From Babesia bigemina (lineage: Eukaryota), in NCBI RefSeq assembly GCF_000981445.1, contig NC_027218.1:806001-870000 (forward strand): a stretch of 64,000 nucleotides of DNA, read 5' to 3'. The notes beneath the pieces were generated by a model. It searched no databases, was not told where the DNA came from, and was given only the letters and a program-made list of their open reading frames with translations. The translations under genes and the position numbers were made by a program. Positions within the stretch are counted from its first letter, which is position 1. Every line of letters begins with the position of its first letter. Below, one piece after another: positions 1 through 64,000 of this stretch.

Positions 1-332
1 ACCAATATACGTCTGCTTACAGTTCTAAAGCGACGTGGGAGGCTTCGTGCGCGAAGGACCCGGAAGCCTGCGCCGTGGTCCTCGTGGGCATCGCACCAAT
101 GTTATACACCGGCCTACGGCATTTGCGGACTGCAAGCAGTGAACAAGCCGGGCTATTACAAATATTTTATGGAAAAAAGAGTTTGATGAATTTGTTGAAT
201 GCAGCGGGTTACAATGAGTCGGAATGCCGCTCTGGGATAAGTGCGGGAAATGTCGTCAATGCATTGAGGGGTGTGAATGACAGCGTGTTGTACATTCTCT
301 ACGACCTCGCTGGATTCTGGGCTTTCTATTGA
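1..332 (+). CDS. 3' end of a short ves-related (VESA-like, TM-less) protein, partial
   Basis: The frame is open from base 3: QYTSAYSSKATWEASCAKDPEACAVVLVGIAPMLY...LYDLAGFWAFY*. YxSAY...W...CA.(V/I) is a VESA-type motif, and I recall the YDLAGFWAFY ending from the short ves-like family of B. bigemina/ovata. Confidence 0.75.
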   Translation, partial: QYTSAYSSKATWEASCAKDPEACAVVLVGIAPMLYTGLRHLRTASSEQAGLLQIFYGKKSLMNLLNAAGYNESECRSGISAGNVVNALRGVNDSVLYILYDLAGFWAFY

Positions 333-1572
333 TTGCGAATTGTCTGTGACCTGAGCAAACAGATCGTTAAAACACGATATTGCGTCAGCTTCTCCGTTGA
401 GTGCTTGTAGTATCTCACAAAATCATTTTAATTTTTCAACGTAGTTTTAGCCATTATGATGTATACACGCTTAATCTACGATGGCATTGATGTTGAATGA
501 GCCTAACAGTTTTTTTCAATGCCTCTTTAATCTACTTAATGCCGCACTTCGGCGTCGGAGGTGTGATAAGCAATAAGTCCGGTAAACACACGGCACGTAT
601 CAACTGTTCATGTCGATACAGTGAAGTGGTAACGAGGTGAACGCCAAGATTTAGCCCGACCCAAACGTGGCGACCTACACTGATACAGGCAAGTACAAAC
701 ACGAATGGGCATAAACCCATACTTACGTAGCAGCTTACACCGCTATATGCGAAAGGAAATAGATGTTACACCGCATCTGATTTGTAAACGACTTGAATTT
801 CAATAGTTTTACAGCATAGATTACGTTACTCCCTTGAGAGATAAATAAAGCTATTACGCATGGGTCTTGATGGGATGCACAGAAACAGTGACCCAATCCT
901 ATTCGGATGGACTAAAAGGTCCATTTAGTTCGGCCACTTCACCCATTTTCGCCGCTTTACAGTATAATGCTGCGTTAGGCTGCCGCCTGTTTAGCTAAAA
1001 GCAGTTCAGAAATAGTTTGCATCTGATTTTACCAACAAAGAGATGCGAAGTACGTGCTATTGTGTTAAGATATATATGCGGTATACACTGTTATACGTAA
1101 TGACCGTTCAACCTTTCGATCGTTGGAAAATATAAGGTTCGATGTCTAACCGACAGCAACACAACGGAGGTCAGTATATAACATAGCAACAGCGTGTGGA
1201 ACCGCAACGAGTTTTAGATTGTTGTACACATCCAGATGACCAAATATATGTCAACAACGCTATGTAGACACGTGATTGTACAATAAACCAGCTGTTGTAT
1301 GACACGTTGCTCCGGGAAAAGAGGTGATAACCCCGATTTGAATTACACACAACACACAATTTAAAACTTCCACTAAAGACATAGGCGCTGATATATCGAT
1401 TAACCTGGAAAATGGAAGTGTTGACGTGACTCTGGTCGGCGGTTCGCCTCTGCGGCGTACGTAACCATATAACAAAGAAGGAATTATGCGGCACTTTACC
1501 ACTAATTGATTTTTGTAATGTGTATTTCAAACGATAGTTCTATGCACAAAAGTATCTCTATCCTTTGATAAA

Positions 1573-3005
1573 ATGAATTTGTTGCTTAAGCAATGTAATG
1601 GCGCCTTCATTGAGCGCATATCGGTTTCCGAAGATGCAACCGTTAAGGATTTGAAGCAGTTGTTCTACGAAAAATGTTGGTTGTTTCATACGAGGCCTTA
1701 AAATTGTGCAGTTCACTTCTATCCGCAAAGGCAGCAGTGGAACCTTGGTTCAGGTGAGTTACGCGCGACGTCGTTGTACATAGACACGCCGAAGCATATT
1801 TAACGCAATGTGTATGATAATACAGCTGATGGACCGCGGATTGTTGAAGGTACGCTGAAGCAGTGCGGCGTCCTTGAGGACTCATCGCTATATTTCAAGG
1901 ATCTAGGTGAGTTGGTCGGAGTTTGAGGGAGAATCCGATACGATACATGCGAGTGACTGTGCTCATTGGTGTTATGGATATCCACTAGGTCATATTTGTG
2001 TTGTCTTTTATCGTCCAGGGCTCATGCCCCTTGTGGTATACTGTTCTCGCTAACGGAGAGCGTTTACGTAATAGTTTGTACCTACACACTGTTGGTGTGG
2101 TTGATGAAAGAGGGATATAAGCCCGTGTGCTTGATGTTTGTTTTTATGCCACCAATATCTGTTGTAGGTGTGCAGATCTCCTGGAGATTGGTCTTCTTCT
2201 TGGAGTACATCGGGCCGTTGATGATATTGCCCGTGCTCTACCACTTCCCTTGGATATTCTACGGCTCGCACGTCGCCCCTAAGAGCAATGTACAATTCTG
2301 GACGTACTGCATGCTAATGTTCCACTTTATGAAGCGCGAAGTCGAGTCCATCTTCGTGCACCGGTTTTCCAAGACCACCATGCCCATTATCAACCTTTTC
2401 ACAAATTGTTTCCACTACTGGTAGGTCAACATCTGGGGAACGCAGCCATATATTTGCAGGGTTTTGTGCGCTTGTGGCATCGGCTACTACGTCTTCCACC
2501 CGAGATACACTGAGATCAGGTTGTTTTGCAGGCACGAAAAGGTGTTGCTGGTGTTGATGTTCTTCTTCTTCCAGTTCATGACCTTCATGACGCACATCAC
2601 TCTGCGCAACTTGAGGCCTAAAGGTGAGCATACGTTTGTGCTGCCACCTTTGGTTGCGCTTTCGCAACCCAGATTTTGTGTGTTGCGCCATCTGGGAATC
2701 GCGACGTAGTTACCTATACATGTTGATGCGTCTTATTTTCGCCTTTTAAGTTTGTTGCAGCAACCAAAGTGAGGGGCATCCCGCAGAACTGGGGTTTCCA
2801 GTATGTCAGCTGTGCCAACTATTTCTGGGAACTGCTCATATGGGTCGTTGTGGCTCTATTCACAAACACGGTGCCCGCGTACTTCTTCACCTTCGCTGTG
2901 GCGACTATTCTGTGCAACTGGGCCAAGAAGAAGCACCAAAGGTATATTAAGGAATTCCCCCATTACGACAAGACCAAGAAAGCCATCATCCCCTTTGTTT
3001 ACTGA
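1573..3005 (+). CDS. TECR: Very-long-chain trans-2,3-enoyl-CoA reductase (steroid 5-alpha-reductase family), multi-exon
   Basis: Spliced reading: MNLLLKQCNG...ATVKDLKQLFYEK (Ubl-like N-term) / FHFYPQRQQW / LYFKDLG / VQISWRLVFFLEYIGP...HFMKREVESIFVHRFSKTTMP...NCFHYW / ...HITLRNLRPK / RGIPQNWGFQYVSCANYFWE...KAIIPFVY*. GT-AG introns separate the exons. Confidence 0.92.
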
Positions 3006-3534
3006 TGATTTGGGATACAAACACACGGGACAGTCACAATATGTAGCCGCGCCAAATGGCACACTCTACGCGAAACATTGCGCTACCCTGAAAACAATGA
3101 GGAATATTCATAGGGGCGTTGCCATTAAGGTATTAGCAGTCACTACGTGAAACAGACAAATGGAGTTCAACGATTGGCAGTTGTATGTTATGCGTTGGTT
3201 GCGGTGCGCCACATCAGCGAAACTGACGCTACGACTGGATTGGAGTGCCCACCCTTGCGTAACGCGTCTTACCGTGAGTGTAATCATGTACCGGCCAGTA
3301 AGCCATTGCGTCGCTGATGGCGGCGTGACGATCGCAAACAACCGACATTGATATAATGAAAAGTATGCGATATTATTCATACTTAGGTTGACAGATTTAT
3401 TAAACATAATGCCATCGCGAACAGAGCTCGCCCACTCCGGGTCGGGTACTGAACAGTGCCGTTGCGCAATGCAGATACATTAAATCTTATACGTGTCGAA
3501 AGGCCGCCTAAGCGCACGACACTCCCTTTTTTGA

Positions 3535-5574
3535 TCAATTGATGCACCCGCCCGGTTGACTGCCTTGGTCGCCCACGATGCTGAAGTTTTTGCACTCCTG
3601 GCTTGTTATCAGCCTGATCTTTTCCCGCAGGTATTCCAGCGAGTCCCTGTTAGACACCCTCGATACCTTTTCTAGAAGCCAGTTCTTGGGTTTGAAAGGG
3701 CTGGGCACCTCGCTCAAGTCGTCCGTGGTTAGGCCCCTGCCTTCCGACATTTCCACGTAGTTCGGAGTGGAGCCGTCCACACTGTATACTGTCGAGTGGT
3801 CCAGCGTGTAGGTGTTCCTGGCGCTCATATCGTCCCTTGTGGAAGGGGTTATTTTGCCATACACGGTGGTGCTGCGATTATCCTCGGCGGGCTTGCCGCC
3901 TTGTTCGTCACCGTTATCCGATGTTGCGGTTGCGCCCAGCGGGTTCGGTCCTGCGCCGTATGGAAGGCCTTCGGTCGTTTCGAAGATGCTCTTGTGGGCG
4001 TCACACAGCGCCTTTGGTCCCCCGTCGGCAGTGACGGCCCTTTTGGTCATGCAGCTCATGGACCCCAACGTTTCGACGTTCATCGTGCCCTCCACAGCAC
4101 GGTCGCTGCAGCAGTCGTTTAGTTTCACGTCGTTGCCGCTGCGCGTCGTACTCGCGAATTCCGACGCGGCCAAGGGCGTATCGTTGAAAACGTGGAAGAA
4201 GACGAATTCGTCCCTGCTCACGCAGGAAGCCTTTGAGCTGCACGAACCCCGCGTGCTGCACGTGTCAGCCGTGTCCGTTTTGAAGAGCGTCTTGGTCCTT
4301 ATCCTGTTGTTGATTTCGATCAGCGATAGGTTTTGCGATTTCAGGTTGGAGTTGGTTTCGTAGAGCCTCCTGAGGTCCCCTCTAGCCTTCTTGAGCTCCT
4401 CCTTCAATTCCTCGTTCTCTTTCCTGAGGAAGGTCTGTTCCGTCTTCTGCGCCTCGATGACCTTGTAGCACGAGAACAGGTTGTCGTTGATATGCGTGAT
4501 GTCCTTTTGGAGCTGCGCCATGTTGGAGAGCATCTCCGCCTTTCGTTTCTCGTGCTCTTCCAGCTCGTTTTGGTGCATCACCTTCACCACGTCAAGCTCG
4601 TCCTTACTGTTCTTGAGCTCTTCCGCGTACTTTGCGATCCTTTGCTGAAGCGTCATCTTGTCCCTTATGTTCTCTTCGTTGTGCTTGCGCTCGATCGCCA
4701 GTGAGTTTTCCAACTCCTCGACATTCAACTTCGCTTCTTCTAGACGCTGCTTCAGCTGCGTCGTGCTTTCCACTAGGGATTTGAGGCGCTCGTTTTCTTG
4801 CCTGAGGAGCTCCAGTTCCTCCGTGTCCCGGTTAACCGCCTCCACAGGTTCTTGGACGAGACGAATTGGTATTACGGATCGTTCCAGATCAACCAAAGCG
4901 ATCGCTCGTTTAGAATAGGCCGCGTCGATAGAGTTGAACCTGTTCCTGAACCACTCCATAACTTGGGCGTTCGATCGCAGGACGAGCTCGGAGTACGCCT
5001 CTGCCGCACGCAGCCGCGAGCGGCCAAGGCCGCCAGTTTCGCAGTCAAATGGCAACCTGTTACGAGCGCTGCTCCACGTCGTGTATGGCGAGAAGTCATC
5101 CGCGGCACCGGCAGGTTGGGTCACAGCAGAGGTGTTGGCGTAGTGATTTTCAGCAGTAACATGGCCTGGATCCTCACTGCGTGTCCGCTGCATCCGCTCC
5201 CTCAACTTCTTCGCCTCGTACAGCACCCTGTCTGAAAAGGTGAGTTTCCTGGGTTCCCTCCCAAGTGCCATCACGTCGCCTCTGGTTCGGTCGACATTGT
5301 CGGCGATTGGAGCCCCCGAGATGTGCGAACCCTGCACACTACGACCTTCCACGCCGACCTCATCACGAAAGATATCGACGAAACTCAACGCGCTGGTTTC
5401 CCGTTCAGTGTGTGCGCCCCTGGCAGAAGACTGCTCAGATAGCCCGCAGTGGACCACGGCGCCGCTCTCTAACTTGGGTGCGTCCACAACACCATTGTCT
5501 ACTGACATGCTCTCCATGTTAGGACGGCCCACGCTACTTGGATTTTGTAGCGACGTGCTGTCGCCGCCTTCCAT
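3535..5574 (-). CDS. Hypothetical protein with central coiled coil (679 aa)
   Basis: Long ORF with E/K/L/Q heptad-rich middle (LRQENERLKSL...LKEELKKARGDL); no family recognised. Confidence 0.8.
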   Translation of the reverse strand: MEGGDSTSLQNPSSVGRPNMESMSVDNGVVDAPKLESGAVVHCGLSEQSSARGAHTERETSALSFVDIFRDEVGVEGRSVQGSHISGAPIADNVDRTRGDVMALGREPRKLTFSDRVLYEAKKLRERMQRTRSEDPGHVTAENHYANTSAVTQPAGAADDFSPYTTWSSARNRLPFDCETGGLGRSRLRAAEAYSELVLRSNAQVMEWFRNRFNSIDAAYSKRAIALVDLERSVIPIRLVQEPVEAVNRDTEELELLRQENERLKSLVESTTQLKQRLEEAKLNVEELENSLAIERKHNEENIRDKMTLQQRIAKYAEELKNSKDELDVVKVMHQNELEEHEKRKAEMLSNMAQLQKDITHINDNLFSCYKVIEAQKTEQTFLRKENEELKEELKKARGDLRRLYETNSNLKSQNLSLIEINNRIRTKTLFKTDTADTCSTRGSCSSKASCVSRDEFVFFHVFNDTPLAASEFASTTRSGNDVKLNDCCSDRAVEGTMNVETLGSMSCMTKRAVTADGGPKALCDAHKSIFETTEGLPYGAGPNPLGATATSDNGDEQGGKPAEDNRSTTVYGKITPSTRDDMSARNTYTLDHSTVYSVDGSTPNYVEMSEGRGLTTDDLSEVPSPFKPKNWLLEKVSRVSNRDSLEYLREKIRLITSQECKNFSIVGDQGSQPGGCIN

Positions 5575-6076
5575 CGGCGTTATTCCGCCGGTGCGTCGCC
5601 TGTATGTCGCGGCCCTGGAAGTTCGCCGTTGACTTAGAAGGCCGTCTCGACGTATATCATAAAGTTGTTGCCCTTATAGGCAACGCGGAATGGTCCGTTA
5701 ATGGACTGTGGCGGCGCTCTGGCAGCCGCACATTAACCACGCCGACCATCACGCGCTTTGTGTACGGTGTGTAACGGCCGAGTAACGACACACATTCCTA
5801 CACACTTGTGTGTTATCGCGTGAGGAAGACAGTAAGCTAACAGTTTATCGGTATCACAGTGACAGCCACAATTTAGACACCATCTGTGGACCACCGCAGG
5901 AGGCCGTATTCCTCGACTGCCACAAACACACAGACACTTATTAGGTCACAAATACCAAGACTAACGAATCAAACACCGGTGTGTACGTTATTGCCGTTGT
6001 AACGAGAGCGTCAGATTGGCGCCCTCGCACATCACCCGTGTATGCTTCATGCGATGCTCCAGCACCTCCCACTGCA

Positions 6077-6358
6077 TCAAATGGGCGGCTTGTGTGACAC
6101 CAGTTTCGACAGGAAGTCCTTTCTGGCTTCCTTGAGGTGCTTGACGACGTAGGCCAGCACCGTCGGATCCACGCCCTTCTCGCACAGTCCGACGAGGATA
6201 GACACGGTTTCCCTATCCAACCCGGTGTTCAGTATTCTGGAAATCTCGAATATGATGTCCATGCCTTCCTCCTTAATGCCGCCGTCATCGTCATCGCGGC
6301 TCACGTCGGATTCCGCGGTCGCGAACGACTCCTGCCGCTTCCCAGATCTAGGAACCAT
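6077..6358 (-). CDS. MZT1: Mitotic-spindle organizing protein 1 (MOZART1, gamma-tubulin complex)
   Basis: [42 protein letters not shown] matches the MOZART1 consensus (LxEISxLLNTGLDxExLxxCxxLCExGVNPEALAxVIKEL). Confidence 0.88.
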
Positions 6359-6802
6359 TGCGGCCTGTGTTTGTTGCGATAGTTGCGAGCGTGGGTTGAT
6401 ACGCCCGGCAGATTGCGACTCTTATCGAGAGGTCCACGTGGCCACGCGCGCCAAGTCTCCCGCGTCTAACCTGCTTCTAGCGGGCCGTCCCGTAGCTCAG
6501 TGTGAAACCATTTAACATTTGTTGTACAATCCGCTACGCCGCATTGGATGCGGTTTTAACCTTGTCTTTTGTCTGCTAATTGGATACGCCTCCCACACCC
6601 TCCATTATACGAGCAATGCGGTTCCGGCAACCACTCAAGAGCCGTCATTGCATGATGTGTACAATATTTCGCATCGCTGGGTGAACAGAGACGCGATGTG
6701 TGTATGATTAGGTTCCTTAGGGGCCACAGACGCGCGGATGTGTAGACAGTTATACGTAGATGTGTAGGCGGTTTTGAGCGTGCCGCGCGCTCGTTGTGAA
6801 GA

Positions 6803-9800
6803 ATGGACCCGCACAAGGTTAACGACGGCTTTGGCGACGCGGTGGACAAGCTGATGATGACCGCCGACATCGAGAACCGCGGCTGCCAGCTCGTGTCTTC
6901 GCCTCCCAGCGCCTCCTCCGAAACCGACCATATAACCGAGATGCAGAGGCTGAAGACACTGCTGGCGTCGCCACCCGGTGGAGTGCCGGTGGATATGACG
7001 GGGGCAGACCCCTTGGTACGTTATGGCTCCCAGCATGGCAAGCACGTGTCCGCCGAATCCCCTGGAGCAGCCGGGTCAGGGAACCGCGGCGGCGTCGAGT
7101 TCCTGGCAAAGCAGCTGATGCACGGCAAAGGGTCGGGGGCCGCATCACCGGCGCAGCCCAACCTGTCTAACCGCTCGGACATGTCGTCGGCGCTGCTCAA
7201 GAGCGGGGAGGGCGCCAACGTGCTCAAGCATGCGGAGGCAGTTATCGAGTACCAGCGGGAGCGAATAAGCGCGCTGGAGTCGGCGGTGGAGAAGTTCAAC
7301 CAGGCGCTGGCACATACGAACAACATGCACAAGAACGAGCTCCAGCGACAGATGGACGAGAATGTGGCGCTGCGCCAGGAGATGCAGAAAGTGATCACAG
7401 AGTTCGAGGTGCTCTCGCAGCGCTACCAGATCGACATGAGCGAGACGGAGCAGCTGAAGAAGAAGGTTAACATATTCACGCACGACCTCGCAAAACGCGA
7501 GGACGAGTTGGCACGTTTGCAGGAGCAGATGCACCAGCTCCCGCTCGACAACAACGAGCTGAAGGCCAAGAACCGCATGCTGTCCAAGGAAATCGACCGG
7601 TTAAACCGCGAAATACGCGGACTTAACGTGCTGGACGCGAAGATCAACTCCAAGCCCGCCACGGCAGCGGTTGCCGGCACCACCATGGCGTGCGCCGCGC
7701 AGCACGAGAAGCTGAAGGCCAGCACCAAGTGCATCGCGCAGCTCGAAAACGACCTGCAGTCGTACAAGCGCCTCACAGAATCGCAGAGCATGGACATCAA
7801 ACGCCTACACCACCAGCTCGACAAGCTGCAGAAGGAGGCCAAGCCGAACAACTACCTGCTGGCGGCGCAACGGCAGATGTTGCAGATACGCTCCGTCTTC
7901 CTGCAGCTGGCCAAGCAGTCCACGCAGCCCAAGCCGGACGCAGCGCCGATCAGCGTCGACGAGGACCTGAACAACCGCTCCTTGTATGCCGCGTACAACA
8001 TGAAGGCGTCGGCCGAGTTCCGCGAGATGTACGACAAGCTGCTCGATGTGGTCAATCGCAACATGTCGCGGCACGTTATCGAAGGCGGGTTCTACACCAT
8101 GCCGGTGTTCTACAGCTGCGACTCGGTAAACGAGCAGCTCCACGTGAAGGTGGAGGAGTCCCTGCTGATATTCAGCCGCGAGGACGAGAACCAACTGACG
8201 GAGGTGTTGCGGATCCCGCTGAGCATGGTGCTGGGCGTGAAGAAGAAGGCGGACGCCAAGGAGTTCTACATCCACACCAACGATTCGGCGGTGCACATAT
8301 TGCGCTCGGACAGCAGGGACATATACAACCGGCTCTACTACGCGCTGCAGTACGCCGGCTTCATCAGCGAGCAGGTGAGGTTCTCCATTTTCAGCAAGGT
8401 CGACCTTAACTGGGTGCCGACGGACTGCAGCTGGCCGCTGAACAGCGCCGTCGTCGTAGCGACGGAGTCGGGGTACAAGGGCCCCCCTCCGATGAACATG
8501 GAGCATGTGCGGCGCGCATTGGCCGAGGTGTACGTGCTAACCGACCCCACGGAGCGGCTGCTGACGATCGACCAGAATTCGAATTCGCTCGTGGTTTCAG
8601 GCCCGCAGATGTCAGCGACGCCGTTCATTGTCCCCTGCGACGGCGCCATGGCCGTGCGGCTCTGCGACCCCGCGCATGTCGACTGCGACGAGTTCACGCC
8701 TGCGGACCCTCCCGTCGCAACCCTGGCCAATGGCACGCCAACGACCTCGTACTTCGTCAACTCAGGGCACGTGTTTGCGTTCGTGGCGGTCGGCAACCGC
8801 ATCCTCTTCGTGAAGGGCGCCACTGCGGACGACGAAAGGCGGCTCCTGTCGCTCCTGCGCAAGGGCGTGTACAAGAGGCCCATTGAGTCCTCTGAGTACC
8901 TCGCAGAGACGCCTGCGCGCATCACCTCGCGCAAATCGACGCACTTGGACCACCCCATCTCCCTGAGCGCACCCTCCTTCATCATCCGGTCGCGGGACAC
9001 CATGGAACTGCCCACGTCCATGGCCGAAACCGTGGCGCCCAAGTTGTACGACTTCGTGGATGGCAAGTTGGTGCTCTACACGCAGCAGGAGGAGCACACC
9101 GTGCTGGAGAAAGACAACGGCAGTTACCGCGTGAACGCGGATACACGCGAGGTGGCGCTGTTGTCGGGTTCCCTGGAAACGTACGTCTTGAGTTTCCGCA
9201 CCGACGAGGAGCTGCGCGAATTCACCAGCAAGCTCGAGGCGCAAGGATTCGCCCAGCCGAACGTGGTTGAAGTGCACCAGCAGGTCTGCATTGTGACGGC
9301 GGGCTGCTTGCGGCTGTACAAGGACGCCCAGGACGCCCCCATAGTGACCTTCGACAACCAGGACACGGAAGTCGACGTCAACGAGGAGCGCCGCGAGATC
9401 AAGATAACCAACGCGAAGGACGAAAGCGTGAAGATGACCATAGATTGCGTCAGCCCTGCTGAGTTCCGCCGCTGGAAGTTTGCATTGGGATTAGCGGGCT
9501 TCATTAAGGGCATTATCAGGGCTCGCACGGGCGACGCCCTCAAAAAGTACATCTTCCCGATCAAGATTTTCGACGACGAAATCCAGTCAGAGCGCCGCGC
9601 GTTCCAGGTCGAACCGGGCCGCATTTGCTTGTACGTCAACCCTACGATCGCCACGCCCTTCCTGGTCTTCGACAAGTCCAAGTCGGCTCTCGAGCTGTTC
9701 GACCACGAGCGCCGTCTGCGCCTGTACGTGAACCGCAACACGAAAATGGAGGAGCGCTTTGATTTCGGCCTGGCCATGCTTACCGACTACCAGTTGCTGA

Positions 9801-10186
9801 AGACGGCGCTGCGTGAAAACGGCTACGTCACGGAGCCGGTGAAGGGCAAGGTCACCCGATACCACTTCGTCATTTCCAAGCCGGGCTTGATCTCAGTTCA
9901 CCGCACCAAGTTCGACGCCGACCCGCAGCTGGTGCTCGAGCGCAAGCTCTACACCGCCGAGGTCACCAACATGTGCATCAAGTTCGTCACCAAGGGCGAC
10001 ACCGGCAAGACCATCACAATCCTGTTCAAGAAGGAGTTCAACTTCAAGCGCTGGCTGATGGCGTTGAAGGTGGCCGGGTACCTGCCGCTGACTCCGGAGA
10101 CGGTGCCGGTGCTCTACCTGCCCACGATCATCTACGGCCACATCTGTGCCGAGATCCCGGCACTGTTGAAGGGCCATCTAAAGTGA
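6803..10186 (+). CDS. Coiled-coil protein with tandem PH-like domains (1127 aa), function unknown
   Basis: Single long GC3-rich ORF. N-terminal coiled coil, then about 6 beta-rich units, each ending in a helix such as FRRWKFALGLAGF, FKRWLMALKVAGY or YNRLYYALQYAGF. Confidence 0.85.
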   Translation: MDPHKVNDGFGDAVDKLMMTADIENRGCQLVSSPPSASSETDHITEMQRLKTLLASPPGGVPVDMTGADPLVRYGSQHGKHVSAESPGAAGSGNRGGVEFLAKQLMHGKGSGAASPAQPNLSNRSDMSSALLKSGEGANVLKHAEAVIEYQRERISALESAVEKFNQALAHTNNMHKNELQRQMDENVALRQEMQKVITEFEVLSQRYQIDMSETEQLKKKVNIFTHDLAKREDELARLQEQMHQLPLDNNELKAKNRMLSKEIDRLNREIRGLNVLDAKINSKPATAAVAGTTMACAAQHEKLKASTKCIAQLENDLQSYKRLTESQSMDIKRLHHQLDKLQKEAKPNNYLLAAQRQMLQIRSVFLQLAKQSTQPKPDAAPISVDEDLNNRSLYAAYNMKASAEFREMYDKLLDVVNRNMSRHVIEGGFYTMPVFYSCDSVNEQLHVKVEESLLIFSREDENQLTEVLRIPLSMVLGVKKKADAKEFYIHTNDSAVHILRSDSRDIYNRLYYALQYAGFISEQVRFSIFSKVDLNWVPTDCSWPLNSAVVVATESGYKGPPPMNMEHVRRALAEVYVLTDPTERLLTIDQNSNSLVVSGPQMSATPFIVPCDGAMAVRLCDPAHVDCDEFTPADPPVATLANGTPTTSYFVNSGHVFAFVAVGNRILFVKGATADDERRLLSLLRKGVYKRPIESSEYLAETPARITSRKSTHLDHPISLSAPSFIIRSRDTMELPTSMAETVAPKLYDFVDGKLVLYTQQEEHTVLEKDNGSYRVNADTREVALLSGSLETYVLSFRTDEELREFTSKLEAQGFAQPNVVEVHQQVCIVTAGCLRLYKDAQDAPIVTFDNQDTEVDVNEERREIKITNAKDESVKMTIDCVSPAEFRRWKFALGLAGFIKGIIRARTGDALKKYIFPIKIFDDEIQSERRAFQVEPGRICLYVNPTIATPFLVFDKSKSALELFDHERRLRLYVNRNTKMEERFDFGLAMLTDYQLLKTALRENGYVTEPVKGKVTRYHFVISKPGLISVHRTKFDADPQLVLERKLYTAEVTNMCIKFVTKGDTGKTITILFKKEFNFKRWLMALKVAGYLPLTPETVPVLYLPTIIYGHICAEIPALLKGHLK

Positions 10187-11066
10187 CCCAATCGCATTTA
10201 TATCCACGCTTACGGCCACTCACTGTAGTGGTGCCGCAGATCGGGAGTGGCATAACCAATCGATCCAGCTGCGCAGGATTCCGAACGCATTCCTGCTGCG
10301 GTGCGCTGAGGGCATCATTGCCACGTATCGCCAACATCGGTTTAATATTTTCGTATAGGTCTGAGTTATGTAGGTGTGGAAGATGGGCACTTGCCGAGCG
10401 TATGGGGTTACATGGTTTTTAGTGTCCTAAGCAGACGGAAACCAGGTCCGTGACGATCTTTGCGTGGGCCGCATCCAATCGACACTCCAACGATTTGCCA
10501 ACAATAACCATAACACATCTGTCAGACAGTGTTGCTAGTACACCATACGCTGCTGCGATGCTTTCGTGACCGACGTAAGGGCAACGACGGACACTGCGGA
10601 AGGCTGATGTGGCGTGCTGCACAAGGCGTGGCAATGCGCCGATATCTAAACTCCCCTTGCCCGCACAACTAGAGACGAACAGGGTTATGAGTGCAACGCA
10701 AATGCTCCACCAAACTGTCAGCCATAGCAATACGCAGTGGAGGCGAGCTTAGAACCGGCACGTAAAGCCAACGTAGCAATAGTTGCTAACTTAAGGCCGT
10801 AGAGCGCGATTCACAGATGAGGAGTACACATATGCGCGGTTATCGATGCTAGCAATCTAATAGCAAACATGTGCGGACAATCGCCGAGCTAATATACTAT
10901 GGAATCTCATGACGGAGGACGCAACACACCGTGGGGAAGACAGCCCTCTTACGACGCTGCAGCTGGAATTCAGAGCCATAAAATAATGCCGGCTGATATT
11001 GTGCAGTGATTTGCCAGCTCCTGCGCCCCTCAGCCGTTGTTTGTGTCAAACTTATGCCTTGCCACG

Positions 11067-11436
11067 ATGTCGTCTGAGGAGCAGCCCGTTAAGTGTACGT
11101 TTTCCTGCTTCCATGAGCGTCATAACTCGCAGCTGTCGGCGGCTGGATCGTGATGGTCACGGGCGTCCACGCAGAGGCCCAGGAGGAGGATGTACGCGAC
11201 GCGTTCGAGGGCTTCGGGCAGATAACGAGCGTCCATCTGAACTTGGATCGCCGCAGCGGCTACGCGAAGGGATACGCGTTGCTCGAGTTTGTGGAGGAGG
11301 AGGATGCTCGCAAGGCTGTTGAAAGTGAGTTGCTTTGTGGCGTGTCTTATGTTGAGCAGATATGAACGGCCAGCAGCTCTTGGGGCAAGAGGTGGCGGTC
11401 TCCTGGGTTTTTAAAAAGGCGCCGGCCTCAGAGTGA
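11067..11436 (+). CDS. RBM8A: Exon junction complex RRM protein Y14/RBM8A, 3 exons
   Basis: Spliced MSSEEQPVK/SVGGWIVMVTGVHAEAQEEDVRDAFEGFGQITSVHLNLDRRSGYAKGYALLEF.../MNGQQLLGQEVAVSWVFKK. It carries the hallmark HLNLDRR(T/S)GY.KGYAL motif. Confidence 0.92.
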
Positions 11437-11954
11437 TCTTTTCAATGGCGGATCTGCCGCGGAGCATCTCTGAGCGTGCTTCCGCCAAGGTGTCTGGACA
11501 CCCTCAAGTTATGTGATTGGGAGGCTCAGCATTTTCTCCACCAACAGGGCTACACATGACGTTAAACCGTGTCTAATATCGCCAAATGATGCTCGGATGC
11601 GTGGCAAAGCGCGCACTGTCCGAAGCTGATACCGGCCTCGGCGGCGGATCAGCGCATAACTTGAGGCGGAGTGGGCTGTCAGTTTCAAGCCGTTTATAAA
11701 CTTGCCAGTAAAATTCACTTGTGCATTCCGTACACGTTCCGTGGTGATTGCCGCTCCGCTGAGCTCCGTTCCCGAGTTGTGGTGTCTGTGGCGACGCCGC
11801 GACGCCGAGCATTGTTTGGGTGTGCTTCACTTGAAACGGCCAATCGCAACACCGACATTTAAAAAAACTACTGGGCAGGTCATGTCTGACGCGCGTGCGT
11901 GAGCCGTCGGGCCGGCGCTTCTTCGTTGCGTTGATTGCAGTACCTTAGGCCACG

Positions 11955-14900
11955 ATGAGTGACTCCGGCGCGCCGGACGCTGCAGAGGCAGCCTCGGAGC
12001 TCAAGCGCAAGAGAGTGAGTTCCATTGAAGATGAAACCGAGGAGGAACAGCCTGACGCGGTGGATGTCCCATCGAAGAGCCCCTTCAAGGCGGCACGCGT
12101 CGAGTCAGCTGACTACAAGTCAATTCGCTCAAAGTACCTCGACACCATGGCCGAGGAGTCGGAGGAAGACGCCGCTGCGGCCGCCGACCGCGAGTCAGAT
12201 TCCGAGTCGGACTCCGACGATGAGGCGGAGCTAGGCTCCGAAATACCCGACGAGATGAAGGGGTTCATCGTCGACAAGGTCGACGATGACGAGGTGTCCG
12301 TGGAGTCAGACGTCTCGGACGTCGAGTACGACCCGGACGTGTTGGACGACGACGATCTGGCGCTCATTGCCGAGAACACCGGCGCCAAGTTCGAGCAGGA
12401 GGATGACGACTACGGGGCCAAGCAGCTGCGACGCCTGAAGAAGGGGTCGGCGGTCGCGAAGCGCCAGGAGGAGTACGACAACTGGCTGGAGGATGAGTAC
12501 ATCGAACAGGGCGACCTGGACCTGTCCGACATCTGGGCGACGGTCGCCGAGTGCTTCGGCGACGTTGACCTTGTGGTACAGATTCTGAAGAACGAGCGCA
12601 CCGTGCAGCCCAGAGAAGAGGCCGCGGTGTCCGACTACGAGTCGGAGTATGTGGAGCCGGCCACCCAGGAGGTGACTCTGGAGAGCCTAGCCGACCCGGA
12701 CGAGTTGGCGAAGGAGTACATGACCAAGCAGGACGAGGCCATCCGCGAGCACGACGAACCCGAGCGCCTTTACATACGCTACAGAAACCGACCCCGCCAC
12801 ACTGACGATCGGGAGATTAAGGACGAGGCACAGTGGATCGCCCGCCGCCTGATAAGCGAGTTCTCAGACGACCTGTCTGTGGAACGCGTGCGCAAGATGT
12901 ACGACCTCGTGTTCCGGGGCACATACCCCTCTCCACAGATCTCGCCGGAGGAGGACATTCGTGAGAAGTGTGAGATGGTCCTGGTGTGGCTGCTGAACGA
13001 GCGTTGGGAGGTGCCCTTCATCCTCCACCACAAGCGCCACCTGATTTGTCCGCCGCTCACGGACGATATCGTGTGGCGGGTGTACCACCTGGACGCCGAG
13101 TGGATTAAGCTGAAAACAATGGCGGAACGCATCAAAGACATTATCGACCGCATAGGCTACGAGGAGCTGCCGAACGACGTTTTGTACTACGCCCTCAACT
13201 TCAACACGCTGGAGGACCTGCAGGACGTCAACGGCCACCTGCGCTACCACCATCGCAAGGCGATGTACGAGGAGACTCCCGTCGAGGACCAGCCTCCGGA
13301 GAAACCGCTGCAGCCGGCCATACCCGCAGAGGACCCCGTTCCCCTTGAGGACGGTATCATGGGTGATGACATAGAGGACGAGGACGACGTGTTTGGTGAT
13401 TTCGCCTTTGGCGGGCACACGCTCGAGACCACCGCGGACCCGCAGCATTTCCGATCGCCCAGTTCGGTGCCGATTTCGCCCATGTCCGCAATGTCGTCGC
13501 CCTTGGACCGCATGGACGACCCAGCGGAACCCGTGCACGGCGATGCCGGGCCGAGGATATTGCCAGCCAAGAAAACGAGCATCATCCCCCCAGACTCGCC
13601 GGCAGAAGGCGACCCATTTGATGAAACGAACCAGGAATTCGGCAGCGGCGACGATGAGAACCACGACCTCAGTGGCCGTGTGGCCGAGAGGGGCGGCGGT
13701 GACAACGGCGACGTCGATGACGAAGCCCAGCTGGATGATGACGACGACGACGATGACACTGACCATCACGCCGACAATCGCGAGGGGCTGGACATGTCAG
13801 CCGATGATATGTCGGACGACGAAGATGTGGACATGGATGTCGATGGCAACCAGCGGTCTGACCACGCGCCTGCGCACAGCACTGACCTGCTGGAAATGGA
13901 CGACGACCACCTCAAGGACGACTACGAAGAGGAGGATGAGCTCCCAGACCATCGCATAACTGAGATTGCCACGTCGATGAAGTCGCTTGAGGTCCAAACT
14001 ACCACAAAACGACCCCACATGAAGCAGCGCAGCGTCGACATGCACCTGATCGACACCATCGAGAAAGGAGGCTTCCACGAGCTGTGGCGCGGCTACATCG
14101 CCGACGCGCGACAGTTCGCCACGGTACTCGAGAAATCGCTAACGCCCGGCTCCACGGAGCTGCGCATACAGATGGATCAGGTGCGGGCGCAGTGGAAGGA
14201 GCTTGGCGCCGTTGGCATGCTCGACGCGCCGTCCATCATCGAGGGGAGCGAGGAGCAGCAGGTGGAGGACATGTGTGCGCAATTCTGCAGGCCGCCCTAC
14301 AGCGGCGGCAAGCGCCTGTACACGGCGCTGGTGAGTTACCACACGAAGATGCTGGCACACGACATCACCATACGCCGCTTGCTGCGTGAATACTATCGCA
14401 ACTACTGCAGCATCACCTGCACCACCACCACCAAGGGTGAGGCGGAAGTGGACGTGGCGGACGCCTCGTGGCCTGCCAGGCGGCTCTATCGGATGCCGCT
14501 GCGCGAGTTGACCACGTACCGGCAGGTGCACTACTCGTACCCCACTTCCGCGACGACGCGTGAGGAGCGGTACCGCATCCTGGACTCCCATCGCCGCGGC
14601 ACGGCCTTGGCGGAGATGTACCTCCAGATCGTGCAGCTGGAGAAGGAGGGCGCAATCAAGTGCACCATCCACCCGATATGCGCGCAGGAGGTGCCCGCGT
14701 GGAAGGCGGACGGGTTCGGCGACCGCTTCGCGGAGTGGTACGAGCGTTACAAGGTGGTGACGTACAGCGGCAACCAGCTGGTCAGCGAGAGTTACCGCAC
14801 CCGCATGGGCGAGCAGAAGGCCATCCTGGAGAAGGAGGAGATGCTCCTGAAAGACGCCGAGGAGCGCGATAAGCAGTGGCGCCGCCAACTGCTGGACCAG

Positions 14901-17351
14901 CTGGTCATGGCCTACTGCCCGTCAAACGTACCCACTTACAGCATATGGCGCCACATACAGAAGGAGATTTTGAGTCGCCTGATCAACGTGGAGTTGATCC
15001 CCAAGTTCCGCATGGAGATACGCGAGGAGCTCTGGCGCAACGCGCAGTCCTTCGTTCTGCTGCACTGCCAGCGCATGCTGCAGTACAAGCTGGACGTGAA
15101 CCCGTCGCCCAGCGAAACGGTGCTGGCGCTGGCGGTGGATGCAGAGCCGCAGCGCGTCTACGCAACCGTAGTGAACGAGTTTGGCGACATGAAGGACTAC
15201 AAGAGGCTGGACCGGTTAATCGCTCACCCAATAATGCCCCGTAATGCGACCCCCTCCAACCCCCTTTTCAAGGAGGTGATGGAGGATATAGACGTCCTGT
15301 GCGACATGGTGGCCAACTTCCGCATCTCGGTGGTGCTGGTTGCGATGTCCAACACGGGCGCTGTCACGCTGTACAACCGATTAGAGACGTACATGGTCCC
15401 TAACATCAAAGTCCCGCTGACAATCAAGAAGCTGGACGTGGAGGTGCCGCGTCTACGCGTCAGCATGCTGCCAAGGGCCAGCGTGAACGATTTGTGCCTG
15501 TCGATGGCGCGCTGGTACATCGACCCCGTCGCCGAGACGCTGAACCTGTGGAGCCAGAACAGCACCAACCTGCTTCTCAAGCTGAACCTACATCCGTTCC
15601 AGCACGTCATCAGCCAGGAGAAGCTCCAGGAGTACCTGGAGTGCACGTTGGTCCACATGGTCTGCCATTTCGGAGTGGACATCAACCGTGTGAAGAATTC
15701 GAAGCATCTGGAGGCGACCCTGCAGTTCGTCGCTGGTTTGGGCCCACGCAAGACCATGGACGTGCTGCGCTTGCTTAAGATCGCCGCCATTGGAACCCGC
15801 AGCCAGCTACGCATGGGCCAAGCGGCCATCCGCGGTTTGGGCGAGCTTGTGTTCTACAACTGCGCCTCCTTCATCAAGATCAGCTCCAACGAGGCCATGG
15901 ACATCCTGGACACCACGCGTTTGCATCCCGTGGAGTGCTACTACACGGCCGAGAAGCTGTGCACGGACTCGCTCGACTATGACCTCGGCGGCGAGGAGGC
16001 CATCCAGGAAATTTTCAACAACCCCAAGAGGCTGGACGACCTGGACTTGGAGGCGTACAGCAGCCTCCTCATGGAGAAGCGCAGCATGCCCCGCATGCTG
16101 CCATACTTATTGTTCGTGAAGCACGAGCTACAGTCACCTTTCCACGACTACCGCGCTGATCTGCAGGAGTTGCGCGAAGAGGAGGAGTTTTGCCTCGCGC
16201 TGCAGATCGACCACCTCCTGCTACGTCGCGGCGCCCATGTGATGTGCCGCCTCGAGGAGGTGTACGAACACACGATACGCGCCTGCGTGCTGCCGCTGGA
16301 GCTCAAGGCGCACGTGGTGGACTACCGGAATTTCCGCGATGACGTCTACCGCATATCCAAGGAACAAAACCGCACCATCCAGTTGCGCGGCATTTGCATC
16401 AGTGCGCGCGTTTCCAACGTGGAGTACGCGCCGAACTTCGAAAATGGGCGCTGCGCGTACCGCGTGGAGGTGGCGCTGACCGGTCAGCAGCGGCGCTACC
16501 TTCTGCTTGACCTCTTCGACGATGTGAAGCGCGTGCTGGGCATCCGCGAGGACCACCTGTCGCCCCTGGTCCACTTCGACGTCAACTATTCCAAAAAGCC
16601 GATGCTGAACGAGCACTCCGAGAAGCACAAGATCCACTACCGCCGTGTGATCCGGCACCCCAGTTACCGCATGTGGCCGCTGAACAAGATCGTCGCCTTC
16701 CTGAAGCAGCCTGAGATCGGCATCGGCGAGTGCTGCATATGCCCGATGAGCGAGTGGGACCGTTTGAACCTGGTGATAAAGACATGCGCCGAGCCCTTCA
16801 ACTGCGCGACCTTCGTCATCCACGAGCGTAACCAGAGGGTGCCCGGCGAGCTGGGCAAGGAGCTGATACTGCTGAACCAGACCTACACGTCAATTGACCA
16901 GATTATCGCGCAGTTCTGCGAGACACTGAAGCTCAACTTGGAAGAAATCTATATGCACCCCAAGTTCAAGCACTCCACCGACATCAGCAAGGCGGAGCGC
17001 GACCTCATCCAGGAGAGCGCCATGCGCCCTGATGGCATCGCATGGGCGATTTTGCCCCCCCACCCGATGCAGCACAGGGGCTCTCAGGTGCGCTACAACC
17101 CGCTGAGGTTCACGCTGCTGGTGATGCCGCCGAGCATGGAGCTCACCCAGGGCGCGCGCAGCCTGCAGGACTCCATCTACGTGGACCACCGCAGCTTCAA
17201 GCTATGGACGCACCACGAGAAGTCGCTCGCGTCGCTGATCAAGTGGTGGAAGCAGGTGGGGTACTGGAATCGCAACCGCCATCGTGAGCTGTACAACCAG
17301 GAGAAAGCTGCCCTGATGCGGCAGGGGGCGGCGCCGCAGATGCGCCACTAA
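11955..17351 (+). CDS. SPT6: Transcription elongation factor / histone chaperone SPT6 (1798 aa)
   Basis: Acidic N-terminus with LDDDDLALIAENTG; DEAIREHDEPER; EVPFILHHKR; LNLHPFQ; GVDINR; LQFVAGLGPRK (HhH); FYNCASFIKI; LDTTRLHP; LDDLDLEAYS; SH2-like C-terminus (RRVIRHPSY). Confidence 0.95.
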   Translation: MSDSGAPDAAEAASELKRKRVSSIEDETEEEQPDAVDVPSKSPFKAARVESADYKSIRSKYLDTMAEESEEDAAAAADRESDSESDSDDEAELGSEIPDEMKGFIVDKVDDDEVSVESDVSDVEYDPDVLDDDDLALIAENTGAKFEQEDDDYGAKQLRRLKKGSAVAKRQEEYDNWLEDEYIEQGDLDLSDIWATVAECFGDVDLVVQILKNERTVQPREEAAVSDYESEYVEPATQEVTLESLADPDELAKEYMTKQDEAIREHDEPERLYIRYRNRPRHTDDREIKDEAQWIARRLISEFSDDLSVERVRKMYDLVFRGTYPSPQISPEEDIREKCEMVLVWLLNERWEVPFILHHKRHLICPPLTDDIVWRVYHLDAEWIKLKTMAERIKDIIDRIGYEELPNDVLYYALNFNTLEDLQDVNGHLRYHHRKAMYEETPVEDQPPEKPLQPAIPAEDPVPLEDGIMGDDIEDEDDVFGDFAFGGHTLETTADPQHFRSPSSVPISPMSAMSSPLDRMDDPAEPVHGDAGPRILPAKKTSIIPPDSPAEGDPFDETNQEFGSGDDENHDLSGRVAERGGGDNGDVDDEAQLDDDDDDDDTDHHADNREGLDMSADDMSDDEDVDMDVDGNQRSDHAPAHSTDLLEMDDDHLKDDYEEEDELPDHRITEIATSMKSLEVQTTTKRPHMKQRSVDMHLIDTIEKGGFHELWRGYIADARQFATVLEKSLTPGSTELRIQMDQVRAQWKELGAVGMLDAPSIIEGSEEQQVEDMCAQFCRPPYSGGKRLYTALVSYHTKMLAHDITIRRLLREYYRNYCSITCTTTTKGEAEVDVADASWPARRLYRMPLRELTTYRQVHYSYPTSATTREERYRILDSHRRGTALAEMYLQIVQLEKEGAIKCTIHPICAQEVPAWKADGFGDRFAEWYERYKVVTYSGNQLVSESYRTRMGEQKAILEKEEMLLKDAEERDKQWRRQLLDQLVMAYCPSNVPTYSIWRHIQKEILSRLINVELIPKFRMEIREELWRNAQSFVLLHCQRMLQYKLDVNPSPSETVLALAVDAEPQRVYATVVNEFGDMKDYKRLDRLIAHPIMPRNATPSNPLFKEVMEDIDVLCDMVANFRISVVLVAMSNTGAVTLYNRLETYMVPNIKVPLTIKKLDVEVPRLRVSMLPRASVNDLCLSMARWYIDPVAETLNLWSQNSTNLLLKLNLHPFQHVISQEKLQEYLECTLVHMVCHFGVDINRVKNSKHLEATLQFVAGLGPRKTMDVLRLLKIAAIGTRSQLRMGQAAIRGLGELVFYNCASFIKISSNEAMDILDTTRLHPVECYYTAEKLCTDSLDYDLGGEEAIQEIFNNPKRLDDLDLEAYSSLLMEKRSMPRMLPYLLFVKHELQSPFHDYRADLQELREEEEFCLALQIDHLLLRRGAHVMCRLEEVYEHTIRACVLPLELKAHVVDYRNFRDDVYRISKEQNRTIQLRGICISARVSNVEYAPNFENGRCAYRVEVALTGQQRRYLLLDLFDDVKRVLGIREDHLSPLVHFDVNYSKKPMLNEHSEKHKIHYRRVIRHPSYRMWPLNKIVAFLKQPEIGIGECCICPMSEWDRLNLVIKTCAEPFNCATFVIHERNQRVPGELGKELILLNQTYTSIDQIIAQFCETLKLNLEEIYMHPKFKHSTDISKAERDLIQESAMRPDGIAWAILPPHPMQHRGSQVRYNPLRFTLLVMPPSMELTQGARSLQDSIYVDHRSFKLWTHHEKSLASLIKWWKQVGYWNRNRHRELYNQEKAALMRQGAAPQMRH

Positions 17352-17859
17352 GACAACGGCAGTATAATGTTTCAGCATTTGTATAACACGTGCGCGATGC
17401 GGCAGTCGGTAGAGGTGTAGTGGGCCCACATACGTGGTGTTTGGGTGCCGATCGGCATGAAGTCTGAGGTCGCTATGGTACTGAATCTCATCTCCCGCGT
17501 GACCTATTATGGGCGGCGTATACTCTCAACAGATGCGTATATACACGTGTACGTGATCTCCAGTACGTGCCACATCAGTCGTTACGATGCCAGTGCTGTC
17601 ATCAGTGGATTCACGGTGCTTAAGCGTGGCGACGGCGACCGTTGCCGCGGTACACCGCATATGCGTTGTATGTGCGAAACTGATAACCCGAACGTATAAA
17701 TATTGCCCTTTGGTTAATAACGGCCAAGTTTACGCCCGGGAGTGACTCTTGATGTGGGCTCGTGGCTCGCGCCCACGCCTGCCAACGCGCATCCGCCGGC
17801 GCCGCGCCCGTCAGGCAGCAAGCGCGCCATTTTCAAACATACACAGAGACACATTTTCC

Positions 17860-18429
17860 ATGTTCAGGATTGGGTCGCTGGGCGGCTTTGCCGCGCTCAG
17901 GGGCGGCCTCGGCGGCGCCAGGCCGCAAGTGCCCACCTGCCGCCAGCCCTGCGGCTCCCGCGCGGCATCCAGCGACGTTTCGGCGAGCGCTGGACCATTA
18001 TCGAGGCCCGCAAGCGGAGACGTCAAGCTCTACGCCCCGTACATCGTGAAGGAGGTGCAGCCTCCACGTGGAGGCAGCCCGGTCTACTGGAGCGTGCGCC
18101 GCGGCATTTTCAGAGCCAAGACCAACTTCATGCTCCTGTCGCGACAGTTGCGCTGGAACATCTGCCTGGTGCGCGCGTCGTTTGCCGGCGTGCCGAAGCA
18201 ATCGTACGACCCGAAGATCAACCAGTGGGTCAAGCTAATGGACAACGAGGAGTGGGGAGGCGTCGGAGGCCGGCTGTGGGTCGACATCTCCAACCACTTC
18301 ATGTTCAACATCTTCCTGGCGTTCGTGCTCTACTCGTGCTACTTCCGCTTCATCACGAACAACAAGCACAACGTCTTCGCGAAATGGGCGAGCTCTGAGG
18401 AGGAGGGCGACGACGACGACGACGAATGA
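17860..18429 (+). CDS. Small probable mitochondrial inner-membrane protein (N-terminal Arg/Gly-rich presequence, one TM)
   Basis: MFRIGSLGGFAALRGG... presequence-like; TM FMFNIFLAFVLYSCYF; acidic tail; strong GC3 bias. Family not identified. Confidence 0.65.
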   Translation: MFRIGSLGGFAALRGGLGGARPQVPTCRQPCGSRAASSDVSASAGPLSRPASGDVKLYAPYIVKEVQPPRGGSPVYWSVRRGIFRAKTNFMLLSRQLRWNICLVRASFAGVPKQSYDPKINQWVKLMDNEEWGGVGGRLWVDISNHFMFNIFLAFVLYSCYFRFITNNKHNVFAKWASSEEEGDDDDDE

Positions 18430-18663
18430 CTCCAATCTTAGGCCGTACGGCATTGGTACTGTACTCTAATGTGTAATCACAGCACGCGTTGGCGTTATAG
18501 CCGTAGCAGTTGCCGCTTTGGGTCCCCCATGGCCGCAGGGCCGCCGGGCGCGTGGTAGACACGGGCACTGCACATCCACCGCAGCTTCCACTTCCGAAGC
18601 TGGGCGCCCAGAGGGGTGCATTCGTTCGACGCTTACTTCGTCAGCAAGAAGCCCAGAGCAGCC

Positions 18664-21041
18664 ATGAGCCGCAGGGGCTCGCGCTCGAGGTCGGATTCGC
18701 GACGTCGCGGATCGCCGTCGTCACGCAAGTCCAGCCGACGCAAGGAACGCGATTCACGCAGGTCGCGCGACCGCTCATTCGAACGCAGCTCGCACTGGAA
18801 GGAGCGAGTTAGCCGACGCGGCATCCTTGCCTCCTCGGAGAAGAGCGCAAGCTCGCGGAAGGCCAGAGAGGAGCAGCGGTTCCTCGAAGTCGGCGACGAC
18901 AGCCATGTTTTCTCAACGCTGGACCTCATGTTCGTGGTCGGCAAGCACCTGCTGAAGCTCCGGGACAACGAGGAGCTGCCGCTGAATGTGTACGAGCTCA
19001 GGAGAAGGATGAGCGACTACTTCGAGGGGCCGCACAGGCTCAGATTTAGCACGGTGTGCAGCATCAACGTGCTGTCGAACCTCCTGAAGTATATGCACCT
19101 GGGTACGGTCACCGAGCAGGAACAGCCCGCCGCCAAGGTACCGCCCGAGAGCCAGGGTGAAACGCCCAGGTCGCATGACCATGGATCCAGGACGGAATCC
19201 GCGCACACGGCTGAGGACAGCGCCCTCTCGAATGCGGATGGCGTCAGCGTGGCAGAATCGCACGCGACGAATGACGTGGCGGGTGTTGAAGGGGTGCCAG
19301 ATGCCAATGGAGATGCGGATAAGGAAGACACAGTTGACAACAAGGTGGAGCCTGACAATGATGGTAACACCGGGAATGGCGAGGGGGTTGCCGGTGAAGA
19401 CAAGGCTGCTGAGCAGCCATCGCCGTTAGAGGTTTACCTGGACGGGCTGCCGGAAGTGTCCGACCAGTCGTTCAGGGACGTCAAGTTCCACCACTCGCTT
19501 GTACAGCTCGAGCTGCAACACGGGGTATTGCGCGTGATGGATGTGAGAGGACAGCTGCTGAAGCGCATTCTGCTGCGCAATCGCAAGAAGCAGCGGGTTG
19601 TGGACGTCGCAGACGCCCTCGCCACGGAGTCCATAATCACCACGGGCAGGGACCATCCGAGCAGAGAGGACCTCGACACTTCGCGCTCAGCGACGGTTGA
19701 CGACTATGACCTGACCAACCTGACTGGGCGTGTGTATCCGATAAAGGGGGGCTCGAAGAAGGCAGCGGACGATGCAGACGAAATGAACGTAGATGACAAC
19801 ATCGCTGTGTCATGGCAAACTTCAACAGATACAGAAACGAGGGGACTGCAATCCGGCAAGGGCCGTGGCGGCAGCGATAAAGACGGTGAGGACACCAGCA
19901 AGGAGCTGGGCCGTGACGTGCGTAGAACGGAGGGGATGCGTGAATCGGGTAGGGGAACTTCGTTGTCTGCACGCTCAGACGACCCGCCGTATGACCTGGA
20001 CGGGCTGTACAAGGTGCTCTACCAGACGCCCGCACGCGAACTGAAGCGCATTGCGCACTTCCAGTTGAAGGAGCAGAGTGGCTTCAGAGAAATATGCACG
20101 TACGGCACACGGGCGGACTGCCGTATGCAGAACTACATGTCGCTCATGTGCAACAAGATCCATTTCAAGCGCATCATCCTCCCGAACACGCTGGTGCAGC
20201 TGGGGGACTGCTCTTACCTGGACACGTGCCGGCACATTGAGACCTGCCGGTTCGTGCACTACCAGGTGGAAAGCGACATACCGCCACGTGCGCCGGTGGA
20301 CGAGGTCTCGCAAGGCCAGTGGATATGCTGCGACGTGAGGAAGCTCGACTTCTCGATATTCAACCCCTTCGTGTCGGTGGTCATGGCAGACCCGCCATGG
20401 GACATCCACATGGACCTCCCGTACGGCACCATGAAGGACTCGGAGATGCGACACCTGAAGGTGCAGAACATCCAAAGCGAAGGGCTGCTGTTCCTCTGGG
20501 TCACCGGACGCACGCTGGAGGTCGGCCGCGAGTGCATGGAGATTTGGGGATATAGGCAGATGGACGAGATCGTGTGGGTCAAGACGAACCAGCTGCAACG
20601 CATCATCCGCACTGGACGGACGGGGCACTGGATCAACCACTCCAAGGAGCACTGCCTCATCGGGATAAAGGGCAACCCCGTGATAAACCGCTACCTGGAC
20701 TGCGACGTCGTGGTGTCCGAAGTACGCGAGACCTCACGGAAGCCCGACGAGATTTACGGGATCATCGAGCGCATGGTGCCTGGGGCACTCAAGTTGGAGA
20801 TCTTCGGCAGGAGCCACAACGTGCGCAACAACTGGATCACCCTCGGTAGGTCGCAATGACTGGAGCGCCTAACATCGTTGCAGGCAACCAGCTTGACGGA
20901 TACAAGCTGACGCACCCCGAGATAAAGAAGCGGTACGAGGAAATATTGGCCAAGGGCGACGCGACCGCCGCCGCGCCGGCGAATGCGCCCCAGCCGGCCG
21001 CCGATGCCGCCAACACTAGCAACCCCGAAACAGTAATGTAG
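18664..21041 (+). CDS. METTL3: mRNA N6-adenosine methyltransferase catalytic subunit (MT-A70), one 3' intron (~20848-20883)
   Basis: CCCH zinc fingers (CNKIHFKRII...GDCSYLDTCRHIETCRFVHY), catalytic MADPPWDIHM, WVKTNQLQRIIRTGRTGHWINHSKEHCL, and spliced WITLG/NQLDG. Confidence 0.96.
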
Positions 21042-21081
21042 TGCAGTATTATAGCCCCTTTGAGGCCCGTGAGTTTCGCCG

Positions 21082-22050
21082 TCACGGCAGCGGACGCTTG
21101 GCCATGACGCTGTAAAAGTCCTCGAAGGACAGCAGGCCGTCGCCGTTGGAATCCGATCTGTGTATCATGTCCCGCAGTTCCTCGTCCGATATAAACTCGC
21201 CAAGCTCGGTGGCGACCTTTTTGAGGTTCTTGAAGGAAATCGACCCCGTGTTGTCCTGGTCGAAGAGGTTGAATATGCGCCGGATGCCCTCCTTGCTGTC
21301 GCGGTTGCCCAGCTTCAGCGTGATGGAGTCCAGGAAGTCGTTGAAGTCGATCTGCGTGGACCCGCTCTTCTCCAGGTCGGCGACTATCTGGTACACCAGA
21401 GGGTTCTTTTTGTCAATTCCCAGGCTCTGCATGGCGCACTTGATCTCCCTAGGATCGATGGTGCCTGCATGGTGATTAGCGTTGAACACAAGGGCAAGGC
21501 CGTGGTCCGTGCAATTGTGTAACCATATGCTTCACGCACGAAACACCTTTTTCATAACAGATACACGCAGAAGTTACGGTGTAGCGCCGATGACACCACT
21601 AAACGTATGCAAAGAAAGTCCCGAAAAGGGCCGCATCAAACATCGTCACCAGGGTGAGCCACAAATGCTGACATACGAGATTCCACAGAACATTTCAAGG
21701 TCTCAAAAGCCTCAAATACCATATACACACAAGCATTCGCATTTTAGGCAGGAGTAGACATGCATTACAGGCGGTCGTACGGCATATACACGACCGCGTC
21801 ATTGCGTGAGCGACGTTGTTGCCATGGTTGCAGCCGTTCAGCGTCGGCCCAAACAAGTCGCACATACACGGCATTTATGCACGAAATACCAGCAGTAATC
21901 ACGGGTACAAAGCTCCATGGACTAGATCCTACCTGAGCCGTCGGTGTCGAAGAGGTTGAATGCCTCCTGCATCTCGTACACCTCGTCGTCAGTCAGCCCG
22001 GTGTGCCCGGCCGCTGCGGCCTCGCCGTAGTCGCGCCGGCCGATGGTCAT
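21082..22050 (-). CDS. Centrin (EF-hand), 2 exons, 468-nt intron 21465-21932
   Basis: Exon 1 MTIGRR...GLTDDEVYEMQEAFNLFDTDGSG is spliced to TIDPREIKCAMQSLG...IFNLFDQDNTGSISFKNLKKVATELGE...DSNGDGLLSFEDF. Confidence 0.92.
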
Positions 22051-22108
22051 CTTGCGGAGCTTTTGTTTGAAGTAGATGTGTGTCCCCACGGACGACGCGC
22101 GGCGTCAC

Positions 22109-23049
22109 CTAGGAGCGCAGGCGCCTCATTCGCTCGAGGAGATCGTCGAGTTCCGTGTGCTGTGCCACGATGTGTTTCGCCGTAGGAGGGTGTACCTTTT
22201 CCGTCGGCGCTAAGCCCTTCGCAGCCGCTGAACGCAATTGGACGCCACGCCGACACACTTACCGGCTTTGGGCCTGGTGTTGGAGCGCACGAGCCGCGTC
22301 ACACGCTCTATCTGCTGCTGGACCTCCTGCGGAGTGGGCGGTCTCGGGCTCAGCTTTCGTAGAAGCTGCGTGATGGTGTGTGCGGACGCGGTGACGGTAT
22401 TACCACTTCGTCAGGGGCGGCGGTGAAGTCCTTCCCGTACAGCTGGCGCAGCGCCTTCACGATCACGCGCAGCTCAGGCACATCTGCGGTGCGCGTTTAG
22501 GCCAGAGGGGGGCCGGAATACCTAGCCGATCGGCGCAGTGGATGATTGTCGCTAGACACGGCTTGAGCTGCTCGTCGACTTGCGGTCCCAGGAGGTGCTG
22601 CGCTCCGTTAACACAAATCGCGTGGGTGCGTGACGTTGCGCACATGCAGTAGGTGCCGCAGGTAATCACGCCCCCAGCCTACCTTGCGTGTTTTGAGCAG
22701 GTTGAGGTCCTTGATGAGGTGGTCGATGGCCTGCAGGGTGGCCTCCTGGTAGATGCTCTGCTCCCCCTTTATTTGGACGTCGTCGGAGTTGCTGGGGCAG
22801 GTTTGGTCCACAGAGGGAGCGTGCGGTTACCTGTTGATTGCCTGGTACGTCGTTGCCAGCTCGTTTTCCATCCGCTTACGGAGCAGCTGCACTGCGCAGG
22901 TTGAGGAGCGGTGATCGGCTCCCGACGCTCACCTCGGCAGCACGCCAGGTCGACGTTCCTGGTCAATTCGCCCTTGCATTTGTCGAGGTGCTTAGACGCT
23001 GCGGCGCAGATTAGATAGCTCGACGGCTGAGGATACCTGAGGCACCCAT
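22109..23049 (-). CDS. IST1: IST1-like ESCRT-III / Vps4 regulator, highly intron-fragmented
   Basis: Manual splicing gives ...LACCR/VQLLRKRMENEL.../IYQEATLQAIDHL.../CLATIIHCADRL/DVPELRVIVKALRQLYGKDF.../LLRKLSPRPPTPQEV.../ELDDLLERMRRLRS*, i.e. an IST1 core plus a C-terminal MIM1-like motif. Confidence 0.75.
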
Positions 23050-23283
23050 TGCTGTAGCTACACACTTGCGATGTCTAGACACGAAATAGCGCACTAAGCG
23101 GCGCTGACGCACGGGCACTAGTCGCTGCGCTGCGCGCCCTTCGGCCCTGGCACGTCTCGCCACGCAAATGACGCGCACCTGCTCCCGCGACTGCACGGCA
23201 AGGCGACGCGACTAGGCACTCTATATCCGCTACTTTCCTGGCCGTATGCGGAGTTCGCGCATGTGGCAGAATATGTGTGCGAA

Positions 23284-26200
23284 ATGAAGCAATGGATTTG
23301 GGGAAAGGTGAACGAGCTGGGGGAGAAAGCGGTGGATTCTGTCGTCAACATAGTACTCTCCCGCAATGACAAGACCATCTCCGACTTCAAGCAGGTAGGA
23401 GCACGTCATACGCATATTGCCAACGACACGTGCGCAGACGCCCCTCATCGCCGCGATATCGCGAAGCGTGAACTCGCATATCACGATCAAGCAGGCGAAC
23501 GTCGCCTCCTCAGCTGACGCTGCGGAGCCTGGACCACGCATTGCGCTGGCGCACGTGGGACTCGTAGACTCGACGTTCCTGTGCTATCCGACGGCCAGCA
23601 CAAATGCGGGATCGCCGGTTGCAGGCACCGCGGGCAGGGTGCCCCGGGAGCAGCGCGGACGGATCCACTTCGACGGACTTGGCTCGATACCCACGCACTT
23701 GTGCCGCTACAGAGTCTCGCTCAGCTGCAACGGACGCGTGGCGCGTTCGCCGTCCGCGGAGATGGTCGACTCGAGCGTCAACCGGGTGTGCTGGAACCAC
23801 CAGGTGCTGATGGACATCGACGACCTCTGGGTGGACCTCAACCTCGTCGTGCAGGCGGAGATCGACTTCAACCAGTTCAGCAAGCAGCAGTCGAAGCACA
23901 GCAGCTCGGGCGCTTCGAGCTCCTCAAAACGGTCCCCGGGTTCGCGCACGTCACGGAGCAGACAGATCACCCGAGGAAAGGCGGTGGAGAGTGACCTCGA
24001 GGAGACGCAGAGGATAGAGTCGATATACGGCAAGACCCGGTACAAGCAACGCATCGGGCGCGCGTTGATACCGCTGCCGCTGCTGCTGGACTCGCTGCAG
24101 CTGCGCAGGACCACATGTCTGGCGCAGGACCAGGAGTACACCGGGATGGGACAGAGCGAGCAATGCGCGACCTCCACAGCGGTCGAATATTCCGCAGACT
24201 CCTCGCCGTCCAGCCAGAGGAGGACGTCATTCGACGCTGCGCCGCTCGAGCAGATTGCTCAAGGTGAGGGCACCCCCCGTGGTGCCGTGTGGTCCACGGC
24301 GAGCTCGATATCCAACACCGCGAACTTTGGCACTGACGCGGTCTATGACGAGCAGGCCACGTACTACGACGCGGAGCTTGAGGACCTCAGTGGCAGCGAC
24401 GAGGGCGGCCAGTCAGACGGGAATGATTACAACTGGTTCAACGGCCACAACGATTGGGACGACGCCGATGAGCAGGCGTCGATCATCCGGGGACCCGTGG
24501 GCGACGGCTCCTCCAGGCTGAAGGCCTACAGCATCGGCGAAAGCTACGTCAACATGACCTCCATTGAGAACTCTACGTACTCCAGCGTGCGCAGCACGGC
24601 GTCGCCCAATCACAACGACGCATTTGCCTGGGTCAACGACTACAACGCTTCACCGGGGCAATTGGGCCGGTGTAATACGGCGGAGGGGGATGTACGCCGT
24701 GACGTGGTCCCGGAGTACACGCCTGAGCGCCGGGCCTCCGTCCCCACCGGCACGTCAGGGGGCAAACAGGGCGGGGTCACTGCATCCATGTCGATGACCT
24801 GCAACCGAGGGGTTGAAAACTCCAACTGGGAGCCAGCAGATAACGCACTGCGCAGTGACATATACAGCTTCGGGGGGCCAAGTTACAACGTAGACTCGCA
24901 GCCCGCGTCCGCCGCTCCTAGCAGGCACATAACGAGCTCCGAGTATGCGTACAGTGAAGCGGGGAGCCGGTCGTGGGACCGCCAGGGATCCGGGTCGAGC
25001 ATGAGCGAAGACGTTTTGAAGGAGTATCGCTACTTCGCGGATACCGAGATGACGCTGCAGCTGATGCCGTTCAACGAACACAAGTTCGAGGACCACAAGT
25101 TCGTGAGGCCAATCGAGGGCTACACCAGCTACGGCATGAAATCGCCGACGCAGCCGCTCGGCTACATCACGGTGCGGATACGCATATATCTCAAGCGGCG
25201 GCCACAGCTGCTGGCGCTGCGCAACTGCTTGCGCCCGCCCAGGACCTATTGGCAGGTGCCCTCAGAGTTCGAGATGTTCCACATCAGCCTCATTTGCAAG
25301 CGCGCCGCCTTCTTCATAGACACCAAGCCGCGCTGGGTCAACCATATCCTACTGCCCAAGGAGCCACGCAAGCACCTGTGGTACGCGATTGTATTCTGGG
25401 CGTTGGTGTTTGACCTCATGGTCTTGGCGCCCCTGCCCAGGGCGGTCGTCGATCTGTACGCAATGATCGGGGTGGTATCCTGCTTCTACTGGCGGTGCAT
25501 GAAACCGATGCGCTACGACCTTGAGGACCAGACGTTTGCAGCAAGAGGCGCTGCCGATAGCAAAACTACTGCTGGACGGGTGCACAGGAAGACGGGTGGT
25601 TCGTTGTACAACCTCGCGTACGACTCGAGGCAACCGTCGGCACAAGGTGAGGACGCAATGGGGGTGTCGATGAGGGTGCGCGAGCTCCATAACCCGCCTT
25701 CCGTCGCGACTGCGCCAACACAAGCGGAGGCGGCCAGCCAGCCGCTGTTACAGCAGCCCAGGCGGAAATCGCTGTGGAACTTGAGGGGCATGGAGGAGTC
25801 GGTTTCCCGGATGGCAACGCCGTTTGGCACCAGGCACCTGAGCCTCCAGCGCTACAAGGGGGCGCACAGATGGGCGATCTTCGCCGACGACCTCAGCGAC
25901 ACCAACCTCGAAGAACTGGTGAAGCTAGGTTTGACCTGGGCGCAACGGGTACAGGTTATACTGGGCTACCTCATACTGACCTTGGACAAGCTCAGGGCTT
26001 CGCTGAGTTGCACGGATTCGCTGTCGTGTATGATGACGTGGGTCATGATCGGGCTGCTGTTCATCCCGATCTACGCGTTGGCGTACCTCGTCTGGCTAGT
26101 GCCCCCCGTGATGTGGCGCCTGGCGGCCTACTGCGCCGCAGCCGGGTACTGCTGGACCTTCCACACGTCAAACCCGTTCGATGTGTGGGCAATTATCCGG

Positions 26201-26326
26201 CGTGTGTATGCTTGGATTAGGTTGCGCTGGATAGCCAAGTTCCTGGCACACTGGTACCTTCGCGCCCCGGATTCCCGCGAAGTCGACCACCGCGCCATCG
26301 CGATGCTACAGTTGACCAAGCATTAA
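23284..26326 (+). CDS. C2-like / PRT_C (MCTP-type) multi-pass membrane protein
   Basis: Short exon 1 MKQWIWGK... spliced (~23395-23435) to a long ORF. C2-like segment YRVSLSCNGRVARS...VCWNHQVLMDI; TM pairs; C-terminal RVQVILG...LDKLRASLS...W...RAPD resembles PRT_C. Confidence 0.7.
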
Positions 26327-26339
26327 TTGTGTGTTGACT

Positions 26340-26555
26340 ATGACCGCCACGTGGGCGCCGCTCGCGGGAAGCGCGGCCGCCGTCCGGGACCTGCTGGGCC
26401 TGCTCTTCCTGAGGCCCAGGAAGCTCGCCATGAGGTTGGACCGCAGAAGGTAAGCGCGCGAAAACTAGGGCCGTACAACGCACCGCAGGACCAAGCGAGA
26501 GTACCGCAGCCGGCGGCACAAGTACGGCTTCTACTACCGCTGGACGGGATGGTGA
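26340..26555 (+). CDS. 58-aa basic microprotein, 2 exons; possible mitoribosomal (bL34/mS38-like) protein
   Basis: Exon 26340-26449, canonical 39-nt intron GTAAGC...CGCAG (26450-26488), exon 26489-26555: MTATWAPLAGSAAAVRDLLGLLFLRPRKLAMRLDRRRTKREYRSRRHKYGFYYRWTGW*. Confidence 0.55.
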
Positions 26556-28198
26556 CTACCACGTCCACTTGCGGCGCCGCACGTGCGGCACCCTGCGGCG
26601 CACGGGGTCAAGCCGGCGCCATGTGATGCGCGGCAGCTCGTCTTCCTGCGCTGTGTCCGTGAGCTCGGGGAAAAAGAGCCCCAACCGTTCGGAGGCGAGC
26701 TTGAGCTTCTGCAACCAGTGAGCCGCCGTATGTATAATAAGCACGTGAACACGTTTTACGGGTTTAATGTCCAGCTAGAGCTGAAAATGACGTATAGAAT
26801 GCATGCAATGTACACGTGGGAACGTTGGCACCGAGTAATTGTGCGGGGCAGCATCCAGGGCGCTGGCCGCACCGGCATACAGTGGCCACCTACCTCGCGC
26901 TGGATTGATGAGTCCAGTTCCTGCAGGTTTATGTTGTTGATGAGCGCGTTTTGCAGTCGGGGGTTGCGATAGCGCAGCTTGCCGTGCGCAACGAGCAGCT
27001 TGAAGCTGAGCGTGGTGTTCAGCGGCTGGGAGAACAGCTTAGCGTCGAAGAGAGAGAACAGCCGCTCATCGACGACGTGCACCCGCGCATAAGACTGCAC
27101 CACGGCGACCGCATCGGAAGGTTGGAGGTCGGCGAGCACCTCCTCCTTCCGAAGGATTTCCGAAAACGTGGTGAAGAGGCGGCCGTGGTGCAGGAAGCGC
27201 GAAAACCCAGTGTACAGGTTCGTCAGCAGCTGAGCGTCCACTGTAGAATCGCCGTCGATCAGGGTGAGCACCATGCGACCCATAAGCACGACCAACGATC
27301 GGTTGTGGTACCCTATCTGCGACAGCGCCAACACCGCCCGGGCCAGCTGCGCAAGGTCGTAGCTGCCGGCGTCTCTCCTCAGGTTGACCGCAAGCCTGTC
27401 CATCAGCAGAGGGTCGTACCTGCGGTAGCGCGATATCGTGTACAAAGCCGAGCACAGCTCCGCCGGAGGCAGCTCACGCTCGGTGCAGTGCTGCAGCAGC
27501 GCCTTCTCGAAGGCTGCCAGCATGGCGGGGTCCTGGTGGTGCTTGGACAGCTGTGCCATGGACTCGATCACGTCGGCCATATGAACATCCTGGAGCCCTC
27601 TTGTGTAAATTTCCTTGCACAGCGCGTCCAGCGACGACCCGTGCTCGACGGCGGCCAGTGCGGCGAGTGCAGCCGCCATCTGCAGTAGCTGCAGGGTGCT
27701 GAAATGGCAGCATCCCATGTCCGAAAGTCGCTGCAACAGCTGATTCAGATCGAGTGCGGCGCCTCGCGAATTGAACAGACAGGCGCCGCAGAGATAGTTG
27801 TAGACTTGACGTGGCTTCTCCAAGGCACCCGGCGCTGACAATACATCGGCGGCGTTGGAGGGCGGAGTTGATGCGCCGCATTCCGCCGACGCACGGAAGA
27901 ACAGGTCGAAATCGGCAACGTCCTGCGCGGCTGGCACTTCTGCTAAGAGCTGTTGCGCGTCACCGCCGAGGTTGTGGAGCATCAGCGCCAGCATGGCGGC
28001 GTCACGCAGGTTGCCGGAGAGCAGCTGCCTAGCCTTGCATTCCAAGGAATCCACGGCGGGTTTGTCGAGTGCACCGTGCCTCTGTACTGCGTGGATGAGC
28101 TCGGGCACGCTTCTGCAGTGCTCCCAGCCGACGGCGGCGGTGGAGAACCGCCGGAAGGCACCGCGGCCGAGTGCCGACAGCACCGACGTCAGCGCCAT
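26556..28198 (-). CDS. Mitochondrion-targeted alpha-helical repeat RNA-binding protein (HPR/OPR/RAP-like), with a 3' intron
   Basis: Presequence MALTSVLSALGRGAFRRFSTAA; ~37-aa helical repeats (LCSALYTISRYRRYDPLL, LARAVLALSQIGYHN, AVVQSYARVHVVDERLF, LLVAHGKLRYRNPRL); last exon ...RRRVPHVRRRKWTW*. Confidence 0.75.
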
Positions 28199-28710
28199 GG
28201 GTTCGGCACTCGAATACACACCGTTACGCCCGCATGATGTGGAGCTGGATTGGTGCAGTAGCGTTCCCACGCCGGATGGGTGAGCGCATCCACCTTCCGG
28301 TAACCGGAGAAATGCGCCGATATGGAGCCTATACCGGTGCAATGTCAACTCCAAGTCGCATTAATGCCTCACTAATCTGCATATTTACATCAGCGATACT
28401 GATGGCACAGTGGCATACAGTGGAATCCCGTAGTCAGGTGTGTCGGATTCTTTAGACAGTGTTACCTGGCGACTAAAACGCCTTCTACGCACCCAAATTG
28501 CGTTTGACGGCGTGTGCCTCTAAATGGTGCGCATTGTGAAAGGTAGCGAGCAAGATGAACGTACTGGTGAGCACCAACCTTCCACACATAAGCAAGGTCA
28601 CCGGCCACTCGTGGCCACGGGAGTCACATAAGCACGCCACGCGCAAGAGCACTGCCACGAAATTAACATACAATTACAGTATTAGAGCGCTTAGTCCGAT
28701 GTGCGCGCGA

Positions 28711-29147
28711 TTACGGATAGAAAAGCTTGTTGATCTGGGAAACGGTGAAGGGCATGTGCTCGCTCGGCCTTATGATTTGCCGCAACAGATTCATCCTGGC
28801 TTCAACTAAGTCCATCATCGGCGGCCCGATGGCGCATTTCTGGCCAACCACCAGCCAGCCTGCGCATAATTAACGGTGACACAATGCGACTTACACGGAG
28901 TGATGTGCTTCTCGCCGTCATCTTTACCGGCGTTTGCGACAAACGGCAAAGGAGCCAAATACGGCTTGTTAGCTTTCAAGAAACCGCCTTCGGTGGACAT
29001 GTGTTCCACCAGGATGAAAGTCTCGCGCAACGGACGAAATTTGCCGAGCTCGTGCAGCCCGAACCTAAGCGGCAGCTTCGCCGCGCCAAACTCGGTCGAA
29101 AACATCGACGCGATCATCAAAAAAATTGCAGTCCACATCTTGGCCAT
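28711..29147 (-). CDS. Small signal-peptide protein, 2 exons; weakly resembles ribosomal bL21 (possible apicoplast protein)
   Basis: MAKMWTAIFLMIASMFSTEFGAA (SP-like); GTAAGT...GCGCAG intron; then WLVVGQKCAIGPPMMDLVEARMNLLRQI...NKLFYP*. Confidence 0.4.
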
Positions 29148-29361
29148 TTTTACACAGTGGAACCGAACACATCGCAGCTCGGCAGACTGAGCCCCCATCG
29201 TGGAATTTTTCTCGACGACCGCTGAATCTGGCAACATGTCTACCGTCACGCAACGGACGGCAATGCCGTCACGAGGGAGCGATAACGGCACCCCAAGTTG
29301 TGACATCTGATTCCACGTCAAAGATGCGATAAGTGCAACCGGACCCGGCAGCCATCCGCAA

Positions 29362-29778
29362 TCACGAATACTGGTAGTTGGGGGCGGCGATGTAGGCCTT
29401 GTGCTTCCGCGCAGGCAGATCCTCCAGGTAGCTGTAGCCGAAACGCATCTTCTCCTCGTCCCACTTGCACTGCATCCACTCGTTGTACCACTTCACGCAC
29501 TTGGTGGCCGCGTGGGCCGCGTCGGACCCGAAATCGTTGCGGTTCAGACACCGGAACTCCTGGACCAGAAGCGGCGTGCACGCCGACTTGGGGTCGTCCT
29601 CGCGCACCAGCTTCTCAAACTGCGTCTCCGTCATGTTCTTGTCGCTGTCGATGTGCGGGTACCGGTACAGGCCGGCGTTACGGGCCAGCGCGCGCTGCCA
29701 CGCCGAGTCCGGCTTGAACGTGCCGTGGCCGGGGATCCCGCTGATCGCGGCGTCGTGCGAGTTGCCGCCGCCACTCAT
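29362..29778 (-). CDS. Apicomplexan mitochondrial ATP synthase subunit with twin CX9C (ATPTG6-like)
   Basis: DDPKSAC(X9)C...AATKCVKWYNEWMQCKWDEEKM..GYSYLED..ARKHKAYIAAP.YQYS closely matches my recollection of the Toxoplasma ATP synthase subunit ATPTG6 C-terminus. Confidence 0.75.
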   Translation of the reverse strand: MSGGGNSHDAAISGIPGHGTFKPDSAWQRALARNAGLYRYPHIDSDKNMTETQFEKLVREDDPKSACTPLLVQEFRCLNRNDFGSDAAHAATKCVKWYNEWMQCKWDEEKMRFGYSYLEDLPARKHKAYIAAPNYQYS

Positions 29779-30464
29779 CCCGAAAGCAATAGGAATTGAA
29801 TAATAACGATTTTATATAGTGGATAGCGGCCGCGCTGGCCCAGCAGCGGCAGCTGTGGTGTGCCCCTACGCGTAGAGCGGTACCGATGATTCTAGGGGCG
29901 CCTGAGCCACCCAAATTTTGACGACGAGACGCACTTATTGGATCTCTCGCTTATGTGTACTAACGGGGCGTGGAACGCTGCGGTCAGTCAGCTGAATACC
30001 ACGGGCATACAGTAAGGCTACGCGTACGGCGATCTAGAGTGTTGCTCGCCACCCAGCGACGTCATAACTCGTCTCCGCGCAGTAGTCACACTGGCGAGCG
30101 AGACTACGAAAGCGTGACGGACATGTGTAGGCGGAAACGGCATGTACAGCCAACCGCAGGGTGGTAGAATCCACCAAGGCGCTACGTGCGAGTGTAGCAG
30201 CGTCAGCGTAGCGGGCTGCTGCGGAGGTGCCGTAAAATCAACAGCGTTGGTTCACGATTGCTCGGACGCGCGGCTACCAGTGCGCAAACGCCAGCCAGCG
30301 GCATGAGAGTACCGAAGCAGCTGCGCGCCCCACCCTTCGGCGTGTTCGACGGCTTAACCCACCTATAGCTCGACCAAACGCCCAGCGTACCACAACTGTA
30401 TATTATAGTTGCCGAGCGGCATACCGGCCAGAGTTAGCTGCCAGAAGCGTGACCTGTAGTCAAC

Positions 30465-30909
30465 ATGGCTTCTCATCAGGAGTATCCCGCAGGACAAGCG
30501 CCTGACTGCTTGGTCTGGGAAATCGTCAGGGACAACCACGCCCACCTCCACCACGCCGTGCACAAGCGTTTCTCGAAGGAGCGCTTCAACATCATGGCCG
30601 TGCACACGCCCAGGTTCTCAGGTAGGTCCAGCTGCGACGAAGGCAACAGCGCGTTCAGGCCTGCTCCAGAAGAACGTAGTCGACCTCGGCATCTCGCCCT
30701 CCGGCTCCAAGATCTTGGCCTACAAGGCCAGGGCCGCCCGTGGCGTGCGCCCCGGTTCCAGCACCCGCGTCATCAAGCTCAGCAAGAGCATGGCGCACGC
30801 CGAGTACCTGCGCAACCTCGTCGACCCCGCCAGGGACGAGATCGCCAAGGCGCTGGTGAACAAGATGGAGAAGCTCACCCACACCAGATACGACGACAAG
30901 TCGGAGTGA
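30465..30909 (+). CDS. RPL28: 60S ribosomal protein eL28, intron ~30622-30658
   Basis: PDCLVWEIVRDNHA...FSKERFNIMAVHTPRFSG/LLQKNVVDL matches the eL28 N-terminal motif (LxWxIVRxNxxF...FSxExxNL...xxRySGL). Confidence 0.85.
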
Positions 30910-31002
30910 ACTGCGCTTTTTAATGTTTAACGCCCGACGGCGAGTGACATGCGTGCATACAGATACGTGGCGCAAGCGCGGTACAAAATTAGACGAGTAG
31001 TC

Positions 31003-32967
31003 TCACTGGTGAGCTACCAGACGGTACACGGCGGGAAACGCGTTCTTGAGCGACACGTGCTCGAGGCCGGGCAGCTCGCCGCCGCGCTCCGCGTAGTGGA
31101 ACAGCAGCTTGGACCAGAAGGTGTGCAGGGCCGCCTCAGCAGCGCGGAACTTCTGGCCGGACAGCTCGAACAAAAGGGCCATCTCGCCCATGCGAGTGGA
31201 CGACTGCGACACGCTGTTCGTCCACTTGCGGATGCTCTCGTGGAACATGTGGTACCACAGCGCCACGTCGCAGTCGTACAGCATCCGGAACACGCGGAAG
31301 CAGAAACGCCGGCACCACACCACGTCCTTACGGTAGTCCACGCCGCAGAACTCAACGAAAAAGTGGAAAATCAGCACCGCAGCCACGCGGCTGGGCGGGA
31401 TGAAGAGGTTCCAGTTGCGAGCGATGTACATGTCGTCCCACTTTATCAGGCAGTGGTACACGAACACGAAGCCGCCGTTCTCCACCATGTAGCGGAACGC
31501 CATCTCCAGCAGCAGGTAGTCCCGCAGCGCGACGGAACGCTCCATGCCCTGCGGCGCGGGGGGCACGCTGGGCTCCACCTCAACCACGGGAAGGGAGCTC
31601 ATACGATCCATGTGTTGGCGGAACGAAGCGCTGCTGCTGCGATTGATGCCGTACGCGCCGCCTAAGCCTTCCATTGACGGCCGGCGGAGCCCGTCGCCGC
31701 GCTCGCTGGAGCTCCCCGACGGCATGGTGGCGTCGGAGTCGTTCGGCGAGTTACGCGCACGACGCAGGCGGTAGTCCCTTATGTACGCGGAGGTGGCGTC
31801 GTTGCCGCTCCTGGTCCTCATCATGGGGTTGAACGCCCGGGAGCTGCTGGGCGGGCTGCCGGGCTTGTTCGCTCGGGTGCGCGGCGCCTTGTACGTCCCC
31901 CTGATGTTCGCCAAAAAGAAAATGCCGTACTCCATCGCCGTGTAGGTCATAGTGAAGCCGCGCGGCATGCTCTGCAAAATGTCCAGCTGAGTCGCCATGA
32001 TGTCCTGCGTGGTGAAGGCGCCGGACACCATGTGGGCGGCGCGCTCCAGATAAGAGTCGCTGGAGATGTCGGTCCAGTGCTCGCGCAGCGCGCAGGCCAG
32101 CAGGTAGGCCGCAGTGGCGATGCGCAGCACCCTGCTGTCGTCGTCGGTGTCCTGAAAGTCGTCGCGGGCCAGCACCGTGTCCAGGTAAAAGTCGAAGAAC
32201 AGCATCGACAGGTTCAACGTGCACCGGTCGGTGTCGAACGACTGGCACAGCTTTTTAAGAAACGGCAGCGCCTTGCTGCGGTCACGCACGGCGATCGGCG
32301 ACCGCCGCAACAGGTCCGCCTCCCGGATGAGGATCAGGCCGTCGCGAAGCTTGTCGTAGTACGCGCGGTCCTCCGCGCAGTCCTTGCACAGACGCTCGTT
32401 GAAGGTCACCAGGTTGTTCACCACAGACAGCAACGCGGGCTCCACCGGGGAGTCCTCGGTCACGGGCGTGTGCTCGAGCGCCGCTGCCTGCACCTCCATC
32501 AGGGCCGGCGAAGCCTGGAGTCGCTGCGATGCCGACGGCGGCGGGTGGTCACGGGTCAGGTAGTGGTGCTTCATGCGTTTCGCGACTGCGATGTTCTTGT
32601 CGAGGAGCAGAGCGTTCGACAACAGCGAAAGCTCCGTTTGGAAAAGGTCGCTCCACAGACCCGCCACCTGGTTCATGCCCTGCATCTCCTCGAAGCACGG
32701 CAGGTGCGACATGAGGTGCGCACTGCGAGCGCGGTACTCCTCCACATCGAACGTCAGCGACTCGCAGTGGTTCAGCGCGAAGGACGACGAGAAGCAGTTG
32801 TTCACGCGCTGGTACACCTCCACCATACGACCGTGCAGGTCCATGAGGCGAGCCTCCTTGAGCTCCTGCGCTTCAATGCTCGCATTATGGCTCAACTGTG
32901 GCGCGGTCTCGCACTGCCGTAACGCGTAGCCACCCTCACCGCGACTGCGATAGACCTGGCGCACCAT
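31003..32967 (-). CDS. Cyclin-fold protein (654 aa; true start uncertain)
   Basis: Cyclin box-like RSKALPFLKKLC...TLNLSMLFFDFYLD...LRIATAAYLLACALRE...FTTQDIMATQLDILQSM; second box YLLLEMAF...PPSRVAAVLI. Confidence 0.75.
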   Translation of the reverse strand: MVRQVYRSRGEGGYALRQCETAPQLSHNASIEAQELKEARLMDLHGRMVEVYQRVNNCFSSSFALNHCESLTFDVEEYRARSAHLMSHLPCFEEMQGMNQVAGLWSDLFQTELSLLSNALLLDKNIAVAKRMKHHYLTRDHPPPSASQRLQASPALMEVQAAALEHTPVTEDSPVEPALLSVVNNLVTFNERLCKDCAEDRAYYDKLRDGLILIREADLLRRSPIAVRDRSKALPFLKKLCQSFDTDRCTLNLSMLFFDFYLDTVLARDDFQDTDDDSRVLRIATAAYLLACALREHWTDISSDSYLERAAHMVSGAFTTQDIMATQLDILQSMPRGFTMTYTAMEYGIFFLANIRGTYKAPRTRANKPGSPPSSSRAFNPMMRTRSGNDATSAYIRDYRLRRARNSPNDSDATMPSGSSSERGDGLRRPSMEGLGGAYGINRSSSASFRQHMDRMSSLPVVEVEPSVPPAPQGMERSVALRDYLLLEMAFRYMVENGGFVFVYHCLIKWDDMYIARNWNLFIPPSRVAAVLIFHFFVEFCGVDYRKDVVWCRRFCFRVFRMLYDCDVALWYHMFHESIRKWTNSVSQSSTRMGEMALLFELSGQKFRAAEAALHTFWSKLLFHYAERGGELPGLEHVSLKNAFPAVYRLVAHQ

Positions 32968-33275
32968 CCCCGGAAGCAGTTCAACCGCTGATCCGAAAGC
33001 GGGTATGGCACAGACAGGTAAAACGGAGCGCTCATGCCAATTGGCCAGGCCACCGTTATAGCTCCCCTAGGCCGTCTTCGACGCAAAGAACGTCGATGCA
33101 AGCCCAAACTCTCCCGGAATCGACGACAACCAGGAAAACATTCACACACACCAGCAACGGCACCGGCCGCCGAGGAGCGCTTTCCAGCCGCCCTGGCCTC
33201 ACACACCAAATCTTTTTAGCCTAGTATTATACAAAACCTGCTTTCTAACATCCATACGGCTTCGGTGGCGCAGAG

Positions 33276-33710
33276 TCAGCCGTGTACGAAGCAGGGTACA
33301 CTGCCCGCGAATCGCACGTCGACGGTCCGGCCACGACGGTCGTTACCGGCCCCGGACCACAAAACAGCCCCTAACTGGGCACACTTTGTACGTACGAATA
33401 GGCGCTGAAACAGCGAACAACCGCGGCCGACCTGAAGAACCTCATCCAGACAATCGACACCAGCAGGCCTTTGCAACACACAGTATCGGACCCCAGTCGA
33501 TAAAACGGCAAAGACCTGTGCCAACAGCTCCTGTAGATCCCGATAATTACAAAACTTCGTTCTCGGGGCTGCCAAGCCGAGCAGCCAGACAATCACTAAC
33601 GTAGCCTGGATTCTTTCCAAAGCAACGGAATGATACACTTGGCTTGTACGCAAACCAATGATTATGGAGTGATGCGCGGGCCCACCAAAGCACGCATATG
33701 TCTTCGCCAT
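33276..33710 (-). CDS. Hypothetical small protein (structure uncertain)
   Basis: 144-aa ATG-initiated ORF filling the gap between the cyclin and eL33 genes; no family recognised. Confidence 0.3.
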   Translation of the reverse strand: MAKTYACFGGPAHHSIIIGLRTSQVYHSVALERIQATLVIVWLLGLAAPRTKFCNYRDLQELLAQVFAVLSTGVRYCVLQRPAGVDCLDEVLQVGRGCSLFQRLFVRTKCAQLGAVLWSGAGNDRRGRTVDVRFAGSVPCFVHG

Positions 33711-33958
33711 GCAGCCCGACTAGCCACACTTGGTGTGTGTCGCGTGCCTTTCTCGACAGCAGCAGGCGCAGCAACGCGAGAAAGGTGCCTAATGCTGTCA
33801 CGAAGCCGCACACTGCCGCTGCCAGATGCGGCGGGTGAATGTGTACAATAGATCGCAGCGAATGCCGCTATTCACAGTGCGTACGCTAGTGCGTCGACAC
33901 CAGCAACTTGACTAACACGAAGGTCATGTAGGTCAGCAACGTTAACCACAGAGGTCCA

Positions 33959-34784
33959 TTAGATGTTAGAAGGGTAGAGGAAGACGCGGACCTTGCTGCC
34001 CATGGCGCAGGGAGGCAGGTTCTTCCTGAACGATGCCCTCACGGTACCGCCGTTGCCGTGAGCACGCCTGATCTTTCCCCAAATGGCCTAGGAGAAAGTT
34101 GAAAGTACACAAAATTCTGCTTACCCTGAACCTGGTGCCATTCTTCAAGTTCTTGCTCTTGTAGACGTAGGCGACCTTCTTGCCAACGTAGAAGGCAGTC
34201 TCATCACGGGTCTTGACGCCCTCCAGCTTCAGCAAGCTGCACTTCTGGTCCTGGTTGACCCTGGACCTGCACAAAATATAGAGCCGTGATAAACCAGTAC
34301 AACCGCATATGTATATTGCGACAAAACGGGGAACACTAGTTGTAAGACCCGTTAGCCACAGCCAGCTTGGCGCCAATGCAAAACACCACAAGGGGCTCAG
34401 CACAGGCCCCCATCCGGCGGCATCAACAAGGTCTCGAAGGCGTATTCCGCACGATATTGGTGCGTACCGCGCCCTCCCAGTTGCCGAGACGACGGGGGTG
34501 TGGCATCCGCTGACCAGCACTTCGCCCAATCCGGATGCCGGCACAGGGGCAACCGGGTCGATACGTCAACGAAACACGTGGGACCAAACACGGCGAATTG
34601 CATAACGGTAACCACACGAAAGTTTGTCAAATATGCGGAACAACACAAGAACACAGCTGACACCGTAAGCCGTAATCCGATGGAAGGCAAGCTGAACGTA
34701 GACTCACCTCTTGTAGCCCATGAAGATGGCCCTGGTGTACAACCGGCAGGGCTGCCTCTTCCACAACTTTCTGGATTTCGTCAT
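33959..34784 (-). CDS. RPL35A: 60S ribosomal protein eL33 (L35a), 3 exons; intron 1 is 441 nt (34267-34707)
   Basis: [62 protein letters not shown].../[42 protein letters not shown]. Confidence 0.95.
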
Positions 34785-35787
34785 TCTGATACGATCCTGC
34801 GCAGACAGTGAGTGGGTGGCGAACGGAGAACGCGCAATACGCTCGCAGCACGAGGGGCACGACTACGGAGCCGCCCAACGGCCAACACGCGCCGCGCAAA
34901 GAAACGAAAAACATACCTCCGGTATATTACGATAAAAGGTGGTGATGTACGGTATGGGAATACCCTATGTGCCGTATTTAAAGAAATGTGCTCACGCCTA
35001 AACGTAGACCCCACTGGCAGGCGCGACGGAGCAACACCCCGGAGTTGGACACAACCAAAGCCTATGGTCTGGGCTGGGTTGTCATATCTTGGCATACAAT
35101 TTTGTGCTCTAGAGAGTCGCAGAATCTGTTTCACGCGGCACGGTTCAACGGCAATCGCTAGAACAGTCCGGCGACCGTTGCGGGACCGAATAGCACATAT
35201 TTCCTGCCGTCCGTGGGTGTGGTTGTACAGTTACGTGGTCTAGTAATGGTTGTTGTCTCGTGTTTGGTGAGCGAGAGGCGAGGGTATATCCATACGTGCC
35301 TTCTCCTGGCGCAATGGGTTGTGCCGCGATTCACCGTGACGAGGGTACACAGCGGAGCCGTTACGTATGGCGGCTAGAGCCGATGTGGTATTTGTAATAT
35401 ACGGCAAAATTGGTATTCCTGGCTTGCTTCAACGTGATGTACGTGCGTCATTATCAGCCATGTGACCGTCGGATCTGAATGGCTTCACGGTGTCCATAAC
35501 GTTCCGCAGAGCGGATATGTGCGTGCCAGGGTGCCAATCGATTTGCGGTGTATGGTCGATATGGCAATGCCGATCGGCAATCGCGCCATGTAGGTTGTGC
35601 CGGCGACACACCTGTAGTATACGCCGGCGCAGCGCTTCGAAAAACCTTTGTTGTCAGCTATACGCCGCGGTAATGCGGGGCCTTTGGGCAAATCGTTGGG
35701 TGCTTGCTGTCCAGTGGCGAGCGCAGCACCACAGCCTAGGGGCAAACGCACATTTCACTATCAACACTCTTCTCACTAACCGGCGAA

Positions 35788-36862
35788 ATGGCACCCCTTA
35801 AATTCGAAAAACTCATTTGCGGCTCCTCTGTGGACCTCCTGAAGAAGGACTTCGCCCACGAGAATCTCTGGGAGCTCGAACACACAGACGCACAGAAAGG
35901 AAGCAACTTCGTCAACAACCTCAAGCTCAACAAGGATGGCAACATGCTCGGTTCGACGCTCATCAAGGGCGACATCGGAACCCTGCACGCGGAGCTGAAG
36001 GCGCAGAACAGCGGCGCTCACTACCTCGAAGTCTCAGCAGTGGTACGTTGCAGAACTGGCGGTGCCGCAGCGACACATCGCAGCTGTGTGGCATTATGTG
36101 GATGTGTTTGTGCGAATGCGCCGTATGTGTATGCAAAAGGCAGGATCTGTCGATGTGGTTTGGTGGCAATTTCGTGGCTTCACCCTAGCCCTGTTTCGAA
36201 CGTAACTAATGTCTCTGCAGCACCCCCAGTACACCCCTATGACCGTCCACGCCAAGTGCGAGATCGACGTGCCCAAGGGAACCTACTCGGGCGAGGTCGC
36301 GGCTGACCACGTGCTCCCGATGAACTCGAGCCAGCTCAAGGTCCAGCCCTTCTCCCGCGATTACTCCGCGTTCTCGTTCACCAACTTCAAGCTGAACTGC
36401 GGACAGGTGTACGCTGGTGCCGAGCTTACCGGCAAGAACTGCTCGCTCCTGACCAACTACACGGGCGCACTTGGTTACAAGAAGCAGCGCGACGACAAGA
36501 CCTACCTCGTCGCTGCCAGGCTTTTCGGAGCCAGGGAGTACGGTCTCACCTCGCTGGTGGGAAACATATACGCTGGAAGGGCGCACGGATGTGCGCAGAA
36601 CGCGCTCGCCGTCGCCCTTGAGCACAGCTTCAAGGACACCACCACCAAGCTCAAGTTCGCAGGACTGTGGCACATCACAGAGCCACACCACCCTACCCCA
36701 GCCTACGTCAAGGGCAGGTGCGACACTGAGGGCAACTTCGCCTTCACCCTCTTCCAGAGGTTCAGCAGCAACCTCGCCGCCGCCGTCGGGGTGGACTTCA
36801 ATGCCAAGGAATCCGTGAGCCCGTCGACCGCCAACTACGGCTTCAAGATGATGCTTTCGTGA
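35788..36862 (+). CDS. VDAC: Mitochondrial outer-membrane porin (VDAC), intron ~36043-36220
   Basis: N-terminal helix MAPLKFEKL...DLLKKDF, followed by alternating beta-strand patterns and a C-terminal YGFKMMLS beta-signal. Confidence 0.8.
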
Positions 36863-37151
36863 ATAGAACCTGTCAAACCTAACGTAGAAGCGTATTGTTA
36901 GCAAAAAATGACGAATATGTTTGCATAGATGCGGCGTTCATGACGTTTTGGGTAGTGAGGCCGCTGTGAGAGGGGCATCCGTCGACCAGACTATGTCGTG
37001 AACAAGTGATGGGTCACTGCTGTCCAAACTTCATTAGAGCCGTTGTTCGTATCACGGTGTTGATTGTATGCTGCGATTGCATGTAATTGGCCTAGATCTC
37101 GGCCAAGTGGTTGCGCCTAGGCGCTGCCACAGCTGACGCATGGAGGGGTTG

Positions 37152-38518
37152 TCAGAGGTTCTCTGATGCCGTATCCGGAGGAAGCTGTAGCGCATTCCGG
37201 ATCTTGTCGGCATCAATACCGGGGCCGATGAACAAGAATCGATTGTCGTCCAAATCTGCGACCTCCGTCTCGCTAATCTCAAACAACATGCCGACGCCCT
37301 GCAATTGGAAGACTGAAGTCGCTCCATCGGCGTCAGTTACCATGGGGCAGTCCTTACGAGCTTTGAAAATGCCTTTGCACCTGGTTAAAATGTATCTGGT
37401 TCAAGAAATGGATACCAACCTGTAAACTGTTGCACCGGACTCCCAAAGTAAATGTGACACGAAGGTGTTGACATAATCCAACGAATAGACCCCTTGACTT
37501 TTTATGAAGACGTTAGAGGATGAATGGTCCCCATTGCGGGGGTGATGGTGGTCGTGGTGGCCTTCGGAGAGGAAGGTCATGATGCGCGAGGCGGCGAACA
37601 TTTGCAGGTTCATCACAGACTCGAAATCGACGTTACAGAAGCTCGTTTTAAGTACTTTTGCTGTAGGGTTCATGTCCTTGAGCATGGAAGTGAAATCGGC
37701 GAAAACGGAAGAAATCGATCCGGAACCGCCATTTTGCATCTGGGCCGCCGAGGCTTCGGCACCGCTCTGATGGCCATCTCCAAAATGACAATCTAGCTCG
37801 TCGATCTTGTTGATTATGATCACATCCGCAACGCTGAGCTGTTTGCGCATCAAATTCAGCATGTTTTTGTCGTCCAGAGTCTCATTGCCCAAGAGTTTGA
37901 ATCGCCGGTCACCTGAAGGCCGAGTGGGTGCACCGGCGTCATCGGTGCCCCTTATAGGAGCCGCCGTGCACTCCTCAAGCAACTTTGGGGCTTCAATATC
38001 CCCATCTTTGATTTTGCGATTGTTAGGGGACGGGGCGGCGTTGTTGTTGGCGCCACTGAGCACGGCCTGTATAACCGCTGGGCACGTCACCGACAGGACG
38101 CCGTCCAACAGCAGGGGGCTCTCCGGGTCGAGCCAGAAGTTTGAAGCCAACTCCAAGGGGTCAACGTTGCCGGCCGCTTCCACTACAAGCCAGTCGAAGT
38201 CGCAGCGAAACTGCAAAATGGACTCCACGGCTTCCACGATGCCGTCCTTCATGCTGCAACACAGGCAACCGTTGGGCAACTCGAACACTGAAGCTCCGCC
38301 AGCGCTCAACACGGGCTTCTCTATGCCCATTTCGGGCGAAAACTCGTTCTGCAGCACCGCGATGCGCATGCCATGGCGCTCTTTCAGCAGGCGCTGGATG
38401 AAGGTGGTCTGCACATTGTTATGTATAGGGGGAAGCAACTAACCTTCCCGCTACCAAGAAAGCCTGTTACCAGCGTGACAGGGATCTTCCGATCGCCCTG
38501 CACTTCAGTAGCCTCCAT
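37152..38518 (-). CDS. COG0523/CobW G3E GTPase zinc metallochaperone (ZNG1-like), 3 exons
   Basis: IPVTLVTGFLGSGK/TT (Walker A), IAVLQNEF, ELPNGCLCCS (CxCC), VEAAG, INKID, His-rich HHDHHH, and a CobW_C region YR/CKG...LQGV...FLFIG. Confidence 0.92.
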
Positions 38519-39126
38519 TCTACTCCGCGCAGCAAAAAATACAAAGCAGTCAATGGAAGGCTGGGCACTACACACTCATCGCTGTCGGACGGCGGTTGCC
38601 CGCCATGTGTTTATTTATACACATAGTGAGTGTGTATGTATCGGTGGTGGTGGTAGCGGCTCATAATTCGGGATTTGCGATGTCTATTCGCCCCGTGTAC
38701 GGGAGAAGTGGTCGCCAAAATTGCCGTTACTGCGTAAAGACAATAGAATCCACAAATATAATTCGGTATACATTCTTAGATCGCAAAACAAATGCTGGAT
38801 TTAGTGCTCTAAGGCTGTCGCCATGGCAGGGCAGACCACCAAATGAAGTTTGCTAGACACGTTAAACACAAATGTCTGTTAAAGTGCCGTTCGTCTGATA
38901 CCATCAGTTGTTGAAACACATATTTAACGGTTTTTAGTCTGGGTGTACGGCGACTTGGGTCTCATTATACTCTACAGCCCGAGTATGGACCTAAATTTCG
39001 CCAAACCAACCGGTAGGCATTGCCCGTTTTGAAACCGCTTTTCACTCGCTGTTTGGAGACGCATGCTAAACTCCATATTGCGTTGACGCAAGTTTCTGAC
39101 AAAGCTGAATCGAAGAGCAACGCAAC

Positions 39127-39423
39127 TTACTGGTTTTCAATGCTTATGCGATGGTTCTCCTGGCCCAGAGCATCCGCTTGCGCCAGCAGCTGCATGGTGG
39201 AGGTGCGATATTCGGCGTCCTTGCGATAGAATTCCTGCACCAGCGACTGGTACTTCTCCTGGAGAGCCTTGTATGCCTTGATGGCGTCTGCAACAGAAGA
39301 GAAGTACTCCGACTCCAGGTTGCTACGCAACGTGACTTGCTGCTCCTCGGCAGACTTCACGAAGTCGTCCAGCATCTCTTGACCGATTATCATATTTATA
39401 TCGTAGTGAACGTTGGCTCCCAT
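39127..39423 (-). CDS. Small coiled-coil hypothetical protein (may have an extra 3' exon)
   Basis: 98-aa ATG ORF with coding-like codon usage and heptads (AYKALQEKYQSLVQEF); a GTAAGT donor overlaps the stop. Confidence 0.45.
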   Translation of the reverse strand: MGANVHYDINMIIGQEMLDDFVKSAEEQQVTLRSNLESEYFSSVADAIKAYKALQEKYQSLVQEFYRKDAEYRTSTMQLLAQADALGQENHRISIENQ

Positions 39424-39862
39424 CGTTTACCCCTCTAGCCGGATCTATGATCATCAGCCCGAATTGCATCTAATAATCCGTGTACTGGATATGGTATTCG
39501 ACGACCCTCCCAAAAAATATCCTCACGATTTGCATACGAACCCAACCACGATTCAGCACTGATTCGTAGTACCATAAGAATCGTACGAAAAATGGGCGGA
39601 CCCCGCATCAGGTGGGACGCCGGCCCGCAAGCAGGAGTGACCCTGACAAGTATATTGGAGACAGAGGCTATAATGGCCGATGCCCGCAACACCATGACCC
39701 ACAAAGCTGTCGACCGTATACTTTAGTCAATGCATATGTAATCTGAGCTGAATCATTAATGCAGCAAGTTACATTAGAAAACTGGTGTAAAACGGTCATA
39801 CGCACCTGCTGGCCCAATTGTGCTCACCAATCATGCCCGAAACGACGGTCGTACCCAACAAA

Positions 39863-42250
39863 TCACACCCACATAAGGCCTTCACGTGCGCCTGCCGTGA
39901 AAAGCCAAGGCTCAGCAGTGTGCCACTTGGCATCAGCAATGGCGTACGTCTTCAGGTCCTTGAGCGGCACGATCACGGGGTCCTTTGATAGGTCGTCCGG
40001 CACGCTGACGTGGATCAGATGGACAATCCTATCGCAATGATGAAGCAAAAATGCCCATGTAACGTACCCGGCAGATGAAGCTACCAGCAGTAGCGGCAGG
40101 GAAGGGTGGAACTCCACCTTTACAATCTGTTCTCCCTTAAACCTAGGAGGATATAGTAAAACTGTAATTTACACTTACTGGAACTTCTTGTACGGGTACA
40201 TGCCTACATTCAAGTCGAACAGAACCACGCTGCCATTTTCGTCTGCCACCGCCAGAATCTGGGCGCCTCTGTTCAGGTGCATCGAAACCGGCAGGTCAAC
40301 ACCAGTGAGTTTCTCACCCTCACTGTCCAGCTTCTCGTTCTTCACCTTTAGATTGTACAAACGAACGCCCTTCCTCAAGCCAAGGATAAGCTTGGGTTCC
40401 AACGGGTGGAACATGGCCAGGCGAATAGCGTTGTTGCTCATCTTGTTGCCGACGCGAATGAACGTCTTTTTGGTTAGACAGTAAATCACGCACTGGTTGC
40501 CGGACTCTCGGCTATGCGGAGACACTCCGACCACGTAGTTACCCTGAGGGTGAACTGATACGCGGTGGAGCTCGTCGACGTGGTCCACTGACAGCGCTTC
40601 GTGCTTGCCAAAACGCACGGATCTCCAGCCACCTGACGCATTGCTCAAGCTTATCATTTCCAGAGCCTTCTCATACGCGCCCTTCTCTTCGGTCTGCAAA
40701 ATGGATGAATCTCATGCCACTTTTTACCACTCACCTCAGTAGCCTTCTTGCGCGAGCTTGGCTGGTCGTCAGACTTCGGCCTTAGATTGGGCAGCTCAAT
40801 CGCTACGAAAGACATAGTGCTGCCATGGGATACGATGAGAATTGGGTAACGTGGGTGCCAGCAGATATCGTAAATCTTTTCTAAACCTTCGACACGATCG
40901 AAAACCCGACCATTCAAAACGCTGCAGATGTGAATAGCGTCCACAGATGCGAGCGCAGCCCATCTCCCGGTGCAGTCAATCGAGACTTTACGGGTGCCAG
41001 AAACGCGGAATTCAACCGATGTGCGGCTGGGGAATGGTCCCAAAGTGTCAATGTCAGGGAGCTTGGGATACAGGGTCTCAGGGTTCACGTTCATCTTCAG
41101 CTTAACCGCCCTCGGGCACAAGTAGAGCTGCATACAGCGACGGTAACGCTCAAGAATGAGGTTCTCGTAGGATCCAACCTTGCGCAAGCAGTCGAATTTT
41201 TGAGGCAGGTAATCCATTTTGCGATCCTCAGGTTCCGTTTCAAGCCACTCTTTGGTTTCCTGTTTGCAGATTGGATGGTGCATACAATGTGTATTATCAC
41301 CTACCTCTTCGTCTAAGAGGTATTCCTCAGGTGGGTTGTACGATTCGCTGTGGGTTGGGAGCGCCGCCTTGGGGGCACTGATTTCATGTTGGCGACCACG
41401 TCGTGCTGTTTTCGGGTCCACCTGGTAGATGCAGTCAAGCCAAATATCCTCAATAGGCTCCTCCGGAGGCTCATCGGGCTCAGCTTTGACGACCAGCTTG
41501 CCGCTTTTGATAAGCTTAACCAGCCTGCACGCATGTAAGCGGTCAATGGGTTCACCGTACCTCCTGATCTTGGCGGCCTCAAATTTGGATGGCATAAAGT
41601 TGGCCTTCTTAGGCGGCTTGTTAGACACAGGGTGTATGCTGCCGAAATTGTAAGACTAGCGTGCAAAATTGTAACGTACGCATCTTCATTGCCAAAATCA
41701 ATGTAAAGGTCCTCCTGGTTGTAGTTCTCCCTGGGGTACATACCCTTCCGGATACGGCTGATCAGCTGACATATCATGTCTTGTATAACACGAAGTTAAT
41801 ACCTTCAGGTCCTCGTCAGTGAGGCGCACCGTCCTGTTATTGCGAACGTCAACAATCGTACGCCAGGCGTCGGGATTGTCCGACTGGAATAGTAGCTTCC
41901 CTATCTCTGTGGAATCAAGCTCCTTAGCAAGCTTCTGGCCTTCCACAGTGTAACCTAGTGAAATGTGAAGCCTCAAAAAGATCGCAGGACCTACCGATAT
42001 GACCCTCGTTGTCGTACCAGCTGAGGGGGACCCTGCCGATGCGATTCAAAGAACCCTCCTCCTCATCCGAATCGAAGTATCCATCATCTTCCACATCTCT
42101 TGGTACTGGAGGAGGTGAGTTTGGTACGCTTTGGGCGGTGGGAGCGGACTTCACCGTCGATCGCGAGCTGGATCTCGTCGACGATGACGAGGCGGCAGCA
42201 GGCGAAGCCTTCCGAGAACGGGCTTTTCCGTTACGCTTTGAAGGCGCCAT
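39863..42250 (-). CDS. BOP1: Ribosome biogenesis protein BOP1/ERB1 (WD40), multi-exon
   Basis: LNRIGRVPLSWYDNEGHIG/Y, DNPDAWRTIVD, FMPSKFEAAKI, LPTHSESYNPPEEYL, ERYRRCMQLYLCPR, and WD repeats ending DPVIVPLK...WHTAEPWLFTAG. Confidence 0.93.
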
Positions 42251-42942
42251 TTTACTCTAATATGTGCGATAAAAATGTATAAGTGGGTTGCAGGAGGGAG
42301 CGATTCTCTCGTTTCACCCAACGATAACAGGCGCTCCATACAGGCCGTTAGAAGCCCCAATGCTTATATGTTTACACATCAACTGTAGAAGCAAAATCAA
42401 TTTGACTTTGGTGAATAATTAATCAGGGCTATCGACCTGTGTCCTGGCTACGGACGGTGAATCCGTTGTTGGTTCACATCCCGGCCAGCAACCTTTAGCA
42501 TAGGTGGCAATACCGATGTGTAACACGAAACGCGTAATTGTGTCTTATGAGACAGCTTGAAACGGAAACCGCGGCTTCTGCACCTGGTCTAGCCTGCCGC
42601 GGAATCCTACGCCGCGGCGACACCGAACGGAGCAGCGAGAGGTCAATTCGCAACTTATGCGTTACACCTCGATAGAATACGATGTCTATGTGGATTTTCA
42701 TGAGTCATTGTAGTTAAATTATAGCGGCCGCGATACACAGTGTCGCACATATGTGCACCAACCGGGAGCCTACGCGTCGACCGTGCTTCCGGCTGACGCA
42801 ATAGAGAGCATAACAACTCGAACTAATGTTTCAGACATCGGTAAAATAGTAGACGAAAATATTTTTCGTTAAGGAGCAGTCATAAGCCAAAGCGCTGCTG
42901 CTTGTGTAAAACTAGACGCAGCCGTCAGTGACTTATCGCACG

Positions 42943-45900
42943 ATGGAGGGACACAACGCAGACGGTAGGATGGGCCACAATCACCGTTACAGGGTTATAC
43001 TACATGGACCCTCCGTTTGGAAGGGTGTAGTGAGGCCCCCAGATGCGGATCAGCAGGCACCGTTCATCGTTGCCTTCGAGCCCCAAAATGACCTAGTGGC
43101 GATGCAGCAGGGGACCCTTGAGCTCAACGACTTCATCATCGATGAAGTAACATGCACGACGCAGATATTCTCAATTTTTTTCTTCGAAATGCAGGAGCAG
43201 GCTGTCAATGCGCAGCAGGCACTCTCCAGATCACTAGACAGATTGCAGACTGTCTATGACATTTTCCAGAACACGAGAGTTATTGAGGCACTGGAGCAAG
43301 CTTTGGGAAGCGTGCATGTGCCACTGGAGGTTGTTGTGAGCCGAGTGGATCTCACCGGTGACGAGGCAGGGAATGGTTCGCTTAATGCAGACAAGGAGTC
43401 GTACACCATCCGCATGGCCGTATCACAGGGGTTGTCTACCGTAACACCTGAAACCAACCTATTGGATGTTGCTAGACAGGCGATTTCGAGAAAGGGTGCG
43501 CTCTTAAACCGCGTGTCAATCAGTTTTTACGAGTTGCCGGCCAACAGGGCAACCAGTGTGGCACAGACGCCGGCACACGTTGGGTTGTCAGGTATCGTAG
43601 GGAAATCGGCGAAATCAACACCCAGGAATATAACTCGGGGGACAACTCCGTGCGCCCGCATCGGCAAGGCCGTTGTGGACCTCTACAGCAAGCGTGGTCT
43701 GATCAACCCGCCAACACCGTGGCTCATGGCACCATATAATGAAAACGTACTGGTTGCTGCCAGCCCGGTTCTGAAGGCTACTGTAGCTTCACAGCAACTC
43801 GAAGAGTTGTTGCAGCAGTCTGATGAAGGTCTCAGGTCGATATCCCAGGATCAGTACGTCCATGAGGCTGAACTCAAAAATCTAAATTTACCAACTGAGA
43901 CAAACAACGACGCGGAGGGCATAGCTGTTGAACAGGTATCTCTTGAAATCAATGGTGGGTTGGAGAATCAGGGATTCGACTTTGACGATGTAAGGCCGCC
44001 GTCATCCGACAGGACGAACGCTTCGGGGATTGCCAATGCTGTTGATGAGGCGTTGCAGCTTTTCGACAGGTGGAACTTTGACGATTTTGAAGTTTTTAAC
44101 GTACCGGAGCCCGTCATACAAATACCCAAATCCTCCAGCAGAAAGGTCAGCATTGGTGTCGATGACGAGAGGGTCAAACAACTTGAAGATGAGAACAAGG
44201 AATTGCATGAGACGAATACCAATCACTTACAGGAGATAGCTTATTTGCGGGATCAGGTGGACGAACTCGAGTTGGACCTCAGGAGACAAGTAGACACGGT
44301 CAAGCTCCAGCATGAAATTGAAACTACCAAACTCAAGGAAGCTTTGAAGGACAGGGAAAGAGTCATCAGTGAAATGAACTCAGCCAGATCTTCTACCGAT
44401 GCTGGGCTCACTTTGGAATCTGCTCGGGAAATACAGACGCTGAACGAGGAGATTGATTCCGTAACCGAGGAGAAGCAAAGATTGTTAAAGCAGGTTAAAC
44501 TTATGACCGAGGAAAGGAATAAAATGGCGGAGGAGTTGGATTCATTGAAAATACGCATGTCAGAGGTCACCAAGATGGAAAACGCGATTAAGCAAATCCA
44601 GGATGAAAAGGAAGGTCATATAGCAATCATGCGCGATTGCATAGGCAAGTTGAGAAAGGAGAAAGAGGGTTTGGCCAGTGATCTCGACAAACATCGACGA
44701 GAGAATACAAAGCTGGTTCGTGAATTGAAACATGCGAAATTCGTCGAGGACCAGCTGAAGGAGACGTTGAAGAAATTTGAGGGTGACGTGGCACATCTCA
44801 ATGACACCGAATATGAGCTTAAGGCTTCAAGGGCGGCGCTGAAGGAAAGGGATGCTGAAATTAAGACACTTAAACTGGACATGGAGCGTCTTAACGGTGA
44901 ACGTACAGAAGCCGAAAGGACACTGAATGATTTAAAAAAGCGATTTGCTGAAATCACAGAAACGGTCAAAAATGTGGAAGAGGAGCTTTTTGCCGAACGC
45001 AAGATATCGCTAGAACAGAAGGAAACTATTAAGAACTTGGAGGCCAATAAATGTGCTTTGGAGGTGGAAATAAAAGATGGCGAAACGATGAGAGAGAAGT
45101 TGAAACAGGACAAGTCAGAAGCGGTAGGCAGGTACCTCAAAGAGAAGATCAAGCATGATGGTCTTTTGAGGGAACATGAATTGAAATGCAACAGGCTCTC
45201 TGGTGAAGTTAAAGAGCTTAGCACAAAGCTCAATTTGGTGGTCCACCAGCATGATCAGATGAGAATCAAGTATGCCTCACACATAATAAAATCATCCATC
45301 ACGTCAGGTATAGCTGAACGGAAGATGGAGTCGAATGAAAAGGCGACGATTGGTTTGGTTAAAACAGTGCTTAAGTTCAAGGCAGAATTGGCGCGGAAAC
45401 GCTGCCAGCTCAGGCTTATGGCAAAGGCATTACAAATGCCCACTGACACTACGGACAAGGACATTTTGACTGAACTCAGGAAGCCTAGAACATTGGACTC
45501 GTTAACGCAGCAGAAGCTCAAGAACTACGAAAAGCTGAAGACAGTCCACAGCAAGCTCAAAACGGAGAAGGACGAACTGGCTAAATTGCTGGAAGTTAAG
45601 ACTAGCGGGTATAACAAATATGTACGTCGTCATGATCAGCTACATGAAGAAAACAGGAGACTCAATACTTTGCTAGCCTCAGAGCGTGAAAGGTTGTCCG
45701 CAATGCAAATGGAAGCAAAGAGGCAAATTAGAGATGAGGTTATAAAGGTCAATGAAGATAAAAGGCTCTTGCACGCTAAGCAATGTGAACTTATGATGGA
45801 AAACCAAATTTTAAAGCAAGAAAACGCTATGTTGAAGCAACGGGTTGCGTTGCAATTGGATTCGTCTGGCATTGACAGAAGTGAGTCCGTCAAATCATAC

Positions 45901-46260
45901 AGGTATGAATCTTTGGATGGAAATAAACTAGTCATCAAGAAACTAAGCAATATGACTAATGTTCTTAGTTCGGGAGGTGTGAAGCACGGGGGCATCAGGT
46001 GCCGGATAAGCGACACTACCTTCGAAGATGATCTTAGCGTAGACTACACCGAAAGCATAGATTTGGATAGACAACGCACTATCGAAAAGCCTTATATCGC
46101 TGGCTCCCCTTGTGCCTACAAGGACACCAAGGCATCGCTCTACAGCAGGAAGGCCACTCTGGAGAAGTTGAGGACGAAGCAGCAACCGAAGGAAGATTAC
46201 CGCGCTGAGGGCATATACGGTGGAAGTGGTATAAAGAATAGGCATCCTTGGGTGTTTTAA
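42943..46260 (+). CDS. Large coiled-coil protein (~1105 aa), function unknown
   Basis: Intronless ORF with a ~550-aa continuous E/K/L heptad region after a globular N-terminus. Confidence 0.8.
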   Translation: MEGHNADGRMGHNHRYRVILHGPSVWKGVVRPPDADQQAPFIVAFEPQNDLVAMQQGTLELNDFIIDEVTCTTQIFSIFFFEMQEQAVNAQQALSRSLDRLQTVYDIFQNTRVIEALEQALGSVHVPLEVVVSRVDLTGDEAGNGSLNADKESYTIRMAVSQGLSTVTPETNLLDVARQAISRKGALLNRVSISFYELPANRATSVAQTPAHVGLSGIVGKSAKSTPRNITRGTTPCARIGKAVVDLYSKRGLINPPTPWLMAPYNENVLVAASPVLKATVASQQLEELLQQSDEGLRSISQDQYVHEAELKNLNLPTETNNDAEGIAVEQVSLEINGGLENQGFDFDDVRPPSSDRTNASGIANAVDEALQLFDRWNFDDFEVFNVPEPVIQIPKSSSRKVSIGVDDERVKQLEDENKELHETNTNHLQEIAYLRDQVDELELDLRRQVDTVKLQHEIETTKLKEALKDRERVISEMNSARSSTDAGLTLESAREIQTLNEEIDSVTEEKQRLLKQVKLMTEERNKMAEELDSLKIRMSEVTKMENAIKQIQDEKEGHIAIMRDCIGKLRKEKEGLASDLDKHRRENTKLVRELKHAKFVEDQLKETLKKFEGDVAHLNDTEYELKASRAALKERDAEIKTLKLDMERLNGERTEAERTLNDLKKRFAEITETVKNVEEELFAERKISLEQKETIKNLEANKCALEVEIKDGETMREKLKQDKSEAVGRYLKEKIKHDGLLREHELKCNRLSGEVKELSTKLNLVVHQHDQMRIKYASHIIKSSITSGIAERKMESNEKATIGLVKTVLKFKAELARKRCQLRLMAKALQMPTDTTDKDILTELRKPRTLDSLTQQKLKNYEKLKTVHSKLKTEKDELAKLLEVKTSGYNKYVRRHDQLHEENRRLNTLLASERERLSAMQMEAKRQIRDEVIKVNEDKRLLHAKQCELMMENQILKQENAMLKQRVALQLDSSGIDRSESVKSYRYESLDGNKLVIKKLSNMTNVLSSGGVKHGGIRCRISDTTFEDDLSVDYTESIDLDRQRTIEKPYIAGSPCAYKDTKASLYSRKATLEKLRTKQQPKEDYRAEGIYGGSGIKNRHPWVF

Positions 46261-47676
46261 GTAAATCTTTTGGGTAGTGGAACAGGTTTATTCTCAAAGA
46301 ATGCGCCTGGTTGTTAGGTGTCGAGGCAATCATGGGCACTAATTGTACAAAACACCGAGTAAAGGGATAGTCTATCACGACATTGCCATGACATTTTATA
46401 CCAGGTATCATGGTTTGTGCCTACTTAGTTGCAAATAATAATGAGTATTAGCTGTCACATGACTCACGTAACACTTTAGTGAACCTACGAATGCAGTAAC
46501 ATAATGTAGAATAATATGTAATTGCGAGTGGTTGCCATGAGTTGGCTTCTTATTATTGTGTTATCTCGTCTTATAGTGTGCTATGTGGCTACGTGCCTTG
46601 GGCCGGTTTTCGATTTTGCGGGGCTGCTGCTTCACGATGATGCCGGTTGCGAGATCCACGTCGGTCCGTTGCCGAGCGTCACTGGTGCCACCTGTATCAC
46701 CAATCCTGTCTGGGCGCCAGGGTCGTTCACAAAGAAGTGATCACCTTGAACCACCATTTCGCCTATCAGATAGGCCTGTGCCTATAACATATCATCTGGC
46801 GTATCTATTCCCCTTTCGGCTTCTTCACCACGTCTTCACACCTGCTGTATCTCAGTCTTGACATAGAGGCATTGGTTGGTAACCCTGGCTTCCACGATGA
46901 TCGTCGCACTCTGCTTCCTATTCGGATGGAATTCAGCTTAGTAACGCTCCTTGTCCTTCTCCATGTTGAGCGTCTTGTCCTCGGCAATCCATTGTTACCA
47001 TCGTCATTCACCTACTCCTCACTGCCGTTCTGCCAGTATGGTCTTTTGCAGTTCCTTTTATATTCACTGTTATTCAATGTTACACTCCGAATTCTCCATA
47101 TTAACGTCATATTCCTATAACACGCAGCGTAGATTCCACTACTTGTGAAGGCAGCAAAGAGTCAATTAACCGGGAGATATCTCGCCTCGTTTTTACAACA
47201 TGCTGCTATTCAGATGACTGCACTGCACCATTCCATTTGACGTTTCGCGAATGTATCCTCTCTTGTATTGTTGGCGTATGGCAGCAGTGGGGCGTACCAG
47301 TAATTGCGCAGAGGCAGTGTAGAATTTGATGCGAATATTAACTCGCAGCTTGCATCACCTCCGGCTGTTTCATAAGGAAGTTGAACATTGGAGTGTAGTT
47401 GGGAGGTCTGACGTCACCTCCGAAGTGGGTTATAATTTCGAGCTGTCTGGGTACTGGCAGCTGGGATTAGGTGAGCGAAGTGGATGCTAGTTTTGTCGTG
47501 AGTTTCAAATACGCCGTCAATAGGGTATATGCGCAAGTAATGTAGTTTGGAGCACTGAGAGAAGAGTTTGCCAGCCTTCAAGTGCTTGTCGCATGTTTGC
47601 AGGAGTTGAGTGTATGCAACCTCAAATTAGTGGTGGGTTGCTTGAGGTCGCACTCACGTTAAGTTTACGCTTCTGA

Positions 47677-50600
47677 ATGATGGCGCCTAAGAAGCTCACT
47701 GACTGCCCTGAAAATTTAAGGGAGGCTATCGACTGGTTGATACAGGTGAAAAATGGAGGTAATGGTAGCGGCCTTGATAAGCTGGGCAATGCTTTGAAAA
47801 TATTGATTGGTGAGGCTATTCAGAAGGCTAAGGATAGTAATAAACATACGGCAGATAAGCTTAGGTGCGCAAAAAATGATACTTACGACCGCCCTTATTG
47901 TAAAGAACTTGACGAAAGAATTGCTAAGGCTAATGTGGAATTGAAGATTTCTAAAAGTGTTCAAAATTTTGATAAAACTAGCAGAGATTCATTATCTGCC
48001 GACATAAAGCGATTCGAATCCCAAAAAGCGGATTGTGTTAAATCCCATTACATGGATGACCAAGGTATGAACGACATTCAGAATAAAATTAGCCAGGCTG
48101 ATGAGGTAATTAGCAAGCTTGGAAATGTATCTAAGGAACTTACAAATGAAGATAATACTAATATTCTTTGGAGGCTTTGTGATGGCATCGAGGCATTCTT
48201 AGGGTATGCTGCCGGCAATTACACGGGCAATGGCATCGTGTATGGCGATTGTGACCGTCTCCGTGACGCTGTTTTAATGTTCTTGAATGGCGTATTAGTG
48301 ACTGTGAAGGATGATGAAAATTTTAGGACATACGTTCTCAATGGTGGTGACATAAGTAAGCTTGTCGAAAATAAAAGTGGTAATGGACGAACGGAGTTCA
48401 ATTTGGTCATTAGTAGTGTTAGGTCCATGCTATCCCTGTGGGATGAAATGTTGACTGCGAGGACCAATAAGATTCTGTACGATATAGAAAGCTTTAAAGA
48501 TGGCATAGAGCATTGTTATCATAATATTGATAAACAACAAGGTAAGGGATGTATGGCGATGCACGCTTCATTCATGAGGTCTGTTGAAATGCTTAATCGT
48601 ACTATATCCGAAATTAGATGCAAAAATGATGGATATGCTGGAGTTGATAAAAATCTTCGGAGTAAATTAGACGTTCCATTTGGATATATCGATGAGGGTG
48701 TTAATATGTTGATAAATTCTGCGAACAATGATGGGCTTATAAAAGCCGTAGAAATGATTCAAAACATGTTTAACACATTGCCAGACGAACTTGAAAATTT
48801 TATAAGGGAGAGAGTCATCAGTACAATTAGCGATCACAGTGACCATGTTGAAGAATTAAAGAAATATATTAACATGCAGATTGATAATTATCGGAATAGA
48901 TTTGTGCAGGAACGCCTTTCCGTAGTAACCAGGGATTTGGAGATGGCTGTTGTCACATTTAGTAAAAATGCGTATAATCAGGGCGGTTTAAAAAATGTGG
49001 AAGTCGGTAACGCTATAAATGTTATTCAACAAATGTTAGAGAATGTAGACAATAATGTAAAAGATGAAGTTACTTTGAATGCTCAGAATGCTGACACACA
49101 AATCGCGTTGATAAAAAAGGCGCTTAATACAAAATCGCAGCTCGGTTTTACCGATGCGTTAAACGGTTTGAGTGAAGCGGTCGGTGATCCCGGTGAAATA
49201 TTTAATGAGAAGCATAAAAACGATTTGAAGGCGATCGTTATCAAAGCTCAGACGGATTTGAAGCAGGCTGCGTCTCGCGCCGAAGAAAATGCCAAGAACT
49301 TAGGCGGCTTAAGGAATGTAAAGGTCGCGGAAGCTATTCAAGTTATTCAGCAAAACTTGGGCAGGGCAGATCGTGTTACCAATATGGAGCTGTTGATTAA
49401 TTTGAAAAAGGATATCATGGATCACCAAGTTCGGCATATTATGGATGCTCTCAATCCGGATAAACCATTGCCAGGTGTTGTAAAGCGTTTACAAAGTTTA
49501 AATAGTATTATTGAGGAACCGCAACAAATATTTGACAGAGATCACAGAAACCGATTGGAAGAGCTGGTTGCAGCCACCGAAAAAGAATTCCTGGGTGCTT
49601 TAAATCAGGCTCAGTTATACACAACATGTACGAATTTCGGGTTGAAGAAGAAAGTTGACGAAATTTTCGAGTTGGTTTTGAAGAATGTCAAATCTGGCAA
49701 AATTCTGATTTCAGAGATAAAATCTTCGATCACACCGGCGCTTAAGAAGATTGGTGAAGGCATAACGGAGAATTTTCAATCGGGTAGCAATAACATATCA
49801 TCCAAACTACGCACGCTAGAGACGTCAATTGCTAACGCAATAGAAAGCAATTTTGAGCGCAAACTTGTGACCGAGATAACTGAACATGATTTCAATGGTT
49901 GGTTCCACAGCTACATGTCTCACGTACTCAAAGAAGCCAACGAAGTAATTAGCAAGGCCGACAAAGCTTATCAGCTTGTGTCTGAGCAGTTGGGTATGAT
50001 TAGTTCGGCGGTTAAGCATATTAAACAGAAAGCCGAAAGCGGAACTCTTAACAGTGTGATTTCTGGACTAGAAATTCAATTTGCCCCAATCTATCTATCC
50101 ATCGACACTAGTTCTTTTTACGAGGATGACCGGAAATCACGTCGAGCGTATTTTGACGATCTTAAATCTCATCTAAAGAACACGCTCAATATTCTCCAAG
50201 TCGCCTACAATAATGGTTACCAGAGTGCAGCCAAGACCTACCTCAGCGAAGCGATAAGTAAGATTAAGGCGGCTGTGGAGGAGGCGGAGCGACAGTATGG
50301 GGATGCGGTTGTAAGTGACATTAGTAGTATTAAAAGCAAGTTAAATAAGATAGTTGGCGATGTGTTTACCAAATCGGATCAGAGAGAGGCACTGCAAACA
50401 TTATTTGACAGGGATTTCGATAGTTTGGAAGACAAAGTAACGAGCAACTCCGCCTTCAATGATGATTATATCGCCCGTAAACAATGTTTCGAGAGCCTCA
50501 AGGCATTAATTAAAGATGCCGTAGAAAACCTATCCATCATTTACAAAGAGGCCTATCAAAGCTCGGCCAATACATATCTAAGTAGGGTCATTAAGGCTAT

Positions 50601-53600
50601 TGAAGATAAGGTTAAGGAGGCTGAAGGTACCTATGCGTTGGCGGTGCATATAGAACTTGAGAAGGTTAAGGAAAAGTTCAAAGAGATTACTGAAGAAAAT
50701 ATTAAAGATAAAGAGTCGAAATATGAGGAAAATCAAGACAGGAAAAAAAAACACACTTTAGGAACATTGTTTGATAAGCCTTTTCAAGATTTGCAAACTG
50801 CCGTCTTAAAACATTCCGCGTTCAAAAAAGATGCAGATTGTCGTAAAATGTGTTTTGAACATCTTAGGGCGTTGATTAATAACACAGTAAAAACTTTGAT
50901 TAAGGCTGCGAAGACGCATGATACTTGTGCATTAAAGGCAGAAGAGTATCTTGGAAAGGCATTTGAAGATGCTAAAGGCAAGATCAATACGCTTGGTGAC
51001 AGCGTCAAACATAAAGTAAAAGAAGCGTGTGATAGAGTTATTGCTGAAGTTTGTGCAATGCAGGCTGCGCATCACAAAGCTGACTTGGCGGCTTTGAAAT
51101 CTCTTGTGCAGAAACAACGTGATAACATTTTCAATATCGTTAATGAGGACTTGAAGACCGGGATTAAAGGTTTTTTACAAATCCTGAAAAGATGGTTTGA
51201 CATAAAAAGCGATCAGCTAACTACGGTACAAGACCTAAATCGTCTTTCCGGAGAGTTCAAAGACCTTTACGATAATCTGTACTCTTACGTTAAGTTCCAA
51301 CATGACGGCTTAGAAGTGGAAGTCGATAGTGAGGAAGATGCTTCTCAACCACAAACTCAGGTCCCTCCTCTCCAAGCGGTGCCAACTCCGATGGCCTCTG
51401 GTGGTTACAAAGCGCGGCCAGCTATGGCAGCGGTGACGTCTCAGACTCATGGCAAAAGCCAAGGTAAACCAGAACTCCAGAATTCCGGTCGTGCAGGATA
51501 TTTGCGTCCTGTTAAACGTGCAGATAAGTCGGTTTCCAAGGATACCATTGCTACATACCTTGTTGGGCTCGAGTATCATTCTCGAAAACTTTATAATGCA
51601 CTCACAGTCGGCAACTTCACTCACCAGTCCGCAAACATATGTCACGATTTTGCGAAGTTCCTCGAGTCAATGCGTCCTTTGATGTTCGGAAGGCAGGACA
51701 ATCCCCTGCTTGACATAATCAAATCCGGACTTAAGTCTTTCCTCGCTGAACTTGGGAAGGCATACATTTCGACATACTGCGGCGCGGCGCATATGTATGA
51801 TTGGAATCTCAATGGCAGGAACTGCGCCAAAGTGTTTATGACTTTGCTGGAGATACTGAAAACAGATTTCGATGAACTTCATGAGAAATGTGGTGAGAAC
51901 GGCGTGTGGAATAATAAAACTATTTGTGTTCTTGCGGGCAGTAATAGCTACAATGATCTTGGTTTATGCCTTAAGCGTTTCGGTTACGGAGTACCCAGCA
52001 AGGATGGGAAGCAGGACAACGAACTTCAGTGCAAGAGTAATATGAATGGTAATGAAATCTTCACGAAACTAGTACAACAAACCGTTACAGTAAAAGACGA
52101 TTACACTTTAATGACCACAATCGAAAACCTGTCCAAATGTCTTGCCACCTACTACCGTGTTCGTCACTACTCCACATTACAATCCAAGACGTATCCATTA
52201 TCCGTATACCAAATGCTTAATTGGCTTAGCGGCTTTCCAAACAATCCGGCATATGACGAATTGACGCTCAACGGCTTTAGTGCACTGTTCGATAAGCCTG
52301 ATGAGGAAGCTGCCGATGACACCAATGAAGGTGTTATCGCTGTTGCAGGTGATGCAGCAGAAAATAGTATGCACGACCTTCCATTCAAATTCGCAGATGA
52401 TGACGTTTTGGAGGCATACCCAGAGAACATCACACCGACGACATTAAGAGATACCCTTGCAGCTGTTTGCGCTAACTCACACAACGTTCTTACTTCCATC
52501 CTCGGTCACGGCCATAGCAACGGTATATACGCCTGTGAGTTCAACACAAATTCATTGAGCTTATGGTACCCTGCTGATACGAACAGTTTAGTTTGTATGT
52601 TATTTGACATCCTCAAACGTATCCACCACCAACTTTACATACTGTATCACCAGTGCTCATATGAGACTGATCTGGGTGGCTGGCGTGACTGTTGGTATGG
52701 CAGGGACGTCGGCGGTTCAGACTGGAGGTGCAATAGGCTTCAGTGTGCTGGCCAAATGGGTGACCAAAAGCACAACCAAACATGTGACCAAAAGTGTAAC
52801 CAAAGTGCTGGGTGCGGCCTCAAGTCACCTTTGCAATCTTACCTCGAAGATGGCTTGCAAGGGTACCTACCGCATCAAATCAAATACGAAAAGGGCAAAG
52901 TCGACTGCGCACTGAAGGACCACTCTGGTGGTCCCTGTAAGTCGCCTATTGGTTTCCCCGACATCAGCGTTACGGCATCGCACCGATATATTGGTAAGCA
53001 CATTCACGTTGCGCTTGCTAGTTTGTTCGGCGAGAAATCGTCTCCACTCAGCCAACTTTGCGCCCAGCTAAACTGTCTCCTGCCAAGCGCGCCGAAAACG
53101 CTGGATGACATGTTTGGTTTCTACTTAAATTTCATCGGCGGGTGGAGTAGGAAACAGAAAACTGCATTTGAGCAGACTGTGAGAGATGCAAACTTCAAAC
53201 GTACCAATGCAACGTTAGACATCTGTCCAGTATTCGAAAGCATTGAGCACAAGCCTGCCAAGCCCCCAGGTCAGAAAAATAGCCACATCACTGGAGATCT
53301 GTATTCACTTGTGAAATGCAGGTATAATGAAAGCAGCACTGTGGCTCATCCGTGTGGCCCGTATCTGAGACCCTCGTGCTATTATGCGAGCGGCATCTTT
53401 GCTGATAAGCACAATGACAAATATCTCTCTTGGATTGTGTACTTGACGGAGACATTCCACCGGTTGTTGAAGCAGCTATACGAGGAGTGTAACGGTAATT
53501 GCGGCGGTGAGAGACCTAAATGCCGTATTAGTAAGTGCGTTGAAAAATGCGCAGCCACAACGTCGCCCCTGTCTCCTGAATCTACTCACAAAGCATCATG

Positions 53601-54015
53601 CAAATCAATTGTTCATTGCAAATATACGCGTCCTACGTTCTACAAATTCGGTTTCATATTCAGGGATTGCAAAATCCTTTCCGACCAGTCAAGTAGACGC
53701 ACTTGCCAAGACTTTTGTACGGCATTGAATCATGTCATCAATGATAAAGAGACGGTGGGAGCAGCGCTTGCAAAATTAATTTATGTCACAATTCCAGAAT
53801 ATCTTCTCGAAATCAGAAAACCGTTCATGCTATTAACCCTCACTCTCTGGCTCCTCTCCTTGTTGTACCTCCTCCACATCATGGTCATCCGCCTCGACCT
53901 GCTCCACATCAAATCGCATTTGAGATCACCGTCATCACATCGCATCGCCGCGCAATCACTGCTGGCCGCCGCACGTGTCGGCAAACTTGCCCAGATCACC
54001 TACCTGCAACCTTGA
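47677..54015 (+). CDS. ves1: Large VESA1-family variant erythrocyte surface antigen (2112 aa)
   Basis: N-terminal LTDCPENLREAIDWLIQ; LCDGIEAFLGY...YTGNGIVY; YISTY...CAKVF; GWRDCWYGR; SPLQSYLED; C-terminal TM plus IRLDLLHIKSHLRSPSSHRIAAQSLL tail. Confidence 0.92.
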   Translation: MMAPKKLTDCPENLREAIDWLIQVKNGGNGSGLDKLGNALKILIGEAIQKAKDSNKHTADKLRCAKNDTYDRPYCKELDERIAKANVELKISKSVQNFDKTSRDSLSADIKRFESQKADCVKSHYMDDQGMNDIQNKISQADEVISKLGNVSKELTNEDNTNILWRLCDGIEAFLGYAAGNYTGNGIVYGDCDRLRDAVLMFLNGVLVTVKDDENFRTYVLNGGDISKLVENKSGNGRTEFNLVISSVRSMLSLWDEMLTARTNKILYDIESFKDGIEHCYHNIDKQQGKGCMAMHASFMRSVEMLNRTISEIRCKNDGYAGVDKNLRSKLDVPFGYIDEGVNMLINSANNDGLIKAVEMIQNMFNTLPDELENFIRERVISTISDHSDHVEELKKYINMQIDNYRNRFVQERLSVVTRDLEMAVVTFSKNAYNQGGLKNVEVGNAINVIQQMLENVDNNVKDEVTLNAQNADTQIALIKKALNTKSQLGFTDALNGLSEAVGDPGEIFNEKHKNDLKAIVIKAQTDLKQAASRAEENAKNLGGLRNVKVAEAIQVIQQNLGRADRVTNMELLINLKKDIMDHQVRHIMDALNPDKPLPGVVKRLQSLNSIIEEPQQIFDRDHRNRLEELVAATEKEFLGALNQAQLYTTCTNFGLKKKVDEIFELVLKNVKSGKILISEIKSSITPALKKIGEGITENFQSGSNNISSKLRTLETSIANAIESNFERKLVTEITEHDFNGWFHSYMSHVLKEANEVISKADKAYQLVSEQLGMISSAVKHIKQKAESGTLNSVISGLEIQFAPIYLSIDTSSFYEDDRKSRRAYFDDLKSHLKNTLNILQVAYNNGYQSAAKTYLSEAISKIKAAVEEAERQYGDAVVSDISSIKSKLNKIVGDVFTKSDQREALQTLFDRDFDSLEDKVTSNSAFNDDYIARKQCFESLKALIKDAVENLSIIYKEAYQSSANTYLSRVIKAIEDKVKEAEGTYALAVHIELEKVKEKFKEITEENIKDKESKYEENQDRKKKHTLGTLFDKPFQDLQTAVLKHSAFKKDADCRKMCFEHLRALINNTVKTLIKAAKTHDTCALKAEEYLGKAFEDAKGKINTLGDSVKHKVKEACDRVIAEVCAMQAAHHKADLAALKSLVQKQRDNIFNIVNEDLKTGIKGFLQILKRWFDIKSDQLTTVQDLNRLSGEFKDLYDNLYSYVKFQHDGLEVEVDSEEDASQPQTQVPPLQAVPTPMASGGYKARPAMAAVTSQTHGKSQGKPELQNSGRAGYLRPVKRADKSVSKDTIATYLVGLEYHSRKLYNALTVGNFTHQSANICHDFAKFLESMRPLMFGRQDNPLLDIIKSGLKSFLAELGKAYISTYCGAAHMYDWNLNGRNCAKVFMTLLEILKTDFDELHEKCGENGVWNNKTICVLAGSNSYNDLGLCLKRFGYGVPSKDGKQDNELQCKSNMNGNEIFTKLVQQTVTVKDDYTLMTTIENLSKCLATYYRVRHYSTLQSKTYPLSVYQMLNWLSGFPNNPAYDELTLNGFSALFDKPDEEAADDTNEGVIAVAGDAAENSMHDLPFKFADDDVLEAYPENITPTTLRDTLAAVCANSHNVLTSILGHGHSNGIYACEFNTNSLSLWYPADTNSLVCMLFDILKRIHHQLYILYHQCSYETDLGGWRDCWYGRDVGGSDWRCNRLQCAGQMGDQKHNQTCDQKCNQSAGCGLKSPLQSYLEDGLQGYLPHQIKYEKGKVDCALKDHSGGPCKSPIGFPDISVTASHRYIGKHIHVALASLFGEKSSPLSQLCAQLNCLLPSAPKTLDDMFGFYLNFIGGWSRKQKTAFEQTVRDANFKRTNATLDICPVFESIEHKPAKPPGQKNSHITGDLYSLVKCRYNESSTVAHPCGPYLRPSCYYASGIFADKHNDKYLSWIVYLTETFHRLLKQLYEECNGNCGGERPKCRISKCVEKCAATTSPLSPESTHKASCKSIVHCKYTRPTFYKFGFIFRDCKILSDQSSRRTCQDFCTALNHVINDKETVGAALAKLIYVTIPEYLLEIRKPFMLLTLTLWLLSLLYLLHIMVIRLDLLHIKSHLRSPSSHRIAAQSLLAAARVGKLAQITYLQP

Positions 54016-54747
54016 TAAATCACCTCACCACCACTCACCTAACTCACTACCTAGCAACCCACCGCCTAACCTAATACTCACCAAAGTATATTACCTAATG
54101 CATACTCAGCAATTTGGCAGCCGATGTAGTTCATGCCGTGATAGGTTCGTGGTTTGGGATGTTGAGTTGTGAGTTGCCTGTGAAACGTGCCCACGCCCTC
54201 CCATGGTTTCAGTGGGCAGCGATGTTAGGTTATAAGGGACTAATGGAGGCTTATGACATAGTTTATGACTAGTGAAAGTGCGCCGTATGCAACGTGACTG
54301 TTTGGCGTGATAGCCATTATGTGCGTCGATAGGCAAAGAACGTCGACAGGGCAGTGCTATGATGGCCGGTGGACGGCGCAGTTAGGTGGCCTTGGTGGTA
54401 GCAGTGTAAATAATATGCATGTTAACCAAGTAATGTGGTTCACTAAGGCACTCGTTATGACGAAAATGTTATGACATTTAGAAGCAGCACTGGAAACGTT
54501 CGACGGTCTGTGGCAGATGGAGTTCGCTGCGCAACTGGCACCGGTATATCTGCACGTTAGTGCTAGGATACCGTCCACATGCGTTAACTCGGCAGTACAT
54601 TAGTGATGATAGCTACATAGTCGTGATGTAACCGGCGGTGCGTTGGATGGCGGTCAGCTGGGTGGTCGGAGCGCAGATTGTTAGGGGAGTGTCCGAGGCT
54701 GAGGGGAGTGATTCATGTTTGCAGGTTGAGGGGAGGAAGCGTGTAAG
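54016..54747 (+). repeat. Conserved ves-downstream spacer, copy A (inverted homolog of 61947-62701)
   Basis: Blocks shared with the reverse complement of 61947-62701: cacctcaccaccactcacctaac..acctagcaacccaccgcctaacctaatactc; gataggttcgtggtttggga; ggtggccttggtggtagcagtgtaaat; gtgtccg.ggctgagg. Confidence 0.9.
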
Positions 54748-55092
54748 ATGACTACTGGATGCCAGTGTCGTTTGCCATGCACTGGTAGCTGTAGATGCTG
54801 TTCATGGTGTTGTCCCACATGTAAGGATGAGACATCATGCGCAGCGTGCATAAGTTACAGGCAAGACCCACGCACTAGCGATCATGCTAGTTGCCCAAAG
54901 TGTAGGGTAGAGGAAGATAGCGAACCTTGTGACTGTCCGTGTTGTAAGACCTCTATCATTCCTTACATAATATCCGTCACCGTCATCATCCTCCTCGCCG
55001 TCTGCATCATGACCATGTTTCGTATTCGCCCGTTTCACAAAGTGCGCGATTTCTGCGCACAGAAAATGAACGGTTTGCGTCGCGCTCATTAA
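54748..55092 (+). CDS. Small Cys-rich single-TM protein, ves-linked family, copy A (114 aa)
   Basis: 17 Cys in the first 66 aa; TM IIPYIISVTVIILLAVCIMTMF; tail RIRPFHKVRD. A paralog lies at 61494-61946. Confidence 0.75.
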   Translation: MTTGCQCRLPCTGSCRCCSWCCPTCKDETSCAACISYRQDPRTSDHASCPKCRVEEDSEPCDCPCCKTSIIPYIISVTVIILLAVCIMTMFRIRPFHKVRDFCAQKMNGLRRAH

Positions 55093-56052
55093 TAAACTCC
55101 GACACTTCGTATTATCGCACTTAAAGCATCGTATGATGGATTAATAGAACGATGGTTGTCTAATAACGTGTTATTAAATGCTTCACAATAGTGCATCTGC
55201 GGGTGTTCAGCGAGACATAGCATCAAATGTGCATTGGCAAAGTGAACGGGATCAACCATCCTGTTCTGTTGTACGTATTAGTCGGACGCGTTGCGACGCT
55301 GCCCATTTGGTCGCAGAAGATCGCCGCACGTTTGCCAACCTACGCATAACACAGTACATGCAGCCTTGATACGTCATCTCATCCTAATGTCTTACCAAAT
55401 TTCCCACCTGCTACCTAATTTAATATCCGCGTCAAGTTTTTAGTTATTTAGGATGTTGTTTTGTGCGCTACTTTCAAGTCGTGGCTGCCTCATCCCACAT
55501 CATCAGTGGGCAGTGAAGTTACTTGAGTGACCTTCCATGTACGCAGATGAGTAGTGCCTTGCAAGATGTGGTGGTGCACCCGTTGTTAGATGAACGGATG
55601 GCGTGTTAGATGTATGGGCGTAAACGTCGTATATGCTCAGTTGACCAAGACTTGTGGAGAGTTATTTATTGTTTTACAGGATTGGTTGTAAAGTCCAATT
55701 GGTGAGAATGGACGTTGAACCCGGAACCTCAATTCACTGCGCTTGGTGGTGTCCTCGTATTCGTCGTCATCCATCACCTTGTATAGTATCTGACATCGAC
55801 CTGCAAGCAATTGCATATTTCCTTGGTTGACAAGACGTCGCTTCCACGCTTTGCTCATCAATTAACTTCAGTTGGCAAACAGGTCATGCAGAGTCGCATC
55901 GCAATGACAATGTGGACGCTAACGCAATAGTGTTGCGGTTCTCCAAAGCCTAACATTCTAAAACATTGCTGCAATATAAAATATAGTCGTAATTATCCTA
56001 TATAAACTGCAGCCTTTTCCACTTGCATAGCTCTATTGCCCAGTTCTATCAC

Positions 56053-56511
56053 TCATTGTTTGGCTTTCAAAAATATTAGGTCGGCCATTTTTTGCGATGA
56101 ACCACTGTTCTGGTCGTTGACAGTGTAACCGACCTTACGTAGGATTTCTGCTGTTTTCTTCCAGTCGAATGGACCATTAACAGATTTGTGTAACTCGGCT
56201 CCACTGGTGTCTTTCGTGTTTTGTGCGGCGGATTCTACTTTCTCCTTTCTCACTCTGCGCCACTCCTCTAAATCGCGTTGTGCCTTTTTCGTTGCTGCTT
56301 CCATAACCTCGGCCTCCTTCTGCTTTTTCGCCTCTATAGCCGCTTGAATGTCAACGCGCCACTTCTGCATGACGCTATTCTGCTGTGTGTGCTCGGAGGT
56401 AGGGAAACTTGAGCCAGTGTGACTTTCGTAACCTGGTGAACTCATATCTAGTTTGTTCGCATCGATCCCCCAAATGTCCTTAGACGCAGATCTGAACTCT
56501 TGTTGATCCAT
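56053..56511 (-). CDS. CLC: Clathrin light chain (divergent)
   Basis: Central helix QKWRVDIQAAIEAKKQKE...AQRDLEEWRR, then DWKKTAEIL and QKMADLIFLK, matching the CLC pattern (KWREE...A...L.EW...W..V..L...RM..L..LK). Confidence 0.7.
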   Translation of the reverse strand: MDQQEFRSASKDIWGIDANKLDMSSPGYESHTGSSFPTSEHTQQNSVMQKWRVDIQAAIEAKKQKEAEVMEAATKKAQRDLEEWRRVRKEKVESAAQNTKDTSGAELHKSVNGPFDWKKTAEILRKVGYTVNDQNSGSSQKMADLIFLKAKQ

Positions 56512-57816
56512 AGTGTTTACTTAGGTGTACGACCGGTCGTCGTTTGCCACCTATTGTTGTCAGTGAAACGACACAGGTCGCGTACTAATTATCCAGATGA
56601 CACGCTGACACAGGCAAAAGTTGGCGGTTCTTACTTTTATGCCTAAAGGTAACTTCAATAGACGTAGACGGTAGTTAGGGATATGTTCTACCTTTTCTAA
56701 TATCCCCTTAGCGAGTCATATACAGGGGCGCTTTATTAGTGTTGCTTCTACAAATACCAGGCGATTTAGTTTATAAAAGCGGCAGAATGCAATTTGTGGG
56801 TTCAATATATGTGGTGTTTAACCTGATTGTTACCTTTCACGTTAAGCCGTTTCGATCATACAGCCCTGGGGATGTGCACACCTGCACAGGTACACACCAG
56901 TGTAAGCAGAGATTCCGCGACACATTTGACCTTTTATGTGAAAACGTGCTTGATTCATATTAAAGGAGACACTAGGATGGATATAGCTTGTTGGGATTGA
57001 CGCTGCAAATGTGTAACGTGATACGCGCCTTGACACCGAGTAACGATGTGACTGTACCGTGCCAATTACGATGGCTTAATAACCACACTGTGACATTAAA
57101 AACAACATTACGCTTTTGTATCATGCAGCAACGCGGAAAAACAAAAAAGGTCCCATTTGTCTTCTTCGGGCTAAGGTGTATGGTAGGCTTGACTTGAATT
57201 AACGTATTGTTCCCTAATTACGTTCTTGGACCACTGTGTACAAAAACACAAATATAAGCGCCAATTAACAAGGATTTGCAGTATAGCGGATGGGTCTGTC
57301 TTACGCTGCTTTAGGTTATGATGCATAAGTCACGTGATTGATCGCAATATGCGTAAAATACTACCACAAACAGTTATATACCGACAGAATGGTTGTCATA
57401 TTGCAATGCAGACATATTTTACTGCAAATGTGTACGCTGTGGTAACCTAGCATATACTGTGGAAGCCTTGCCTTCTCCATTCTTCGATTGCGCGTAACAT
57501 TGCGCTACACAACTCACGCAGTAGTTTGTTGCTTGCAATTTTGAATATATGTGCTACATGTATTGCGGTGTCTGGTGCTATACACTAGACATCCCAAATG
57601 TACTTACGGCGCTAGCACCGCTACAACGATAAAACGCCATGCAACCCTCAACCAGTGTACGGATGTTGTGATTCATTGGACGTATTTTATAATCCTTCAT
57701 ACGGTAACAGAGAATCTAATGTAGGCGCAAGGGTTATCGACGAACACATCTCAACACATTTTGCTTTCCGCATCTAGCGGGATAGCCTCCGGGCGTTGTT
57801 AGACTATATCGCAACA

Positions 57817-58722
57817 ATGTTCATGGGTTCATCGAGCTTCATTTCAATGGGTAAGGCCCTCAAGAAGAAGACTCCAAGTACGAATGCGGATGCTCGACGA
57901 TTAATGTTTGTGGATTCCTCAATCAAAGCTGAGTTTGTGGAAATCGTACAGCTTCCCAATCCAACTAACCTCTTAGATGGCGCTTTATATGCTGTATTAG
58001 ATGGGACGATTTATCTGATTCGCGGAATACTTCCTAATGTCCATCCTGTGAGCTTGTTTGTGGATAACACGATTTTGAATCAGTCGTTTCTGGCGACATT
58101 TAGGTTTGACGTCATTTTTATTTTCACATCCATTCTGTTCTTGGCGCCAGATAAGTTCATGTCTATGCCACAGCGTATATACGAGTTGTATCGATCCGGC
58201 CTCAATGAGTCCCAAGGGCACGGCGCATTGGAGGCAGGCGCCTTTGCACTCTGGAACAATAATGTGGACAAAATTCAAGAGCGCATACGGTATCTGTGCG
58301 ATATTGCCAACCCGGGTGAAGCTAAGGACGTAGTCATTAAGCCTAATGTGTCTAAATTCCAGGCTATGCTGGAATACAAGGTACAATCTCTGGAGAAGGC
58401 TGTTCGAAGCTCAAACATAATTATGGGATCGTATTGCCAATCAAAAGAGACATCTAACAGTGAACATGTACGCAAGCATTACATCACTGTTCAAGATGGA
58501 AAATTGCGGTCGTTTGCTTGGTCGTTAATATCGTCCATGCTGAATGCTGAGGCACGAAACCGTCTCGTACCGTCGAACGGGTCGATGATAGACCATCAGG
58601 CAATAGACGATGTCAATCTGTCGAGAAAACCTGTCATAACATCGAGTAAGAGGCCGAAGCAGCGCAAGATAGCGGTAGCCAGTGGCACCGCCTCTATCAC
58701 TTCATTTTTCAAGCCTGTATAA
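57817..58722 (+). CDS. RNASEH2B: Ribonuclease H2 subunit B
   Basis: VQLPNP...YAVLDGTIYLI...SLFVDNTI...TFRFDVIFI (Ydr279-like N-terminus) and a C-terminal PIP box GTASITSFFK. The start may instead be 57847. Confidence 0.75.
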   Translation: MFMGSSSFISMGKALKKKTPSTNADARRLMFVDSSIKAEFVEIVQLPNPTNLLDGALYAVLDGTIYLIRGILPNVHPVSLFVDNTILNQSFLATFRFDVIFIFTSILFLAPDKFMSMPQRIYELYRSGLNESQGHGALEAGAFALWNNNVDKIQERIRYLCDIANPGEAKDVVIKPNVSKFQAMLEYKVQSLEKAVRSSNIIMGSYCQSKETSNSEHVRKHYITVQDGKLRSFAWSLISSMLNAEARNRLVPSNGSMIDHQAIDDVNLSRKPVITSSKRPKQRKIAVASGTASITSFFKPV

Positions 58723-58873
58723 AACTTCCGTTTTTAAACATTCAGCCTGGATAGATGTAGTTACATGCTTGAGGCAACATAGAACCGTGTTACTTAGAAA
58801 CTTAAATGGCCCACTTTCTAATTTGTCTACTGTGCCGTGAGTGGTTACGTGTGGCATTAGTCCGTGTTAGAGT

Positions 58874-60060
58874 TTACTCTAGGCTGCGCTTCGCAATCCA
58901 TCGGTATGATCTGAGGGTTCCACGACACGTGGCAACTTGGTTGCCAGGTGTTACACGTTCTTGGCGTTGTTGAATGTTGTGCATTTCTTCGACGAAATCA
59001 TCCACTGCAGATTCCTGTCCTGAAGCTCTGCTGCCTTCGCATTGTCTTCCAGAATGAGTATTCCACACGTTAGGTACAATGACGACACCTCGATGTCCAG
59101 CTTGGGGTCCTCACGCTTGGCATACAGAACCTTATGAGTTGATTTTACGTGCTTTCTGTTGTATAGCCATTTGTTTTGGGCCAACCTGAGGTCCCTGACG
59201 CTCTTGTACGTCGTGTACTCCACTCCGAATTCCATTCCATATCTTCCTTCCAAGTGCATCTTGATGTGAGATATGTACGCGTATGTGTCGCGAAAATGCT
59301 GCATGATCGCAGCTCTCCTGGTTGACGTCACCTCGTCTGCTGAAAACGTCAACCACAGTCGTAGCAGCATGGCTTCCGCTCTGAATACCATGCTGTGGAG
59401 CTCTCTCCCCATCTCTTTCCGGGGGAGGTAGAGCCGCTGTGTGTTCGCCCACTTCTTGTGTCCGGACTTCTTGGTTATTATTCTCCGTACTGCCAGGTCA
59501 ATCTTGTCGAAGTGCGTGGTCTACGTGGAGATTACGCCGATGTAGTAGTTAGTGACGCTGATGGCGTACTGGTTGATAGCCATCGAGAGGTTTTTCCCCG
59601 ACAGCTTTGACGCAGCCAGTAGCTCCGTTCTTCTGCAGTTTTCACCATGCTGCCAAACGTATCATTGCTTGTCCCTGAGATTGCATAGTTTGTGTGCCTG
59701 GTAGTCGTCGAAGGCGATTATTTTGAAAGCGTCAACACAGAACAAGTATGAGATGTAGATGCATAATGAGTTGTGGCGGTGACCTTGTGGATGCCGTTTC
59801 TATAATTAAGGCTAGTTGGCGTGAAATGTCGGATTACGAAATAAATGGGCGGTGTCTTCAGTGTCATTTGTGATTCGTAAAAACCGAGTCAGTTAGGATT
59901 GTAGCGATGACTAACAAAAGTAGGGTGGAGTAGCACTGACCCAATGAGGTATGGGTGCAAGTTAATCAAGGTATGGATAGGCAAAGTTATTGTTGTTTTT
60001 GCATAAGCTTGCAAGGCGTTTCGTCTCAAACGCTTACGTCAACCAGATGACATGGGGGTG
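58874..60060 (-). mobile_element. Decayed non-LTR retrotransposon (R2/R4-group-like: RT, thumb, CCHC knuckle), pseudogenised
   Basis: Ordered remnants on the minus strand: W(V)DV.AFET (~60022-60045), PPIYFVI, SYLFCVDAFKIIA (59713-59754), LSGKNLSMAINQYAISVTNYYIG (59536-59604), frameshift, RLYLPRKEMGREL (59398-59436), QDRNLQW..KCTTFNNAKNV*HLATK (58936-59022). Confidence 0.8.
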
Positions 60061-60273
60061 TGGAGAGACGAGGACCAAAAGTCAAAGGGGTAAAAGCGAA
60101 GTTGAAAATTAATACTCACCACAATTATCCTAAGCTAAGCCATGAGAGTGAATGCGATGGTCGTTAATGTTTTTAAATTGAATGTCTCATCGCTACAGAA
60201 GCGCTTTGTGGGCTGCATAAGGCTACGAGACAACACTGATCGTGGCAACGAATAGTTAGGTGGTGATGTTGAA

Positions 60274-60422
60274 AGCACGGAAGGGCTCATGCTTTGAGGC
60301 GAATGTGGTACCCATCCCTTGCTTATTGGCGGAAGGCCACCAAGGAATCTGGTGAGCTAGGTTCCAGAGCACGGAAGGGTTCACATATTTGGGCGAATAC
60401 AGCACCAATCCCTTGCTTATTG
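60274..60422 (+). repeat. Imperfect direct duplication, 94-bp period
   Basis: agcacggaaggg...ggcgaat...atcccttgcttattg occurs at 60274-60328 and again at 60368-60422. Confidence 0.75.
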
Positions 60423-61493
60423 ATCAAACAGCGGACGCAAAGAACCAAGAATATGAGGAGTGGGAGACCAATAAATACGCCAAGAGGGGCTGCCCAGTTA
60501 ACCGTCATCTTCCTTACAAATCAGTTCAAAACTCTAAGAATTAACGAACCACCTACCTTACGTATCGCATCGCCACTTCAAGTGTTGATATATAAGTGTC
60601 TTATAACCCGTTCATGCGAACGTGACGGTCATTACGCTTATCTTACATACCATGATGATCCAATAGCACCGCATGCATCGGAGAGACATGGTGATGATGC
60701 GGCGCGAATAAGATGCAGATCGAATCCACGACATTCAACAGCGCAAGGTTACTGCCACTCATCACACTCCACTATTCTCACCCTTCCACAACCGTTGAAC
60801 GTCTACTTTGTGCCATACCACTGGTGCAGTTGTGGGCGCATAACTGAGCTATACAGCGATATTAAGATATCAGTATTTACCAGAATGTCACATCCGCGTG
60901 CCAAGTAACTAATCTGTCATGTGGTAATAACTTCGGGCAATATACCGGTCCGTCTCATCAGTGGGCCCATTAGCATTTTTATCCACATGTTCCGGGGACT
61001 CATGATATCGCACACATACTATCCATTCACCTGAGACATAAGTCACTGTATATGCTTCCTCTCAACCAATACACAGTAATGGGAAACTCGAAACGTGTGA
61101 CACATTATACGGCGATTTCGTTAGGTGAAAGGCTGAGCTGGCGGTGGCAACATCAAGGCAGCAATGATCATCGTGGTGGTGAGTGACAAACGTTGCCATG
61201 AGGGTGACTGGTGAATGCACGATATCCTGCGAGAAAGGATGAGGAGCGTATCGATGCCGCCGAGAACTACGTACAACAGGTCACCGTGGTTAATCCTGTT
61301 CAGCTTGCAAATGCTTACCTAATGCCATATGTCGATGTAATTTGTGAACGTCTCAAGGGCAACTACAGTGTACAATTATGAAACATTTAATAATACGACA
61401 TTGGATACGCAGTGTACTGTTTGTTCACATTACTGTTAGCTGAGTGCGATAATTAAAATTTCCAAGTTGTTTAAAGAGTGCGACACAGAAGGT

Positions 61494-61946
61494 TCATTTG
61501 CAATTTAAAATATCGCAGACCTTGTGGAACGGGCGGATGCGAAAGACGATCATGACACATATAAGGAGGATGAAGATGATAATGACGATGACGGGAGCGA
61601 TGACGGTGCTGGAAGGGCTCCCACCGGGGGTGGCGAAAACACTGGAGGGATGCTCACTACCGGTGTAAGAGGCGATATAAGTGGAAGATGAGGTAGGGCG
61701 TGATGTTCTACTTTTACAACATGGACATTCACAGGTGGGCTTGGTACACTCACTGCATTTTTTCGTACATCCTGGTGGTTTGCATTCGTCCTTTGATGGG
61801 CCCGTTTTGCGCTGATGATAGAAGTTTTGACAGTGTGAGCATCCGTAACCCTGACATTTTTCACAACACCAGAAACAGCAATTACACAGCTTGAGCGATA
61901 GACATCCATTATGACACAACGGACATGGCACCCCTCCATAAACCAT
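61494..61946 (-). CDS. Small Cys-rich single-TM protein, ves-linked family, copy B (150 aa)
   Basis: 19 Cys in the first 77 aa (CNCCFWCCEKC...CECPCCK), Ser/Thr/Pro linker, TM VIAPVIVIIIFILLICVMIVF, tail RIRPFHKVCD. Confidence 0.75.
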   Translation of the reverse strand: MVYGGVPCPLCHNGCLSLKLCNCCFWCCEKCQGYGCSHCQNFYHQRKTGPSKDECKPPGCTKKCSECTKPTCECPCCKSRTSRPTSSSTYIASYTGSEHPSSVFATPGGSPSSTVIAPVIVIIIFILLICVMIVFRIRPFHKVCDILNCK

Positions 61947-62701
61947 GTTCCCTCTTCTACTTCGTCATCAACATGCAAAACCATGAAGCACGTGCCTCAG
62001 CTTAGGAAACTCTTTCCATCAACCTGCAAACCATGAAAAACGTACCTCAGCCCCGGACACTGACTGTCTCTTATAGGCGCTCCACGTGCTACCTGGTAAC
62101 CGCTACCTATAGCATCGCCTATTCCATCACAGCTGAAGTAGTACCCAGTTATAGCATGTGGACGGTATCGCACCAGTGGCATGCAGGTCAACCGGTACCA
62201 GTTGAGCAGTCAAGACCACCCGTCACTGTCCAAATTGCGAACGCCGATTCTGAATGGCATCACAGTTGTGACATAATAAAATCATATGTAAGCTATATCG
62301 CTCGATTAATACGTTTCTCATTTACACTGCTACCACCAAGGCCACCGAACTCCGCCGTCCACTGGCCATCACGTCAGATTGCCCCGGCACATCCATTGCC
62401 CAGCAACGAACATTGCTAACATTGCAACCGGTATCCCAACCACCTTATAGTAATTCACGTAGCACGGTACTGTCCCTGCTGCAGCGTTGGTGACAAATCA
62501 CCTAGCTTCACGGTGCGATGACGCAGACGCCTCTCACAAGTGACGCAAACCTCAACGTCCCAAACCACGAACCTATCGATGCATGATCTACATTAACTGC
62601 CATATTGCTGAGTATACATTAGGTAATATATTTGGGGGAGTATTAGGTTAGGCGGTGGGTTGCTAGGTAGTGGGTTAGGTGAGTGGTGGTGAGGTGGTCT
62701 A
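61947..62701 (-). repeat. Conserved ves-downstream spacer, copy B (inverted homolog of 54016-54747)
   Basis: Same conserved blocks as copy A, in the same order relative to the ves stop and the Cys-rich ORF. Confidence 0.9.
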
Positions 62702-64000
62702 TCAAGGTTGCAGGTACAGCACTTTGTTGAGTGCTTTAACACGTGCAGCGGCGAGTAGTGATTGCGCGGCGATACGATGTGATGAGGGAGAGTGCAAATG
62801 CGATTTGATGTGGAGCAGGTCGAGGCGGATGACCATGATGTGGATGAGGTACAAGAGAGAGAGGAGCCACAGGGCGAGGAGAAGGTAGGAGAAGGGTTGT
62901 CTTATTTCCCATAAAAACTTATCGCACTCGTCAAATAGTTTGCTGAAATATTCGGAGTGTAGTACATTACTCAGTTGGGTACGGAAGTCGAAGCACGTTT
63001 TTTTCTTAGAGTTCAACTCTTCTGCATCATCATACGTTAGTCCGTATCTATACAGCGTAGGCAATACACCTTTGCAGCTTACTATTGAAGGGCATTGGCA
63101 ACCAAATCCGATTGACGAGGGGTTAAGGAAACCATGCTGACCACGCTTACAGTTATTGCTGTTTAGGCATACACGGCACCCCCAGTCCCGGCAAAATATG
63201 TCTTGAAAATCCTTGAGCAGTGATTCAAGATAGCAATGGAATTGCCATGGTAGGTAGACAGCCCATGATAGGTAGAGGTCGGAATGCTTGGGGGCATGAT
63301 GCCTGTAGTAGTCCGTATAAAGTGAGAATAGGTAAGGTGCGCTGCTAAGATTGTTGTGCATACATATACCCCGCGTAGAAAGGTGCATAAGGTGATGGTA
63401 GACGCATTTAGAATGTTGCACCGTGTCTGCACTACCGTATGCATCGCTAAATGCATCAGTAAACGCGGATGTATTGCCATATAATTTCATGGACAGTTTC
63501 TTAATGGATGTTTCGAAATTTGTTTTGATAACGTTTGTATTTGCCTTATTACTACCATGGAATTTATTAACTAATGATGATACAAAACCAAAGTGTTCAG
63601 GCAACGTAGTAGGAGGTCTTGGAACAAGGCAGAAAAGAGAGGTTATATCCACATTGACGAAGAATTCACCTATAATTCCACTCAGATCCGAACCGGTACG
63701 CGCGCTACCTGAGAACTCCCTGAAGCCAAGGGGAGTGAGACACGGCATCCCATTCTGTGATGTGGGACACGTAAAACATTTGGGCTGACATCCAATGGAG
63801 CGCAGTTGATGAGGCAAATAACCGAGCAAACAGTCACTTAGATAGGACATGAGCGGTGACTGAGATTGGCAATCAAATTTGTCCGTTGAATGGTCGTTGC
63901 ATTGCCAGTTACAGGGTTGGGCACTTTTACCGTATTGACAATCGGCCCAACCGTAATGTACAGCGCTGATTTTACATTGGGTGTGCAAGAATCTGAGGAC
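62702..64000 (-). CDS. ves1: VESA1-family gene, 3' portion (runs off the window end)
   Basis: The frame is open to base 64000. GWADCQYG, SPLMSYLSD, CLTPLGF, YLSWAVYLP, CPSIVSCKGVLPTLYRYG, then TM plus IRLDLLHIKSHLHSPSSHRIAAQSLLAAARV..YLQP. Confidence 0.92.
   Translation of the reverse strand, partial: VLRFLHTQCKISAVHYGWADCQYGKSAQPCNWQCNDHSTDKFDCQSQSPLMSYLSDCLLGYLPHQLRSIGCQPKCFTCPTSQNGMPCLTPLGFREFSGSARTGSDLSGIIGEFFVNVDITSLFCLVPRPPTTLPEHFGFVSSLVNKFHGSNKANTNVIKTNFETSIKKLSMKLYGNTSAFTDAFSDAYGSADTVQHSKCVYHHLMHLSTRGICMHNNLSSAPYLFSLYTDYYRHHAPKHSDLYLSWAVYLPWQFHCYLESLLKDFQDIFCRDWGCRVCLNSNNCKRGQHGFLNPSSIGFGCQCPSIVSCKGVLPTLYRYGLTYDDAEELNSKKKTCFDFRTQLSNVLHSEYFSKLFDECDKFLWEIRQPFSYLLLALWLLSLLYLIHIMVIRLDLLHIKSHLHSPSSHRIAAQSLLAAARVKALNKVLYLQP

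What the first reader, a model, noticed from the sequence alone, without database searches (positions are those of the whole stretch)
53800..62900. Repeated two-gene cassette: ves1 + conserved spacer + small Cys-rich TM protein
Seen: both ves genes are followed on the same strand, 732 and 755 nt after the stop, by paralogous small ORFs (54748-55092 +, 61494-61946 -). The ORFs share CxCCxWCCxxC...CxxC...CxxC...CxCPCCK, one C-terminal TM and FRIRPFHKVxD. Cys, Trp, TM and tail are conserved while the spacers between Cys diverge and carry indels, which is what purifying selection on a real protein would leave. The intergenic DNA and the 3' flank (attatcgcact; ttattaaatg.ttca.aat) are homologous too, so the whole unit was duplicated. 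The proteins have no signal peptide and mimic VESA topology (no SP, C-terminal TM, short basic His-containing tail), which differs from the SP-bearing SmORFs linked to ves in B. bovis. Inference: a possibly undescribed ves-partner family, such as a metal-binding or palmitoylated accessory subunit, an export chaperone or a miniature variant antigen co-regulated with the upstream ves.
Basis: partly seen in the sequence, partly recalled or inferred. Interest (0 to 1): 0.8.

Follow-up and report, generated by a model that had tools for sequence, protein, structure and literature searches.

The report
Unnamed cysteine-rich gene family beside ves
Two unannotated small genes, each about 740 bases downstream of a Babesia bigemina variant-antigen (ves1) gene, belong to an uncharacterised family of at least 64 cysteine-rich single-pass membrane proteins that these searches found only in this parasite; they likely display a variable cysteine-rich knob on a membrane, and whether they are expressed or work with ves is untested.

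Summary
ORF A (54748-55092, +) and ORF B (61494-61946, -) lie 732 and 755 nt downstream of two ves1 genes on the same strand. They are paralogues, and the whole unit is duplicated, from the ves 3' end to about 250 nt past each ORF.

They are real family members, not chance ORFs. A profile of A+B found 22 representative proteins, and a wider profile found 58. All 58 are annotated "hypothetical protein [Babesia bigemina]" and none has a Pfam domain. In 19 full-length members, 16 Cys and one Trp are invariant at 28-49% identity. Between A and B, pN is 0.38 and pS 0.69, and the FRIRPFHKV tail shows 5 synonymous and 0 non-synonymous changes.

A and B themselves are not annotated. The window maps to B. 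bigemina chromosome III.

Three things stay open:
- Linkage to ves outside this window could not be measured, because no genome was available.
- Expression is unshown. 0 of 24 family genes appear in one RNA-seq table, but only 1 of 7 ves genes does.
- Only 17 of 64 database models have the full Cys domain.

No paper describing the family was found. Verdict: an unnamed lineage-specific multigene family, likely a membrane-displayed variable protein. Partnership with ves is plausible but unproven.

The parts
47677..54015 (+). ves1 gene 1 (2112-codon ORF). The annotated protein starts at the second ATG (47680) and is BBBOND_0303510.
   Evidence: ORF. The 2111-aa form is in the collection on a 3,518,759-bp contig. 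Its size and coordinates match BBBOND_0303510 in the proteome table of PMC4066756. 271 ves-type relatives were found in B. bigemina and B. ovata.
54016..54747 (+). 732-nt spacer of unit A. The first ~150 nt are a highly conserved ves 3' flank (likely a 3' UTR) and the rest is moderately conserved.
   Evidence: Identity in 50-nt windows is 47, 46 and 42 of 50 just after the stop, falls to 14-16 of 50 at 54204-54300, then is 29-41 of 50.
54696..54735 (+). Two copies of the motif AGG[CT]TGAGGGGAG just upstream of the ORF A start. They are degenerate copies of an upstream repeat that is translated as 'LRGLG...' in mis-modelled paralogues.
   Evidence: Pattern search. 27 of 64 database models begin with LR[GE][LV]G-type repeat peptides. 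The N-terminal extension of P0009 aligns to the window from 54640.
54748..55092 (+). ORF A, 114 aa. An unannotated full-length family member: Cys-rich domain with 19 Cys, TM at 70-88, tail FRIRPFHKVRDFCAQKMNGLRRAH.
   Evidence: The exact sequence is not in the collection.
55093..55340 (+). Conserved 3' flank of ORF A, the end of the duplicated unit.
   Evidence: 22-36 of 50 identical per window up to about 55340, then 14-20 of 50.
55322..55381 (+). Relic of a ves 3' end: the last ~50 nt of the CDS, the stop, and the start of the 3' flank. It marks the right edge of unit A.
   Evidence: Local alignment to the ves 3' end scores 41. 300 dinucleotide shuffles give mean 19.0, sd 2.1, and 0 of 300 reach 41. 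The repeat finder family D1.
61207..61493 (-). Conserved 3' flank of ORF B.
   Evidence: The ves-end relic is not significant here (score 22-23, reached by 32-37 of 300 shuffles).
61494..61946 (-). ORF B, 150 aa. An unannotated family member: 22 Cys, Ser/Thr/Pro-rich stalk, TM at 116-134, tail FRIRPFHKVCDILNCK. Relative to A the tail is cut short by an apparent 1-nt deletion.
   Evidence: Not in the collection. The 1-nt gap and the aligned TAA stops are seen.
61947..62701 (-). 755-nt spacer of unit B, with a 50-nt direct repeat (61978-62061) that carries the GCTGAGG motif.
62702..64000 (-). ves1 gene 2. Only the C-terminal 432 codons are in the window; it ends ...YLQP. It is probably BBBOND_0303560 (inferred from locus-tag order).

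Best explanation
ORF A and ORF B are two unannotated members of an uncharacterised multigene family, found in these searches only in Babesia bigemina, that encodes small single-pass membrane proteins; these proteins are predicted to sit with a hypervariable, probably disulfide-bonded cysteine-rich knob outside and a short conserved basic tail in the cytoplasm.

Shown by the calls or the sequence:
- The two ORFs are paralogues.
- The family has at least 64 deposited members.
- The members share a common architecture: start Met; a ~75-aa domain with 16 invariant Cys and one Trp; a variable Ser/Thr/Pro-rich stalk of 0 to about 60 aa; one TM; then a FRIRPFH[KR]V or FRFPVGRNIRDF tail.
- There is purifying selection on the scaffold residues.
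- In this window each gene lies ~740 nt downstream of a ves1 gene on the same strand. It sits inside a ~1.5-kb duplicated unit that runs from the ves 3' end to a relic of another ves 3' end.

Inferred:
- The N-out/C-in topology, from the positive-inside rule and the stalk.
- The cassette likely spreads and is homogenised along with ves 3' ends by recombination.
- The protein is likely a variable surface or exported membrane protein.

Expression and any physical or regulatory partnership with VESA1 are untested.
For: Paralogy and duplication of the unit:
-.

Family:
- A profile of A+B scored against 1.84 billion representatives gave 22 proteins at E<=1e-3, 9 at E<=1e-10, and a best hit of 5.9e-44.
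- 10 of 10 hits looked up are B. bigemina hypothetical proteins on chromosomes I, III and IV and on unplaced contigs.
- A 17-sequence profile found 58 proteins. All 58 are labelled B. bigemina and none has a Pfam domain.
- The B. ovata proteome is in the same database, because its ves proteins were found, yet it gave no family hit.
- All 52 tblastn hits of the 64 family proteins on the window (E<=1e-3) fall in 54640-55089 or 61473-61955.

Constraint:
- In 19 full-length members at 28-49% identity to B, 16 Cys, W26, F135 and R136 are invariant.
- For A against B, pS is 0.69 (saturated) and pN is 0.38.
- 17 of 29 identical residues other than C, M and W use different codons.
- The FRIRPFHKV tail has 5 synonymous and 0 non-synonymous changes.
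- Both frames stay open across 8 internal indel blocks.

Topology clues:
- There is one hydrophobic segment and none at the N-terminus.
- After the TM come 3-4 basic residues (RIRPFHKVR); the 15 residues before the TM hold none in B and one Lys in A.

Hypervariability:
- The Cys-domain DNA is about 40% identical between A and B, less than the non-coding flanks at about 60-90%.
Against: Expression:
- 0 of 24 annotated family genes checked appear in the 3,721-gene RNA-seq table for blood stages and kinetes (PMC9806345 DataSheet_1).
- This is weak evidence. Only 1 of 7 ves genes checked appears there, and the reads were mapped to the BOND reference.
- 0 of 6 family IDs were found in the supplementary files of PMC4066756, which include the proteome table.

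Integrity of copies:
- Only 17 of 64 database models have the first Cys cluster.
- 28 have only the second cluster.
- 19 have neither, and many of these start with translated upstream repeats. Many copies may therefore be truncated, decayed or mis-modelled.
- The tail of ORF B is shortened by an apparent 1-nt deletion.

Other gaps:
- The genome annotators did not call A or B.
- The AlphaFold2 model is low confidence (mean pLDDT 56.8; only the TM helix is confident), so no fold supports the knob idea.
- Linkage to ves outside the window was not measured.
Confidence: 0.65

Rival explanations
1. The ORFs are decaying, non-functional relics. A once-coding cassette is carried passively in the repeated DNA that flanks ves 3' ends, and A and B are no longer expressed.
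For: - A and B are not annotated.
- 0 of 24 family genes appear in the RNA-seq table, and 0 of 6 in the supplementary files of PMC4066756, which include the proteome table.
- 47 of 64 database models lack the first Cys cluster.
- ORF B has a frameshifted tail.
- The cassette is bracketed by ves 3'-end sequence.
Against: - 16 Cys and one Trp are invariant in 19 full-length copies at ~30-49% identity.
- Synonymous sites are saturated while scaffold residues are kept.
- The tail shows 5 synonymous and 0 non-synonymous changes.
- Both ORFs are intact from a conserved start Met.
- The RNA-seq table also lacks 6 of 7 ves genes, so absence from it says little.
Confidence: 0.15
2. The gene is real but the topology is the opposite. 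It would be a tail-anchored protein whose Cys-rich N-terminal domain faces the cytosol and binds metal (metallothionein-like CxC, CC and CxxC clusters) or is palmitoylated.
For: - There is no N-terminal hydrophobic (signal-peptide-like) segment.
- The TM ends 26 (A) and 16 (B) residues from the C-terminus, within the range of tail-anchored proteins (general knowledge).
- Cys makes up 15-17% of residues, in CxC, CC and CxxC spacing.
Against: - Basic residues cluster after the TM and are few or absent just before it. By the positive-inside rule the tail would be cytoplasmic.
- A variable Ser/Thr/Pro-rich stalk, including PPPPPP runs in paralogues, separates the Cys domain from the membrane. That fits poorly with palmitoylation at the bilayer.
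- The loops between the Cys residues are hypervariable, which is unusual for a metal-binding housekeeping domain.
- None of this is decisive.
Confidence: 0.12
3. The small ORF is not an independent gene. It would be part of the ves transcript, either as a downstream ORF in a long 3' UTR or as an alternative 3' exon spliced onto ves.
For: - It is on the same strand and at a near-constant distance (732 and 755 nt) from the ves stop.
- The spacer is conserved.
- The frame of ORF A is open for ~100 nt upstream of its ATG, and P0009 carries a matching extension.
Against: - The start Met sits 5-12 residues before the first Cys in 16 of 19 full-length members.
- The ves proteins checked end at the conserved ...LQP (B. 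bigemina) or ...FSP (B. ovata) stop (107 of 120).
- All 22 profile hits in the all-lengths search are 236 aa or shorter, so no ves-fused model exists among the representatives.
- Most family genes carry their own locus tags.
Confidence: 0.05

Closest known systems
SmORF family of Babesia bovis
   Same: A lineage-specific multigene family of small proteins that lies beside ves genes and has unknown function (PMC4066756 and PMC9477259, passages seen).
   Different: - SmORF proteins have a signal peptide and no TM (table in PMC9477259). A and B have no N-terminal hydrophobic segment and one C-terminal TM.
- SmORF was reported absent from B. bigemina (PMC4066756).
- Among the 64 family hits, all 60 whose source was seen are from B. 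bigemina. The other four were not looked up.
ves2 of B. bigemina and B. divergens
   Same: A short ves-associated multigene family in the same genome, interspersed with ves1 (PMC4066756).
   Different: ves2 derives from the ves1 5' end, has a signal peptide and lacks a TM (PMC4066756). The present family shows no significant similarity to ves and has a TM and a cytoplasmic tail.
VESA1 / ves1 proteins
   Same: - No signal peptide, a single TM near the C-terminus, and a short conserved basic tail containing His.
- A Cys-rich stretch lies before the TM.
- The TM and tail are conserved while the ectodomain is variable.
   Different: - The family proteins are 10-20 times smaller.
- They lack the conserved ves C-terminus (...HIKSHLRSPSSHRIAAQSLLAAARV...YLQP).
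- The profile-profile match is not significant: hhalign P=0.022, probability 2%. hmmsearch gives 11 bits against 7.6 bits for reversed decoys.
Giardia variant-specific surface proteins (recalled, not tested here)
   Same: The architecture works alike: a Cys-rich ectodomain full of CxxC motifs, one TM, a short invariant cytoplasmic tail, and a large variable family.
   Different: - Giardia VSPs are much larger and have a signal peptide (recalled).
- No sequence relationship was seen, because no non-Babesia protein was found among the hits.

Membership tests
Unnamed B. bigemina Cys-rich single-TM family (e.g. BBBOND_0310660, BBBOND_0403980, BBBOND_0109240) | Significant profile similarity to deposited members | tested here: met
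   The A+B profile hits BBBOND_0310660 at E=5.9e-44, and 9 proteins score E<=1e-10. tblastn of P0005 on the window gives E=1e-31 on ORF B and 6e-20 on ORF A.
Unnamed B. bigemina Cys-rich single-TM family | N-terminal domain with the invariant Cys scaffold, including CCxWCC and CxCxCC | tested here: met
   A and B carry all 16 invariant Cys and the Trp of the 19-sequence alignment.
Unnamed B. bigemina Cys-rich single-TM family | One TM followed by a FRIRPFH[KR]V (type 1) or FRFPVGRNIRDF (type 2) tail | tested here: met
   A and B have the type 1 tail and a single hydrophobic segment.
SmORF (B. bovis) | N-terminal signal peptide and no TM | tested here: not met
   In the first 30 residues of A and B, the highest 10-residue mean hydropathy is 0.58 and 1.35, and there is one C-terminal TM. 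No dedicated signal-peptide predictor was run.
SmORF (B. bovis) | Sequence similarity to SmORF proteins | tested here: inconclusive
   No SmORF sequence was fetched or compared directly. All 60 family hits with a seen label are B. bigemina.
ves1 / VESA1 | Conserved ves C-terminal domain (TM plus ...SHRIAAQSLLAAARV...YLQP) | tested here: not met
   hhalign of the family against 109 ves C-termini gives probability 2% and P=0.022. hmmsearch gives 11 bits against 7.6 bits for reversed decoys.
ves2 | Homology to the ves1 5' end, a signal peptide, and no TM | tested here: inconclusive
   The architecture differs, because a TM is present. No ves2 sequence was compared directly, and the defining features come from PMC4066756 passages.
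Any Pfam family or solved structure | A match above threshold | tested here: not met
   - Pfam gave only a sub-threshold Sre hit on the TM of A (E=0.05) and nothing for B.
- 58 of 58 relatives have no precomputed Pfam domain.
- The PDB profile search had a best E of 0.22.
- ESM Atlas scores were 0.76 or lower.

The most novel reading that the evidence does not exclude
This family is a third, so far unnamed arm of the B. bigemina variant-antigen system. It would be a repertoire of 60 or more hypervariable miniature membrane antigens, physically coupled to ves1 3' ends and moved and diversified by the same 3'-end recombination. It may itself descend from the Cys-rich, TM and tail portion of an ancestral ves gene, as ves2 descends from the 5' portion. 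Each copy would be switched on together with the upstream ves, so that the small protein reaches the infected red-cell surface alongside VESA1.
Probability: 0.12. Interest if true: 0.8.

Novelty: new variant of a known kind. Interest (0 to 1): 0.5.

Why it matters
Antigenic variation and red-cell modification in Babesia are currently discussed in terms of a short list of families: ves1, ves2, SmORF, mtm/mfs and tpr (review PMC9477259, passages seen). A family of 64 or more Cys-rich single-pass membrane proteins is not on that list. It has a conserved anchor and hypervariable loops, and at least here it sits immediately downstream of ves1.

If it is expressed in the bovine host, it would be a candidate variable surface component, a diagnostic or vaccine-relevant antigen set, and a marker for how ves loci recombine. 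If it is silent, it still shows that the reference annotation misses or mis-models members. A and B are absent from it, and 27 of 64 models start in an upstream repeat.

Tried and rejected
- **Own genome.** None is held for this window, so no genome-wide count of copies or of ves linkage was possible.
- **Sequencing runs.** None was listed and no RNA holder was listed, so no reads could be laid.
- **Word-index protein search with B alone.** No hit. The exhaustive profile search was needed.
- **Earlier findings of this scan.** Nothing was found by place, sequence or words.
- **Homology to the ves C-terminus.** hhalign gave P=0.022 and probability 2%. hmmsearch gave 11 bits against 7.6 bits for reversed decoys. 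This is not significant and was rejected as a demonstrated relationship.
- **Intron after FRIRPFHK joining to the ves-like relic (a "mini-ves" tail).**
  - A TCGCAG acceptor-like site aligns in both units.
  - The frames and products differ between A and B.
  - A's unspliced tail (...KMNGLRRAH) recurs in P0005, P0014 and P0016.
  - The idea was rejected.
- **Third copy near 46892-47059.** tblastn gave E=0.022, but the upstream gene is a coiled-coil protein, not a ves. This is a chance TM-like match.
- **Structure.** The AlphaFold2 model on the 19-sequence alignment has mean pLDDT 56.8 and pTM 0.31. It is too poor for a fold search, so none was run.
- **Other look-ups.** ESM Atlas and the PDB sequence search gave nothing.
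- **Metagenome contigs.**
  - The first attempt failed because the alignment had no conserved stretch.
  - A 6-sequence alignment gave 386 pattern matches, none of them a relative.
- **B. ovata paper supplements (PMC5660447).** No BBBOND, XP_ or CDR identifiers were found, so its cluster table could not be used.
- **Bacterial-type promoter and terminator scan.** Not applicable to this organism.
- **Locus-tag adjacency to ves.**
  - Only 16 chromosomal ves tags were visible among the 120 listed of 271 hits.
  - Three of them lie 30 tag units before a family gene (0111370/0111400, 0304790/0304820, 0200030/0200060).
  - A large hypothetical protein, 0310230, directly precedes family gene 0310240.
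  - This is suggestive only and was not used as evidence.

Full report
**1.

The ORF listing (standard code, ATG starts) gives these ORFs:
- a 2112-codon ves-type ORF at 47677-54015 (+);
- a 114-codon ORF at 54748-55092 (+), called A here;
- a 150-codon ORF at 61494-61946 (-), called B here;
- the C-terminal 432 codons of a second ves-type ORF at 62702-64000 (-).

The gaps from ves stop to small-ORF start are 732 and 755 nt.

A and B are paralogues.
- BLASTP gives E=3e-7.
- tblastn of each against the whole window finds the other at about 1e-16. Nothing else scores better than E 0.002, so the window holds exactly two copies.
- A weak third hit at 46892-47059 lies behind a coiled-coil gene, not a ves, and is chance.

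The surrounding DNA is duplicated too. 1029 of 1922 alignment columns are invariant. Identity in 50-nt windows runs as follows:

| Region | Identity |
|---|---|
| ves TM and tail coding, and first ~150 nt after the stop | ~84-94% |
| Short stretch inside the spacer | ~30% |
| Rest of the spacer | 60-80% |
| Cys-rich coding part of the small ORF | ~40% |
| TM and tail coding of the small ORF | ~70% |
| ~250 nt past the small-ORF stop | ~60-70% |
| Beyond ~55340 (A) and ~61207 (B) | ~35% (background) |

**2. Where the window is.**

Pfam places ordinary core genes in the first 42 kb: SPT6, MT-A70, a cyclin, a CobW-type GTPase and BOP1.

Three neighbours of the small ORFs are exact matches to deposited proteins on a 3,518,759-bp contig. 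These are a 152-aa protein with a clathrin light chain hit, a 301-aa protein and a 153-aa protein.

Relatives of A and B carry names such as "hypothetical protein BBBOND_0310660 [Babesia bigemina]" on a contig of that same length.

Gene coordinates in the RNA-seq supplementary table of PMC9806345 fix the position:
- SPT6 is BBBOND_0303350 at 817955-823351 of LK391709.1.
- MT-A70 is 0303370 and BOP1 is 0303490.
- The 152-aa gene is 0303530 at 862053-862511.

This places the window at chromosome III, about 806001-870000.

The first ves gene, read from its second ATG, is a deposited 2111-aa protein. Its size and position match BBBOND_0303510 in the proteome table of PMC4066756, where it has 3 peptides.

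Neither A nor B is in the protein collection. Nor are eight other ORFs of 60 codons or more lying on or beside the two small-ORF loci. A and B are therefore unannotated.

**3. A and B belong to a sizeable family.**

Pfam finds nothing, and a word-indexed search with B alone finds nothing.

An exhaustive HMMER search with the A+B profile against 1.84 billion representatives finds 22 proteins at E<=1e-3. Nine are at E<=1e-10 and the best is 5.9e-44. All are between 59 and 236 aa.

Ten of ten looked up are B. bigemina hypothetical proteins.

A 17-sequence profile then finds 58 proteins. All 58 are labelled B. bigemina and none has a Pfam domain. By locus tag they fall as 11 on chromosome I, 6 on II, 23 on III, 1 on IV and 17 on unplaced contigs.

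Adding six hits that are not in that list gives 64 database proteins. Four of these (P0013, P0016, P0020, P0022) were not looked up by name.

B. ovata proteins are in the same database, because its ves proteins were found, but none matched the family. Small genes may simply be uncalled in B. ovata.

A scan of metagenome contigs found no relative.

**4. Anatomy of the family.**

Nineteen full-length sequences (17 from the database plus A and B) align as follows:
- a start Met;
- a ~75-aa domain in which 16 Cys and one Trp are invariant, at 28-49% identity to B (C-x2-3-C ... C-x-CC-x-W-CC-x2-C ... C-x2-C ... C ... C ... C-x-C-x-CC);
- a Ser/Thr/Pro/Gln-rich stalk of 0 to about 60 residues, with poly-Pro runs in some members;
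- one TM;
- a short basic tail.

Two tail types exist among all 66 sequences. FRIRPFH[KR]V is in 29, including A and B. FRFPVGRNIRDFLVRKIPFCIAFYS is in 39. Three models carry both.

Only 17 of the 64 database models have the first Cys cluster. Another 28 have only the second cluster, and 19 have neither.

27 of the 64 begin with peptides such as ...LRGLGAAVVEGTGSGSG.... These are translations of a repeat that lies upstream of the genes. Degenerate copies sit just 5' of A (54696-54735) and of B, and the extension of P0009 aligns to the window from 54640.

So many deposited models are truncated, decayed or started too far upstream. A and B are among the few intact type 1 copies.

**5. Evidence that the ORFs are constrained as protein.**

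- Between A and B, synonymous sites are saturated (pS 0.69) and pN is 0.38. The Nei-Gojobori dN/dS is about 0.27, a rough value given the saturation.
- 17 of 29 identical residues other than Cys, Met and Trp are encoded by different codons.
- The nine codons of FRIRPFHKV carry 5 synonymous and 0 non-synonymous differences.
- Both frames stay open across eight internal indel blocks.

The coding DNA of the Cys domain is less alike than the non-coding flanks. This pattern is expected if the loops diversify while the flanks are homogenised or constrained.

The tail of B is shorter than that of A. The DNA alignment shows a 1-nt gap, after which the original TAA stops still align. A's longer tail recurs in P0005, P0014 and P0016.

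**6. The unit ends in a piece of ves.**

At 55322-55381, 230-290 nt past the stop of A, lies a relic of a ves 3' end: the last ~50 nt of coding sequence, the stop, and the first bases of the 3' flank.

Its local alignment to the ves 3' end scores 41. Dinucleotide shuffles give 19.0 +/- 2.1, and 0 of 300 reach 41. The matching place in unit B is too decayed to be significant (32-37 of 300 shuffles reach its score).

The cassette is thus bracketed by ves 3'-end sequence on both sides in unit A. From this I infer that recombination between the highly conserved ves 3' ends carries the cassette along. That would explain why it sits behind ves genes.

I tested whether the small gene itself derives from the Cys-rich, TM and tail part of ves. 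The profile comparisons are not significant.

I also tested whether an intron joins the ORF to the relic. The candidate products are not conserved between A and B.

**7. How it most likely works.**

Shown: a small protein with one TM near the C-terminus and no N-terminal hydrophobic segment.

Inferred: the basic residues directly after the TM, the few or no basic residues before it, and the Pro/Ser-rich stalk argue for a cytoplasmic tail and an exoplasmic Cys domain. That domain would then be disulfide-bonded.

VESA1 also reaches a membrane surface without a signal peptide (PMC9477259 table). The lack of a signal peptide is therefore not an obstacle in this parasite.

The combination of a conserved anchor with a hypervariable ectodomain is what variant surface families show. 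The opposite, tail-anchored topology, with a cytosolic metal-binding or acylated domain, remains possible.

The structure prediction was uninformative (mean pLDDT 56.8).

**8. Expression and linkage are open.**

- None of 24 annotated family genes checked is in the 3,721-gene table of PMC9806345. Only 1 of 7 ves genes checked is there either. Absence from the table therefore cannot be read as silence of this family in particular.
- Six family IDs are absent from the supplementary files of PMC4066756, which include the proteome table.
- No sequencing run was listed for the region.
- Genome-wide linkage to ves could not be measured. Locus-tag neighbourhoods and shared small contigs give hints only.

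**9. Comparison with what is known.**

From passages seen:
- PMC4066756 states that SmORF is absent from B. bigemina.
- It describes ves2 as a derivative of the ves1 5' end that has a signal peptide and no TM.
- It remarks only in general terms that other species-specific genes often have a conserved C-terminus and a TM.
- The 2022 review PMC9477259 lists ves1, ves2, SmORF, mtm, mfs and tpr.
- The B. caballi (PMC10463595), B. ovis (PMC10471129) and B. ovata (PMC5660447) genome papers do not mention such a family in the passages seen.

No paper in the library holds any of six family locus tags. Five other text searches turned up no description.

Supplements of bioRxiv preprints and papers outside the library were not seen.

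**10. Verdict.**

This is a real, constrained and partly mis-annotated lineage-specific family, and A and B are two new intact members. It is analogous in genomic setting to SmORF and ves2 but unrelated to them in sequence and different in architecture. Whether it is a partner of ves remains a hypothesis.

Noticed in passing
window 55322-55381: A 60-nt relic of a ves 3' end (end of CDS, stop, start of 3' flank) lies downstream of ORF A, at the edge of the duplicated unit. The short ORF 55178-55369 ends ...ITQYMQP, echoing the ves ending ...ITYLQP.
   Followed up: yes
window 54640-54747 and 61947-62061; database proteins P0009, P0025, P0060 and others: An upstream repeat, translated as ...LRGLGAAVV(VLQL)VEGTGSGSG..., precedes family genes and forms the N-terminus of 27 of 64 deposited models. 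It is probably a tandem DNA repeat that was read as coding. Its role (promoter element or minisatellite) is unknown.
   Followed up: partly
window 61494-61520 (tail of ORF B): Relative to ORF A and P0005, ORF B has an apparent 1-nt deletion in the tail. This brings a stop 9 codons early, while the ancestral TAA stops still align.
   Followed up: partly
window 54016-56052: By tag order, locus tag BBBOND_0303520 should lie between ves gene 1 (0303510) and the 152-aa gene (0303530). None of the ORFs of 60 codons or more that I tested there, including ORF A and its antisense ORF, matches a deposited protein. What that tag annotates is unknown.
   Followed up: partly
window 1-64000: There is a marked composition shift. 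Core genes at about 4-34 kb have 54-62% G+C, and the ves-bearing part from about 44 kb onward has 39-47%.
   Followed up: no
window 56053-56511 (-): The 152-aa gene deposited as a hypothetical protein (BBBOND_0303530) matches the Pfam clathrin light chain family (E=1.4e-6, above the gathering score). It has one peptide in the PMC4066756 proteome table.
   Followed up: partly
database proteins P0015, P0032, P0040: Three deposited models carry both tail types in series: a FRIRPFH unit followed by a second TM and a FRFPVGRN tail. Separate ~62-aa models (P0063, P0066-P0068) consist only of that second TM and tail. This suggests tandem or fused units at some loci.
   Followed up: no
window 47677-47682: ves gene 1 has two adjacent ATG codons. 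The deposited protein starts at the second, which is why the 2112-aa reading was not found by exact look-up.
   Followed up: yes

Follow-up and report, generated by a model that had tools for sequence, protein, structure and literature searches.

If piroplasm genomes were essentially free of transposable elements, as a preliminary description of this locus assumed, a fossil retrotransposon among the ves genes of Babesia bigemina would stand alone, and the question would be how it came to be there and what, if anything, survives of its family. The premise is contradicted by the report of LINE-like elements in B. bigemina, B. ovata, B. divergens and Theileria equi (Rodriguez and Makalowski 2022, PMC9141347; this and the papers below are cited from the portions of their text that were available), and the fossil is not a lone one, since intact copies of the family exist in B. 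bigemina. The piece in our window (i.e., the whole 64,000-nucleotide stretch of contig NC_027218.1 that was analyzed) is a mere fossil pointer to that intact family. The explanation that we favor, and regard as quite probably right, is that the window holds a dead internal fragment of an intact family that likely moves by target-primed reverse transcription (TPRT), is likely still or was recently mobile, and likely goes back to an old transfer from microsporidia. What was observed in its favor is homology, intact motifs, copies that are nearly identical, a predicted fold like that of R2, proximity to ves1 genes and nesting in trees.

The main fragment (58935..59637, minus strand) carries the thumb, linker and zinc knuckle, i.e., approximately amino acids 901-1134 of a 1,347-aa ORF, in a single frame with two stops, and its reverse transcriptase (RT) palm and 3' end are absent. 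When P0005, an intact 1,347-aa B. bigemina protein, was compared with the window by tblastn, it gave an ungapped HSP at 59643-58921 (aa 899-1139; E 2e-119) in which 204 of 241 residues (85%) are identical; the 37 residues that differ include the two stops (59523-59521 and 58953-58951) and two knuckle cysteines. The first stop (59521..59523, minus), in the thumb region, is a sense codon at the same place in a contig of sequencing run X1. The C-X2-C-X7-H-X4-C knuckle (58933..58983, minus) is broken by the loss of its second and last Cys and by a stop before the His. The ends of the fragment are set by X1 contigs, one marking a DNA break at 59637 and another beginning at 58935; these contigs are about 93% identical in neighboring genes, and none crosses a fragment junction, which leaves them uninformative on the junctions. 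Because RVT_1 occupies aa 640-881 of P0005, the fragment starts past the RT palm and ends within the zinc knuckle.

The peptides quoted in the preliminary description all occur in the six-frame translation in the order given, and the tblastn match to P0005 identifies several of them (the one beginning LSGKNL, RLYLPRKEMG, QDRN..W and the broken knuckle) as true homology; that description had read across frameshifts, whereas the real homology is frameshift-free. A search with the read-through peptide recovered longer proteins that all contain RVT_1 (34 of the 34 matches listed), led by B. bigemina proteins of 1,266 and 1,347 aa (85% identity, E 4e-129) and followed by those of B. ovata (67%), B. 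caballi (42-46%) and B. divergens (42%). Queried by itself, the fragment matched no RT in Pfam or PDB, as expected because the palm is missing. Judged from its sequence, the main fragment is a decayed internal piece of a Babesia non-LTR retrotransposon, an ordinary fossil; that it is a non-LTR remnant, as first proposed, is borne out, and its family carries a C-terminal restriction-like endonuclease.

The stretch just upstream (59638..60300) is not part of the element. Its GC content is 0.44, against 0.505 in the main fragment. We compared 59644-60300 on both strands with a profile of the family and with five individual proteins by frameshift-aware alignment, with 60 shuffles each: the 12 scores ranged from 25 to 39.5 and each was matched by 10 to 60 of the 60 shuffles, whereas the real fragment reached 733 and its shuffles at most 45. 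The three supposed RT motifs in this stretch (at 59644-60060), W(V)DV.AFET, PPIYFVI and SYLFCVDAFKIIA, thus score like shuffled DNA (12 of 12 tests within the shuffle range) and are chance likenesses. Had this DNA come from the insertion that left the 85%-identical piece next to it, the homology would stand out plainly. With them falls the proposed Asp-to-Ala change in the catalytic site, there being no RT palm in which it could lie, and in place of a deletion of RT motifs 6-7 the whole palm is missing. Neither inverted nor rearranged pieces of the element were found in 59644-60300 or 58500-58920. Beyond this stretch lies a 61-aa ORF with a hydrophobic stretch (60323-60508, minus), followed by a decayed partial tandem copy at 60274-60422 (a 55-nt repeat with 94-nt spacing and 78% identity).

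How the fragment has evolved since its insertion can be approached through its differences from the X1 contig. The 27 listed differences fall on the three codon positions in a ratio of 9:7:11, versus 3:4:13 for the 20 listed in the control, the clathrin light chain gene (56053..56520, minus; Pfam PF01086, E 1.2e-6), a contrast that is suggestive at most (Fisher p 0.14). This spread would be consistent with, rather than proof of, neutral drift. The differences also bunch in two patches, 59465-59476 (6 in 12 bp) and 59512-59533 (8 in 22 bp), as might result from error-prone repair or patch conversion. No direct repeats were found flanking the fragment, which lacks both ends. The fragment would be what is left of an older copy inserted at this locus, both ends of which were later removed by deletion or recombination while the remainder drifted neutrally. 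TPRT writes the 3' end of an element first; that the 3' end is nevertheless gone points to deletion or recombination at a later time.

The family has left another, far older fragment at 46635..46991 (minus), which retains, in frameshifted form, the endonuclease and C-terminal tail (aa 1184-1347). It was detected by tblastn (46991-46635; E 2e-6), its score of 107 was reached by 0 of 200 shuffles, and a profile without the Babesia-specific tail missed it. It lies on the opposite strand about 690 bp upstream of the ves1 start at 47677, in or near the likely promoter region of that gene. We considered whether the two fragments might be halves of one insertion and rejected this, one being 85% identical in a single frame and the other a heavily frameshifted remnant.

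That the main fragment might be a contaminant or a chimeric join in the assembly is scarcely credible. No independent read set across both junctions was found, which would leave room for such an artifact; against it stand the 85% identity to a multi-copy chromosomal family of B. bigemina with relatives in three further Babesia species, the degraded rather than pristine state of the fragment, and the second fragment 12 kb away. The family is multi-copy in four Babesia species and T. equi, and with a GC3 of 0.69 it is genuine Babesia DNA, as had been supposed. A scan of metagenome contigs with P0005 gave 70 pattern matches and no relatives.

The intact members of the family show what the fossil has lost. 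Full-length ORFs in B. bigemina comprise at least eight accessions with four distinct 1,347-aa sequences, which are 99.7-100% identical and 2-4 aa removed from P0005, a near-identity that may also stem from gene conversion, duplication of ves islands or assembly duplicates (14 of the 24 RT genes are unplaced). One such copy is an intron-less single ORF of 4,044 bp. In P0005, RVT_1 (E 5e-30) includes WVDVMKAYD at 713 and YIDD at 818, so the catalytic aspartates missing with the palm from the main fragment are intact at the level of the family, and the C-terminus contains the knuckle (C1119-X2-C-X7-H-X4-C), RHN at 1146, RPD at 1201, EIGIT at 1218 and KxxKY at 1234. All six motifs (RT aspartates, CCHC knuckle, RHN, PD, ExG and KxxKY) occur in 8 of the 9 long B. 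bigemina proteins checked, the ninth having a C-terminal frameshift, and in 5 of 5 full-length T. equi proteins, which are 98.2-99.5% identical. These T. equi copies (P0100, P0229, P0234, P0236 and P0237, at least five being full-length) are a second candidate active family. Relatives in B. ovata (79% identical) and B. caballi (55% identical) keep the RT and endonuclease motifs, lacking only the canonical knuckle. Pfam reports RVT_1 alone, and AP endonuclease, integrase and LTR-type domains were not found in the family proteins.

The predicted fold resembles that of R2. An AlphaFold2 model of the intact protein (pLDDT 86) gave R2 proteins as its top seven Foldseek matches (E 8e-29 to 5e-24), ahead of LINE-1, and the predicted fold aligns with R2 through the C-terminus (VIA Z 32.2 for model residues 301-1130 against R2Tg). 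The family shares with R2 (R2Bm, 8GH6; R2Tg, 9DOU/9NL3) the single ORF, RT, thumb, CCHC knuckle and C-terminal restriction-like endonuclease, and R2Bm and R2Tg are the best structural matches of the modeled Babesia protein, yet at 14-17% identity. In contrast to R2, neither N-terminal C2H2 fingers nor signs of rDNA targeting were seen in it, and its copies are dispersed in multigene islands. An N-terminal W-x19-W helical block is present: its low-confidence model (pLDDT 65) yielded matches all at or below Z 5.5 with no Myb fold among them, no zinc-finger or Myb Pfam match occurred among 24 family proteins, and the ESM Atlas returned only unnamed, arthropod-rich clusters (0.84-0.90). The family likely moves by R2-style target-primed reverse transcription.

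RNA-seq reads from blood stages and kinetes point to transcription in blood stages, with 23/35/31 reads for a full-length copy versus 0/0/0 in kinetes and 632/550/640 for another RT gene versus 8/26/1 (PMC9806345), although such transcripts may be read-through from neighbors. The 24 RT genes of B. bigemina are dispersed and their neighbors differ. We regard the family as likely still, or very recently, mobile. The alternative is an immobile family whose copies and fragments were spread passively by gene conversion or recombination of ves loci. Such spread could draw on the frequent rearrangement of ves1 loci (PMC4066756), and both the main fragment, whose two missing ends would be natural in a recombination product, and the many copies on short unplaced contigs would fit it. 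It would not lead one to expect neighbors and insertion points that differ between copies, catalytic motifs kept over 1,347 aa (with RT and endonuclease motifs also kept in the 79% B. ovata and 55% B. caballi relatives), or a young set of its own in T. equi, and we judge it improbable.

The fragment had been described as lying inside a ves locus, and this holds in part. It does lie between two converging ves1-type genes (4.9 and 3.1 kb away), a 2,111-aa ORF (47677..54015, plus; blastp match, E 4e-82, to the VESA portion of a ves1ba-labelled gene; no match to Pfam VESA1_N) and the 3' end of a second (62702..64000, minus; blastp E 3e-62, with the conserved C-terminal membrane tail), in company with the clathrin light chain gene. 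Its direct neighbor, however, is a housekeeping-type ORF (57778..58722, plus) that weakly resembles RNase H2 subunit B (Pfam Ydr279_N, E 0.015, under the cut-off) and is covered by a 93%-identical X1 contig.

Across the family, proximity to ves genes is pronounced in B. bigemina. The RT gene cluster of this species has 25 genes (PMC5660447, supplement 2); leaving out the Myb-like CDR94896 and 14 genes on unplaced contigs, 10 remain, and all 10 lie no more than four genes from ves1, nine within three and six within two. The distances in genes to the nearest labelled ves1 are 1, 1, 1, 1, 2, 2, 3, 3, 3 and 4, which are upper bounds for neighbors among the matches listed. With at most 170 ves1 genes among 4,457 B. 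bigemina genes (PMC4066756), the upper-bound binomial probability of this closeness is 7e-6, or 1e-3 if ves2 is counted. Gene models join an RT ORF to VESA sequence in three species, and one B. ovata copy interrupts a VESA-like ORF, the two sides of which abut when aligned to another VESA (867|870). Counting against specificity for ves, one full-length B. bigemina copy sits between two 6-Cys genes, and of four further B. ovata loci none has a ves1-cluster neighbor among the matches listed, three being beside MFS-labelled or 6-Cys expanded families. No 28S rDNA insertion was found, the chromosomal copies being among protein-coding ves, 6-Cys and housekeeping genes.

Elements with a restriction-like endonuclease are often site-specific, which raises the possibility that this one recognizes a sequence inside ves genes as R2 recognizes 28S rDNA. 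The closeness of all 10 chromosomal genes and the RT-VESA fusions would suit such a site. Nevertheless, where insertions could be assigned a position on VESA (one in B. ovata, one in B. bigemina), they are about 870 codons apart and share no site, copies adjoin 6-Cys genes and other families, both fragments in the window are outside ves coding sequence, and Pfam and the low-confidence model found no N-terminal Myb or zinc-finger domain. Young full-length copies also occur in T. equi, which is not known to have ves genes. We consider a ves-specific site very doubtful, and strict targeting of ves in general is unlikely, given the varied insertion sites and the B. ovata copies next to other gene families. 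The crowding in islands of ves1 and other lineage-specific multigene families would instead reflect a loose preference for such regions and persistence where DNA is expendable, and not one target sequence. Since ves regions are poor in coding sequence (PMC4066756), survival in a safe haven may explain much of the closeness to ves1.

Where the family came from is a separate question. The preliminary description had noted a microsporidian likeness, and homology searches and trees uphold it: the named relatives outside piroplasms are mostly microsporidian, of nine genera among the matches listed, the remainder being mite, 'Octopus sinensis', mislabelled bacterial-bin and many unnamed metagenome proteins. 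The microsporidian elements (Vairimorpha, Nosema, Hamiltosporidium, Nucleospora, Astathelohania, Enteropsectra and others) are 33-45% identical from RT to endonuclease, have the N-terminal helical block in common with the Babesia elements and belong to the same clade; the latter differ in that they stand on a long stem branch, have a longer disordered N-terminus and use GC-rich codons. R4/Dong is a candidate label for this family, in view of RepeatMasker labels of microsporidian LINEs, which possibly concern other proteins than those matched here. The LINEs so labelled ('Dong-R4') are those of N. bombycis and Microsporidia sp. MB (PMC3614468, PMC13174016).

The trees (of the 'quick' SH-aLRT kind, with a long Babesia stem) were built after 13 proteins that were degraded or fused, and a further row of low coverage, had been removed ahead of the 111-row tree; later trees used 44 of the 111 rows and 30 chosen rows. 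The five Babesia elements form one clade (support 100) within a 99-supported group of T. equi and microsporidian elements, outside of which further microsporidian elements branch. Monophyly of the microsporidian elements is rejected (p-AU 0.015, for a group named after the tree was seen). Identity to microsporidian elements is 42-45% over 430-680 aa versus 26-29% to the insect-type outgroup, and the nearest named animal element among the matches listed is a Bombyx protein at 29%. House-dust-mite proteins, at 37%, and 'Octopus sinensis'-labelled proteins belong to the wider clade.

We lean toward transfer of the family from microsporidia or from a shared pool. The donor may be another lineage, because most close relatives are unnamed metagenome proteins and because mite and 'Octopus sinensis' proteins share the clade. 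Vertical inheritance in Apicomplexa, or an origin from arthropod hosts with the microsporidian likeness reflecting sampling, is less likely, although it should be taken seriously. The mite proteins, the 17 Eimeria elements called LINE R2 by MGEScan (PMC9141347) and the fact that the homology searches scored only part of the candidates speak for it, as do the long residence indicated by GC3 and a clade of Babesia plus T. equi that is not rejected (p-AU 0.46; support 29 in the 30-row tree). The gap between microsporidian and insect-type identity speaks against it, as do the absence of any tick-labelled or other apicomplexan protein among the matches listed (34 of 34, the best 120 of 128 and the best 120 of 394) and the report that B. 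bovis, other Theileria and Cytauxzoon are without transposable elements (PMC9141347). Under transfer, the element GC3 of 0.69 and the 48-79% identity among Babesia elements point to an old acquisition. B. ovata has two deeply split subfamilies (P0006/P0053 at 79% and P0076 at 48% identity to the B. bigemina protein), which places the division of the family early within Babesia. Close relatives under Octopus sinensis scaffolds and bacterial metagenome bins (P0104, P0105, P0108, P0113, P0021, P0123 and P0133) may be parasite DNA in those assemblies.

The existence of the family is already known, and it seems uncharacterized. LINE-like elements make up 0.97% of the B. bigemina genome, the B. divergens copies are called LINE R2 by MGEScan, and the choice between one and two invasions was left undecided in the available text (PMC9141347); in B. 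caballi an expansion of RT genes is reported (RT gene cluster 03, with repeats R=9 and R=13; PMC10463595). These have the same species pattern as our family and are very likely identical with it; unlike the present analysis, the available portions of both papers contain no anatomy, analysis of intact copies, ves link or phylogeny. We saw nothing on the family in the available text of PMC4202319, PMC3505731, PMC6537212 and the main text of PMC5660447, and a search of open-access literature turned up no paper on the intact copies, on an association with ves genes or on kinship with microsporidia. These aspects (i.e., intact copies, crowding at ves islands and a likely microsporidian origin), like the insertion into a VESA-like ORF, seem to be unpublished.

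Apicomplexans are mostly without mobile DNA, and no characterized active non-LTR element was found for them in the literature. If an intact and transcribed family is indeed present in B. bigemina and T. equi, it would act in these parasites as a live mutagen and provide them with reverse transcriptase, and transfer from microsporidia to piroplasms, if true, would be a jump from parasite to parasite across eukaryotic supergroups. Crowding at ves1 islands links the family to the biology of immune evasion. According to an earlier proposal (PMC4066756), ves1-alpha derives from a reverse-transcribed ves1-beta transcript, and the family is a candidate source of the enzyme for this step. The boldest version, in which an active retrotransposon of microsporidian derivation prefers antigenic-variation islands, disrupts and reshuffles ves genes and supplies the RT for intron-poor ves1 retrocopies, is a long shot.

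Several features of the surrounding ves region were noted in passing. The 3' flank of the ves1-type genes is present as an inverted duplication (54021-55323 and 61220-62697, 64-69% identity), which contains after each gene a small Cys-rich ORF with a single membrane helix (54730-55092, plus, and 61494-61964, minus). A high-depth family of X1 contigs on 61874-62407 indicates that this 3'-flank unit is likely repeated elsewhere. Along the window, GC content is 55-63% across the housekeeping genes at 7-37 kb and steps down to 38-50% at 44-64 kb, where the ves region lies.
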